DNA of 64,000 nt, counting the filler, from Dirinaria sp. TL-2023a (taxonomy: Eukaryota), in the NCBI GenBank assembly GCA_051941275.1. It is 5 parts of 5 records of this genome, joined end to end, with 100 filler letters (N's around TTAATTAATTAA, not from the genome) between each part and the next. Parts side by side here need not be neighbours in the genome. Positions count along the whole stretch, not along the records: positions 39,063 to 51,954 come from JAVEBF010000729.1; 4 more parts are not named here. One strand, 5' to 3'. Shown piece after piece: positions 1-64,000 of the stretch. The position numbers were made by a program, and so were the translations under genes. The notes under the pieces are model-generated. The model was not told the origin of the DNA. It saw only the letters and a program-made list of their open reading frames with translations, and made no database searches. Positions within the stretch are counted from its first letter, which is position 1. Each line of letters opens with the position of its first letter.

Positions 1-1487
1 CGAGAGAGAGAGAGCGCAGAATGCGCAGTGATCCTTTAGCTCCTCGGCATAACTTCGGAGTTGAGATACTCTAAAGCAGGAGAGCAGTCCCCTAGGAGCC
101 TCGGAGCCTCGGTCCTGGGACGGCGCTAGGGCACTGTTACCCGATGATGTGCAAGTTGACCAACAAGCACCGGAAGCCATCAAATCTATCCTAACGAACA
201 GTGCAGAGAATAAGCAAGCGCTCTTGGAAGACATGTGTCCCACTCGCTAAGCTAAGACAGACTGGTATACCACACAGTACCCGTCTGCTATGGAATCGCT
301 CTCTCGAGTCGCCTAAGTCTTGCAATCTTTGAACGTGTATATTGAAAAGCTGATATATCGCTCGCAATCCGGGATATGAGCTCTTCTATCAGCACTAGTG
401 AGAGTCCTAGGAGTATCTCCTTGCGGGGATTCGCCGGTTAAGGCAACGGTACTTTATAAACTTCTGAGCAAGTCGTTGTAATACCATTATTAGCTGCAAT
501 GGAAAATTTAGAAAGCTAACATCGATAGCTCAGATACGATATATACATTATGTGTAGGTCCTTTGTTAGGTGAACCGCATGCCATCTATACCTCCTGTAT
601 AACATGGCGTTAGTGTCGGGAAATTTGCATATGACAAGAACATCGCTGCTTATAGTCATATACTCAGCCTCCTCAATCATTGAGAGCGCCAGTTGAATAT
701 TAGATTCAATCAGTACTTGTTTCATATTAAAATACACAAGATCTCCCTGTTTTGGGTCACAAAGTCAAGAAGTGCGCACTCACAAAATCGATAAACCTAC
801 CATGTTAGCTCAGAATTTCAAACGGCTCAGTCTTGAGACAGGGTGCCCCTTCTCTGATCAATACTGCGAGGTTCGTTTGAGCCTACGTTGAGCCATTTTC
901 TGGGAATCTTGTTCCACAGAGACCCATAGTTGCTGCCATACAGGCAAAACACACAGCTTACAACTTGTACAAACGTTCCTCAAATCACTCGACATTTCCC
1001 AAGCTGCCGCTTCTAAAGCTGGCCAAATGTGCACGATAAGCACGAAATGGACCATCATAGGTCCGAATACCCTAGTATGCAAGTATTTCAACAAACAACG
1101 GCGTCCTAGGTATGTATGCTCCTACAGGGTGGCCCCAGTCCAGCATTGTGGAATCGCGCTGGATATCCGTAGCATCTAGAGTGAAACCACTCTTGCTATG
1201 TTGAATTGGAATAATGACGTTCTTGAACGTTCTCGACTTAGTTAGATCTTTATTAGGAATCGATGGAATGCTAGTTGTGCGGCTGTAGCGCTTCCTGGGG
1301 CATTATTGATTGAGACATGTGAAAGAGTCAGAAGCATATATGCGTGAAATATGAGTGAAGCAAATAATTCAAAACAAGCTAATCTATTTAAGACAGGATC
1401 GCATGCCAAATTCTACCAAGAAAAGCACGCTTTTGTAAGATCGGTATCCTGGGCTCATCCGCCGCCATAAATCGCAACCGTGGTTTA

Positions 1488-2295
1488 CTAGAGTCCCCAC
1501 CTCCTTGGGCGTGGTCCGTTAGCCTTCGTTACAGTCGTCCATTGAGAGTCGCCCGCAGCGTCTGTCTGGTAGGCGCCGGGGCCACCGACTTGTGAGTAGT
1601 GGCCAGGATTTGGGAAGTTGGGAGGATATGGTCTTGAGTCGGGCATGTATCCATTGGTGGGTTCGTTGCCGTAAAGGTCCATTACTGGCCTTGGGGGATT
1701 GGCGCTGGAAAGACAGGGTGAGTGCGTAGTCAAGAAGGTAAGCGAAAGACTTACGAAGCATATTTCGCATGCTTGTCTCGCACTCCATACATTCTGTGAG
1801 ACTCATCGTAATGGTCTTCAACGAATTGGTGGTGCTTGATAGTACTCTTCAAGCTGCGGTACATAAAGGGATGTTCTTGAAGTGCCCTTTCCCTTGCACT
1901 TCCATTCCTAGAACATTTGATCAATATTGGCAATGTCTTTGTCTGCTGACTTACCTAAATTCAGCTTCTCCAACGTCGTGGGCCATGTCACGAAGTTGGA
2001 GATGGCCTTCAGGCAAGATTCCCGCGGATGTCCCTATGTAGTACTCTTACTCTACCTGTGGCCTAGCTTGAACTATGGCTTCTTGCTCCGCATAGCTATT
2101 CGTGTACGTCTCTCTTACTGCGTCGTTATAGCTTGAGGCCCGCTTATACTGGTCATACACTGCGTTTGCCTCGTAAGGATCTTGACCTTTCGTAACGCCC
2201 CTATACCTCGCCGCCCGTTGGATATCATAGTGATAGGGGCTGTGCGCAGGCAGTGGATTATCGTGCCGAAAACGCTGAGCCTCTGAAGATCGCAT
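1488..2295 (-). pseudogene. Three-exon hypothetical protein gene interrupted by one in-frame TAA
   Basis: From ATG 2295 (MRSSEAQRFRHD...) the frame continues past TAA 2049-2047 (…PQVE*EYYIGTSAG…GEAEFR) to a GTAAGT donor near 1954. Two canonical introns join it in phase to the ORFs 1751-1933 and 1488-1733, ending at TAG 1488. Confidence 0.55.
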
Positions 2296-3331
2296 ACTGT
2301 TTGGAGTCTGCGATATTGCTGATTGAGAATGCTTCGCTATAGTACTGAGGTTGGAGAACTTGGTATGGAGTACTGCTGCAAAACTCAAGAAAGGCCATAG
2401 ATTTTATAGTACATAGTTGGCAAGAATGACTCATGAGCGTAGACATTGAGTCTTTCGAACAAGTAGATCGAGTCAAGATATCAAAATAAGGTACTTCCAT
2501 TTTTGATGTGTCTTTCAATAAAATTAGCTGCGTAAGATGTAATGACGCCTACGCGATTGATAGTCATATAAGCAAGGGAAGCCTTCACCATTCGAGAACT
2601 GGCTCATAAATAAAAGTTAATGAGCTTTCAGTCTATATTAGCTCAAAATAAGCCAGCCAAGCTAATATACATTCTTTTTCAGCATGAGCGGCATAAAGTT
2701 ACTAGATATACTGAAGTATCCAGATTGCGAATGTTGGTATTAAGTATGAATATTATACTAGCAATCGATACTCGTTTGGATTGCTATAGAAGTACTTAAT
2801 GAGATAATAAGTCTAGGATGTTGGAATTGTGGTTTTGGGCATCTAAATGAGCCAATTCCATTCCCGAAGTTGCACAGATCGCCACGTTTCCACAACTGAT
2901 TTTCGGGAAAACAATAGTGTATTTGTCTAGGGAAATATGTGTCATTTGGTAGGACAGCAAACCTCCGAAAGATATTCCTCATCTTACTCAAATCCGAGCA
3001 GGCGCAAGACTCAATGAAGAGAAGTTTCGGAATGCTCTATTGCAGTAACTAAACCCTGGAGGCAATCCACATATTCGAGTCACAAGCTGTGGCAACACGT
3101 CCGTTATAGTATGAAGAAATTGAGGCGGCAGTAACGAGCCCATAACACCATGCCAAGCTTTTCTGAGGAACTAGAGACTTTCAACCACATTTAGACTCAT
3201 TTTGAATCCCCACTTCCGAGAACCTCGACACTCTCCTCACTTTTAAATCTACGCGCACCCCCAAACTGAGCACGTATTACTCGCTGAAGAAAGACACTTT
3301 CAAGCAGGCCTTCCACAACAGATAATTCGCT

Positions 3332-4740
3332 ATGGCGGAAATAGCTACCGTACGATGCTCATCTCGACTGGAGCTCCTTCAACCAGAAATCCAAACTTTA
3401 ATCATGCGCAACATGCCTGAAGTCACAGCACTCCATTCTCTCCTGCATGCTTCACCCCGCTTCTACCAGGTTTTTCGATCTAGGAGAGATTATCACCTTA
3501 CCGAGTTGGCATGTTGGCAGTTCACCTACGATGTGTTCCCCCTTGCATGCGATACGATTAGAGTCTCAAATATGCCTAAACCCATGTGTCGAGAGAGAAT
3601 TAGGGAGTTTCTGCATACCTACTTGGAGAATAAAGAGCACTTTGAAGTCATTTTACCGCCGTCGACGACAATACCTATGATCAGACTGGGGACTCGTATT
3701 CAGTGGTTTGCCAACGACTTCACAAGCAAAACCCTCGAAAATCTAGCCCAGCTAGGTGTCTCGCTTAGCTTACAACAAGACCATGAGCTGCTGCATTCAT
3801 CGCTTTCGCTTACCGAGCTGGGACGCCTTCAAAGAGCCTTTTGTCGATTTGAAACTTATCGGCACTTGTTCTCACCAGACCTCTTGATAGAGCCTTTTGG
3901 CGAAACAATCTTGTCGGCGAACGAGCAGGCACACGCGTTTCTCGAAGAATTTGATGCGGAGGAGGTCGAAGAGATAGCATGTGTCAGGGACTATATCGTC
4001 CGCCGGCTCTGGCACATATTCGACATGATGGAAGACAAATTCGTCGCAGGAGAGCCTCCCAAACTGGATCAGCATGCCGAACCGTATTATGAACATTGGT
4101 ATAGCGAGAGGGGCAAATATGCGCATGATAACCACGTGGAACGACTGATGTCTCATGGCCTGGACTTCTTACGGGAGGTCTTCACTGCCGATATCGAGCA
4201 TTCCACAGCCCTCATACTTTCAAATAGGCTCGATATAGGTGCTTATCTGTCAAAAGCGCTACAGATAAGACTTAGAATGGACAAAGAATCTATCAAGGCT
4301 CTATCGATACGAATGAAGTCAACTCCTTTGAAGTTCCTCGGAGATGACCTGCTAGAGTCAAGCATTGGTTGGCTTTGGGGACATGATTGGAAACCCAAGT
4401 TGGTATCTGCGGAGCCCCAGTTGAAGGGACTGAGGGACTGGGGATATGTATTTTGGGACAAGCGGAGGATAGATGCTTCAGGCGTTCTAGATCGCTGGTA
4501 AATTCTCATATCGTGTCTCATTTGGTTTAAACCGCACTAAGAAAAACAAACAGGTCTTACGAGGTCAAGCCGTACCGCTTTGGCGACTGGTACCGCACTG
4601 AGGAACCCTCCGCTATGGATCGCTTGAAAAACACCCAGGTAAGCTCACTTGAAATATCAGCAACACAGCGCTAACCAATATCCTAGACATTACGCATGTA
4701 TAATTCATTTCAGAAAAAGCCCCAGCACGACATATGGTAA
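3332..4740 (+). CDS. F-box-like domain hypothetical protein
   Basis: 389-aa ORF with an N-terminal LELLQPEIQTLIMRNMP..LHSLLHASP F-box-like motif plus ELGRLQRAFCRFE and LRDWGYVFWD motifs typical of this fungal family. Introns near 4498-4553 and 4639-4686; stop TAA at 4738-4740. Confidence 0.7.
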
Positions 4741-7527
4741 TAGTCTCTCGCAGCCTTGTGCGGAGGGACTTAGTATCCCTTATTATTGATTGTACAAGAA
4801 GAATAGCTTACCTCCTTTGCATGTTTTTTATTTTTTATTTTTGTTTTTTGAGAATATTACTCCTAGAGTCAATAGCCAGAGATTGCGTGAAGATGCAGGC
4901 TTAATTAGGTAGTGACATTGCCCATCTCATTCAAGAGAGCTCGTCGTAAATGAATCCACAGTTTCATACTTGAGTAACTACCAAATAGCGAGTAATTAGT
5001 CTTCTATCAGACGGTACCTTTTCGCGAGGATAGAACGAGCCAGCAAGTAGCAAACATGTTAAATCCAGCCATTTAAGAACATCTTAATATTTCAATTTAG
5101 GATAGAATGATCACTATCGATAGCGGTCATTGTTGATTCTTTGAAGAGATCTTGTACTGAGATCGGCAACTTAATAGGAACAACTAACAGATCTTGATAC
5201 AGCGATCGAAGTCAATGATTACGAGACATATCCTTCGCCCCTCGCTATATTTCCTGATACGCATGCGTCCATCCATCATAGAATGGTTTTGGCGCTTCTG
5301 GGCTTACTACTTATCCGGACTTTTTTTATTTAATGTCTTCGTTTTGCAGATTTTCGACTCCATCTTTCTCAAGAGTATAATCTAAGGCCTCTTGCTCTTC
5401 TCACTGGAGTCTGGCTGAGCGTAACGAGAACGTGGCCGCGCAGCTTCGCCGTTTGTCAGCGCGCCACGACTAAATATAGAAATCCATAAGGCTTGAGATT
5501 GGGGGAATGAGATCCTTGTCATATAGTTTTGTGGCAAAGATCCATGCAGCACCCCTACCGCATAGTAAGCCCAATGATAACAATGAGGTATTTGGATATC
5601 AGAATGTATGTGTAAGCACAGAGTCCAAGGACGTTGAGGTAAATCGGTTCATCGATGGGTAGAACCTACATTCATATAGAACTCTACATTTGCCCACAAG
5701 ATTATCATACATCAAGGGAATTTATGAAAGAACACTGTGATAGGAAGGTGAATGAACCTTCAACACATGCTGACAAAATCTTCCTAATTGCAACAGTAAT
5801 GACTGAAGGATTCTATGACTTACCCTCATTCGTAACTACTCCCTGATCTCTCATTTATTGATGTAAAGACGTTGTATAGCTCTTGCTTTCATACCATTAG
5901 CTGTAAAAGACGAGAAGCACATCTCTAGAAGGTTCGTCGAGGAGCCTATGGGAGCCAACCACTTTAAATGATTATGTTCTTCGGATATAACATCAGTAAC
6001 AGCGAGACCCATGATAAGGAAAACTTAGTAGCAAGTAGAATCAATAGAGAATGGTGCCCGCTATCAAACCCAACACTGAGAACTTGTCGAGGGCTCTCTG
6101 GTGTCGTAGTCTTGAATCGTCAATTGTACCGTGGTAAAGAATCAAACACTAAATAGGTTCCCTCTGAGTTCTAAAGGCGTTTAAGAAACCATTAATACTG
6201 TGAAATCGGTCTTTTGCTGAGGGTGAGGGTAGTCTTATTATCGAAAGAGGGGTAATGACTCAACTAGCTGTACTGACTAGGGCAATAAGATAGACACAGA
6301 GGAGGTTGAAGACAAATATACACTCCATCACTTAATTGCAAGTCAGTCAAGGGAAGAGATATTGAGGGAAGGCCCTTGTATGCGTCGGTAGATATCATTA
6401 CTAGTATCCAGCACGTCATGAGCACGTGCTGTAGATAAAGATCTGACATGAACTCGTTTGTACAAGATTGGGGATTGATCGCGATTTCACTGGTACTTGT
6501 CTTCGAAAAACGCGTAAAGGTGACCGTCAAGATGAAGACCTGTTTGAACACATAAATGTCTCTTTACTTTGAAGTTCACTTACTTTGATTCCGAATTAAA
6601 TGTCGATGGGCAGAACAATCTGTGACAGTTGAGAAAAGATTGTACAAAACCAGTATATTCCTTTCGAGAGGCTCGATAGAGAGTAGCCGCAGATGGTGTT
6701 GTAGCAGGCGGCTTATCGCATCCCTGATTTGCGATAGAAGCCTTGAGCTGTTTCTACGACGGGCTCATGCGTTTTTCCTCACTTGTTCTTTCGCTTGGCA
6801 AACACCCAACAAACATCCACCCCTCAAAAGATGTTCTGCATTTGTCATGCATGCGAGCATCCTCAGGGAATCGTCTCTTTGTAACTAGAGATATATGCAG
6901 CTAACATAGGATACAGTTGAAGCCTCAAGTTTTTCAGTCTAGTAAATCCAACGGTGCTTAATTGCTGTCGCTAGTAAGCGCTGTTCCAAAATCTCGAATA
7001 CCAGCAGATGCTGAAGAAAGTATAATCAGTCTCGAGATGAATTGCGCGAGCCGGAGATTTGATGGAAGCTTTGCCGGGGCTGTCCTGTTGTAAGGTTGTA
7101 AGTCACAGTGATCTAGGCTTGCAGCCAGCAGCGGAATCCAAACAGAAGCCTCGAAGCGATTTCATTTGGACTTTCGCTTTTCTAGCGTCTTGGCATGTTT
7201 ATCTTACGTAAGATTGAAAATTCGTTTCAGGATTACTGTTCCGCGTCATTAATTTCCAACACTTTTCACATCTGTTCACTTCTTTTTTTATCGCATTTTG
7301 GAGTCTCTACATCACCAGAGCTCCTTGAAATCCTCTTAGCGACCAGTAAAGACATTTCTCTTGGGCGTAAGCGGGATACAGCTACTAAATCGACGAGAAT
7401 GGCGATTTTTTGCCCGTATGCAAAGCAGAAGACGATAGCATAACAGCTCTTACCAGCACCAAGGTACTAACAATCCAGAAGTGACGGAAGAGCTGGGTGA
7501 TGAGCACAGTTCCAAGGCTGACTCATC

Positions 7528-8962
7528 ATGCAGTTCAAATGCGACAGTATGCCCAGTCTCCCAATTGAAGAACCGGCAATAAAGACGGATATAACGAATT
7601 TAAGATCCAATTTGCTAGATACCGATATCAAAGTTAACGTCGGAGCTTGGCAGAATATAGTATTTACCATGATCAAATCATGCGACAACATGATTTGGAA
7701 AATTACATCTCGGTCATTAAAGACTGGATTAAAAAACTTAGCATTCCGGAAAAGGCAAATTAATAAAAAGCAGTCATACAGGAATAGTGCTATGTATCTT
7801 GCTTGGTATCAAATTGGGAGACTTGCTTCAAGAATATCTCTGACCGGGCCGCACATTTGAAGGAGGAGCCATAGAACAACGGATGTACCGACGTGAAAGA
7901 CTCAGACCGTCAGTATGCTAGTAATAAAGAAGCTATGATACGCAATTAGGAGAGATACCAAACAGAATAATCGCAAGAATGGCACCAAGGTCAAGTCGGA
8001 CTATCAGACTCCGAAGAAGAAATGCCACGCTGCAGGAAGAAGACTCACTTTGAAGAGACATGCAATAAAAATCCCCACAGTCTACGGCCAGCTAATAAGG
8101 ACGGCGAGGACGATCAAAGAAAAGTGAATCCGACCCAGCTTCAGCTAATCAGATTCTAGCGGAATTCTCGGCGGTATATTCTTCCGACAGGAGGAGCTTT
8201 GGGCATCAGAAAGGACTCATGATTCTTTACTGACTCAACATGTTCAGATCCCGTGACCCGCCCAACCACAAGGTCGATTCCGTCACTCATATACCTTCTA
8301 CACTAGAGCACCCCATTTTTATTGAAGCACGAGGAAACTGGATCAGAATATTGTGGAGAGGCTTTCGATGCTTCATGGGACGGGCATTGGCAGAATTCAT
8401 GTACACTGATTTAGACCTCGCCGGCGCCGGAGGTCACTATCCAGAAAGCAAAACCTGCATCAAAAATGCTGCGCCTAGTCCCAAGAATCTCTCTCTACTT
8501 ATGCGACTAGTATCTAGGGTGAGTGGGTTGGAATGCGAGTGCTTCTGCAACGCGATATCGAATACAATATCGAAACAGGCGATGTTGGAGCAATCGTGAA
8601 AGTTATAGGAGGTGCTGGAATACACTGCTAGAAAGTCTTGCCAGAAATCCTTCCAAACCGCGTCGCACAGGCATACGCATATTAAGAAAGTCCCGAACAC
8701 AATGCCGAGCATCGGTCAGTCGGAGTTGGTCACTTACCTATATGCATACAATGGTAGATGCGTGCCAGAAGTCCCGACAGTAAATGCAATATACCAATAC
8801 ATACGCAAAGGCGATCGCGTACCTGCGGTGGCGAAAATTTCCATTTACCAACATATGCTTGATGGCATCGATGATTTATATGCCCATACGAGCTACAGTG
8901 GGATCAGTCGCTTTAAAGTGCACATACGAGGTGCCATCAATGACTCCGACGACCTAGGTTAG
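7528..8962 (+). pseudogene. Degraded coding region of unknown family
   Basis: ORFs 8240-8599 and 8612-8962 share a frame and are separated only by TGA/TAG (tcg TGA aag tta TAG gag). The upstream part (7528-8240) also reads as protein-like sequence broken by TAG/TAA and frameshifts. Confidence 0.4.
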
Positions 8963-9009
8963 AACATCTAGGCCCACCCCCCCCACAACAAGCTAGGCAC
9001 TGAGGTGTG

Positions 9010-9406
9010 CGGGGTTAGGACACACACAAGGCAGGGCACAGGATGATGGTGTCAATCGGCACTGGTACCGATAGCTCTCTAAGATCGAATCACATCCAGT
9101 GAAGCACTTCAAGGGAGCCACTGCTGGCAATAGTTCGTTCGTGAGCTGATATGGCAGGGCTCTCACCTCTCCCGGTTACGGGTTTGTGGGCGTTGAATTC
9201 GCCAGCTTGCTGATAAGTCTTTTCACACTCTCAAAGTGAAGCGTATATGTCTTTGGCTTGGGATGTCGATGTGATGCTAAGGTGCGATTCCTGGATCGGA
9301 TTCGGACGGACGATCTGCCAAAGCTGCTTTTGCAGGTACTGCACTTGGAACGAGCGGCGCTGGAATGGAGAAGACGATAGCGTAGGTCTGGCCTAAAATT
9401 TCCCAT
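9010..9406 (-). pseudogene. Possible relic of a multi-finger C2H2 zinc-finger gene
   Basis: Fragments in different frames: KCSTCKSSFGRSS, ECEKTYQQAGEFNAHK, PLKCFTGC and CVCPNP, with a GTGAGA..CAG intron-like segment between them. Confidence 0.3.
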
Positions 9407-11572
9407 AATCCTCCAATGCAGATTTCCTATATCTACTACTTACATTACTGATGTTTTCAACCCTAACTTTAAATTTGCGAAGAATACGTTTCCATATGAG
9501 TCAAGAAAGATAGATAATAAAAAGAAGGGACAAGTTACGAAGACAGAAGTCATACTAGGTACTCGAAATGCCTAGGACCCAAACCTGAAGAAGAACCGGG
9601 CTCGAAAGATGAATTTCCTTCGAATTTCGTCTGCGCATTCGCTCTCAAATGAGATAACCCAACTTCTGGAAAGTATTTATCAGCACTAGAACGCCAGCCA
9701 TAAGATAAAACAGCGACCCCAACGCCACTGTTGAACTTTTTGCGCCCTGTTCGGCACCTCTTCGCACTTCCAAGCCTTTCGAATTTAATGCATCCGCTGA
9801 CCTCGCCCTAATGCACGTGGACATTGAGCTTGGGCTAGAGGAATGAGCATTATGTAGCTCTTCCAGCTTCCAGATTTGAATTTCCGGAATCGAGCAGTGT
9901 CAATCCTAACGAGAGCTATCTCCACTGATTCTAAGACCGGCTTTTTGATCAGATGAGAGCTTCGATCTTCTGCAGACTCAGGCAGGTCGGTAAGGGAGGC
10001 AAGACTCGAAGCTCGATTCGTCGCCATTCCCTGCAGAGTCTCTTTGTTAAAGTGACTCTCGTGATGCTCAGAATGCCGATTTTTCCGCGGGAAGCCATCG
10101 CATTTTGGCACACATTCGACGCCAATCCCTTCTACAGTCCTGAAATCGTATTTTAGTTCGACGAGACTCATGAACCCGGAACCCCAGCAACTCGCATGGG
10201 CGCGGTTCAATATGCACGTCTCTTGATAGAACCACTGCTAGACTGAACACATTACGGGTCAGCGGCACATTTGGTTAGATACTCAGACCCTAGCGCCGGT
10301 CATTGGTAAGAGAAGATCTCAGATGTAGGCAGGTATGAGTCGCTTCTTCGCTCAATTTGCTAAGGACCAAGACTTCCCCGAATCAAATTCTCTCCAACCG
10401 AATTTGTAAGTCCCATCAAATTTCCCACGATCGAAGAGGAATCATTTTTACCATCTCTTCTCCTCAGAATGATGATACAGGCTTTCAAAAGGACTTGAGG
10501 ATTTCTTATGATTTGGGGCATGGAGAAGTCTCCGGCACGTACTATTTCGTAAGAAGACAAGCGAATGGCGCAATGCAAAACAAATTTAGCCCAGACCAAG
10601 TTCCTCTTTTGTCAGCACCATCCTCGAGCCACACCAAACACTACCGAATGTGTCACACCCACTTGTTCAAAACAGAAAAGTGTGCATCTTAAATCTTTGT
10701 TTCGGTGCCTTAGCTGGTTAAACCTCTGCCAAGGACCGCCACACCACGTCTTTGCCGATGCGTAGTCTAGCGCTACTTTAATTTGTCGTCAAATCTTCTG
10801 CTATGGCGACATACTCTCAATGATGCTCAATGCGTCCAGGTACTCTCGATGGACTGTGATGAGAATTGGAGTTCTTTGATGTGCAGTTCTTCTCGGTGGA
10901 CCAATCTAGGGTCGAAGCTACATCATCCAAGCGCTTTCATTGGTCTTCACGAGCTTTCGCGTTCGCAAATGTGCATGGGATCTTCTTTGCAGATCGATCT
11001 CCCGCCGCACATTAAATCCCTTCGCCCACCATCCCTGCATTGTGGTTCTCCGTCGTGCCGCTTATATGCAGCATCATTGGAGCAGCAAACTCTACAAGTG
11101 GTCAAGCTCGCTAAACATGCGGGTCTTCTCTAACGAGACTCTACCAGACTCTACCCGCCTCTACGGACTCGCCTTCCGAGTGCATATTGTAGAATGGTAA
11201 TGTGGTGAAAATTTCGAGCCACATGTACGAGCTGGACACATGGTTGGACACACATCATGACATAATAGTCATGAGGTAGTCTTCTAGAATTAGTGGAAGA
11301 ATCTAAGCAGGGACCTGAACTGATTCCATACTGAGCTCCTGTCGGCAATTCAACGTGACGAGGAATGGTGTTATGTCTTGTTGCAATAAATCATCGCAAT
11401 GACGTGCTGATGCTGAGTATGATTCAATGTGTGAAGAAGAGATTTATATATCAAGTTATATTGGCTCTTGTAAAACAAAAGAGAACTCTCGTTCTGACCC
11501 ACAGCAACATCTCTATCCTCGGGAAGATCAAATACTCCGGTACCTTCTAGTGCTCTAGGTCGATCATCAGAC

Positions 11573-12320
11573 ATGCAGCTCTTCACGAAGCTTATGCCAT
11601 TGGCACTCGCAACCCTTTCCGTTGCTCTTCCGGAACAGCTCAACAAGAGAGCAGACACTTCATACGATGATAATGTACGAATGGTCCCATGAATCAATTG
11701 TCTGATCCTCAGCTGACAATAAGCATAGTTTGATGACCTGAAAACCAGCGTTGCGACACCCCAGCTTTTCCCTGTGGGCCTATACCATGGCATACAATAC
11801 GGAGGCGTAGTTGTTCTGGTTAGGTTTCCGTTTTCTCTTCGTGTATCTTCACGAGGTTCAAGGGTCTGACACATGATTATAGCAACCCGTTCAGGGGGCG
11901 GCTAGCGTTGTTCCACATTCGCCGCCACATCAAGCCGGCGCCGCTGGTCCGATTGACACGCTCCAACTCGGCACCATCACTCTCAACACCTATGCTCAGC
12001 TCGTGAGAGGCCCAGGTGTAAAATCCTTCGACCTAAAAAGCCTCTATTTCGGCCTTGGTACCGATACAGGCAGCACCGCTGGCCTTGCCCAGGGCGGGAC
12101 AATTGCAGTTACAGGCTTCGACATCAACGACAAGCAGGTTCCGACTGTCAGTCTGTCCTATGCTCCGGAGGGGACTCTCAATCAGCCGCTGAAATTTGCG
12201 ACCTTTCCGGACACGTACAAGAACTTGAAGAACGTATCCATTGGTGTTGCCACCAGTTCACCGGTTACCGAGAGGACGTACATTGCTCTCGACGACGTGA
12301 AGCATATCAATCACTCTTGA
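11573..12320 (+). CDS. Small secreted protein (DUF7371-like)
   Basis: Signal peptide MQLFTKLMPLALATLSVA and a Kex2-like KR site. Introns 11675-11728 and ~11819-11882. Motifs FDDL, VPHSPP, FDLKSLYFG and IALDD. Confidence 0.75.
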
Positions 12321-12802
12321 GCAGTCGCACTATGGTATCAGCCGCCCTCTTTCCCCAAACCTGAGGTGGTTGGCAAGGCAGACAAGACAGGCATGCGATG
12401 GATCATGGACCAATCACCAAAATGCGTCTTTTTCTTCATTTAATCTTCGCGAGACTCACGCTCTTTAGGGCATTGTATACGCGGATGTGGGCTGCAGCCA
12501 TAATGAATATACAATGTTTTCAACTTGAAAAGGGATTCCACTTAGTAGAAAACGTGACAACCCCTTCTCTCCTATTGATTGTAGTATATCTTGATAGCAA
12601 ATCGAGGAAGCTTTGAAGCAAGATAAAAAAGGAGTGGATAGATCTCGACAGCTGAGTAAGTGCTTTGACATCAAGCGAGTCATGTTTATACACATAGAGG
12701 ATATTGACAGAGCGTTGTTACATGAGCGTGCACGTGTGCGTATGTGCATAAATGTGATAGATCAGTATGGGAACACGTCGCGGCGCAAAAAACTCTAACC
12801 AT

Positions 12803-12926
12803 AGTTCCAAGTGGTTTTGGGCCCAAATCCAATTCGGGGCCAATTCCGATTGGTCCGGACAGCTGAGTCATAGCCGCTTTCTGGTCCAAATCCAATTCGT
12901 TTTCGGGTCTAAATCCAATTGGAACT
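12803..12926. mobile_element. MITE-like element with imperfect terminal inverted repeats
   Basis: Left end AGTTCCAAGTGGTTTTGGGCCCAAA is an imperfect inverted repeat of right end TTCGGGTCTAAATCCAATTGGAACT. AAATCCAATT occurs three times, and the element sits at the contig end. Confidence 0.45.
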
Positions 12927-12935
12927 CTGCTAGCA

Positions 12936-13035
12936 NNNNNNNNNNNNNNNNNNNNNNNNNNNNNNNNNNNNNNNNNNNNTTAATTAATTAANNNNNNNNN
13001 NNNNNNNNNNNNNNNNNNNNNNNNNNNNNNNNNNN
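12936..13035. other. Artificial contig-joining spacer
   Basis: 44 N + TTAATTAATTAA (stops in all six frames) + 44 N. Confidence 0.97.
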
Positions 13036-13048
13036 TCTATACTGACAG

Positions 13049-13631
13049 CCCTCGGTCTTCGACAATTTGCGCCTCTGTTGCCAACAACGGGTAAGTGTAA
13101 CTATGGGATAATTTTCTTACTAGGAGATGCTCGGCTAATCACACAGGGTGCAGGTCCACCACCCAACCAGCAGCTGATTGTGTCACATCTGCAACCATTT
13201 GGTACCCGTCTGGATATCGAAATCATCGATGCACCGCAACCTGTCGCCGCAAACCGTTCCAGTGGCTCCAACGCTTATCTTAGTGGCTCAAGAACCAGTT
13301 ATATCCACTTTCTCATTAATCAGGTAATACATAACTTGCTCATCTAGAGCTATCGAAGCTAAACTTGGAACAGCGAACCGTCCCTCTGTGGGCCTCCTTC
13401 CCTTCCTGTGGCTTCCGAACGGATGGATGGTGCGAGTTGCAAACGTTCCTCAAAGTACAGAACTCGTCACTAGCTGATGCCCAGTACGATTACTCGTGTA
13501 ATGGGTAAGTGGTGTTTCCTTTCTCATTGCCCAAAAAGTGGAGGCTGATTGAATTACGCAGTAACTATGCTGCGGTCCCGTACGGATCGATCACGAATGG
13601 GGTGCCTCTGCCGACATCTACATCCTCGTGA
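13049..13631 (+). CDS. Histidine acid phosphatase/phytase-like protein, 3' part (5' end off the contig)
   Basis: Splicing four exons gives LGLRQFAPLLPTTGPPPNQQLIVSHLQPFGTRLDIEII...YIHFLINQRTVPLWASFPSCGFRTDGWCELQTFL...YDYSCNGNYAAVPYGSITNGVP, the typical C-terminus of fungal histidine acid phosphatases. Confidence 0.75.
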
Positions 13632-14307
13632 GGTATCGCATCTACGTCTCGTAATATTTACCAGACAGATTCTGCTTGAAAATCTGCCCAAAATATAGAG
13701 ACTCTTAATACATATCTCCAGCAGATCGCGCAAACTGTACAGAAAAGCAGATTTAATATGAGATTGTTTCAACATAAGTTACACATTTGATTAAAGAATA
13801 TTAAAATTAAAAATGAGAAAGAAATTGATCTCCTCGTGTCTTCCCTCTCAATCTTAAAAAGAAGAAGAAAAAGAAATGGAAAAACTCGTTTCCCATGCAA
13901 TCTCAGCAGTAGGTTCTACCTTTTCCTTGTAAAATCTGATTCGACAGCACAAATCAAAAGTTATAGCTGTAGATATCCGAGCACCATTCGATTCTGCCCA
14001 ATCTTTGTTTCCATTGCTCTTTTCCTTCCCAACATACCCATTTGTCCTATGTCAAGTCTATTTATAATAAGTCTACAATGCCTAGAGAAGACGCCCGCCC
14101 CTGCACCAATACTGAGATCTCATAGTCTCATGACAATTTTGATGTTTGAATTCCTTCATTTACACTGATTGTATTTCAATTCGCGTTAGGTGTTACTGTT
14201 AACAAAAGGTAAAGAATTCTATGCAAAAGTATATATTCCGTCTCTGCAATTCCAAAAGATATCACGCATCATGCTCCGAAGCCGTAAAAAATATTTGGTC
14301 GATGCGA

Positions 14308-15168
14308 CTAGACTCGCATCATGGGATACTGCTGCTGCTGTTGGCCCTTGACGCTCATATCATCCCGCATGCTATCCGCCGTCAAGCCTGTCGCGATATA
14401 CAGTACCGCCACGATCATCTCCTCCACAATAGACATACACAGCTGGGCGGTCGGATTTCCATCGATGAGCCTGAAAGTGCTGCTATCTACAAAATCCGCC
14501 AGGACACTGTAGAGGATGCGGACGAAGATGAAGGGCAGCGCGAGCAGCACGCCGAAGAGGATCCGCTTCTCGCCGCTCGGGATCGCGGACAGCGAGGTGA
14601 ATGTCAGGAAGGCCAGGACGGCCATGAGCGCGAAGACGACCAGGAAGATGATGATGCCAGCCTGCGTCAGTTTTTTGCCTTGGGATACTTTGTCGGAAGA
14701 AGAGGAGTCGAGGCGCGTGCCGCCTATTATGGAAAGAATCAGGGCGAGAATATTAGGGAGGTGAAGGATGCGCAGGGCGAGAACGCGGTATTTGGAGCCG
14801 ATGTGCTCGTTGCTGGAAATCAAATCAGTGGATGCCTTTTACTTCCCAATCCACATTGAGTTTGTTATGGAAATGTGAGAGAGAGCATACACTCTGGTGA
14901 GTAACCCTTTGCTCGCCAGCAACAGCGGCGATATCCCCACGCCTCCGAGGATCGAATACCAGACCAGGTCGTCCTGCGAGTTCGGGTGATGGTAGCTTAC
15001 GATGCCGAGCGCGGAGCTGGCGATCCGGATCCCGCAAAAGATCCCCAGGTAGATCCATCCCGAGGACTTGCCCATGCCATGTCGGAAGATGACCAGGGTG
15101 GAGAGGGGGAAGAGGATCACGTAGACGACGAGTTCGGCGATGCTGATCGAGTAACGTTCGTTTGGCAT
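14308..15168 (-). CDS. Multi-pass integral membrane protein (DUF7702-like)
   Basis: MPNERYSISIAELVVY..FRHGMGKSSGWIYLGIFCGIRI..GISPLLLA with about 7 hydrophobic segments; one intron ~14813-14890. Confidence 0.75.
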
Positions 15169-16362
15169 GGCGATGAGATGTATGAGATGAATGGGAAAAA
15201 GATTGGGAAGGGAGATGTAGGATAGGAGAAAGAGGCCGCAGTTAAGAAGCAAATGTAGGTACGCTTTCGTTGAAGAGCTTTGAAATCAAGGCTTTATAAT
15301 TGTTCTCTTATCGATGGATAGAGACTTGACGATGGGGGACACTGATACTTTTACGTGGTAGTATAGAAGATTGCCAGCAAAGCGACAATGATGATTCTGA
15401 AGGTGGAGGAGACCGTGGCACATCATAGATTATATGCATCTCACGTTTCATCAGCTACATCGATGGCACTTCGATTGCCCAATTAGCTGTCCTCCTCCCA
15501 TGCAACGCAATAATTTTCCAAGCAGTGCCGTCTCTCTCCTGACTTTACGTTCGTGATATTTTCCCTACAGAGTTAGCGTGCAGCGTCTAGGCTAGTAAGA
15601 AGCGAGGGCGATGGGGCCATGCTCCAATCATGGGCTCAGGGTTTTTCACACGGGTGCGGTCATTTCACGGGGGCAGAATATTAAGAATGAGGCTGTAAAC
15701 TAAAACTTCGCTATCTTGTGGCGCTGGCAGAGATTCTGCGTCCAGGGTTTCGTCGCGGAAATTACCCGAAAGGGATGCCGAGCTGATGTATCTCCGAATA
15801 TTAACCGGTGGCTCAGCCTTACCTACTAGTTACTGTACGTGCCTTAGTCATCCCGGCAGAAATCGCGCTCGTACCTGGAAGCTGACTTAGCTGAGGCTGT
15901 GTCAGTAGTGTGAGATATGACGATCTACCAAGACTACGAACAGCCCCAACCCCTCGCCTTTGAAGCTTCCTCAAGCGCCGCCAATCAGTATCTTGCAATC
16001 TTGTGGCTGAATCTTCACCGCTGGAACTCTTCCACCAATTGCATCCGTTTCGCAATGCTCCGATCGCGGTCGTTTGAGCCGGTCAGCCTTAGATTGAGGT
16101 ACTAAGCTGCTCTGTCGATGTCTTCGTGAGACGAGTGTAAGCAGATCAGTGGGCCATGCTGGCTCTTATTCTGGAAGTCACATCCTGAAAAGATTTTCTT
16201 CGTAGCGGTGGCAGAGAATGGATAAAAGACGGCCGAGTGCGGAAGTATTCACGATATCCATCTTCGAGTCGCCATTATTCAGTCGTCCCAAGCCATCACC
16301 AGCCACATCAGCTGCCACGGTATAACGTCTAACATAACATTACTTATCCTCTACCACACAAT

Positions 16363-18197
16363 ATGGGCCGCTTAGGAGGCCGGAGCAAAGGGTGTCAGAC
16401 CTGCCGCCAACGCAGGGTTAAGGTATGTCGCATCGCCAAGGCTACATACAGTACACCGCGCGTCGTGAAGTATACGATATCTGGCTAGTTTGGTGGTCTG
16501 ATAAACGGGTGTGACTGACGCCTTATATGCAGTGTGATGAAGTCCAGCCAGAATGCGGTCAATGCCTGCGCAGTGGCAGAAGGTGTCCCGGCGCTACTGC
16601 TGGCAACGTATTCATCAATGTGTCGCCAAAGACCGAAGCAGCTGCTTCGCAATCAGCGTCTCCAGCACCAAACAGACTCCAGATTCCAGCAAACGCTCGA
16701 GTGAAAGCGTCATCTGCGCCAGCGTCGAGCCAATCGAGAAGGTCATCACGATCTAAACTATCTTCGCGAGGTAGTAGCGATAGCGATGATGACTCGGCCA
16801 CCAGAAGTCGAGCCTGGAAGGGTAGTTTGCCAGCTCGAGCAGCCCACATCACCGACGTGGCTGCCTTGCAGGTCTCAATGGACGACATTCAAGACATGGA
16901 ACTCCCAAGCTGGTATCAACCTTCAAAGAAGGAGATTTTCCAGCAACACTTCACCGCGCACTTCATAGGCAATTTCTTCAACCCGGCATCCTTCCTCACC
17001 AAAATGAATCTATGGGCCTATCAACTTCCGGCAATCATAGCCTCCGCTGCATCGCCCGCCGTGCACTGTGCCATACGCGCTGCGACGATGGCATTCTATG
17101 GCACCAAAGTCTCGGATCTCTCACTCCAGACCGAAGCAAGTCGCTGGTACGTTCGGGGCTTGGGGCTCCAGCGAACCGAGCTGGAAAGGACTCAAAGTAA
17201 CAAGCAGCTCGATCCTACAGCGCTGCTGGCTCCGCTCATGTTTTCGATGTTTGAAACCATCATGGTCACGGAGAGGTTAGGTTGGGCACAGCACCTACGC
17301 GCAGCATCACGTTTCCTCGAGCTACTCGGTCCACATGGATGCAAGGATGGGATCGCAAACAGCCTCTTTCGCTCTATTCGCGCCGGTCTGGTATGTATCC
17401 TCCAGTCCTGCTTTGGACCGCGCTCAGACTAGGATCAGATCTTCATGACAACGGGCTGGAGGCAGCCGCCCCCGTTCGCATCCGACGAATGGTGCACAAT
17501 ACCCTACAGCATCCGCCCCAAGACACCGACCGACGCGTTGGACACCATACTTCTCCAGCTCCCCGCCTGCTACGCCCTCCGTATGCGATGGCGCCAACTT
17601 ACCAACGCTCAGGATCCCGAAGCCAGCGCTGTGCGGGCCCAAGTCGAGGCCAGAGCATTAATGCTGCTTACTAGACTGGACTGGTTCTGGGAGCACTACG
17701 GTTACTGGCTGCAGAATAGCGACTACCTGCACGACGGGTTTCCACCTGAACCTGCCGAGACGCCAGTGAGCCCGCGTAAGCCGGCCACTTTTGCGGTCCC
17801 CACGGATTTCCGGGATACGTTCGGCGCGCAGCTTGTGGCCAAATACAACACGGGGAATTTACTCCTGTACGGCGTGCTTCGCTCAATCCGAGCGCTTGGC
17901 GATGGCTACGAGGATGAGATTTTCCTGCATGGCCAGTCCGTTTTACAGGCAGTCCAGTATCACGAGATCTCAGGCCCTACACACACCGGTTGCGTCTCCA
18001 TGATATTTCCTATGAGATCGCTGGTCATGGAAGCGACCTTGGACACGCAACGGGTCCAAGCCCAGAAGGCGTTGCGGCATTGGGGAAGGAAGAGAGGTGT
18101 GGCCAAGCTTTGCAACATAGAAGCAGACGTTGCTACCAGCGACTACCTCCGTATGCCGTTCGGCCACGCAGAGGAGCCGTGGGTGCCTGGTACGTGA
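16363..18197 (+). CDS. Zn(II)2Cys6 transcription factor
   Basis: MGRLGGRSKGCQTCRQRRVK|CDEVQPECGQCLRSGRRCPG binuclear cluster split by intron 16423-16532. A second intron lies near 17391-17438, followed by a helical C-terminal regulatory domain. Confidence 0.9.
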
Positions 18198-19311
18198 GTA
18201 TCATATCTTGGCCTTGGAACCTGCTGCTCGCCAGTCGAAAAGGACTTTCCAGCTCCTGTCTTTTTACTTCGAAACTCGAAAGTTCATCCGTCAAAGGATA
18301 ATGTCCTTGCATCACCGCAGGCGGTTTTGCAAAATTGTATAACATTGTATAGATATCTACGCAATTTGATGACTGGGATTAGAATGATGCGAAAGAGCGC
18401 CACAGGGTGTTTTGTACTTTCATTGTTAAGCAAATACGAAGCTCTCAGCTGCATCACCCACGCTTTTCTGCTTGAGCGCAGATTCTGCGTGGGTTACGTT
18501 TATCCTTTCGTGCATGTCCAGATGACGAGATGGTAGAAGTTATGACCTGATAAAACATCTACCGAGAATTCTTTTATGCAGCGTAGTGGATCTCGTGACA
18601 GCCACGATGGTTGATTGGTGAGATATCACATCTAGGTAATGTCATAGACAGGGGGGGTTTGGGACTGTCTATGAAAGAAAGACGGCGGTAAGGCATAAGA
18701 GTTTTCTCTAAGTTGTATGCTCTGCCACTCGATTTATAGTGACCATGTGAAGAATACTGAACTAATACTGCGACTAATAAGGTAGGTTCCTCATTGATTC
18801 TAGTCCCATCAATTTAAGGTAAGAGGTTTTCACGCTTTCATAGGTTCATGATACTCATGAAACTCTTCGTGTTTTCTTTTATAAGATGAAACCTATAGCG
18901 GAAGATGGGAAGTATGGAAAGAAGATCGCGTTTCCGAGAGTTTGGCGACGCATTTTCGTAAATCTCTTCTCGTCACCAGCCCAGGCTGCGTATTTCGCAA
19001 AAATGGCCGAAACTTCGGTAGGCTCATGATTAATCCTATTTTGGCGTTACTTTCTTTGGCACTAACTACTGTATCAGAGATGTCAGAGACTAGATAAAAT
19101 GTTCGAATTCACATCAGCTCTGACAGTTAAAGACATCTTGAAAAACGCGCAAGACACAGCGTTTGGAGCGCATATTGGCAACCATGACAGCGGCAGCTAT
19201 GATACTGTCAGATCCAAGCGTTGCGGGCCGCTGGCGTTATCCGCTCTTCCCATTCCTACAAATGTTCACTTTTTTGAGGTCAGAATCATTCTTGTATTCT
19301 CATGCTCCCAA

Positions 19312-20340
19312 ATGCCAATGTTCCGTATTTCCATTTACAGCTTCCTCATTACTTTTCTCATAGAGCGAGTCTTCGCTGCCCGTCCAGTGGTTCTCCCTTC
19401 AGATGTTCTATTTAGCAATGCAACCTTGAGGTATTTGGCGTTCTTGGAAGGCTCTGTTTACTTTGTAGCGCTGACATATTCTAGTATACCGTTGAACGTC
19501 TCGCGCACCAATTTACCCGCCACATACATCAGCGTCGTAGGCCATCACGGCTCCTCCGTACCTGATGACACTATCACGTATCGATTCTCGGATGGGCTCA
19601 TGGCTTTTGACGACGTCGCCTTAGCTGTGGCTGAATCCTATTACGAAGCTACCCAACTGCTGAGCTATGAGTACGGGAACGAAAGTCAGCCTGTACGTGC
19701 ACAAAATGTTCGTATCAATGGAGACTTCTATGACTTCGACGTCTCGTCCGACCTCTATGCAGAAGTGGATTCTTTCAAGCTTTGGCATCTGCGGACCGTG
19801 GTGCGAGACCTGATCTTCATGTGGCTCGAATTCAACATGCGTGAATGCACCTTTACGTATCGCGTAGAAGGCGTTGTGCTGCTACAAGGTCATCTCAAAA
19901 ATGGACCCGGCCTTTCTCCACCTCGGGAAATAGCGCCTGATCCTCATATAGACGACTTTTCGGGAGACCTGGTAAAATTCTTCTCGTACGGCGAGCGCAT
20001 CTCGTATGAAGCCACGGTGTTGGCGGCGGTAGACATGTTCAATTTCGGTTGGAACGAGATGGTCGCCCACGAGCAATCTGACGAGGACTTAAGCCTTCGT
20101 GATCAGTACAGTTACGATAAAACCGGAGTTCGATTTGAGATGCAAGCGGCTGAACCTGGTGGGTTTCTGCTTCAGTATCTCATGCATGCTGCCGATGCTA
20201 TTGCTTCATTTGGGCGTACGTTTGATATGCGAGCGTTGAAGTTCGTTCTGGCGTCGGTCAATAAGCCGAAGATAGCGGGTTTTGTGGTGCGCTCTGGGCT
20301 CCAGGCGTTTCCCAATGCTAACTCGACTGCGATTCAATAA
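19312..20340 (+). CDS. Secreted hypothetical protein with two tandem similar domains
   Basis: Signal peptide MPMFRISIYSFLITFLIERVFAA, an in-frame intron 19431-19484, N-glycosylation sequons, and two halves with a similar layout. Confidence 0.65.
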   Translation: MPMFRISIYSFLITFLIERVFAARPVVLPSDVLFSNATLRYLAFLEGSVYFVALTYSSIPLNVSRTNLPATYISVVGHHGSSVPDDTITYRFSDGLMAFDDVALAVAESYYEATQLLSYEYGNESQPVRAQNVRINGDFYDFDVSSDLYAEVDSFKLWHLRTVVRDLIFMWLEFNMRECTFTYRVEGVVLLQGHLKNGPGLSPPREIAPDPHIDDFSGDLVKFFSYGERISYEATVLAAVDMFNFGWNEMVAHEQSDEDLSLRDQYSYDKTGVRFEMQAAEPGGFLLQYLMHAADAIASFGRTFDMRALKFVLASVNKPKIAGFVVRSGLQAFPNANSTAIQ

Positions 20341-21148
20341 TAGATTCTGTTTCAAAGCTATAGCCTAACGCGAGCATTCTAGAAACAGGATAATTGCATG
20401 CATCAAGTGTCAGTGCGTCGACTGTTTAGCACAGACACGGATTTCTGGATAACGAGGAGGTCCAGACTCACTGATCGACGCATGAACACACATCCACTAC
20501 GCCATATGACACGAGAACCACCAAATTCTACCTTTTTGGTCTAAATTGAAGCTTTCGACGTTATGGTTTTGCTGATACCATCTCTAACGCGCGTTGTCTC
20601 TGCCAATTGTCCAGGTTGCCATCCATCTCCCTCTAGAGTTTCTTTTGGCCCTTGTTCGCATTATTCCCGAAAATCCGAGCGACTATCCACCAAAGTCAAT
20701 TTCCTCCTTCGACTATCATTTCAATACCTCGCACAACGAGACCTCAGAATCCGCAGTGTCGGACTCGGCCTCTTATGCCAAGGCCGAGATACGGCGGCTG
20801 AACGGCCCGAAAACTTGCGTCCAGTAGGGAGTCTGCCAGAGAGGCTGAGTCAGCAGACTAGGTACCTTAGTAGCGACAGCGACAGCGACAAGGGGTGGCT
20901 TGGGTTATGCGACGGTCAGGGACTGGTAGGTTTCTTCTCTGCTAAATAAGGTAGATTTCCTCACACCTAGAACAGTCGCGCAAACTTTGTCCACGACTAC
21001 TGTATATCTCGACCATCTCGGCTTTTGACCGCATAATACAGTTTTTCCTGGATCACTACGGTTTTCGCACAAAAGTTTAGGTTCCGTGGCCCCGTCACAA
21101 TGACGCTACTCAGATGGGAGCTGCATATACAGGTTGACCTCTTATATA

Positions 21149-22213
21149 ATGATCGCTGGCGCCGTAGCAATCTTCACAGCTTTCCCATATCTAAACACAC
21201 ACCTTCGACGAGCGAACCGATCTGAAGGCTACCATACAATGGCTCCTCCCTCAATCCTTGTTTCTCGAGGCCCCTCGGAGCAGTCAAAATACACCTGGTC
21301 TCCATTTGTCACCAAGCTTGAAGTCAGACTTCGCTTCGGCGGGCTAGCCTACGAGACCGACGACGGCGCTCCTCCTAAAGGCCCGCGTGGGAAAATCCCT
21401 TACGCCAAGATCTCCAAAGAACATGGTTCTTCCGAGATGGTGTCCGATTCTACTCTGATCAGCCAAAAGTTGGTGGACGAATCGTGGGCGACGGACTTGA
21501 ATGGGAAGCTCACACCTGCGAGAGCAGCCCAAGACCTAGCCTTGCGGGCCTTATTGGAGGACAAGCTGTATTTCTACCTGGTGAGACACCCGCCTCCGTT
21601 CATTAGATTATCAGAGTTGCTTCTCTCCTGCTGCTAAGATCCTCTTAGTGAATAAGTACAACACAAATGTTAAGCACAGATGCTGATGCTCTGCTAGGAT
21701 TATGAACGCTGGATGTTGAATTATTATGTTATGCGTTCTCATATACTTGGAGCGCTTCCATACCCCTTGCAGATCGTCGTTGGCCACATGAATTATCGCA
21801 CAATGCGATCAACCTACTATGGCCAGGGTACCGGTCGTTTCACCTGGCAGGAGATATTCAAGTTTGAGACGCAAATCTGGGAGAGCGTAAATGCTCTTTT
21901 GATGGCCTCGAAGTCTCAGAGCTTGGATGGAATATTTTACGTACTGGGCACCGACCAGCCTACAGAAGCCGATACGACATTGTTCGGCTTTGTTATTTCT
22001 GCATTGGTTTGCGCTTCGTAAGTCGTCCACCTCTAACAAATCACCTAGCATTCTCGCGCCTTTGGTTCATTGCCTCAAATGTATATTGAAGGGCTGACGC
22101 TTATCTTTAGGGGCCCTGAAACGCAAAAGTTGGTGAGAAGCTTTCCGACGATCGTGGAATACGCCGAGGAGATCCACAAACGGTACTTTCCCGACTACGA
22201 GCATTGGTCCTAG
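21149..22213 (+). CDS. GST-fold FAX/metaxin-like protein
   Basis: Motifs WSPFVTKLEVRLRF, PKGPRGKIPY, SDSTLI, GQGTGR and PTEADTTLFGF. Introns ~21581-21697 and ~22018-22110. The start may be 21149 or 21239. Confidence 0.85.
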
Positions 22214-23698
22214 AATTCGAGGTAGTGCGATGGGCTACGAACGGTAAATGTTCCAACTGAGCCTCTGGTTTTCACGGGACGACCCGCTTATCGATTGTAC
22301 GTCCTAGCGACATGCTGTTGTTTGCGCGTTCATTATTATGGTCGTATCAACTCCACAAGATTCATAAGCATTTCGTGTAGAGTCAATGCTTGCTAGCATC
22401 GCATCGGCAAATTTTCAGTTCAATTTCTGAATCTAGAATCCAATCTAATATTCTTTGATCTGCGGAATCGAATTTACAAAGTGGAAATAACTCAGCTCTT
22501 ATTATTGACCTGACTAATACCGCTACTGGAAACAAGATAAGAGTTCAAATTAGACAGTGGTGACCCAGCAGCTCACTTACTGACAGAAATCGAAGTGAAC
22601 AGAATGTACAGAAGAAGTCACGGATACTATATGTCTATTATGAACCAATGTCAAGATGAAGCTGTTGAAATCGATCTTCAACAACGGGGATCCCGAAAGC
22701 AACGATATATGCTGCTGTAGAAGGAACGTGGTGAAAAGAAAGAGCTTGGGTATTGGGTATAGCGCACGATCTCAAAACAGCAGTTTTTTCTCTGAGAGAG
22801 CAGCGACGTCCTGCTAACATCGAAAACAGCCAACATATAGCTTTACTTGATTTCATCTAGAGCAAGTCGAAAGTGCCGGCCTCGAACTCGCGTCTTGAAT
22901 ATTTAACTCTCTTCTTACCGCCTGATCTCACTATGCTAAACTCCTGGGCTTCTGGCAGATTTAACCCTCCCCTTTTGAAAATTTTTATGATGGTTGAGCG
23001 GCCTTAAAGCAGAAGCAAAAGAACCAAATGAAGGATGAACGAATAAGGTTTGATGGCCGATCGATCCTAGGTCGAATGGATTTCGCTTTTCTATCGAATT
23101 TCTCCTTTGCCTTGCGCTCAGCGAACTTGTGCCGTACTATCAAAGGCATGCTCGTATCGCTTCCTGTTCTGATGAGTGTCAGGTAAGCAGATGGTCACCT
23201 ACATTAAAATTTAATTGTGAGATGATCATAATATAGGTCGAACGAATGTGCGCATGACCTATTCGGCCGTGATAGTCCCAAAATCCTGAATCCTATTTCG
23301 TTCGAGCTTGAACCGCACGAAACTAATTGACCAACCATAAGGCGCGACCGTGCGATGACGCCAGGTGGTATACAGCTAGCAGTTCGATTTATTCATTAAG
23401 CGCTCTCAATTGAGCTACTACTATTGTTCCTACAGGAGCTTGCCCAGGCTCTACATGCACGCCAGATGCAGCTCCCGTCCTATCATAGGCTCCCCCACAA
23501 TCTAGCCTTTTATGCACATTCCTTCGTTCCTAGGCAACCTTGGGCGAACTCGCAACCATAAAGTATGTTTTTTCAACATCATCCTCGTCTTCCCTTTCAG
23601 TTCCGTCACATAATAACACACGCCTTTTTTTTCTATCTGAGGACACATCCTAATTTCCTTTACTCCCTTTGATCATCGCCACCGGCTTCTCATCCACA

Positions 23699-25660
23699 AT
23701 GGCACCGGCTCCTGCTGCTGCAGGCGCCTATGACGTCGCGCTCAATCGTCGTAAAGCTCTTATGGGAGCCTCGGGGCCAATGGCTTTAGTCCAGAACTTG
23801 AGAGTATTCGGCATTGCCTGCTTCGCGTGTATCGGAGGTTTACTCTACGGCTATAACCAGGGAGTATTCTCCGGCATACTAACCATGGACAATTTCATGG
23901 CCCGTATGTGACGCTTGCTGCCGCGGTCGTGTTTTCAAAGTACTGAACGTTCTAGATATGGGCAATTACGACTCCAACGATCCGGCAGATCAGAGCAGGA
24001 AAGGATGGCTGACGTCCATTCTCGAATTGGGTGCGTGGATCGGCACGCTGCTCTCCAGCTTTTTCGCAGAACAGTACTCGCGCAAGTATACTATCATATT
24101 CGCAACTTCGGTCTTTATCCTTGGCGTCATTGTTCAAACATGCGCTGTACAAGCTGGCCATAGCGCGATCTTGGGAGGTCGCTTTGTCACTGGTATGGGA
24201 GTAGGTTCGCTCTCAATGGTGTGAGTCTCTTTCCAGCCCTTAGCAACTGGGACCCTGGCAAAAGACTCAGTACAGTCACGTTTCTCTTGCAACTTCTATT
24301 CCTGCAATCACCGACGACCGATTGATTCAGCTGAAAGGGTCGTGCTGAGTGCACTAGGGTCCCGATGTATAATGCCGAAGTAGCCCCTCCTGAGGTTCGA
24401 GGCGCACTTATTGCTCTTCAGCAATTCGCCATCGAATTTGGTATCATGATCTCTTTTTGGATCGATTACGGTACGAATTACATTGGCGGCACCGGCAAGA
24501 CTCAATCCGAAGCTGCGTGGATTGTGCCAATCTGCCTTCAATTGGCGCCCGCCCTTGTTCTCCTCATCGGCATGATGTTCATGCCCTTCAGCCCTCGCTG
24601 GCTCACTCATCATGACCGTGATAACGACGCTCGCAAAGTCTTGGCTAGACTGCGGGGATTATCGGACGATCATGAATTAGTTGAACTGGAGTTTCTGGAG
24701 ATTAAAGCGCAGTCTACTTTTGAGAAACGAACTGTGGCAGAGAAGTTCCCTGAGCTTCAGACGCCAAGCGCTTGGAATACGTTCAAATTACAATTCGTCG
24801 CGATCGGCTCGCTGTTCAAAACTATGCCCATGTTTCGGCGCGTGATAGTCACCACAGTGACAATGTATCAATTACCTCTACCGCTCTGTGTGCGAGCTGC
24901 TAATACTATTCGTAGGTTTTATCAGCAGTGGTCCGGAATTAATGCTATTCTCTACTTCGCTCCGACAATCTTTAGTGATTTAGGCCTATCTAGCAATACC
25001 GTCTCTCTACTTGCAACCGGCGTTGTAGGCATCGTGATGTTACTAGCCACTATTCCCACTCTCTTCTATATCGATAAATTGGGCCGAAAACCCATCCTGG
25101 TTATCGGCGCTCTCGGCATGGGAACTTGCCACATCATCATCGCCGTGATCGTCGCTAAGGACCAAAGCTCGTGGTCCACCCACACATCCGCCGGTTGGGC
25201 CGCCGTAGCAATGGTCTGGCTCTTTGTGTTCCACTTCGGATACTCGTGGGGCCCGTGCGCCTGGATCCTCGTGGCGGAGGTCTGGCCGATCTCGAATCGC
25301 CCGTACGGCATCGCCCTGGGTGCCTCGTCCAACTGGATGAACAACTTCATCGTCGGCCAAGTGACGCCCGATATGCTGAGCGGCATCACCTACGGCACCT
25401 ACCTCGTCTTCGGCATTCTGACCTTCATGGGCGCGGGCTTTATCTGGTTCTATGTGCCCGAAACGAAGCGGCTGACGTTGGAAGAAATGGACGTCGTTTT
25501 CGGGACGGATACCACGGCGCGGGCGGACCAGGAGCGGATGGAGGCTGTGAATAGGGATGTCGGATTACATGGAGCTTTGGGTGAGGCGGATGGTGGCTCT
25601 GAATATTCAGGAGGAGAGAAGAAGGCGTTGGCTGGCCACGTCTCTATCAGTGCGAATTGA
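23699..25660 (+). CDS. MFS sugar porter (monosaccharide:H+ symporter family)
   Basis: Motifs GGLLYGYNQG, GRFVTGMGVG, PMYNAEVAPPEVRG, PFSPRWL, QQWSGINAILYF, DKLGRK and VPETK; three introns. Confidence 0.95.
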
Positions 25661-25957
25661 TCACTTCCACGTTGGGAACTTTAAGACTTAGAAACTACTG
25701 ACCTCCACTAAGAAATTGCCAAGATAAGTTGACAAAAGCGGTTAGACTGTAGTTTAGTCAGCAGACAAAAGTTCCTCCTTGAATTTTCAAGCAATTGCAT
25801 ATCAATACACACACAAACTTGGGTTCAATTCACCTCCCCAAAACACCTCAATCTGACAGGAACCCATTCCAAATTTCATAAAATTGAATTCGTGTCATGC
25901 GTATTTTGTGTTTATGAGGGCCTCTATAATAATGTACTCCCTTTTGAATGGCTTTGT

Positions 25958-26057
25958 NNNNNNNNNNNNNNNNNNNNNNNNNNNNNNNNNNNNNNNNNNN
26001 NTTAATTAATTAANNNNNNNNNNNNNNNNNNNNNNNNNNNNNNNNNNNNNNNNNNNN
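25958..26057. other. Artificial contig-joining spacer
   Basis: 44 N + TTAATTAATTAA + 44 N. Confidence 0.97.
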
Positions 26058-26151
26058 ACAGTAGACCATACCGTTAAAGATGATGGCTTGGGAGTAAACG
26101 GGCAGAGGTGGGGGGAGCTTTGTCTGTTTTTATGGCGGTGCGGGTTGGCAT
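26058..26151 (-). CDS. RidA/YjgF/UK114 family protein, 5' fragment (truncated by contig end; apparent +1 frameshift)
   Basis: Removing one C from a C6 run gives MPTRTAIKTDKAPPPLPVYSQAIIFNGMVYC, the canonical RidA N-terminus. Confidence 0.7.
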
Positions 26152-26838
26152 TTTTTCTGAAGGGAATTTTTGAAAATTCAAACGTTTTGAGGGATGATTT
26201 CTGGTTTCTCTGCTGCTGTAAAAATATAGGTATATTGAATTGAGGGGAAATTTTGTCAACAGGGTTTGTGCTTTGATCCCTTGATGTGTTACTAGATGAT
26301 GTAGATATCTCGGATGTGATGTCAGGGTCGGGTCTTCAAATATCAGAGCTGCTTCATGGTCTTTAATCTGGTGGGATTTTTTCCCCTTTTATTCTTCTAC
26401 TTCATGTATCTTAGTTCGATTCAGAAAATGTATAGCATGAGAATTGGGAGCTGTCTTCTAGTTTGAGAAAAACGCCTCCAATGGCCTTAGATTTAGGTAG
26501 GTACTGTAAGCTGTCCAATTGTCTCGCAGGTATCAAAATAATGCCTCCCTCGCTCCCATCCCTCAAAGCTTCAGGGTTAGGGTTATATAGCTATCTTTTC
26601 TCCGATTTGTCTATTTGACAACGAGCATTGGATGAATTAGACCATGAGCCATATTGGGTGGGAAGCACTGATAGTGGAAACGAGGTAGGCCTTGAGCGGT
26701 GATAGCTCAAATGACCCAACAAGCAAGAAGAGAACCAAAACTCGCTTTTCTGTCGACAATGACCGACATTTGATTGTATATCCCCTGCTGCCATCAGAAG
26801 CATGACATCTCGCGTCGCGGCGCGGCAGCAAACCAAAA

Positions 26839-28177
26839 ATGATCAAAGCCATCTTTTTCTCCATCTTCGATAACACCGAAGGTCAACGATCAAACCCCAG
26901 ACTTGCGAGACCCTTTCACTGATCGAGGTATTCCCCCCGCTACAGGCCCCAAAGTCCTCCACCAAGTCCCTCCGGACTCCATAACTGCCTCTCCCACGTC
27001 TCCTACGCAACCGCTGATCAACTTCGCCTCCGTCTCTTCCCTCGTGATCCCTCGCCCCGAATTCTGCTCGCGCCTGATCCAGTTCGCGCACAATGGCCAA
27101 CGCATCCTGTGCTACCCGATCCACCTCTCCTCGCCCAGCTACACGCGCAACGCCTTCCTTTTTAGTTTCGCGTTTGTTCTGGCTGAAGAAACGCCCTTTG
27201 CATCCTACACGACGGTGGTGTTGAAGCTGGCGAACGTGCTGCGCACGCTGGAAGAGCAGTCGCGATTCCTGTCGCGAGACACCAGCGCGCCGAACACGGG
27301 CAAGATCTACGCCCTGTGTGAAGTGTTGATGGAAGATCTGAACAACTACTGCGAGACGCAGATCCCGATCGACGAGTCCAACACCTTGAACGTCAAGCTC
27401 TTCCCCACATACCCGCCCCCGCCCCCGGTTTTGCCGCACTATGTGCCGCTCAGCACCGTCCGGCTGCAGGAGCTGGTGGACGACAACTGGGATCTGACCA
27501 TGTTGCGCATCCTCCCCTACATCGATGGCGTGAACAGCGTGAAGCAGATCTCGCTCCGGGCGGATGCGGACTACAAGCTGACGAGAAAGGCCATTCGCCA
27601 TTTGCTTTACTACGGATGCTTGCTGCTGTTGGATATCTTCCAATTCGGAGCTATCTACGCACCGACTGCGGAGATTGCGCGATTCGTGGACGATGAGGAG
27701 GTGCAAGAAGAGTGCGCGCGATATATTACTTTGCCGCCAGAGATGAGGGGACATGACATTAATGGTGAAGGCTCGGGCGAGATCAGCAAGACGAGGCTAG
27801 TGGAGTTGTATTTAGCACTCAGGCATGGTTTATCGGTCAAAAGCTGGTATGCAGAGCATGAGGCTGATCTGACGGATATTGACGTCCGGAGGTTCATTAC
27901 TTTTGGCGTAATCAAAGGCTTTTTGTACCGTGTGCACAAGTATGCTATTTCGCCTGCTGCAGTCAAGCAAGTGAAATCCATGAATAAGAAAAAAGGTTTG
28001 TTTGATAAAGGGAAGTCGAAGCAGAAAGACAAGGTTGGAGACGGTGAGAGGAAGATTGAAGAATTCCTTGACGGCACGCACTGCTTCGATGAGATTTGCA
28101 CGGAATTCTTGATCAGTGAGCAGGAATTGGTAGGCAGGCTGAAGAATTGGGGAGATGTACAGATCATACATCGATGA
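26839..28177 (+). CDS. NPR2: Nitrogen permease regulator 2 (SEACIT/GATOR1 subunit)
   Basis: MIKAIFFSIFDNTEG|PKVLHQVP, YTRNAFLFSFAFV, LMEDLNNYCETQIPIDESNTLNVKLFP, WDLTMLRILPYIDGVNSVKQIS and DVRRFITFGVIKGFLYRVHKY; intron 26882-26946. Confidence 0.95.
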
Positions 28178-28469
28178 TATGAACCACTTGACGAGTTCGA
28201 ACAGGTTGAAGACTTTTCTGAGCCCTTTAAAAAGTTTCCTTTGACAGTTTCCTGTCTTTTAAAATCTGCGCAATGGATGGGCTTGAGCATGTTGATGTTC
28301 TTGTCGAAGCTAACTTGACGTGGTGGCAATCGTCGCCTATCGAACAGTGCACAGTTTGAAAAGCTGTGCGGGTCAGCTTGGTCTATTCTCTCCACCAGAG
28401 GCAGACTCATTGTGGGCTCCGTAACGTCAAGCAAGTCCGATATGAAAAAGTGTTCCGGCTTAAATCGGG

Positions 28470-29872
28470 TTAGTACGGCTTGAAGCGTGCTTTGTCGCTT
28501 TTCCCTGCGGATATCTTCTTCGGCCTGCTGGCGTCTCTTGAGTCCTCTAGGTCGAATTTGCTAGCCTCCATAACCTCAGGGGTACGCCATGCTTTAATCA
28601 AACCGTCTTCACCTCCGGTAAAGATGGTCCTTTCCTGCAATTCCTCATTAATGAAATCCCAGAGCTAGTTCCCCTAAGCAACTCACTGAATGATCAAAAC
28701 AAATTGAACGAACAATCTCTTCGCCATGGGCGCCCAAGAGCTGTATCGATTGGTCTCGCTCCAATATCCACTCAGAAGTAAAGCGCAGTGGGACGAGGTC
28801 GAGATTACCCTTACTAGAGTTGCATCAGGTTATTCGACACCAGGACGAGAAAGGCAATTCACATATTATTGGGAATGAATTGCAAAAATGGAAAAAGTCC
28901 ACACCTGTGAGAACCCGCGCCAATAATCGCTGTACGATCGCGGGTAAAGACCAGGTCTACAACATACTCGCATTCTAAATGTGGTCTGAGGTCTCCAAAC
29001 GCTCTTGGAGGGGTATCGCTATCGTCGTGGCCAGAGGGTTCAAGTTGGTAAATTGAGCAAACCTCGTCGTGGCTTACAGCGCATAGCTCTGTGTCGGACA
29101 AAAGACCGGCATGATGAATCGACGACCCGTGGTTTAGGATTTGGACAAGAGCATCGTCTTCATCTTTGATGGAAATGTCGAAGACATTCAGCAGCCCGTC
29201 TGTACCCCCTGATATAAGCCTAGACGGGTTGGTTGGATGAAACTGAAGCTGCAAGTTGCTTAGTACTCAAAATTCTAGAATTTATTGTCAAACAGGCGTA
29301 CTCATACCTCAGTCACATCATCGCTGTGGCTTTCGACGTACTCTACGAAGGGTTCCTTAGGCGATCTGTGATCCCTGTCAGTTATCAGCTCCTCAACATG
29401 CTTATGCTTCACCTCGAGAGCACATACCATACGGCAATTGTGGCCTGTGACTGACTCAATTGGGTTCCAGCCGAGACCTTGCTGCCGCGGCATGCGAGAG
29501 AAAGGCAAGGTGCATTAGCTCCTTGATACCTTGAGTCAGCCCTTTCTGAAGGATCGAGTTCGGCTGTTCATCATCACCGAATTCCATGCTCCGGTTCCCT
29601 GACCTTGGGTCCCAACAGCGGATCATTTTATCTCTGCCGCCGGTTGCTAATAGTCCATTGAGATCCGATAAGCAAGTGACCCCCTCGTGAACCTTGTTAT
29701 GTGCACACTGTAAGATCAGCTGTAGCGTGTGTGGGTCGATGATGCGCAGCGCGTCATCTGAGGATATCACAGCCAGGCTGCCGTTGCCATCCTGCACTGC
29801 TTGGATAGCGTAAACGTACGACGGCACTGAGGAGGATATCGGAGAGCTGTGGAGGAGCTGTGACGTAGACAT
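28470..29872 (-). CDS. WD40-repeat protein, WDR89/YNL035C-like
   Basis: Motifs ESHSDDVTE|LQFHPTNPSRLISGGTDGLLNVFD, HGEEIVRSI and TGGEDGLIKAW, with a C-terminal RFKPY; several introns. Confidence 0.85.
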
Positions 29873-32735
29873 GGTTGCCTTTTCAAACCCACAAGTTCAC
29901 TTTCCCTTTGCTACCTTAAGGTACCCGAGGATTTACCTCAGGTACTTAGGTACCTTACCCTACTTATCGACTTTCGGTACAGTATCGTAAGATACAGGTA
30001 GCAGGTAGGCGAGGTAAGGTATGTAGGTAACTCGGTCCTTGCTACCGGAGGATCGGTACCCAAGGTACCTTGGCAGAATCTCACCGGACTACTGTCTCCC
30101 GACTTCCCTCCAGAAGAGAGATACCTCCCTTTTACAGACCACGGTGTAACTGCTCTCGGAACTTCCATCCTCCTGGTGCTGGCCCCGAGCAGTGACCACA
30201 AATAAGTTGGGCCAATACATATTGCCTAGCCAAGATCTGGCGAAGACCCACGCCGAAATCCACGAACGGGCTGTTTACGAGGGTGTTCCGATCTACAATG
30301 CAATAATCGTGATGACAAAAAACGGAGCACTAGAGCATTGTCTCGGTTGCATCTCTTACGAGATCATAGTGCTACTACACCAGCCGAATGACCAGAACAA
30401 GCCAGGATGCAGCAAGCCACCATGCATACCAGCCGATCTCGAACTCGCTAGCAACGGATCGATGGAGCAATCAGACCCGCCTCATTTACACTTTGAGCCC
30501 AAAATTCCCCCAATCTTGTCAGACATGATCGGGATCCCACCGTGACACTGCGCGGCGGACCCGACGATGTTGGTTACCGGCTACCAGGGTCGACAATGGA
30601 AGGCGGCATTGTGCTGCGCATGAGCAACTTCCAGCCTCAATCCATAGCGCTGCATATCACGATTCGCTTTGACAGCGCAGCATGCATCAAGGAAAAGTCA
30701 GTGGCGATTTTTTTTTTTTTTTTTTTTTTTTTCCATCTTTAATTCAGAAACCAACGCGAGTTATGTCACATCTTGTCCTTCTAGGACCCGACAGGTTGGT
30801 CGACCTTGCGGCATCAGGCGGCGCTGCCCCTCTCGCGAAGACCCGGTGGTTTGGTTCATGCCACCCGTGCTGAGCGCTAGAGAGAGTAGACATAGCAAGC
30901 TAAGCCCTAGTCCCAAAAAGCCGTTTCATGACCTATCGAGCTACCTAAGTAGAAGTAGTCGCTCACCGCGCTCCCACCTATCCTGGTCTCAGCTTATCCT
31001 CTTCAGTTCAGTCGCCGATATTGTTTCGCTGTTGGATTTGCAACGCTAAGAATAACAATCATCATAATAATATTTCAATGCGCTCGTGGTGGCATAAAAT
31101 GACAGCTAGTGGTCCAGCCGTCCGACCCCCTATTTTCTTCCTTTCCTTCGTTGCAAATCATTCTTCGTTCCACAAGCTGGATTTTTGACCTTTTTCTCCA
31201 TGCGGTTGCAGCACCGATAGTCCGAGTCCGTGGTAAAGGATGTCAATTGCCGCACAACATTCCTGTGACGTCGTGTACGATAGTGTACAAAGCATCCCCG
31301 TTCATGCTCGAGACAGAAGAAAAAATCATAGCTGCTCGTACGATACCATGCCATCGATGGTTTTTTGCCCGCAGCAATATGCGAGTTGCATAATAAAGGG
31401 TCATTGGCCCTGCTTGATGCCGATGTTGATGACGGAGCTCCCAATGCTTGGTGAAGGATGACGGCGTCTGCAAGTTGACCCTTGAACAGATACTTGGGAG
31501 TTGCGAAATCGTCGCTGATGCTCGGCATCCGCGTCAATATAAAATCAGATGCAGTATTTCGGAAATTGCTCGGGTCCCACAATATGAATTCTGATACTGT
31601 CACTCCGGAAATCCGCGAACAAAGACATCAGGATTTTGCGTAGTACCCCTCCAGTCGTGTCAAGGCGCTTGTCCAAAAGGAAGCCACAGAGCCCTTTAGC
31701 AAATTCCCAAACCAAAGTCAAATAGGGAACCCGTATCGCGGGCAGAGAGATACGCACGAAATTGTGTATTGCTGATCGCCACCGTCTGAAAAGTTCCCGT
31801 CACGATCGCGAACAGTATAGAGCTGACGCAGCCATCAATAGATCAAATGTGAATTGAGCAAAGACGCAACTGCCAAGCTTTTGCACGTTCTAAAGAGCGC
31901 ATTTCGTTCCGAGGTGCATTTCCGCATGCAAGGCAAATGCCGGTGTGAATTGCTCCGTCCGCATGAGATGATCAGTCGATAGTGATCTCAGAAGGACTTG
32001 CCGATCGCCGAAAGTCATCGTGGGAAGCAAAGGAAGCGTTGCAATCTCAGCAGGTGTTGTGATGAACACCGAGCCTCAGGCAAAGGAATGCACAGAGACG
32101 ACGGTGGTAGACCAGAAGGACAGTGAACAATGGGCCGTCGTCTCCAAGCATTCGAGCTGCTCCAGCATGGACCATGGTCCATGTACGCCTGTCATGTATG
32201 TACCTTAGAGTCGAGGAGCTTGTGTAGGTACGGTAATGAAACGGACTAGCGCGAATCCATTACTCGACCCTCCACGCCCGTGGCTCTCATGCTTCAAAGC
32301 TAAAGTAAAGCGCATCCAAATCCCTGGCAGACCCGAGGGGGCTAACAGCACATTTCCGTGATGGGTGCCAGAGCACCGGGTCCATTAGCGTCTGTCGTAG
32401 GCCTCAATAAATTTGGCGGCACGTCTCCCCAGCTGTTGTGTTGGGAGTGGGGAAACCTTTGCTACTACAAGTAACGCTGCAGACCCAGGCGGTATGCTCC
32501 CATGCCATTCAGTTCCTGTTCCAGTTTCGCCGGTGTTCATCTTCAGTCGTTGCTACTCCTATTACATACATTTACTTTGCTCTTCGCGTCTGTCTAGCGA
32601 TCCAAAATCGGCCTCACCGAACCACGGTCCAGTCTCGGTGCTGGAGTCCAGCACAACCGAATTCGCGCATGTCACGGACGACGTTTCGCACAGGAAGACA
32701 ACGTTGCATACTGACCTTCGAAGGACGGTCGAGCG

Positions 32736-34165
32736 ATGAATGGGTGGGCAATCCAGTTGCGCTCTGTGCCGAAAGTAGCTGAAGAGACGATCTTGCAGAC
32801 ATGTACATCCTCCCGATTACGTCGAGAACGGCCGCACCTATTGTGGCTTTAATCGCCACCAATATTTGTTTCCGATAGACGAGGTGAGCCTGGCCTTGAA
32901 TTACACAAGCTTCAAGACCTTCTCTGAAACGGAGATGTCTTTAGGAAGAAACCAATCGCATGAGCATCGGTCATGAGATTATCCAGTATGCGCGTGTGGG
33001 ACGGCCAGAACCGGACGGAAAGTGCCTTCACAGCGCTCCCATTGAATTGGGGCCCCGCAATAGAATTCCAAGGGTCCTTGATCTAGGGTGTGGTGAAGGC
33101 AATTGGGTTCTTGATATGGCAGAGTGGGTTGGTATGGCAAAATTATCTTGGAACCATGCTGATCAGAGACTTCTCAAGAAAATATCCTGGCGTGGAGGTG
33201 TGTAGCCCCTGATAATTGGCTTTTCGGAATACCCGTTAACGCCCTTCCATAGATCCGCGGTGTTGACTTGGCTTGCATACAACCACCGTGTGTTGGACAG
33301 TGATCCATTGTGGCAACTACATGATGTCTGACCCTTGAATAGAAGCAGATACCTTCCTAGTAATGTCCGATTCCAGGCGCCGGCAGATTACGAAGGCTTT
33401 TGGACGTTCGGGGAGCAGTCATGGGATCTAATTCACCTTGCTCTTGGATGTGGTAGTGTATCAAATTGGCCTGAATTATACAAGAACGCATTCAGGTAAG
33501 TTCCTGAGCATCGCAAATGTCATGCTTGTTCTTTTCGTCGCAAGCTATGCTAAGGATTGTAGGCATTTGAAACCAGGCATTGGATATTTCGAGCAAGTGG
33601 AAGTGGACTTTGAGCCTCGTTGCGAGGACGGTACCTATCCGATCCTTACTAGCAAATTGACTGAATGGTATGGATACGTGAAGAAAGCCACGATCAAAGC
33701 GAATCGACCGATCGCGTTTTCTCGGGAAACGAGGAACATGCTAGAAAATGAAGGCTTTGTAGATGTGGAAGAGCAAATCATCCAAATCCCACTAAATCCA
33801 TGGCCTAAGGATCCGCACAAGAAAACTTTAGGGCTGTATTACACAGGCTGGATGGAGACAAGGGCGCTCGAATCTATGTCAATGCAACCTCTAACACTAG
33901 TTGAAAAGAAGTCTCGCCAATTTGTCGAAACCCTTTGCAGGGACGCTAGTCAGGACATTAAAAGAATCAGGTACCATGCATATAATAAGCTGTAAGTACA
34001 GGCTCCCCAATACATACCCAGGAGCGCTGTTTTCTTCATTCATTCTCCACCTAGAGGCATCATCGAACACACCTTTGTTGTAATTGTTGAGGCCTGTGAC
34101 ATGTGCTGATGAGAATCAGACATATCTTCACAGCTAGAAAGCCGCTCGAGCAGTCGAGTACTTAA
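32736..34165 (+). CDS. laeA: LaeA-type SAM-dependent methyltransferase (secondary metabolism regulator family)
   Basis: Spliced product ENGRTYCGF..YLFPIDE|EE..RVLDLGCGEGNW..GVDLACIQPP..GEQSWDLIHLALGCGSV.NWP.LY..HLKPG..FEQVEVDFEPRCED..RPIAF..PLNPWP.D.H..HAYNKLHIFTARKP follows the LaeA motif order. The 5' end is uncertain, and orthologue vs paralogue is not established. Confidence 0.8.
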
Positions 34166-35761
34166 CTCGTCACTTTTTGGAAACTCTAAGCCTCTTGGAT
34201 ACACAGCAAGCTTTTGCATACGAACCTGAGTTTGTAGGGTCTGTTAGCAGCAGCGCATTTTGGCGGCTTTCGTGCTTTTCGGAACACCCGCACAACCATG
34301 CGAAGATTCTCTGTCGTCCCTTATTCGCTTTTCAATCGAGCAACGTACATTCTTCCAGGGAGCATTCCTCAGGGGCGGGCACGTGTAGCACCTTCTGAAG
34401 GATTGCCAGCACTGTCGGTATCGGGGGTGACGTTACGAGGTATACGTTTTTGCGAATGATGATTCTACCTGGGATGCGGCCTCGATCCTTGCATCGACGC
34501 GGCCTTCGTCCTCCAGCATAGACTTATGATTCTACGACTTACGCCATGAATTCTCCTCTTCGATAGTGGATCTCCGCTCTATTAGCATCCTACGATTAGC
34601 GAGAAAACATCACAAGCGTGGCGTTCATAGAGTGGGGACGGTCGAACAAAATTCTACGGCCAATCGCTCATTAAAGATCTATCCATATCCTAAGTATTGT
34701 ACACTAATATCTGTATGTTATCCAAGATTGGATGTGTTCAGCCACGGCTCGTTCGTCCGAATGAGTGTGGAGGGCAACATATACGTGAAGACGGACGGAG
34801 GGAAAAAGCTGGAAACGAAAATATTCAGTTATTGAGCGATTTAATCATTGAGCAATTTCTTAGTTTGCTGAGGTTTAAACCACGGATTCAATAGGTTCGA
34901 ATAATCAACATGGACTGCTCTTAGCTGCACCGAGAAGAGCAAGAGGTCTGAGCTCTACATCAGCCCTACTCTACATATACCTTAAATGTAAGGTACCTGA
35001 AGCGTCAACAGCAGCCCTTTTTGGCCAACCCTGATCAGTCACGTGCTGATTCAATGTACCTTGAACGCTCAGGGAAGGTAAGTTTAAGCCATGATTCCAG
35101 TTCGAACCGGCTTGATGCACGGCTCTGTATTTCGCTCTCGCGGATTTAATACTACGAATTGTCCAGTAGATCACAATTGCAGAGGCACAGGCCAGCTCTA
35201 TCAGGCTGACCTTACCAAGTCCCTTCCTGGTACTTTCTGTACTAAGTAAGGCAGACGCGCAGAGTCCAGCCTTGGTTGGGATTTTTGGGTGGGGTTTTTT
35301 TTAGCAACAGTCTTCACCACAGCGCCATGGAACCGCCCGTTGGACATACTTCGAAGGATCTTAGATAGGTAAGGTTAGGTATAAAGTAGGTAGAACGACA
35401 ACGGTTCGATTCGGTTTAAAATACGAGTTTTCTAAAGGGCTTGGCTATTTTATACCTTACCCTCGTACCTAACGGGAGGTGAAGCGGGCCGCAGATTGCC
35501 CGGCTATTTCAGCTCACAATTTCCGTTCTCAGCCTCATGTCAGTCTTCTCCAAGGGGCAGTGTGTCCTGAGCCTTTCTTTTAAAAGGATAGATTTGCGTC
35601 TGACATGCATTGTCTGATAGTTCACTTCCATTCTTTTCCCCCCTCCAGCCTATAATTTTTCTTCACTTGCTGGCCTGGTAACGCGAATGCAACTTTAACA
35701 TTCCAAACATTGCTACTAATCTACTCTCTATCATGGTCAGTGAGTCTTCAACGCAGCCCGT

Positions 35762-38342
35762 ATGCAAATGGCAGAACTCACACCGTCATTAGCCTCATCT
35801 TCCAGGCTCAGCCTTCCTCCCTTCCTCCCGCGCGCCTGGCGGGCAGTCTCACCCTTTTTACCCCCACCTAATTTCATCACTCTTCACTATCTCTACTTCA
35901 TTGGCACATGTCTTCTCGCAAGTATCATATTCTGGGGCTCTTCGACACCCTCCAGAAGTATCAGCTACACGGATTCTCTATTCTTGACTGTTAGCGCCAT
36001 GGTGAGCCTGCAACCAATGGAATGAAGATTGAGGGAAGCTAAAACGTGGTGTAGACATTGGCAGGCCTCAATACAGTCAACCTCTCAGAAATCAACACCT
36101 GGCAGCAGATCATGCTCTTCTTTCTCATCATGCTTGGTTCTGCCATTTTTGTGTCCTTCGCGGTTGTCGAGATCAGACGGAGGGCTTTTGAGAGAAGATT
36201 CAAATCCATTGTTGAAGAACGGAAGCGAGAAAAGCGGGCGCGAAGCAATTCTGGGCGCATCATGTCGTTCGCGCACTCTATTTCGAGAAAGAAAACCCTT
36301 TCGCCAACAAAGCCCGAGGTTGATGGTGTCGTGGTGAGGGGGAGCAAGATTCAAGAGCCACCAACGCTCGACGGGGCAAATGATGCACCCTTCAAGAACC
36401 CTGGAGATCACCCCAGGCCGGAACAACGCTTGCGGGAACGGCCAAAGCTAGAATTGCGCACCATAGAAGAGGGCAAGCCGGACAACATCGAGCATTCTAA
36501 TGAAGAGTCTGATTCAGGGAACGGACTTAAGTCTCCAGACGCCAATGGTAACGAAGTTAAGACGCCAATTTCGGGTGTTCGTAACCGCGTTAGTTTTGCA
36601 ACCCCCATAAGTCCATCGAGCGAGCGGGCCCGTAGGAGGGTCCTCACATTTCAGGGCGTGGGCGCGAGACAAGATCTAATGAATCACCCAATTCGAACAC
36701 CGCGTTTCGAGGGTGTGCCTCCGACACCGATGGCAGAAAGCAGATCGAGTAGTACAAGCAAGCCCCATCAATATGCGTGGTCAGGCTACATTGGACGAAA
36801 CTCTCAATTTAGCAGCCTCACATTACAAGAGCGAGAGCAACTTGGGGGTGTAGAATATAGAGCGATTGAGGTTCTGGCGGTCATCGTCCCATTATACTTC
36901 GTGCTATGGCAGCTCCTGGGAAGCCTAGGTCTTGGTGCCTACATTGCGCACAATCGCAAAGATGTTACGGAATCGAATGGCTTGAATCCTTGGTTCGTCT
37001 GAAAGAACCATCGCTATCGCTGTTGCTAATAAATGCTCTAGGTGGGTCGGAGCTTTCAACGCTGTCTCAGGCTTCAACAATTCCGGAATGTCTCTGCTTG
37101 ATGCCAACATGGTAAGTTGGCTCGTCTCCGGCATTCAGCGGGATGATGGTTGATTGAATTTCTCAGATTGCCTTCCAAACATCCGATTACATGCTTCTCA
37201 CGATGGGTCTATTGATTCTAGCAGGAAACACATGGTATACCTCATGCATCCGTGTTGCCAAACCTTTCTGATATTCTAGCAGTTATCCTGTTTTCTTACG
37301 CTTGATCATTTGGTGCATATACAAGATACTCCCCGATGCAAGTTTTCACGAGTACAAGAAGACACTTCGATTTCTCCTCGATCATCCAGTAAGACCATCA
37401 ATCTTATCGCTCGGCTATAGATACTAACATGAGACAGCGCAGATGTTACACGACCCTCTTCCCTTCGACTCATACCTGGTGGCTTGCCGCTACGCTCGTG
37501 GCTCTCAATGGTATCGACTGGATTGCCTTTGAGGTACTTAATGTAAGCTGTCCATTTCTCTCAGGTTAATCAGAAGTGTAAGTAACAAGGAATAGATTGG
37601 TAATACAAAAATAACGTCGCTTCCCTCTCGTACCATTGACGGGCTCTTCCAAGCGCTCGCTGTGCGTTCCGGTGGCTTCTACGTTGTCACGATCCCGAAC
37701 TTGCGCATAGGTCTCCTCATATTATACGTGTTGATGATGTACATCAGCGTCTACCCTGTAGTCATCACGATGCGCAACTCCAACATTTACGAAGAACGTT
37801 CCCTAGGTCTCTATTCCGACGACCCTGCTCTTGCCTCCAGCGATGCCGTAGATTCCGAAGAAAAGGGGACGAAAAAGCCGGGATTGATCGGAGGCCTCAA
37901 GCGAAAAATGACCACCCAGGCAGCGCCAAGAGAGAAAAGGGGCTATTTCGTGCGGCAACAGCTCCGAGGCCAGCTCGCGCATGATCTGTGGTGGATCGTG
38001 CTCGCCATTCTTTTCATCAACATGATCGAGACCAGCCAATTCGAGCGCGACCCCGTCAATTTCAGCGTTTTCAACTACATCTTCGAGATCATCTCCGCCT
38101 ACGGCTGCGTGGGGATTAGTGTCGGTGTACCGGACAACGCCTACAGCTTCTGCGGCGCGTGGCACAAGGCAAGCAAGCTGATCCTGTGTGCGGTCATGAT
38201 CAGAGGAAGACACAGGGGCTTGCCGGTGGCGATCGATCGTGCCGTGCTGTTGCCTGGGGATCACCTGGCTCTGGCGGAAGAGGAGGACGCTCAGATCCGA
38301 CTCGACAGGGCCCAGAGTTCCAGCCGAGGCATCGGTGGCTGA
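35762..38342 (+). CDS. Trk/HKT family potassium transporter
   Basis: Motifs NFITLHYLYF, DSLFLTVSAM|TLAGLNTV, LGGVEYRA, FNNSGM, RSGGF, YISVYP, FEIISAYGCVGISVG and RGRHRGLPVAID; multiple introns. Confidence 0.93.
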
Positions 38343-38962
38343 TAATGGCTCGTTCTCGCTCTACACCGTTTCGTCGTCCCAAAACAAAGGGCATACCTCG
38401 AAGGGCGATTACGTCTGTACGATCTATTACGTATCTAACTAAATTTCCTTGAAAATTTCCATCACAAAGCCGAGAATAGCTTAAAATCTCCTTACCCGTC
38501 CCGGATCCATGAAAAATCGCTACAGCAGGGCCATATAAAACACAGGCAGCGAAACATTTCCCTTTTCCTCTTCCCACACAAAAGAAAAAAAAAAAGTGAT
38601 CCTCCCACGGGCAGCATACATGCCTCATGCACTATTGCCAGCTCCCAGAAATCCCCCAGCCCACCAACCAAACAAAGTAACACTCACTATGAGATGAAGA
38701 AAGCCCAAAAAAACGAATTATTTTTTCTTCTCCCAGGAGTTTTGCGAATTAATTTATATTCTTACCTTTTCCAACCTTAAATAGAAAACCTTGGGGAATT
38801 TCGGGACTTCTTTTTTGGAGGAGATATCGCAGATACGATGGGATGTTTTTTTTTTTTTTTTTTTTTTTTAACGCCGGGAAGATTGGATGGATATAGATGG
38901 ATAAATGGATGGTGGGAGCTCTAGGATGGATGGGTTTTGTTTTAGAGGGAATAGAATAGAAT

Positions 38963-39062
38963 NNNNNNNNNNNNNNNNNNNNNNNNNNNNNNNNNNNNNN
39001 NNNNNNTTAATTAATTAANNNNNNNNNNNNNNNNNNNNNNNNNNNNNNNNNNNNNNNNNNNN
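38963..39062. other. Artificial contig-joining spacer
   Basis: 44 N + TTAATTAATTAA + 44 N. Confidence 0.97.
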
Positions 39063-39099
<37 letters not shown>

Positions 39100-39193
39100 A
39101 AGGAAAGAAAAAAGAAAGAAAAAAAGGGTAAAAAAAAAGAGACACAGTAGGTTAAAAAAAAGAAAGAAAGAAAAGGCAATTCAAACACCTTAC

Positions 39194-39592
39194 CGGCAGG
39201 GCAATGCCAAGAGTGGTTGCATCGATCTGGAAAACAAAAACGGCGGCAGCGAGGCCTGCGAAGGCGAATTTGAAGGCCAATGGCTTCTTCGGTGAATTCT
39301 CATCCTCATTGTCCCTCTGAGCGGTCCCTACGCCCAGTGTCCCATCATTGCGTTGTGCTGGAGCTTCTGTCTCTAACTTTGGCTCCAGCTGTGACAGTCT
39401 CCGACTAGTGGCCAAGCGAATCTCCGCGATAGACTCGCGTTGGTCCATGGATGTCAGGCCACGGTGAATCTGGACTGGACAAGCTTGCAACTTGGGCAAT
39501 ATCCTGGCAGCTGAAGCAGCCACAGAAGGTTCTGTTGCCAGTAGAGCCGAGGCGAGCGATACGTCTTGACCTTGTCGTCCGGTCATGGACAT
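39194..39592 (-). CDS. MFS drug:H+ antiporter (DHA2-like), first exon; the rest is off the contig
   Basis: KKPLAFKFAFAGLAAAVFVFQIDATTLGIALP is the DHA2 TM1 motif (D.T....ALP), followed by a GTAAG donor at 39193. The start is ATG 39448 or 39592. Confidence 0.7.
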
Positions 39593-41159
39593 GCCGCGGA
39601 GAGCACGGCTTCCGTTCCGCGAGCGGCCCGACAACGGCCCGGCAACGCTGATCCAACGGCCCGAGTGCTTACTTCAGCCATCGATCGTTAAGGCAAAGTA
39701 AGATCACCTTGGCTTAGGTACCTTAAGGTAAGGTACCGTAGTTCGGGAGATCATACACCCTAACCCTAAAACTCTTCCATTTCATGATTCATACTGAGGC
39801 CTACGCAATGTGACTTTTTGCGAGCAAAACCGCATCTCCATCGACATTTCCAACAGATTTGACGGCTTGATGCCACAAAGACTAGAGCAGCTCTGTCCAA
39901 TTTGCTCGAAATCGGAGATTGGAGAAACCTTGATGCCCGCCTCCAAAGGAATATGAGATGCTCGAAAATTTTTTTTTCTATCTGGGTTGCTGGAAGATTA
40001 GAACATCCGGCTAGCTTGACCAGATATCTCTTACATGCCAGTGAAGAAGAAAAAGTGGGTTTTTGGCCTGCACAGTCTCTGCAAAAGATGCGTAGCACCG
40101 CAATGAGAGAAGTGGCATTGCAGAATACCGAGGACAAGAAGCCATTTTTGATTGAACGGGCTGTTCTGTGTGCGTGGTGGACACGGATTCGACTCCGAGC
40201 AGTCGAAACTGCATCCAGTGGTACAATCACGATCATAAAAGGTTTGGATTGCCGATCTATCCTGGCAGAGCTCCGCCTTATCCCCTACGCTAGAGCCTAG
40301 AGCTGCTTTGGTGACCAAAGCTGTTTTCGCAGCACCCGCATCTCTCTCGGCACCCTCTCTGCGAGCCAAAGTCGCGACCTAAAAAGCTACGTTTGAAAAC
40401 ACGAGCTATCCAGCCCTGCTTGGGAGTTCGGATATGCTCTTAATTGTACGCTCTACTTAGTGCAAATGCCGACTTTTTGAACCCAACATCTCCACAGCAC
40501 TTCATTCATCAGGTACATCGCTCTCGCAACGATCCAGCAAGCTAGATAGGCTTTCCTACGCTAATTTTGCCGGCACCAAGACCTACGATTCTCGATTCAC
40601 CGAGGTGGTGATTGGAAAGAATGCAGCTGACCATCGGTGGACTTCTGTCGAACAACATCTTCGATCAACGTCAGAAAAGGATGTACATTGATTGATTGAT
40701 TAAAAATGCAATTCGCCGTTGATCGCAGCTCTGGGTCACAAATGGACTATGGCTAATGAAAATAACATTCAAGTACTTTAATGACTCAGTGGTTTCAGGC
40801 GGACTGACAGATGATCTCACATGGTCATAACTTGCCAACCTGTTTTCCAGTGGCAGCTTACTGTCTGCAATCAAATCTGTGGATTGTTTTCAGGCTCACA
40901 CATAGTCAAATTTTGATCATGGAGAGTACTCCATGGAACGCACGACAAGACGGCAGGAAAGACTGCCTAATCACCAGCTAAGTCAGCTGTGTGGAAGCCT
41001 AAGGCTTAGCATGGCTACCCGCTAGAGCGCTCTTAAGAACACGTACGGTTTGGCTGACCAATGGTGACCATTCTGAATCTTATGATAATACAAATGACAG
41101 GAGCTAATGCTGAAAGTGCAGTTGATATTGACTTAGACCTCCCGAAAACTAGTATGCGA

Positions 41160-42428
41160 TCAGATAGTTGAAGAGTTCGAGCCTCTGGATCTCCGCATCT
41201 CTTCGCCGTCCTCCCTTGTCATGGCTTCCCATTTCCGCCTCAGAAAAGGCATAATTAGCTATCCCATCACCACAGAAAGTAAGGAATCAAATATGCCCCA
41301 TCCTCTCTTCGGCGACAGGCCGATCACGTTGGTAAACAAAGCCGAAGCCGCCAGTGAGTCCTCACATATAATGAAATCCCCACGGTCCACTGCTGCAGTG
41401 ATGAGAGCAGCAACTTTCTCGGAGGAAGGAAATTTAGCTTCCAGTTCAGCGGCTGTTAAGTTGGTTCCTTGAATCCGTTTCGTCAGCGGAGTCTTCGTTG
41501 TCTGTTCTAGCTTGAAACCAGGGGATAGGAAATCCGCTGGGAAGGCACAGTGGATCGAGTATGTTGATCTGGAGCTGCAGTATCGTAGCACTTCCATCCG
41601 CAGTGTATCCGCCAACGCTCGGACCGCGCTTTTGGCCGCTTTGAAGGGAAGATCATGTCAGCGCAGCCTATCTTGAGGATTTCTACGATGATGCAGGATT
41701 ACTTACGAGTATAAGCAATAGAGCCAGGCAAACCCAAGAACGCGGCGGCACTGTTGACAAAGATGATCTGACGAAGTCTGGGCTGAGGACGTGGTTGAGC
41801 CTCTTCCTTGTCATCCTCTGTCCAAATATCGAGCATAGCCTTTGCAGCATAAACAGAAGAGTGGTAGTTGTTCTTCATACACTGATCAAGATCCTTGGCC
41901 TTGATATCAACCAGAAATCCATTTTCAGCATGGTTGCCCCCAGCAGTACAATACAAGATGTCTGCAGTCCGATGCTGTGCCCTGAAGGCTTCGTCAACCT
42001 AAAGATTCTGTTAGATTTCATTTTGGCTTATCCGCCATCTTTCTCCCGGATGCTTTCATGCATAGGGCAATACCTTCGAGGCATCAGCCAATTCAAGGGA
42101 AACGGCATTGACTTCTTGGCTTTCTGCCCCGCAGGATGCGACTACCTCTTGCTTTGCTTCTGCCAGAGGACCCGATCTGCGGGAGAATAAGGTGATATGG
42201 GCCCCTGTTCTTGCGAGGTCAGCAAATCCGTCGTTTCAATTCAACGCCCACAGCTTTACTAACCCCGAGCAGCCAACGCCTTGGATATAGCTTTTCCTAG
42301 CCCTCCAGAGCCGCCAGTGACAAAGACGGTCTGCTCATGGTGTCAGTGTGATCAGCGAATGCATCACAACGAGCTTTGTGCTTTGTCTAAGTGCTCACTT
42401 TCCCGCGGAGGTTTTGAGCTCCTTTCAT
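41160..42428 (-). CDS. 3-ketosphinganine reductase-like SDR (Tsc10/KDSR family) with a premature TAG near the C-terminus
   Basis: MKGAQNLRGK|TVFVTGGSGGLG Rossmann motif, NNY, catalytic S (NSAAA) and YT|PAK, ADTLRME and FPADFLSPGF..EQ.TKT..TK.I. TAG at 41261-41259 is followed by an in-frame LIMPFLRRKWEAM tail to TGA 41160. Confidence 0.85.
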
Positions 42429-45400
42429 GTTATCTAACGAACCACGCAGTTAATGTTGTCGCGTTGTTCTAAGTCATTCAAGATGTCGAAGTGCGCGTCA
42501 GAACCAGGTCTCGTGCAGTTTTCGATCAAAATTCTAGGCCAAGACGTCAGGATCAGTCCATCATCGTATATTTGTCAAACGCGGCGATATGGCCATTTAC
42601 ACTCAGGGCACTCCAATGAGCGCCGGTCGAGACGGCCATCGGCACGCAAGTTAGCGCATTTACTGTCTACGACAGAGGATCCGGATCCGGAGGAGGACTT
42701 GAACTTCAGTGACGCCGTTGTCTGTTCTGGCTGAGCTGGAAACCGCTCCCCCGAATGCGGCCGGCGGGTCCCGATCGCCGTGGGAGACTAGGCAGCTCTC
42801 TGGTCTACAAGAGGCCCGTTGCTTTTCATTGGGTCCCGCCATGTTGAGTGCCACGTTCTCGTTTCTTCATTTAGTGGAGCGATTCGCCATCCTCAGAACA
42901 CATTATCTTGATCGATGTGGGCCTGGCCCGGCACACCACTACCTCCCTTTGCTCGAGAATCCACGCCTCCCGTTACACCTAATGAGCAAGCATCTGGCCA
43001 TCCATCATGGGGAGATTCAGTCTACACTTGCTGGACTTCCACCCTCTGAGTACCTTTATACTCTCACTTGATCTGCATCGGCATCGACCAAAACAAACGT
43101 TTAGAAAGCGCAGTTTCTTCTTGAAGTTAATCACGAGTACATCTTCGCTACATCTAATAGAGAAAGAGATCATCTAGCTGCATGCGAGTAAGCACCGAAG
43201 TTTTTCTTCAGCATGCAACACCGAGTTTTTCCTTCCAATCACATACCTGAAAGTCAGCCGCATAGCGAACGTGTTGAAAATCTCAATTGCGTCTTTGTCT
43301 GGCCAGCTTTTGTCTGCCTTTGCTAGCATGAAAATATACATGGGGCTGCCCGTTGGCACTGTGCATATCTTGCACTTGCATCTCCAAAACAATTTCATGC
43401 TAGTGCCAAAATGTTTTCTAGCTGACCGAGATAGTAGGACACAACAAGCTGCACGCGCTGCGAGCATATGATAGCAGTAGAGTAAGAAGACTTCATGTCA
43501 GATAATGGTAACGTGTGAATGACTTTCTGTCAAGATTTCAAATTCTAATTAAATTTGAATTCACAAAATCTGCGCATGCTAGTTGGATCTTCTAAAGATG
43601 GTCCTAAAAGGCTAAATTGCGTTGAGAAGGTCAGAAAATTCTGCTAGCTCTTAGCGGTTCTTTGATGATGACTATATGGTTTCTTCAGCCATTTGCAATC
43701 ATCTCTGTTTGGGAAGCTGGACCTTTCTATTAGGTTCAGATACTGTCTGATTAGATCTAGCGGATGAACATGATATTGCTTGCAACGTGAAGATGCAATT
43801 GAGAGAAAAAACGTGTTGCGGATGTGTACGAATAACGACTTTTTAATCGTTGACTTACGACAAAAACACGTCGCCACGTTCATTTCACATAGACAGACGT
43901 CTGCCAAGCCCATGACTACGACTATCGACATAATTCGTCTAGATGTCGACAGAGCTTGGCAAAGAGTGACTCAGATATGTTTTATCCGAGAATTGAAGAT
44001 ACCGTGCGAGTGCTGATTAGAGGCTGAGGACCGAGAAAAACGTACATGCGTCAAATTTACAGAGTCCCGTACGCACGTAAAAAAAGCGATAAGATCGAAA
44101 AAGGTGTGGTTCAGCCAGTTGAATAAAGCTGAATAAGCCACCACATCGAACAAGACTCATGCCGACCAAAGAAAAGTACACCGAGGATAACCTCAACAGC
44201 CATGCTCGATGGATAACTAATCCCAACCCCGATACTCTCAGGTATATCTCCGCCGCGCACCCAATGAGCAGCCCAATGAAAGTCGTCATAGATTTCCACA
44301 TTAGGAATATCTCTGGGCGTCGTAACGGTAGTGCTACACCACCTTCTTCCCATTCATCGTATGACGATCCTTCCTTGCTGGGAAATTTCAAGCGGAGCGA
44401 GGAGAGGATGGTGTGATACCCAAAACGGGTCCATCTGTGATAAGGTATGCGGAAGCGTTCCATCCCGGCTGAAATCTCCTTCCGCATAGTCCTTTGACTT
44501 ACCTAATCTTCATGTATCGTGGTGTGGGAACGGGACGGGACGAACATCCCAAAGCCGGTAATAATACCTTCTGATAATGCGTATTCTTACAGTTGTGAAA
44601 GAGATCGACCGTGCGTTTGACTGCATATCATTCAGAGGCGTTGCTGTCGCCGGTGTGGACATCACCGAGGTAGCAGACCTAGAATGAGGAAATACCTCAT
44701 CTCCCTTCTATTATCACCTCTCACTGAGAGTATGTAGGATACAGAGATCGTCGTAAGAGCTCTTTGTGTCAGAGGGTCTACCAGAAGAAATAGAACGTCA
44801 ACAATATTGTACGACTTACGAGTCTCTTTCTACGATGCTGTCATGCAGATTACTACCGATCCATCATCCACCGTCCACTATTACGCCATTCTTACTTGCG
44901 AAAGTAAGTAAAAACATGTTCAAAACATGTTCTACAAGTATTTTCGTAGAAGCTGGACAGATTTCCGGCACTGAAAAACAAGGCTTGGAAGGCCTTTCTT
45001 CCATCGGAGTGCCTAAGATATCTGCCGAGTATTTCTCAATCTCTTGTCTTTAGTGCCGGCCTTGGATGGAGTAGTATATCTAGACCCGACATTCCGCTAA
45101 AATTTTAGCATGCATAGACGCCTTGTAGATCAATCGCACTCTCTACTGCTATTGCCTATGCCATTTTCAACCATACATACACCGTTCATGGCATCAATGA
45201 ACGACGAGTCTTGACCTCTTGTCACTTATTCGATTTTCAGGGCAATCCCAGCAAACCATCATATTAGTACCTTGTATCATAGGGTATTGAGCCTTGTTAA
45301 CACAATAGCTAAACCGAGCGTGTCCGGAACGGTTGTTCTTTTCATACGCTTAAAGTTTTACCATTCATATCGAGGACTATGTCTTCCGCAAATTAGGCGA

Positions 45401-45481
45401 TGCTATTGTTTTTGACCATTACGTTTTCTCGATTTGTTTCGTCGATAAACCATTTTCCTCTCTTTCAGCTTGCTCGACGAA

Positions 45482-47968
45482 ATGACCAAGGAAAGCAATA
45501 GAGAGGAATATACAGGTAGGTCAACAGATATCCTCGGCCAGCGGCCCTGAACAAAACAAATACTTAGATAGAGCAAGTGTGTGACCAGTGCCGGGCCAAA
45601 AAAATACGCTGCGGTAGAGAAAAACCTTCCTGCGGGAATTGCAAGAAGCTTGGCTTGCATTGTGAATGGTCTGGTCAAGGCAAAAAGTGCAATCAAACAG
45701 CTCTATTGTAAGTGTGGCCCTTGGCATGTTTTCATAAGATTACTCCTAGCTCACGATTGAAAGAAGCAATACCATCTTAGGATTAGGCAGTCGCCTTCAA
45801 CATCTAGAGGTGAGTGGCACGGTTCACACTTGTCCCTATGTCAGCTTATTGATAATCTATGAAGACTGCTATAATGGACACTCAATCATTAAAACGACTG
45901 CTCGATGAGCCTTCGGCTGTCTTATCTACTGGTACAAGACGCACCCCTAGTCATTTAGAACACACAATTGAGTCCTCCACAAGATGGTCTCCAGAAAGCA
46001 ATGGACAACCATCCTCACAATCGTCAGCGAAAACTATCTTTGTCAGGACGATGGGTCGGTTTCATAAAGACAGCAACAACAGTGAAAGATATTTTGGTCC
46101 CACATCTCTTGACTCACTTATGCTAGATATGAAGGATGTCATCGCGGAAGACCTTGAAATTGAAACTCCAACCTTGAGGGAATGCGTTCTGCAAGCACAG
46201 CGCAGAATTGATGATTTGGTTGGCCAAGGAGAAGATGATTTCACCATCGATAGGTCGCCACCCACGGCTCCTCCTTTCGCCATCTTGGACGCTATGATTG
46301 AGCCATACTTTGCCACATTCGGTAAACACGTTCCAATTTGGAGAAAAGAAAGCTTCAATCGAATGGCTGCCATCCTGCGAGAATCAACGCCTTCCGAACA
46401 AGACTTGGCGTCCATCATATGCTGTAACAACCTCATTCTTATGGCGCTCTCAGCGAATACATTATGTTCTCGTCGGGCAGATTCCCTTCGAACTAAGCAG
46501 GCAAGCAAGAACTCGTCCATCGACTCAGATGTCATTTCAGGGTTTCTGAATAACGCGAAGCGCGCTCTCAAAAATATCGATCAACTTGTTTCTCCTCGGC
46601 TTATAAATGTCCAAGCACTCTTATCTCTGGTATGTACCTTACTGAGACTTCTTATCCTCTGGTGTGAAAGAAGTGCAGACCATAGCTGACGAGATGGAAT
46701 TGCAAAGTATGTAGTAGCGCAAGAGCATCTCTCTATAGGCTTTTCCGAGACGCTGTTGACTCTAGCTGTTCGATGTGCAAAATCTATAGGTATCCACCAA
46801 TGGCATTTTCTTCAAGACCAACTTAGCGAAGAAGACGTCAAAGAAAGAAGAAATATATCGTACTACATACACGCCCTTGACAAGGCAGTCTGCTGGACCG
46901 CTGCTTCCTCTCCAAATGTACCTAGCGCTGACGTCCAAGTTGACTCAACCTTGATTCGTCTGAAGAAGGCATCAACTCATTTCTTGTAGCGAGAGCAGAG
47001 CTGGCGACCATCGAGGAGACCATCTACTTGGAAACATATGCCAATCAAAGCAAGGCAAAATCCGAAGAACAAGCTCGTCATTTTGCAACAACGACTCTAT
47101 CGAAACTCCAGTGCTGGCTGACCAACTCTGGAACTAATTTGGATGACATAATGAATAACCGTGGAAGCTCCGCCTGGAAGGCTCAGCTAGCGATCAGCTT
47201 CCTATGTGTAAAGCTGCTGCTGATTTGGCCTGATAGGGGCCATCCGGACGTCCTATTCCAGCACAGTCAAGAAACGTCCAGAACGTGTATGAGACTTTTG
47301 CTAAGTCTCTGGCGCCTCCCGTCAGATCAAGGACATCACGCAATCTTCCCACTGTGAGTTTCGAGCATTCGATACATGTTGTGACCATTCAAGACTCAAA
47401 ACTCAAGAAGCTGAACTCATGTGTCTGCTCTAGGTTTCTTGCAACTCTTCCACCACTATATCTGTACGAAGTATTGACAAGTATCCTTTGCGGTCAAGGA
47501 ACTAAGTTGGACATGGACATGCTACAAGACTTCATCGAGATGCTCCAGGTCGTCACCGACTACCGCGGAGAAAGGTCGTACAACAAGCGGCTACACCAAA
47601 TGGCACTTATTGGTATGGACGTGATAAAGGCCCAAAGAAACCAGCACAAACGGCACAGATCGAATTTCGAAGGGCCAGCAAATGAACAACTATCCCAAGC
47701 CGATACAACGCCACTGCCCAGTTCAATATCAGACCTACTTTCGTCACCTGACAGCAGCTGGCGCTACACGAACAACGCGGATGACCGAGAAGCCGATAAT
47801 CCGAGTTTCAACATTCTTCAAGACCCGGAGAACTTCATGAGGGCGATTAGCTCGGCGAACGATGGGTGGTATCGGGGTTCGGATGAGTTTTTGGCGCCGC
47901 ACATGGGAAGCTGCGCGAAGGCGGTGCCGCATAATCCCAATTCTCTGGCATACAATTGGAATTTTTGA
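45482..47968 (+). CDS. Zn(II)2Cys6 transcription factor with fungal_trans-like domain (apparent frameshift near 46955)
   Basis: MTKESNREEYT|EQVCDQCRAKKIRCGREKPSCGNCKKLGLHCEW, then RYFGPTSL, VQALLSL, AKSIGIH and ERRNI..LDK. Introns are in phase, but one base is missing near 46955. Confidence 0.85.
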
Positions 47969-48691
47969 AAGATTCCGGCAGTAATGAGGGAGTTTCAATT
48001 GATAGAAGTTGATTCTTGAGCGTTGAACTTTCGGGAAAACGCTTTCCCTTGATATGTGTAGACGTTTTCGACTATCGATTTGGCTTATGGTCAGGACGTC
48101 AACATAGAAGCGTTCCACAGGCGGTATTGATGTATCAATTGTCCTTCCAATTTTACAGCTATTCGCACAAAAGTCAACATGCAAGGAGACATGTAGGGAA
48201 TCTGATACAAATCGTCACGCATGTCACAGAGTTGCTGACATGATTACATAAGCAAGAAAAGAGTGCACGGGCTCCCTCGGCTCCCGGTCGCTTATTTCGG
48301 AAATTCTTTATGCCGAGCTTCTTGGCATATCGATGTGTACACGATGTAAGTAATCTTACATCACCTTATTCAAACCCACAACCCTCGGCCATCATGCCAA
48401 TGCGAACTTCAGTTTCATCGAATATGTAAATTTCAACGACTTCTCAATTCGCGTCCCGTCGTAAGCCCATAATCTCCGTTCTATCAGCTCGGCTGTTGCG
48501 ACAGGAGGGAGTTATCCCCATGGTTTGTGCTCACCTTCCACCCATTCAGGGCTTTGCAAGGCAGGCACCAGTGCTGACCAGCCAACTACCTGATCTGTGT
48601 CCGTGATAGATTTGAAGGAGGAGGGGAGGACTAGATTCGCAAAACATCGTTTGTCGCTCTATACAACTTGTATACACCACATGTCCCAACC

Positions 48692-50253
48692 TCACGCATT
48701 CTCGGCCATCATCGCGTAAACCTGCTGCGCAGCTTTCGGAACCTTTCCCTTGCGCTCCGCCCCCTCCTCGATATCGATCATCTCTTTGGCCCACTCGCAA
48801 ATCGTGAACGCCAGAAATTTTACCTCCTTTTCCGTGTTTCCGGCATGGATCATGATCCTGATTCTACCCTGTCCTTTGGGGACAGTCGGGTAGTCGAGAG
48901 GAGCCGCCGATATTCCGTTCAATTGCATGTGGAAGAAGAGCCACCAGTTGTATCGTTGGCGGGTCCAGACCGGAACTATGTGCACGACGAAATCACATGA
49001 TTGGTAATCCTCGCTTACGGGGATAGAGAGGATACCGAGGTCGTTCGCTTTGTCCCAGATGGGGTTGGAGCTGATCGTTGTGAAAAAGAACTTGACGAGG
49101 TGTTGAATGTTGTCTGTCAACTGAGTGCTCGGTGAGTATCTCGATAATCCGGTTTTACAAGTGACAGGCAAGGGGGAGAACCACCTGCGTGTTTTCTTGC
49201 CAAGTGCTTACCTTCTGCGCTTCGCCTGTCCTTAGCAGGCTATATGCTGCCCGGATACCTGCCACCGAAGGGAAGGAAGGGGCCGTGCTGTATATCACTG
49301 AGCGTGCGAAGTTCAACAAAGTATTTCGTACTGTCGCATTTGCGAGTATGACAGCTGTGGGATAATCCGTCAGCAAAAACGCTTAAAAGAGGAGCTGGAT
49401 CTTGAAAAGTGGTGATCTAACCGCCACTCGAGGCCAAAGCCTTTCCACACGTATGGAGTCGGACTGCGATTTCTTTCTCAACACCTAGCGCGCTGACAAG
49501 ACCCGCACCCTTGGGGCCGATGATTCCGGTGGCGTGGGCTTCGTCCACAATGAAGGCGAAGTTCCCCTTGGTACAGATTTCCCTCGCGATCTCGAGTAGC
49601 TCTAACAGGGGGCAAATGTCACCATCCATACTGTATACCGACTCTACGGACACAAGAATCGAGCGCGATCCTTCTTTGACCATGGGCTGAGCGTCGATGA
49701 TAGACGACAAGACGTCTCGAAAGGAGTCAACATCATTGTGGCGGAAGGCGACCCTGGTCTGGGCTAGCGAATGCGCCATGCCGTCGTGCGTGCTCGCATG
49801 GCATAGCTCGTCGTATACGATGACATCGCCGGGCCTTGGGATCACCGTGTAGATGGCAAAATTCCCATCGAATCCTGAATTGGCCATGAGCGCCGACTCG
49901 GCGCCGTGAAAGTCGGCGATTTCTTGCTCCACTTTTTCGATATAGTTATAATTGCCATCCATTATACGGGACCCCCCTGCATATATCGCGAAGTCCGGGT
50001 ACTTAGCCAGCTCGGCCAAAAACGCGATTCGCAGCTGGCCCGAGGATCCAAGCGACAGAAGATCGTTGAAGCAGAAGTCGACGGCGTCGCCTGTTTTCCA
50101 CGAGTTCTGGACGCGCGTGAACATTGAGTGGCTGGCTCTTCGAACGTCCAAAGCCTCTTCGAGATTGCGGTAAAAGGTCGGCGCATCTTTCATCTTAGGA
50201 CCCTGAGGTTTCTGAGTCTTGATCCAGGAGGTCAGGAAGGTTGCAGCTGCCAT
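48692..50253 (-). CDS. PLP-dependent alpha-oxoamine synthase (class II aminotransferase; BioF/SPT-like)
   Basis: Motifs GGSRIMDGN, NSGFDGN, YDELCHASTHDGM, FRHND, VESVYSMDGDI, IVDEAHATG, catalytic Lys in HTCGKA, IYSTAPS and PTVPKGQGRIRI; two introns. Confidence 0.93.
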
Positions 50254-51954
50254 GATGAGGTCGTTGAACTTGACTAGCAAAACGTGGAGGATGGGATCGA
50301 CAGTGGGGATCGACAATGGTCTGTGAGGGCCATATAACACAATTTAAACACTACGAAATCTTACTTGCTATGAATCCAGCCCATGCAAAGCAAAATTTCT
50401 TCGACTACTTCGACCTTCATCGGCATTTCGGTCCGTGGCTCGGTGGACGGGTTCCGTCCGGAAAAGCGCAGCGCCTGCTCCTACGATACCTCTCGTACGT
50501 TATGAAACGGCCGAAAGCATGAAAACTCAGCCACCCGTGATCTTCTCGGACCGATCGTGGATGATGAGGGATAATGGACGCGCTACCATGTCAGGTTGTC
50601 CTATTCTCGATGGTTTTGGCATCACTATCATCACGTGGCTCTATCATCGAAAATGATAAAGGCCGTATTTGGAGGCAGTGTACATGTATGATGGTCAAGC
50701 TGCACAGTCCTCAAGCTACCATGGGCAAACGAGCGGTGGCTTATGGCTTACCTCAGGCACCCTCAAATACGTGCCCAAGGAGTGTAGGATGTTGCGTACA
50801 AAGGCACTTGCTGTATCACGGGGCTAAAACAGAGACTTCCTTATCTCATGCCTAAGTAAACCCGGAAGTATATCTTCTTATTACTGGATACATCTTAGTG
50901 GCTCTCTTATCCCTTTTATACAAGTCTTACTTGGCAGTATGGCTCCTGTTCCAGTAATGGAATATCGCAAGTGCTTTCAGTGCCCATGAAACAATCATTG
51001 CCAAAACAGTCAGATATGATGGAATCTGTATTAACAGTGCTGCGTCCGGCCATAGCTACTCCTTTTAACTAGGCGACTAAAAACCTCTGTAGGCGGGTCG
51101 GCCGAACGCCATTTCAGGGCGGTTGAGGAAACCACATGAGATGCTGGAAGTGCTCTATGTATACATGTCAAAATGGTTACGAAGACTACTGCCAAATGCG
51201 TCTGGAAGATCCATCTGTCCTGGCCACTGTGCAGTACATAGCAATGGCTGAAGGCCCATCGTAACGACGTCCACGAGTCAGCTGACTATAATATACGCGA
51301 CCTGACATACCTATGTAGGCACACTAAATAGGCACCCACAATGGCATCAATGGTGTCATCTGCCCAAGGTATTTTCGACCTGCCCGTGACTGGATGCAGG
51401 GGTTGGCATCTAGACACTGTCTCCTGGGCAAAGAACGCACTTCCCGCTTCCACAATCGGAAAGTACTGGCTAGTTATAACAGCCCTAAAGACTGCTCTAT
51501 AACTCTAATTGGTGGGAACATACTAATCTAGCGCGGTGAATCGCTATGAACTCCAATGCCTCAGTATTCGAAATGATGAATTTGCACCGTATCGCTCTTC
51601 TTTCTTTTCTATCTCATTATCTAGAACTTTGTTCTCATACTGAACGAAATAGACTCGTTGGTGGCGATGGCGTAAAGTCAAGGCCAGGACATTTACGCCA
51701 GCTGCGACCGTATCGCGCACCACGGAATCCGTACTTTACTACTGCTTCTCGATTCCAAATGTTCGTCCGGAGGTCGCGACCCAGTCTGCCGACCATGGTC
51801 CGGCGCTAAGCTCTCAATTACAACTTAACGGCCTTGAGTTAGCGCTCACCAAGCAACTTCTATCCACAGTCAACATAAAAGATAATTTCGGCCTACCTGT
51901 GCATAGGGGTTGTAGGCATTAACGATCACAGCGTCGTCATGGGGTTGCAGCCCA

Positions 51955-52054
51955 NNNNNNNNNNNNNNNNNNNNNNNNNNNNNNNNNNNNNNNNNNNNTT
52001 AATTAATTAANNNNNNNNNNNNNNNNNNNNNNNNNNNNNNNNNNNNNNNNNNNN
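51955..52054. other. Artificial contig-joining spacer
   Basis: 44 N + TTAATTAATTAA + 44 N. Confidence 0.97.
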
Positions 52055-52181
52055 ATTGTCCTTTAGGCAAGGCAATGGCTGCTATGTACGCTACTGCATT
52101 TTGGTGGAATCGATTTTCCTTTTTTCTTTCTTTCTTTTCTTTCTTTCTTTTTTTTTTTTTGTGAGAAAATTTTCAATCAAT

Positions 52182-54269
52182 CTACATCCTAAAAACCCCG
52201 AACCGCGTCTCTCTCCCCCTTTTCTCATCCCCCAACGAAAAAGCGGCATCCAACCCCATAGCCAACACCCGCCGCGTATGTGCTGGCGGAATGATCCCAT
52301 CGTCCCAGAGCCGGGCGGAAGAATGAACCGCATCACTCTCCCGCTCGATCCTGGCCGCGAGCGCCGGGTCCACGGTCTTCCCTACCGTTTCCATCACCGC
52401 GCTCAGCTGCTCGGAACCCATGACCCCGATTTTCGCTTGGGGCCACATCCAGAGGAAGCGCGGGGAGTAGGCTCGCCCACTGTTGGATTCGGTTCTTGAG
52501 TCAGCTGCTTTTTGTTTTTTTTTTTGTTTTTTTCCTTTTTTTTGCGCAATACCTCCACTGGTCGAGTATGCGAGATTAGGAGAAAACTCACCACATGCCA
52601 TAATTGCCCGCGCCGGCACTGGCGCCCACCACAACGGTGAACTTGGGCACATCGGCGCACGCGACCGCGGTCACGAGCTTGGCGCCGTTTTTGGCGATCC
52701 CGCCGCGCTCGGCACTGGCGCCGACCATGAAGCCACTGATGTTTTGCAGAAAGATAAGAGGGATCCGTCGTTGGGTGCAGAGTTGGATGAAGTGGGCGCC
52801 TTTGAGGGAGGATTCGGAGAATAGAATACCGTTGTTGGCGAGGATGCCGATGGGGTGGTCGTGAATTTTTGCGAAGCCTTTATTATTGAAGGGGAACGAT
52901 GGGGTTTAGTGCCCTGGGGTCTTGGGTGTACGGGAGAAGGAGGGAGCTCACCTGTCACTAGCGTCTCCCCGTAGTCTTTTTTGAACTCGGCGAATTCGCT
53001 GCCGTCGACGATCCGAGCGATCACTTCTCGGGCGGGAAACTGTTTTCGGAGATTTAGGCCTACTATACCTCCAAGCTCTTCGGGGTCGTATAGAGGCTCC
53101 TTGAATGAGACGCTTGGTGCCGCTGAACGAGGCCAGTTCAAATTACTGATGCATCTCCGTGCGAGCACCAGGGCGTGCGCGTCGTCCACAGCCAGATAGT
53201 CAGTGACGCCGGAGACGGAGCTGTGCATTCTCCCTCCTCCTAATTCTTCTGCAGTGACGACTTCGCCAGTGGCAGCTTTTACTAATGGAGGGCCGGCGAG
53301 GAAGATTGTGCCTTGGTTTTCGACGATGATGGACTCATCGGACATTGCGGGGACGTAGGCACCGCCTGCTGTACAAGGTCCCATTACGACGGATATTTGC
53401 GGTATACCTTGAGAGCTCACTGCGGGTTGTGTCAATATCCTTTTTTTTTGTGCATAAATTTGGTAGCGCTCGGCGTACTTCGAGCTTGATTATAGAAGAT
53501 GCGGCCAAAATGATCTCGGTCAGGAAAGACGTCTGCCTGATGAGGTAAATTGGCGCCCCCTGAGTCTACAAGGTAGATACATGGTAGCCCTACGGATTGA
53601 GCCTTAAGCCTTCATCGGAGTTGTATGAACAGCATGATCTTACGGTTCTCTTGAGCAATTGCTTGGGCTCGGAGGTGCTTTTTCACCGTGATGGGGTAAT
53701 ATGTACCCCCCTTTACCCTGCAGACCCAAATGAGCTCATTGAATTCCCCTAGAGTGTAACAGAGCTATACGTGCTGTCGTTCGCTACAATCATACACGAT
53801 ATACCATGGACTGATCCGATCCCGGTAATGATACCGCCAGCCGGTACATCTTCGCCTGGGTAGACTTCATGGCCGGCCAGCGAAGACAGCTCCAGGAACG
53901 GAGTGGCGGCGTCTAGGAGTGCCGTGACTCGACTGTAGACGATCAGACCTTATGAGACTTCACATTTATGTTGTTCTTAATGTACTCTCTAGGCAGCAAT
54001 TTTCCCCTTGCGACATGTTTGTCCCTGGCTTTTTCCGTCCCACCCTTCTCGATTCTGCTATGGAGCTCTTTCATCCGTGCCAGCACATCATTGAACGCTC
54101 TTGCATTGTCCTTGAACTCCGCAGACGCGGAGTCAACAGCACTCGGAAGGATTGAGAGCGCAGTTGCATGATGGTTATACGTGTGCGTTGCGATTGACCG
54201 ACAGAGGGTAAGGTTCCGGCAGATGCGGCTTCGGTATGCCAAAAGGCTGAGCCTTTGAGCAACCCTCAT
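52182..54269 (-). CDS. mccB: 3-methylcrotonyl-CoA carboxylase beta subunit, mitochondrial
   Basis: Mitochondrial-type presequence and motifs [71 protein letters not shown] and FGVFRM. Confidence 0.95.
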
Positions 54270-54912
54270 CGTCGTTACATTTTTAACTGATATGAGCGTT
54301 CGGACTGTAGTTGTATATTGTAAGGACTGCGAGGACTGTCTCTTTACCCGACGGTAGCCGAGGTTTGTTTCTTGGCACTTGTCTAGCGATCTCGGCTCCT
54401 TTCACCTACAGTAAAGTGCATAAGGCTGAGATGGCGCTGCCGAAAGGCATCTTGTGCCTGAGTCTAATCATTAATGTAAGATACTACATTTAAGATAAAC
54501 TCATGGTGCTGTGCTGTGCCGCACGCACAAAACTGGCGCTGGCGCTTGCCTACGTACATATGCGGGGCAAGTTTTTTGCGCATGCCGCGTAGTTGAATAC
54601 AATGAAAAAAAAAATTGCAAAAAAAGAAAAGGAAAAAAAGGGAAGGGAGAGGGAGAGAGAGGAGAAAAAAAAAAAGAAAAAGAAAAGAGGCTATACTCCT
54701 TCGCTGGGTATATATATCTCTCTTCTCTTTCTCTTGCTCCCCAATTTCCCGTGCCTCTATATCTTCCCCCCCACCTTCGCCGAACAAGATTAACATTATT
54801 AAGGGCCCATCCATGGGAAACAGGTGAAGGGAGCCAATATGTAATGTCTTTCTTCTTCTCCTTCTTAGAAGTCGCCCTCTTTCCCCTACTCATTGTCCCT
54901 CTTTTCATCACA

Positions 54913-55912
54913 TCACAGGATATTACACCTTGGCCCGTCCGCAAGCTGCTGCTGTCTCCTCCTACGGCGCCGTCTGTGGGGCGGCCGCCGGTGGTCCCCA
55001 CGCCTACCGTCCTCCATCTCCTTCACCCTCTCCGTCGCCTGTTCCTTACGGATGATCTGCCTGCAGAGATCCACAAAGGCCTCGTCGACATTAGCGCGCC
55101 GCCTCGCACTCGTCTCGTAATAAGGCGCGTTCCCCCAGCGCTGGCTTACGTCGAACGCCCGCGCGCGCGACACCGCCCGGTCTTCTTCCAGATCTGATTT
55201 GTTGCCCACCATTACCAGTGGTACGCGGGCGTCGTCTTTGATGCGGACGATTTGGTCGCGCAATTCGTAGAGCTCGGTTAGGGACGAGAGAGAGGTGATG
55301 GAGAAGACGAGGAGGAAGCCTTGGCCTGATTTCATGTAGAGTTCTCTATGGGGGGTTGGTCAGGTGCTGGTGGGCTTGTGAAGGGGTTGAGAGGAATATA
55401 CCTCATGGCAGCTTTATGAATGTACGGATTAGCGAATTGCTAGACTATATCAATTGCATGGAAGGGTTGGGTAATGGACTTACTGAACTGTTCCGTGCCC
55501 GCAGTATCTAATCTGGACTCCCGTCAATACCTTCTTCAGCTCTGCCAAGTAGCCAATTCTCACATCTCGAGTATGCATTGACGGCCCTACAGCGCTTTAG
55601 CTTGTCTCTTCACATTCACGTTTGTAGATGCTACGCACGTCGACCTCGATCTGCTTTCGATAGGAATCCTCGATGGTGGGATCATAGCTCTCTATCCAGA
55701 CGTTTTGTACGAATTGGGCTGTGAGACAGCTTTTTCCCACACCGCCTTCGAGCAATTGGTCAGCGCCACAGTCACGAGTTTCGGGCTTTCATCTCCTCTT
55801 CTCACCGGCTCCTAGCACCACAATATGATACTCGCGTCTACAGCCTTGGTCAGCATCGCTAGCTAGAGGCTCACGGGAGGGGATCAATGTGTCAGTCCTA
55901 CCGCTGCGACAT
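54913..55912 (-). CDS. RSR1: Ras-family GTPase Rsr1/Rap1 (Krev-1)
   Basis: [54 protein letters not shown] (Rap-type T at the Ras Q61 position), GNKSD, ETSA and CaaX CNIL. Confidence 0.93.
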
Positions 55913-56172
55913 TGGGCCAAGAACCGCAGACTTCTCATGAGCAGCCGCGCAGCTCCACCACTCCAGCTGCGCTAAAGGAATCAACAACCCTCAATGCTGT
56001 CGGTTCGAGCACAGGAAGCATGGGCGGCTGAATTGTTCAATCGTGGCGCAATTGATCGAGAGGGGAAAAATATTGCGTATATTCTTTTTCGGGGAAAAGG
56101 GTGTCACAAGCAGCGGCAAGAAGAGATTTCCTTGCCTGGGAGAGCGGAGGAAGCAAGAAGCAAAGTTTAAGA

Positions 56173-56240
56173 TTGTGAGTGTGTGAGTGCGTGTGCGTGT
56201 GTCTATGTGTATGGATGTGTATGGTGTGAGTGTGAATGTG
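56173..56240. repeat. Degenerate (TG)n microsatellite upstream of RSR1
   Basis: TGTGAGTGTGTGAGTGCGTGTGCGTGTGTCTATGTGTATGG... Confidence 0.7.
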
Positions 56241-57963
56241 ACCGAACGAGGCGTCCAGGCAAGAAAGAGAAACCCTCAGTGTCTCTCCCACCCCCAAAAA
56301 AACCCCCCATGCACATACAGTAGTGCCGTAGTTCCTTTAGTTGCCAAGTTGGGCAGCCACGAACCAGGATGGCGAATGGATCTCTATGGCGCGCAAGACC
56401 GCAGCGCTGGGATCCAATGGCTGAGGGAGTCTGTCGTAGTGAAGGGTCTAGCCGGGCCGAAGAAGTGGCCTCGCTTCCTCATTCTCGGGTCAGGAGACCC
56501 GGTTCTTGGACGAGGACTAGCAATCTCGCGCTTTGCCTCTGTTGGCCTAATTGTCTTTCAGTCGATCTTCCCACATAAGGTACTTATCCTTTTTTCCTCT
56601 TTTTTTTCCCATCATCATCATCTTCAGTCGCATTCAAATCAAGTGGGAATGTTCTGTTACAGGGAAAATTTGTCACTTAGGGTTCGATCAGGGCTGTCAA
56701 GAAACTCAGCTGACGTACCTTACCTAACTTACCTAGAACGCGTACACCAGAACGCGCATTCTCCATCATCACTCTAGCATCTACTTCAGATGCTACTGAC
56801 GTTCAATCGCGCCGAATTACTCATGAGCTGTCGCCATCACCGTCGCCGACGTGGAGAACTCCACTGGCTTGGTGTTGATGAAGGCAGCAAATGGCTTCAT
56901 TAGAATATAGGGCTATGCCTTCATCATCAAAAGCTCTAGTACGAAGTCTTCTAATGGTGTGAGAAACAAGTTCTACTTCCGCTGTATCAGAAGGGGGAAA
57001 GCTGCCGGCTTTAACGAGCTTGAGGCCAATCTTCTCGACAAAGTAAGGGAAATAGGAGTGCAGAAAAGGAGATCATGCAGACAAATAGTGACGAGGGAGG
57101 TTCAGGAATATCTATTAACCGTTGTTTCTCCGGAAGTGGTATACATAACCCAACGGGGGTAAGATTACCTATTTGCTCCCGAATCAGACTCGGACAACAG
57201 GAGATTTACTAGCACGTGGACTATCTTACTGAATACGCGCTTCGAATTGCAATTGAACCTTATTGGATGAGGTACAAGGCTTGGAGAAAGATAGTATTGT
57301 TCTATTTACACCGCACCTTTCAAAGTGCTATCAGTGTGGCAGCTTTTCAGGTTCTCTTTATTCTGGGCGTGTCTATGAAAAGATATTTCTTTGCTCGTGG
57401 TTTCTCAGGCTATGGTGATTTTTTTATAAGGATTTTCTCTCTGCTCTTGATTGTTAGTGTTCATGCGAACACAGACAAAAAGTTTTCGGACCTCGAGGTT
57501 ATGGGCCATTGGCTTTCGAACTCTATCCCTTCTTATTAACACCTTTTTCCCTCGGACTTTCAGCGTGACGCATGGCACGGATAAATCGCCAAGTCCCTAC
57601 CAGGCTATGGAAATATAGTGCTAGCAGGCGCGAATAAATCCTATAGCAGCTGCCATCGAGCTTCATGCTTCAGCAATGAATGGAGTATCAGTCGGTGCAT
57701 TACCGATTCTCTAGATCGCGACAGTTTACCGAAAATAGAGATTTGTTGGTGGAGTAGAGAATTTCTGGCTAAAACGACGGCTAGTTGTCATTCTCACCTG
57801 TCCTTCTCCGCATCTAGAACCATGACGTCATTAGTATATGGTATTGAATTCTATCCAGTCCCATTACTATGTAAAGAGACTGGGAAAGTGCCGTTGTCAA
57901 AACGCTTGGTTGTCTTTGTTCCTCATCTATTTATACAATATTCACACATCATATGCCGCAGAG

Positions 57964-59019
57964 ATGGCTCGGTCCCCAGACTATGACAGCACTGACATCG
58001 CGAGCTATTCAATCCCATCTTTCACTTTCACTTCGGGCGAGACCATCCCGGTCCGCGTGGCCTATCGCTCTTACAACCCTTCTTCATCTAAGACCATTTG
58101 TATTCCAACTTGCTACGGCGGCTTGATCAATACGACACTGGCATTCAACCATTCAGGCGGAGTCTTCAAGGATTACCACGTCGTAGTCGTCGCAATGTTA
58201 GGGAACGGAGAGTCTTCGTCTCCGTCTAACACCCCCGGCTTTCCGAAGCGCATCGACTATCGGGACTGCATACGATCACAATATGAGCTTTTGACAGCTC
58301 ACTTAGGGATCAAACAGCTGGACGCCGTTCTGGGCTTCTCGATGGCCGGCCAGCAAAGCTATTACTGGGCCTGCATGTATCCAGATTTTATGAAAAACGC
58401 GATAGCCATCTGCGGCTCCGCTCGAACGAGCGGGCATAATTACGCTTTCCTCGAAGGTCCCAAAGCTGCGCTGGAACACAGCAGCGCTTACGCAGAGGGC
58501 AAGTATCGGGAGAAGGCTATTGATCCGGCCCACGGCATCCGGGCTTTCGCACGCGCGTATTGCGCTTGGCTCACAAGCCAGGCTTGGTATAGAGAGCAGC
58601 AGTACCAGAAGCTGGGCCACAAGGACCTGCAGACCTACCTGAAGGTGCACTCGGAGACGATGCTAAAGGGCTGGGATGCTGAAGATGTTCTCATCCTTGC
58701 AAGGATGTGGCAGGCAGGGGACATTGGTGTCTTCGGCGATAACGGCGATTACACGAAGGCTTTGGCAGCGATCAAATGCAAGGTCTTAGTCATGCCGTCA
58801 AAGACGGATCAATATTTCCCGTGAGTATTCGCGAACTGCGCAAAATGCTGTATTGACTGTTTTGCCATTAGGCCAGAGGACAGTGCGATAGAAGTAGAGC
58901 ATCTAAAGCATGGTGAGTTGGCTGTCATTCCGACCATTTGGGGGCACACCGCTGGCGGAGGATCCAACGAAGAAGATACGAAATGGATGAATGATAGGAT
59001 TGCAAGGTTTCTGGAGTAG
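57964..59019 (+). CDS. Homoserine O-acetyltransferase-like alpha/beta hydrolase
   Basis: Motifs LGNGESSSPSN, nucleophile elbow GFSMAG, KTDQYFP (Asp) and IPTIWGH (His); intron 58821-58872. Confidence 0.88.
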
Positions 59020-60186
59020 AGTTCCCCATGCATGTTTGTCGAAAGTCCTTTCAGGACTCCTTGTATGACAATGAAGGCATTTCTCCAATGCTATCCTGAC
59101 CATGGATAACTCGGCTGCATACCCGTGGCTACCATTTTTACTATCCTGTGTGTTCCGAAGCATTGGCGATCAGGAGGCTCGGAAGAGCCAAGGCTAAACT
59201 AGCGCCGGCTAATTGGACTCCACCTTACTCTTAATGTACCCTCGGTAAAGTACTCGTACCTTAGCTCTCAGCTCTCGAGGCTCTCCTCTCAATCTTCAGA
59301 ATCCTCGGCCATTGTTTTGTTTTCGTCCATTTCTCAATTGCTCATACCATATGAAACAAAGGTACACGTGTCTCACCATACCTCTATGATAAGATTGGAG
59401 CGACCAGCTCGAGCATTAATTGCATCATCAAGTACAGCATGGCTTGGTTCGGCGAACCTGGTTTTCGCGGCTTTGGGGCTTAGCTTCGCTGCTGCCTGGT
59501 CTGCCGACACTAAGGTACAGTATTACAGTAAGGTGAGGTAGGCCCTTTCCTCAGGTACAGTACCCTACCTTACCCTACACGACCTTAGCAGTTCTCTACA
59601 CCACCTTGGAAGAGCTAGCCCATCTTCAGCGACTCGAGAAGTCAGCCTTGTACCCCGCTCGCACCGAGATCCTGCAATAACAAGGTGAGCTGATTGCATG
59701 TTCAACGGATCGCTTACTGCGCGCACCGTCGCGTCCAGGGCACCGACCTCTATCCCGCCCGGCATGGAGGTGTCCTCAATCCTGCCTCGTGGAGTCGTGG
59801 GTGAGGCTTGATACCCATGGCACGCAACGCCACCAATCAGCATCCACGATTCCTAGTCCTGGGCATGCCCTATCATCCCATCATCCTATCACGGTAGACG
59901 AGAGCTGAGTCCTGTGTCTCCTTCGAGCCTACTGCCGATTTCCAGTTGCCTTAATGGATTTCTATCGAATGCTACCTACCCTCTATAAATCACTCTTGTA
60001 TTTATCATGTCCAAAATTCAAACATTGCAGTACTTTGATGCTCTCATGTGAGACCAATTGTCACTGCTGGCTCGCCCCATTCTGGTATCTTGAGTGTTTT
60101 GCCTTGCTTACCGATTTCGGCGTGTATTGTACCATCATATACCATCTTCTGAGAGTCTTGAGAGCGTAAAGAGGCAATACGTCGAA

Positions 60187-63100
60187 ATGCCCAAGGATAA
60201 CAGAGGCCCAAATACTAGCGGCACGGTGCCGTGCGCGTGAGTCCTCAGCGGAAACCTTTTGACTAACTGTTGCTGAGGACATCTAGGCTACACGACTATC
60301 TGCGTAAGAACGACAGTGCTAGCTCTTTTGCTAAATTGTCTGACCGAGAATGTCGTTTGGCTTTTCAAAACTGGGTAGCGTACGGCAGGACACCCATGCC
60401 GAGTACTGCAACGCAAGAGCCCATGACATGCCCACTGTTGTGGTGCCGCCACAGATTCGACACCTTCGCATCGTGCTTGCAGCACGTATCGGCATGCCCG
60501 TGGCTGCCGAACGCTTTCTACTGGTGTCCTCAATGTCAGCGCGCAGAAAGGTTCATCGCAGGTGATGCAATGATAGCGACTGTAGATCGCTCGGTGTCGC
60601 CGCAGAGGCAAAACTCGAAGATGAGACGAGCTGTGTCCTTCTTCAAGCACCTTGGGCGAAAGAGTTGCGCTCATCCCCCCTTGATAGAGAATCAAGAACG
60701 CCGCACAAGGCTCGATGCTGGAAGTCTAAACCTGACTGGAAATCATGTACCGATGCCTAAACATCCACGAGTTAATGAAGACACTTGCAGTCGAGAGAAT
60801 GATTTCGAACCTTCACAGTGTCGACAAAAACTTGAATCAACTCTTCACTCTCCATCCGTCGAGCAACCATCCCGACGGACTCAAGAATATGACGGATATT
60901 TCATTGATCAAAGTGTCCAGAACGTCCAAAGAGACTTGACTCGCCGTGTCAGTCGCGAGAAGAATCTCGTCCCCACACAGCGCGCAAGGCGCCAAACATT
61001 GTATGACATGGAGGGAAATGCGCTTAGTCCCTTGATGAGTCCAAATATCGAGTCAAGCAAACAGGATATCGCTGAACTTGCCACTGATGATCCTCTCTTC
61101 AACTCGAGTCAGCTTGGTGATACCAGCGTAACACCACTAGCCACAGGCTTTCTTTCGCGGGATGAGCGCCAAATGAGCCTTGATCAACGTTTACCAACCC
61201 ATTATGGTCCCTTCTCCTTGAGTTTGAGCGCTGCCAAAGCCGAGGATACTTGGAGGGCCTACTGGCCAGCCATCGCTCAGGAAAGCCGCCTTCAAAATGT
61301 AACCGGTGAGGTAATAACCGCCCAGATTGATAATGAGGACGCACAGATGCAAGATATCAATGCTGCAGTGGTTGGCTTTCCAATTTCTCAAGCAGATCAT
61401 AGCACGGAAACTGTACCACCGAAGTACAGCACAGACGCAAAGATTTCCAAGCATGTCGCCAAGGACTCAAGTGCGGAGAATCTTGTTCAAGAGCTTCACA
61501 GACTTGTCCGGGGCTTGAATTATTACTGGTCAGAAGAAGTCCTCGAGAGCTCCGATTCTACTGGAATCCAAGCTACAATCCATGGCATGTCAGCTTTTGA
61601 AGCAGGGTTGCGATCTTTACAACAGTGTTTCCGTGGATCATTCACAACCACAGTGGAAGGAGTGCTATCGTTGGCTCAGCTTGCGCTGTCCTGCGCATAC
61701 GAGCTTTATGAACAAGATTTAGCTTTCCCGTGGCAGGATTTGCTTGGAGATATCATGGACTGGAGCCATGCTATACCGGCTGGAGATGATCGACAATTGT
61801 ACGTCAACACGGTGAAAGTTCTTTGGGCTCAGATGCAAGGCCCATCGATTCAGGCTTTGCCAGAGCCTAGTCCTGATCCTGATGCCACCAACCAACACAC
61901 AGACAATCCAAGCTCCGAATCCAAAATGGAGGACACCAGCTTCCATGTAACCGAGCCAATAGACATTTCCATGGCTTATTCTGATCTTGCATTTTGTCCA
62001 GTGCCAGAAGCCAGTGGGACCGAAGCGACCATGTTCGAGCCTAGGAAACGAGGTTTGGTCATCCGCACCTGCTCTCGGTACCTTAATGGTAGGCTACACC
62101 CTCTTATAGTCGCAAAGCTCAGCTAATCATTCCTCTTGAAAGTCCTCGAGCATGCAAAAATGGTCGCTCGCGCTGAAAACGACTCAAGCACTCTCGAACC
62201 GCCTACCGCTCCATCTTCTGCAAATGTCGAAAGGGTCGAAACCCTGATCATTCAGCCTCTAATGGACTGGTGTGGTATCGCGGCATTTCAACAAAGCCTA
62301 GTTTACACATTGAACATGCTATACAAGGGCTTACTGAGAAACATACATGATGTCGAGATCGCGCTTACCGAGAGCGCTAAGGTCAGGACTCTATTCTGTC
62401 CCCGATTTTACTTCCACTAATATTGGAAAGGCTTGTAACATCAAGGCTTACGACCGTGAAGTGTACTGTACACTTGTTGCGACTCTCTGCGACCAGTCAA
62501 TGCAACAGCGCCCGAGGTGGCGCGATCGTTACTATGCGACTTATATCGATAATGCTTTGGCTGTCGCTCTAGAACAAGAGAACAGGAAGCTGATATCGAA
62601 CAAACCGAGTAACAAGCGACCTCCACCCATCGACGTAGACCTGGCGAATAGCAATTACAGTCAAAAATTTCTTGAGCATCTTTCAGCGACAGAACTGAAA
62701 GCAAGTGCAAGTACCACGGGATCTCAGTCATCAACAGAAATATCTAGCGTCTTTGAAAGTCCCGCCTCTGCTGTATTTAGCAGCGCAAGCCACTGTAAAA
62801 GCACATCATGGCTGACGCCGCAATCTTCACCTGAATCTTCGTCCTTTGCCGTGCCACGCTCGCCGATATCGCCCTGCACGCCCTTCAGATCACCCATATC
62901 GGCCAATCCATTCACGTTGATATCCGCAAGCACACCATCACCTACATCTACACAAGCAACGTCCACATGCCTGAAATGTGGGGCGAGCTTCACTGGCAGT
63001 CAACAACATCGCGCATCGAACCTCAAGCGGCACGAACGAACCATGCATAAGCGCGGAGCAAAGCTGGTTTGCGCCGAGGGAGGTTGTGGAGTCGAGTTTA

Positions 63101-63225
63101 GCAGGTCTGACAACCTGAGAAAGCACAAGAAGACTGCGCATGGTATTGAAGAGCCGCTGAGACGAAAAAGCCATGGCAAAAGAAGAAGGTCATCGGATTT
63201 AAAAGAGATAACGACATGGATCTGA
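60187..63225 (+). CDS. Large C2H2 zinc-finger protein
   Basis: MPKDNRG..CA|LHDYLRK start; N-terminal CPLLWC..H..C..WCPQC module; C-terminal fingers CLKC...NLKRHERTMH and CAEGGC..FSRSDNLRKHKKTAH; three in-phase introns. Confidence 0.8.
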
Positions 63226-64000
63226 AATTCTTCAAGGTCCAAATAAGCTCCTTGCATATTTTTCAGCCCGGGGAGGTCCATACCACTGAGACGGACAGTG
63301 ATTCCAATCCAAGTCACACGCTCCCGTGAGCCTAATAGCTAGGCTAGAAGACTACCTTACTTGCAATACTTTGCCAAGAGAATGAGTCATGCGAAGCCAC
63401 CGAATCCAAGTAGCTTCGGCGTCCTAGACACTGAATACCCACACGGCTCACTGCTAGTCTTATGTAGGGCCAGCAACTACCTTACAAAGTTCGAGGATGG
63501 CTTAAATGTCGAAGTTAATTCCACAACCTATGGAGATGTGGTATTACTCGATGTTAGTTCGAGCTACATCCACCAATCACGTCGTCCCAGGCGACAAAGC
63601 AAAAACACCTTTCTGTCAAAGATGTTCGCATGTTACTTCAGGTACTGGGTCAAGCGTCAGCTCAGACCGGAAGGTGTTTGAGGCATGGGACATCGTTCTT
63701 CTAGAGAATCTCGGGTCACTGTGGTCCCACAAGCGCACTGAGGCCTGTGTCTGGGTTGATGGAAGGAATACTAAAATGCGCCGCGTTAGTTCGCTACTAG
63801 TACTGATTCTTGACTGCCTGAAGTTGCCATCAATCTGCCAGTCACACACCGAAAAGCTGCTTGAGCTTATCGTAACTCAAAGTGACCTTCTACTCACTGC
63901 TCTGTACCGCATGAGGCTCTCCGGCAGCAAAAGCTGAAATGGGTCTTTGATCGCACGTTAACTCTGTCCTTCGACTATACCCTGTAGACCCCGAAAGAAC

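Follow-up and report, generated by a model that had tools for sequence, protein, structure and literature searches.

The 12.9-kb contig from an ascomycete fungus at positions 39063-51954 of the window (the whole 64,000-nucleotide stretch analysed here) is very probably a piece of a myriocin/sphingofungin-family biosynthetic cluster, SAM1-like in the terms of the Fusarium work, with two of its genes damaged as assembled. The window comprises five separate contigs, each of ~12.9 kb, with N/TTAATTAATTAA spacers between them. Along this contig lie, in order, the first exon of an MFS transporter, a short-chain reductase (SDR), a Zn2Cys6 transcription factor (TF) and an alpha-oxoamine synthase (AOS). 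The initial annotation had claimed four recognisable genes here, and ORF, Pfam and homologue comparisons found all of them in place; the end coordinates were exact as well, with the first MFS exon ending at base 39194 and the AOS start codon beginning with its A at 50253. The proposal that AOS and SDR form the core of a sphinganine-analog cluster is borne out more strongly than it was claimed: AOS, SDR and regulator are closely related to sphA, sphF and sphG (= myrA, myrF and myrG). Such genes are neighbours in other genera, and the contig is therefore assigned, with high confidence, to the published myriocin/sphingofungin (SAM1) family. Beyond that annotation, the analysis revealed that the SDR is interrupted by an in-frame stop (41259-41261) and the regulator by a frameshift (about 46953), and that four stretches totalling about 6.9 kb of the contig hold no recognisable gene.

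The AOS gene (48692-50253, minus strand) is intact and encodes a PLP-dependent enzyme of the SphA/MyrA type. Its spliced model (exons 50253-49422, 49354-49212 and 49120-48695, stop 48694-48692) yields a protein of 467 aa that no internal stop interrupts. Exon 1 (277 aa) matches PF00155 with E 3.1e-20 (73.1 bits versus a cut-off of 19.7), and the only solved sequences that it matches at E<=1e-30 are 9dos (E 2.4e-134) and 9pep ('Aminoacyl transferase sphA', 9.5e-134). 9DRI, which shares its sequence with 9dos, is named SphA in a review (PMC13351049). The 72%-identical homologue P0004 matches SphA entries at 1e-210 to 1e-214, and other solved AOS enzymes (ALAS, BioF, SPT, KBL) at 1e-41 to 1e-27, with BioF alone at 1e-27 to 1e-35. 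The pocket residues N, H, S and D and the catalytic K align with their 9dos equivalents. N63, H152, M209, D237, K271 and R413 stand at the MyrA numbering, so that six of the seven pocket residues listed for MyrA (PMC13612406) agree. A phylogeny of the AOS had been suggested in the initial annotation. In a tree of 48 rows, the AOS falls in a four-row clade (99% SH-aLRT, starred by the tool) that includes its closest named relative, Monosporascus DL770_004839 (72% identity), and is separate from a second Aspergillus fumigatus AOS clade (43% identity). The search covered proteins of 486-2000 aa; true-length SphA/MyrA orthologues are therefore missing from this tree, in which no row is named SphA. 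Monosporascus sp. CRB9-2 is among the sources of close MyrA homologues in PMC13612406.

The SDR gene (41160-42428, minus strand) encodes a KDSR-like reductase of the SphF/MyrF type, with a hand-built model of five exons (42428-42399, 42330-42264, 42204-42074, 41998-41707 and 41638-41262). Exon 4 matches adh_short weakly (24.8 bits versus a cut-off of 26.6), and full-length homologues give clear adh_short/KR matches in Pfam. The SDR is 79% identical to P0125 and about 70% identical to proteins of Hypoxylon trugodes, Monosporascus (DL770_004840) and Paecilomyces variotii. The motifs T15GGSGGLG22 and Y172-x3-K176 are present, the former identical to that quoted for IsMyrF (PMC13612406). In the tree of the SDR, also suggested initially, 15 of the 62 rows form its clade (98% SH-aLRT), the other members being one metagenome protein and 13 Eurotiomycete proteins from Aspergillus, Penicillium, Trichophyton and Paecilomyces variotii. 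The last of these is a sphingofungin producer. The Aspergillus rows carry no sphF name in their source records, and the SphF label for the clade is deduced from locus tags adjoining sphG-type regulators and from the literature. An in-frame TAG (41259-41261, minus strand) occupies codon 300 of 332, in an alignment column that is Trp in 19 of 25 homologues; it is followed by 32 further conserved in-frame codons and then TGA (41162-41160). In the model of homologue P0125 this column is residue 300, within a predicted terminal helix (289-326), and most of the C-terminal helix of the SDR would therefore be lost. The C-terminal helix-loop-helix of SphF is a published vesicle-targeting module.

The Zn2Cys6 transcription factor of the SphG/MyrG type (45482-47968, plus strand) was modelled in exons 45482-45515, 45578-45707, 45764-45809, 45865-46629, 46708-47353 and 47434-47968. 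Zn_clus was found in the exon at 45568-45708 (E 7.6e-11, 42.4 bits versus a cut-off of 21). With the frame change read through with X, the protein shares 53.5% identity across 667 aa with 'transcription factor sphG [Aspergillus thermomutatus]'. The frame-change site and the resulting stop lie at 46944-46989 (plus strand), with the change near 46953-46955 and the stop at 46987-46989. The tblastn segments of three homologues switch frame near 46953 without a gap in the homologue, and each of 30 GT-AG intron candidates either failed to restore the frame or did so at the cost of the conserved 'FLVARAELATIEE' stretch. The frame change therefore leads to a 418-aa product instead of about 718 aa. In the regulator tree, the protein groups with Eurotiomycete proteins in an 18-row clade (100% SH-aLRT), and regulators from lichen MAGs form a separate clade. 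The idea of a lichen-fungus host, raised in the initial annotation, finds no support here, SDR and regulator both grouping with Eurotiomycete versions.

At 39194-39448 (minus strand), translation and a homologue match identify the first exon of an MFS (DHA2/TRI12-like) transporter in the sphD position. It encodes the N-terminal tail and first membrane helix, and the rest of the gene lies off the contig; the reading frame continues without a stop as far as 39673, and the real start codon may therefore be upstream of 39448. The exon has no Pfam match, and is 72% identical over 39 residues to Talaromyces marneffei P0361 (E 3e-11), which itself matches MFS_1 (6.7e-32) and TRI12 (8.4e-09). It matches 45 representative proteins at E<=0.001, nearly all short first-exon fragments. 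For the 'DHA2-like exporter' described initially, an MFS-type first exon is indeed present, but the DHA2-like call rests on one helix because only this exon is on the contig. The start of intron 1 (39063-39193, minus strand), with the donor GTAAGG (39193-39188), leads into an A-rich low-complexity tract (T-rich on the gene strand) at the contig end, with a poly-A run at the very edge (39063-39100).

ORF/Pfam searches found no recognisable gene either in 39449-41159, which separates the MFS start from the end of the SDR, or in the 1.7 kb from the AOS upstream to the contig end (50254-51954). The divergent 3.05-kb spacer between SDR and regulator (42429-45481) has no recognisable gene, repeat or RNA family, and the convergent spacer between regulator and AOS (47969-48691) no credible Pfam match. 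At 39660-41170, ORFs of at least 35 aa gave no Pfam match at E<=1. The longest ORF of the divergent spacer (44020-44502, minus strand) had a recognition score under the tool's stated level and a best protein-atlas match <0.9. Across the four stretches, 125 ORFs of at least 35 aa gave 6 Pfam matches, all below cut-off, all outside 39660-41170 and none to a P450, dioxygenase, acyltransferase or PKS.

Co-location in relatives, on which the initial reading depended, was judged from locus-tag proximity and equal contig sizes, and the same genes adjoin in several other genera, including Aspergillus, Monosporascus and Fusarium. In Monosporascus the AOS, SDR and TF are DL770_004839, 004840 and 004843. 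TF and SDR are neighbours in A. fumigatus (KXW98_008551 and 008552), and neighbouring tags are also found in A. felis (CNMCM5623_003953 and 003954) and A. viridinutans (Aspvir_008104 and 008105), with near-neighbours in F. austroamericanum (FAUST_11077 and 11079). SDR-type genes adjoin sphG-type regulators in at least five species. In the closest relatives, the MFS first exon and the SDR lie on equal-sized contigs (2851718, 8789, 8440). Fused gene models join AOS and TF (P0046, whose TF part is 37% identical to the contig's regulator, E 1e-42), AOS and MFS (P0020), and TF and P450 (P0285).

The family is defined by the trio of PKS, AOS and KDSR (PMC13612406). On the contig this trio is incomplete: the AOS and the KDSR-type SDR are there, and the PKS is absent from the window. 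ORF/Pfam and homologue searches found no PKS, P450, dioxygenase or acetyltransferase on any of the five contigs. The order MFS-SDR-TF-AOS agrees exactly with neither published pattern, namely sphD-myrH-myrA-myrF-myrB-myrG in Clade I and accessory genes downstream of the PKS, myrA excepted, in Clade II (PMC13612406). The novelty implied initially is reduced by earlier work, which mapped the family across 1,112 Pezizomycotina genomes in 2026, with 170 members (PMC13612406), and reported putative sphinganine-analog metabolite (SAM) clusters in Lecanoromycetes in 2020 (PMC7376913).

By analogy with published relatives, a C18-type chain would be built by a highly reducing polyketide synthase. Through decarboxylative Claisen condensation with aminomalonate, the AOS would then remove the chain from the synthase carrier domain as a 2-amino-3-keto acid, whose 3-keto group the reductase would convert to a 3-hydroxyl before decoration by oxygenases and an acetyltransferase. 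The Zn2Cys6 factor would be the switch for the cluster genes and the MFS protein the presumed exporter. The published product of the family is a serine palmitoyltransferase inhibitor (sphingofungin, myriocin). The initial claim that this cluster makes a compound is not supported by the contig as assembled, which lacks a PKS and carries disabling lesions in SDR and regulator; the AOS is the one gene that is both whole and free of damage, with the SDR ending at 300 of 332 codons and the regulator at 418 of about 718. The codons downstream of the SDR stop and of the regulator frame change are still open and conserved, and therefore a very recent mutation and an assembly error both fit. We lean slightly towards both lesions being real, in a recently disabled, decaying copy. 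That both are assembly errors in an intact cluster, with the remaining genes beyond the contig ends, is a serious possibility that falls a little short of even.

If the AOS and SDR were two housekeeping enzymes near each other by chance, BioF of biotin synthesis and the 3-ketosphinganine reductase Tsc10, the automatic annotation of relatives as '8-amino-7-oxononanoate synthase' and '3-ketodihydrosphingosine reductase tsc10' would be accounted for, as would the fact that, outside its own clade, the SDR family has its best solved match in Cryptococcus TSC10 (8jat, E 3.4e-23). However, P0004 matches BioF far more weakly than SphA, neither bioDA nor bioB lies beside the AOS in the ORF/Pfam search of the contig, Monosporascus CRB-9-2 has a second SDR (DL770_009764, 44% identical) besides the clustered one, A. 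fumigatus holds the second AOS clade, and SDR-type genes sit next to sphG-type regulators. This identity, which the initial annotation had named as fatal to its reading, is scarcely credible and was rejected: the contig's AOS is distinct from BioF, and its SDR from the ordinary Tsc10. The primary sphingolipid enzymes Lcb1/Lcb2 (serine palmitoyltransferase) and Tsc10/KDSR share the two reaction types and the folds, but are far more distant in sequence (SPT 1e-16 to 1e-31, TSC10 3e-23) and are not clustered with a pathway regulator. Membership of a different SAM family (fumonisin/AAL-toxin, AOD (SAM5) or SAM2-4 type) is very improbable. The PKS, AOS and SDR logic is common to all, often with a Zn2Cys6 factor and a transporter (PMC7376913), but the AOS has hits to SphA structures at E 1e-134, MyrA and Fum8 are <20% identical (PMC13612406), and the regulator's relatives include a named sphG and regulators of F. 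austroamericanum and Fusarium sp. 66182, the two being SAM1 holders according to Kim et al. (PMC7376913).

An improbable though less remote reading is a reduced cassette, in which AOS and reductase, alone or with the transporter, were kept for another job after loss of the synthase and tailoring genes. It could make a simple 2-amino-3-hydroxy lipid from ordinary fatty acyl-CoA, or could back up sphingolipid synthesis and confer tolerance to neighbours' SPT inhibitors. Consistently, SphA and SphF can support A. fumigatus sphingolipid synthesis and lower myriocin toxicity, sphF complements yeast tsc10-1 (both PMC10936153), IsMyrA also accepts L-serine (PMC13612406), and the sole undamaged complete gene is the AOS in a window where no PKS was found. 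However, the contig spans only 12.9 kb and breaks off within the MFS gene, and a PKS may therefore lie past either end; the premature stop and the frameshift are unexpected in a maintained cassette; and none of the relatives seen had a demonstrably PKS-less arrangement.

The function of the sphingofungin cluster sphA-sphH was reportedly shown by Bissell et al. in 2022. Jojic et al. 2024 (PMC10936153) showed it as well. Like this cluster (A. fumigatus, Paecilomyces variotii), the contig has an AOS matching SphA at about 1e-134 with catalytic residues kept, an SDR in the Aspergillus/Paecilomyces clade, a regulator of the Eurotiomycete clade, SDR and TF as neighbours as in Aspergillus, and an adjoining MFS gene. 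In contrast, it lacks sphB (PKS), sphC, sphE and sphH, its AOS comes after the regulator and is encoded on the other strand, identities of 53-79% suggest a lineage belonging to neither Eurotiales nor Onygenales, and its SDR lacks most of the SphF targeting helix while its regulator is truncated. With the putative myriocin cluster myrA-myrH (Isaria sinclairii, Mycelia sterilia), the contig shares the family by the definition in PMC13612406, six of the seven MyrA pocket residues, the MyrF motif and, as closest named AOS relative, the Monosporascus sp. CRB-9-2 protein listed there as a close MyrA homologue; however, its SDR and TF are on the Eurotiomycete (Clade II, sphingofungin-like) side, not with Xylariales, and its gene order differs from both clade patterns.

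The Fusarium SAM1 and SAM1-like clusters (Kim et al. 2020, PMC7376913) have the same PKS/AT/SDR core logic with TF, MFS, dioxygenase and P450, and F. austroamericanum and Fusarium sp. 66182 are among the contig's SDR and TF relatives, but the Fusarium versions are more distant (TF identity 50-51%, covering 75% of the query exon). SAM genes pseudogenised by internal stops are documented in the same paper. The fumonisin cluster (Fum1 PKS, Fum8 AOS, Fum13 reductase) likewise uses AOS release followed by 3-keto reduction, and Fum13, as SphF, complements yeast tsc10 (PMC10936153). It differs in its AOS lineage (PMC13612406), its amino substrate (alanine) and its target, ceramide synthase.

Judged by its sequence, the fourth contig of the window is a further member of the known myriocin/sphingofungin (SAM1-like) family of biosynthetic clusters. 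Eight runs of N with TTAATTAATTAA between them divide the window into five pieces, each roughly 12.9 kb long, and the joins (N runs around TTAATTAATTAA) lie at 12936–13035, 25958–26057, 38963–39062 and 51955–52054. Adjoining pieces are not genomic neighbours and are apparently ordered by size. The four genes noticed in the initial annotation, encoding an alpha-oxoamine synthase (AOS), a short-chain reductase (SDR), a Zn2Cys6 regulator and an MFS transporter, were all located within the fourth piece (39063–51954). On the remaining four pieces the genes are ordinary fungal ones, namely NPR2, a sugar transporter, TrkH, a carboxyl transferase, a Ras-type GTPase, DUF7702/RTA1, a GST and an alpha/beta hydrolase. 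The GC content of the target contig is 0.48 and falls inside the range of the other four contigs (0.455–0.50), and no sign of a foreign or contaminant origin was seen. In the protein atlas, the NPR2 exon was assigned only to Ascomycota.

The gene models on the target contig were drawn up manually, using three-frame translations together with splice signals and homologues. The AOS gene (48692–50253, minus strand) has three exons (50253–49422, 49354–49212 and 49120–48695), which encode 467 aa in an uninterrupted frame. Exon 1 matches PF00155 with an E-value of 3.1e-20 (73.1 bits, cut-off 19.7), corresponding to the PLP-dependent class II aminotransferase fold. Against all solved structures, exon 1 gave only two matches at E≤1e-30, 9dos (2.4e-134) and 9pep (9.5e-134), and the latter was deposited under the name "Aminoacyl transferase sphA". 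9DRI, which has the same sequence as 9dos, is described in a 2026 review as SphA of sphingofungin biosynthesis (PMC13351049). The 72%-identical homologue from Monosporascus (P0004) matched the SphA entries at 1e-210 to 1e-214 and everything else at 1e-41 or weaker, including ALAS (2.5e-41), BioF (7.5e-35 to 1.5e-27), bacterial SPT (1e-31) and human SPTLC2 (2e-27). The initial annotation had named identity with housekeeping BioF as one case that would overturn its reading. BioF was rejected, because the BioF structures reached 1e-27 to 1e-35 with P0004 against at least 1e-210 strength for SphA, and because no biotin gene is on the contig.

The pocket residues of the AOS were also compared with the published ones. 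Among the pocket residues listed for MyrA (N63, H152, M209, A231, D237, K271 and R413; PMC13612406), six of seven are found at identical numbers in the AOS; position 231 is N, and there is an A at 233. The residues listed for SphA (N135, H156, S158 and D241; PMC13351049) and the catalytic lysine line up in the alignment of the AOS with 9dos, the published numbering having been put onto the 9dos chain with an inferred offset of 17. By analogy with the family, the use of aminomalonate and the off-loading of a polyketide from a PKS carrier domain are putative functions of this AOS. In a 48-row tree, for which 47 of the 120 matches listed were hand-picked for spread, the AOS falls in a four-row clade (99% SH-aLRT, starred by the tool) with Monosporascus DL770_004839, Cercospora berteroae and a Coniocarpon lichen MAG. 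A second A. fumigatus AOS clade lies far from this one, as do the Mortierellomycota proteins. The underlying protein search spanned 486–2000 aa, a range above the true length of SphA and MyrA, and the tree holds no row named SphA or MyrA. When metagenomes were scanned with AOS exon 1, 20 loci were found at only 33–43% identity, and none of the 20 is a close relative.

The reductase gene (41160–42428, minus strand) was modelled by hand with five exons running from 42428 to 41262, followed by a TAG at 41261–41259 and 32 further codons in frame. Its nucleotide-binding motif T15GGSGGLG22 fits TGxxGxxG and is letter for letter identical to the quoted IsMyrF motif, and the catalytic Y-x3-K is present as Y172TPAK176. 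Among solved structures, its family comes closest to Cryptococcus TSC10, at only E 3.4e-23, and the reductase is therefore KDSR-like yet not close to TSC10. It shares 79% identity with a metagenome homologue (P0125), about 70% with proteins of Hypoxylon trugodes, Monosporascus (DL770_004840) and Paecilomyces variotii, and 67–69% with Aspergillus proteins. In a 62-row tree built with the 61 of 75 matches of at least 280 aa (the 14 shorter ones were omitted), the reductase, P0125 and 13 further rows, all Eurotiomycetes, form a 15-row clade with 98% SH-aLRT. Second reductase copies (paralogues) of Monosporascus and Parahypoxylon lie outside this clade.

The regulator gene (45482–47968, plus strand) has six exons and encodes a canonical six-cysteine Zn2Cys6 motif, which matched Zn_clus at E 7.6e-11. 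Fungal_trans was matched weakly by one exon (E 0.0066, under the cut-off), and 49 of the 52 regulator homologues found have a PF04082 record. The nearest of these relatives are Eurotiomycete proteins with 53–62% identity, and the read-through model shares 53.5% identity over 667 aa with "transcription factor sphG [Aspergillus thermomutatus]". The regulator tree has 47 rows, six of the 52 matches having been omitted (three near-duplicate P. variotii rows and three weak ones). In this tree the regulator belongs to an 18-row clade (100% SH-aLRT) with Talaromyces, Paecilomyces, Penicillium, Nannizzia and Aspergillus, and the regulators from Calogaya and Gyalolechia lichen MAGs form a separate clade of their own.

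Only the first exon of the transporter gene is on the contig (39448–39194, minus strand), followed by a GTAAGG donor and then a T-rich tract at the contig end. This exon encodes one helix and shares 72% identity over 39 aa with a T. marneffei MFS_1/TRI12 protein, among comparison proteins that included no named SphD. An exhaustive representative search with the exon returned mostly first-exon fragments. About 37 consecutive A residues open the contig and give way to a low-complexity tract rich in A and G (39063–39100), within the first MFS intron; these two features are probably the reason for the assembly break there.

Of the core trio of the family, a highly reducing PKS, an AOS and a KDSR-like reductase, the AOS and the reductase are on the contig. 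PKS domains were found neither on the target contig nor among the 74 ORFs of 110 aa or longer that the other four contigs contain. The contig stops 1.7 kb upstream of the AOS and, at the other end, inside the MFS gene. The intergenic and flanking sequence, four stretches totalling about 6.9 kb, held nothing recognisable in Pfam, tblastn, repeat, Rfam and protein-atlas look-ups. When 125 spacer ORFs were compared with Pfam, the six matches obtained were all under the cut-off and unrelated, and none was to the tailoring genes, that is, the P450 (SphH/MyrH) and the dioxygenase/monooxygenase (SphC/MyrC). No repeat or Rfam family was found in the spacers, and the longest spacer ORF stayed under the protein-atlas thresholds. 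With tblastn, the P450 portion of P0285 and the FAD portion of P0054, both fused homologue models, gave only chance-level matches to the contig (E≥3.8), and MFS parts gave nothing besides the known MFS exon. The missing tailoring genes do not exclude membership, because members of the published family have 4 to 8 homologous genes.

Neighbourhood in other genomes was read from the locus tags of the search matches. The reductase and regulator tags are adjacent in three Aspergillus species: A. fumigatus (KXW98_008552 and KXW98_008551, and in a second strain KXX67_007542 and KXX67_007543), A. felis (CNMCM5623_003953 and CNMCM5623_003954) and A. viridinutans (Aspvir_008104 and Aspvir_008105). They are two apart in F. 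austroamericanum (FAUST_11079 and FAUST_11077) and three apart in Monosporascus sp. CRB-9-2 (DL770_004840 and DL770_004843), where the AOS is DL770_004839. Thus co-location in related genomes, on whose absence the cluster reading would have fallen, was found in Aspergillus, Fusarium and Monosporascus. Many more pairs of reductase and regulator came from source contigs of equal size, for example in A. thermomutatus, P. variotii and several Hypoxylaceae, and among the closest relatives the MFS first exon and the reductase also came from equal-sized contigs (2851718, 8789 and 8440); equal-sized sources were presumed to be one contig. Fused protein models join the AOS with a regulator in Purpureocillium lavendulum (the regulator part matches that of the contig at E 1e-42), the AOS with an MFS protein in Hirsutella, and the regulator with a P450 in A. 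lentulus. In all, the AOS or the regulator is fused with an MFS, a TF, an FAD monooxygenase, a glyoxalase-like protein or a P450 in the public models P0020, P0046, P0054, P0061, P0086 and P0285. These public models look like gene-model errors that incidentally expose the gene neighbourhood.

The family itself is already mapped. Rutter et al. 2026 report 170 PKS-containing clusters of the myriocin/sphingofungin family among 1,112 Pezizomycotina genomes, spread over Sordariomycetes, Dothideomycetes and Eurotiomycetes, with iPKS, AOS and KDSR as the fingerprint (PMC13612406). They distinguish a Xylariales-rich Clade I and a Eurotiomycete-rich Clade II with 4 to 8 homologous genes in each member, and they also report lost genes, as well as PKS genes with several stop codons (PMC13612406). 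Kim et al. 2020 described the SAM1-like cluster, tied it to sphingofungin, placed putative sphinganine-analog metabolite (SAM) clusters in Lecanoromycetes and three other classes, and recorded pseudogenised SAM genes (PMC7376913). The inference of a sphinganine-analog cluster in the initial annotation was right, and the genes are nearer to sphA, sphF and sphG than it supposed; the novelty that it implied is not supported, given what these two reports describe (PMC13612406, PMC7376913). The gene order of the contig, MFS-SDR-TF-AOS, is unlike either published family pattern. Its reductase and regulator lie on the sphingofungin-like Clade II side and branch outside the Eurotiales and Onygenales rows.

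A lichen context had also been proposed. Relatives of the AOS or the regulator were found in lichen MAGs (P0007, P0008, P0010, P0013, P0015, P0017, P0320 and P0323), which belong to Teloschistales, Coniocarpon and Bathelium. Several AOS proteins from lichen-fungus MAGs are in a 17-row clade (99% SH-aLRT) with the SphA/MyrA-like group, and two lichen-fungus MAGs also have related regulators. Related clusters therefore exist in lichen fungi, but the target contig does not group with them. The lichen context thus has no support so far, since the regulator is apart from the lichen-MAG regulators and the reductase and regulator group with Eurotiomycetes.

The identity of three parts at the level of sequence is established here, as are their neighbourhood and the condition of their reading frames. 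By analogy with relatives, for which the following steps have been shown, a highly reducing PKS would build the chain, and the AOS would release it via decarboxylative condensation with aminomalonate. The reductase would then set the 3-hydroxyl, and oxygenases and an acetyltransferase would finish the molecule. The regulator would drive expression of the cluster, and export would presumably fall to the MFS protein. Jojic et al. 2024 assigned the aminotransferase role to SphA and the 3-ketoreductase role to SphF, and showed that both can feed normal sphingolipid synthesis (PMC10936153).

Two genes of the contig are interrupted. In the reductase, the in-frame TAG is at codon 300, where the aligned column is Trp in 19 of 25 homologues, and the 32 codons past it still resemble the C-termini of homologues. 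The AlphaFold model of P0125 (mean pLDDT 89, pTM 0.89) has a helix at 269–277, a low-confidence loop and a terminal helix at 289–326. On this model, a stop at 300 would cost 27 of the 38 residues of the terminal helix and leave the catalytic domain whole. The C-terminal helix-loop-helix of SphF directs a reporter to (ER-derived) vesicles (Jojic et al. 2024, PMC10936153), and the reductase as assembled lacks most of the last helix of this element. In the regulator, the frame switches near 46953, where none of three reference homologues has a gap. As assembled, the gene gives a product of 418 aa; reading through with an X yields 718. The predicted truncated protein would retain the DNA-binding domain, with about 300 residues missing from its C-terminus.

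Splicing does not account for either lesion. An intron skipping the reductase stop was rejected, as the sole GT...AG pairs around the TAG span less than 35 bases, and for the regulator all 30 GT-AG candidates delete conserved residues or have poor donors. Repeat-induced point mutation (RIP) was also rejected as the cause, since throughout the contig, part by part, the dinucleotide indices lie far from those typical of RIP. The codons downstream of both lesions are open and homologue-like, as would be expected of very recent mutations or of assembly errors. Elsewhere in the window, an NPR2 exon encodes 444 aa and covers profile positions 14–438 of 440, and other uninterrupted ORFs reach 619, 441, 424 and 391 aa; these long exons argue against a generally error-ridden assembly. 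We lean slightly towards both lesions being real rather than assembly errors. If real, they would represent a very recent inactivation, of a kind already documented for related Fusarium clusters. A further reading goes beyond inactivation: the cluster would be dead, with the PKS and tailoring genes gone and the regulator broken, and the AOS would survive as a second route to sphingoid bases that resists SPT inhibitors, the anchor-less reductase being perhaps retained beside it. This would mean protection against sphingofungin- or myriocin-type compounds of neighbours and a resistance function evolved out of a biosynthetic gene, but we consider it very improbable.

Sphingofungins and myriocin are inhibitors of serine palmitoyltransferase, and their clusters now serve to trace the spread of inhibitors and of self-protection among fungi. 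As a member of this family, the contig is one more carrier, whose reductase and regulator branch next to the Eurotiales and Onygenales versions and outside them. This branching could help to date or root the sphingofungin-like clade; the contig opens no new kind of chemistry or biology.

Some further open frames were observed on the other contigs. Three of them, of 619 aa (60267–62123, plus strand), 424 aa (19066–20337, plus strand) and 391 aa (3326–4498, plus strand), are without a Pfam match at E≤1e-5 and may be fungal genes lacking a described domain. At 52185–53489 (minus strand), two ORFs in the same frame with one stop codon between them both match the carboxyl-transferase domain (profile positions 121–287 and 388–478). 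This stop, which would be useful for judging how accurate the assembly is, probably belongs to an intron containing an in-frame stop, but it could also be another lesion.
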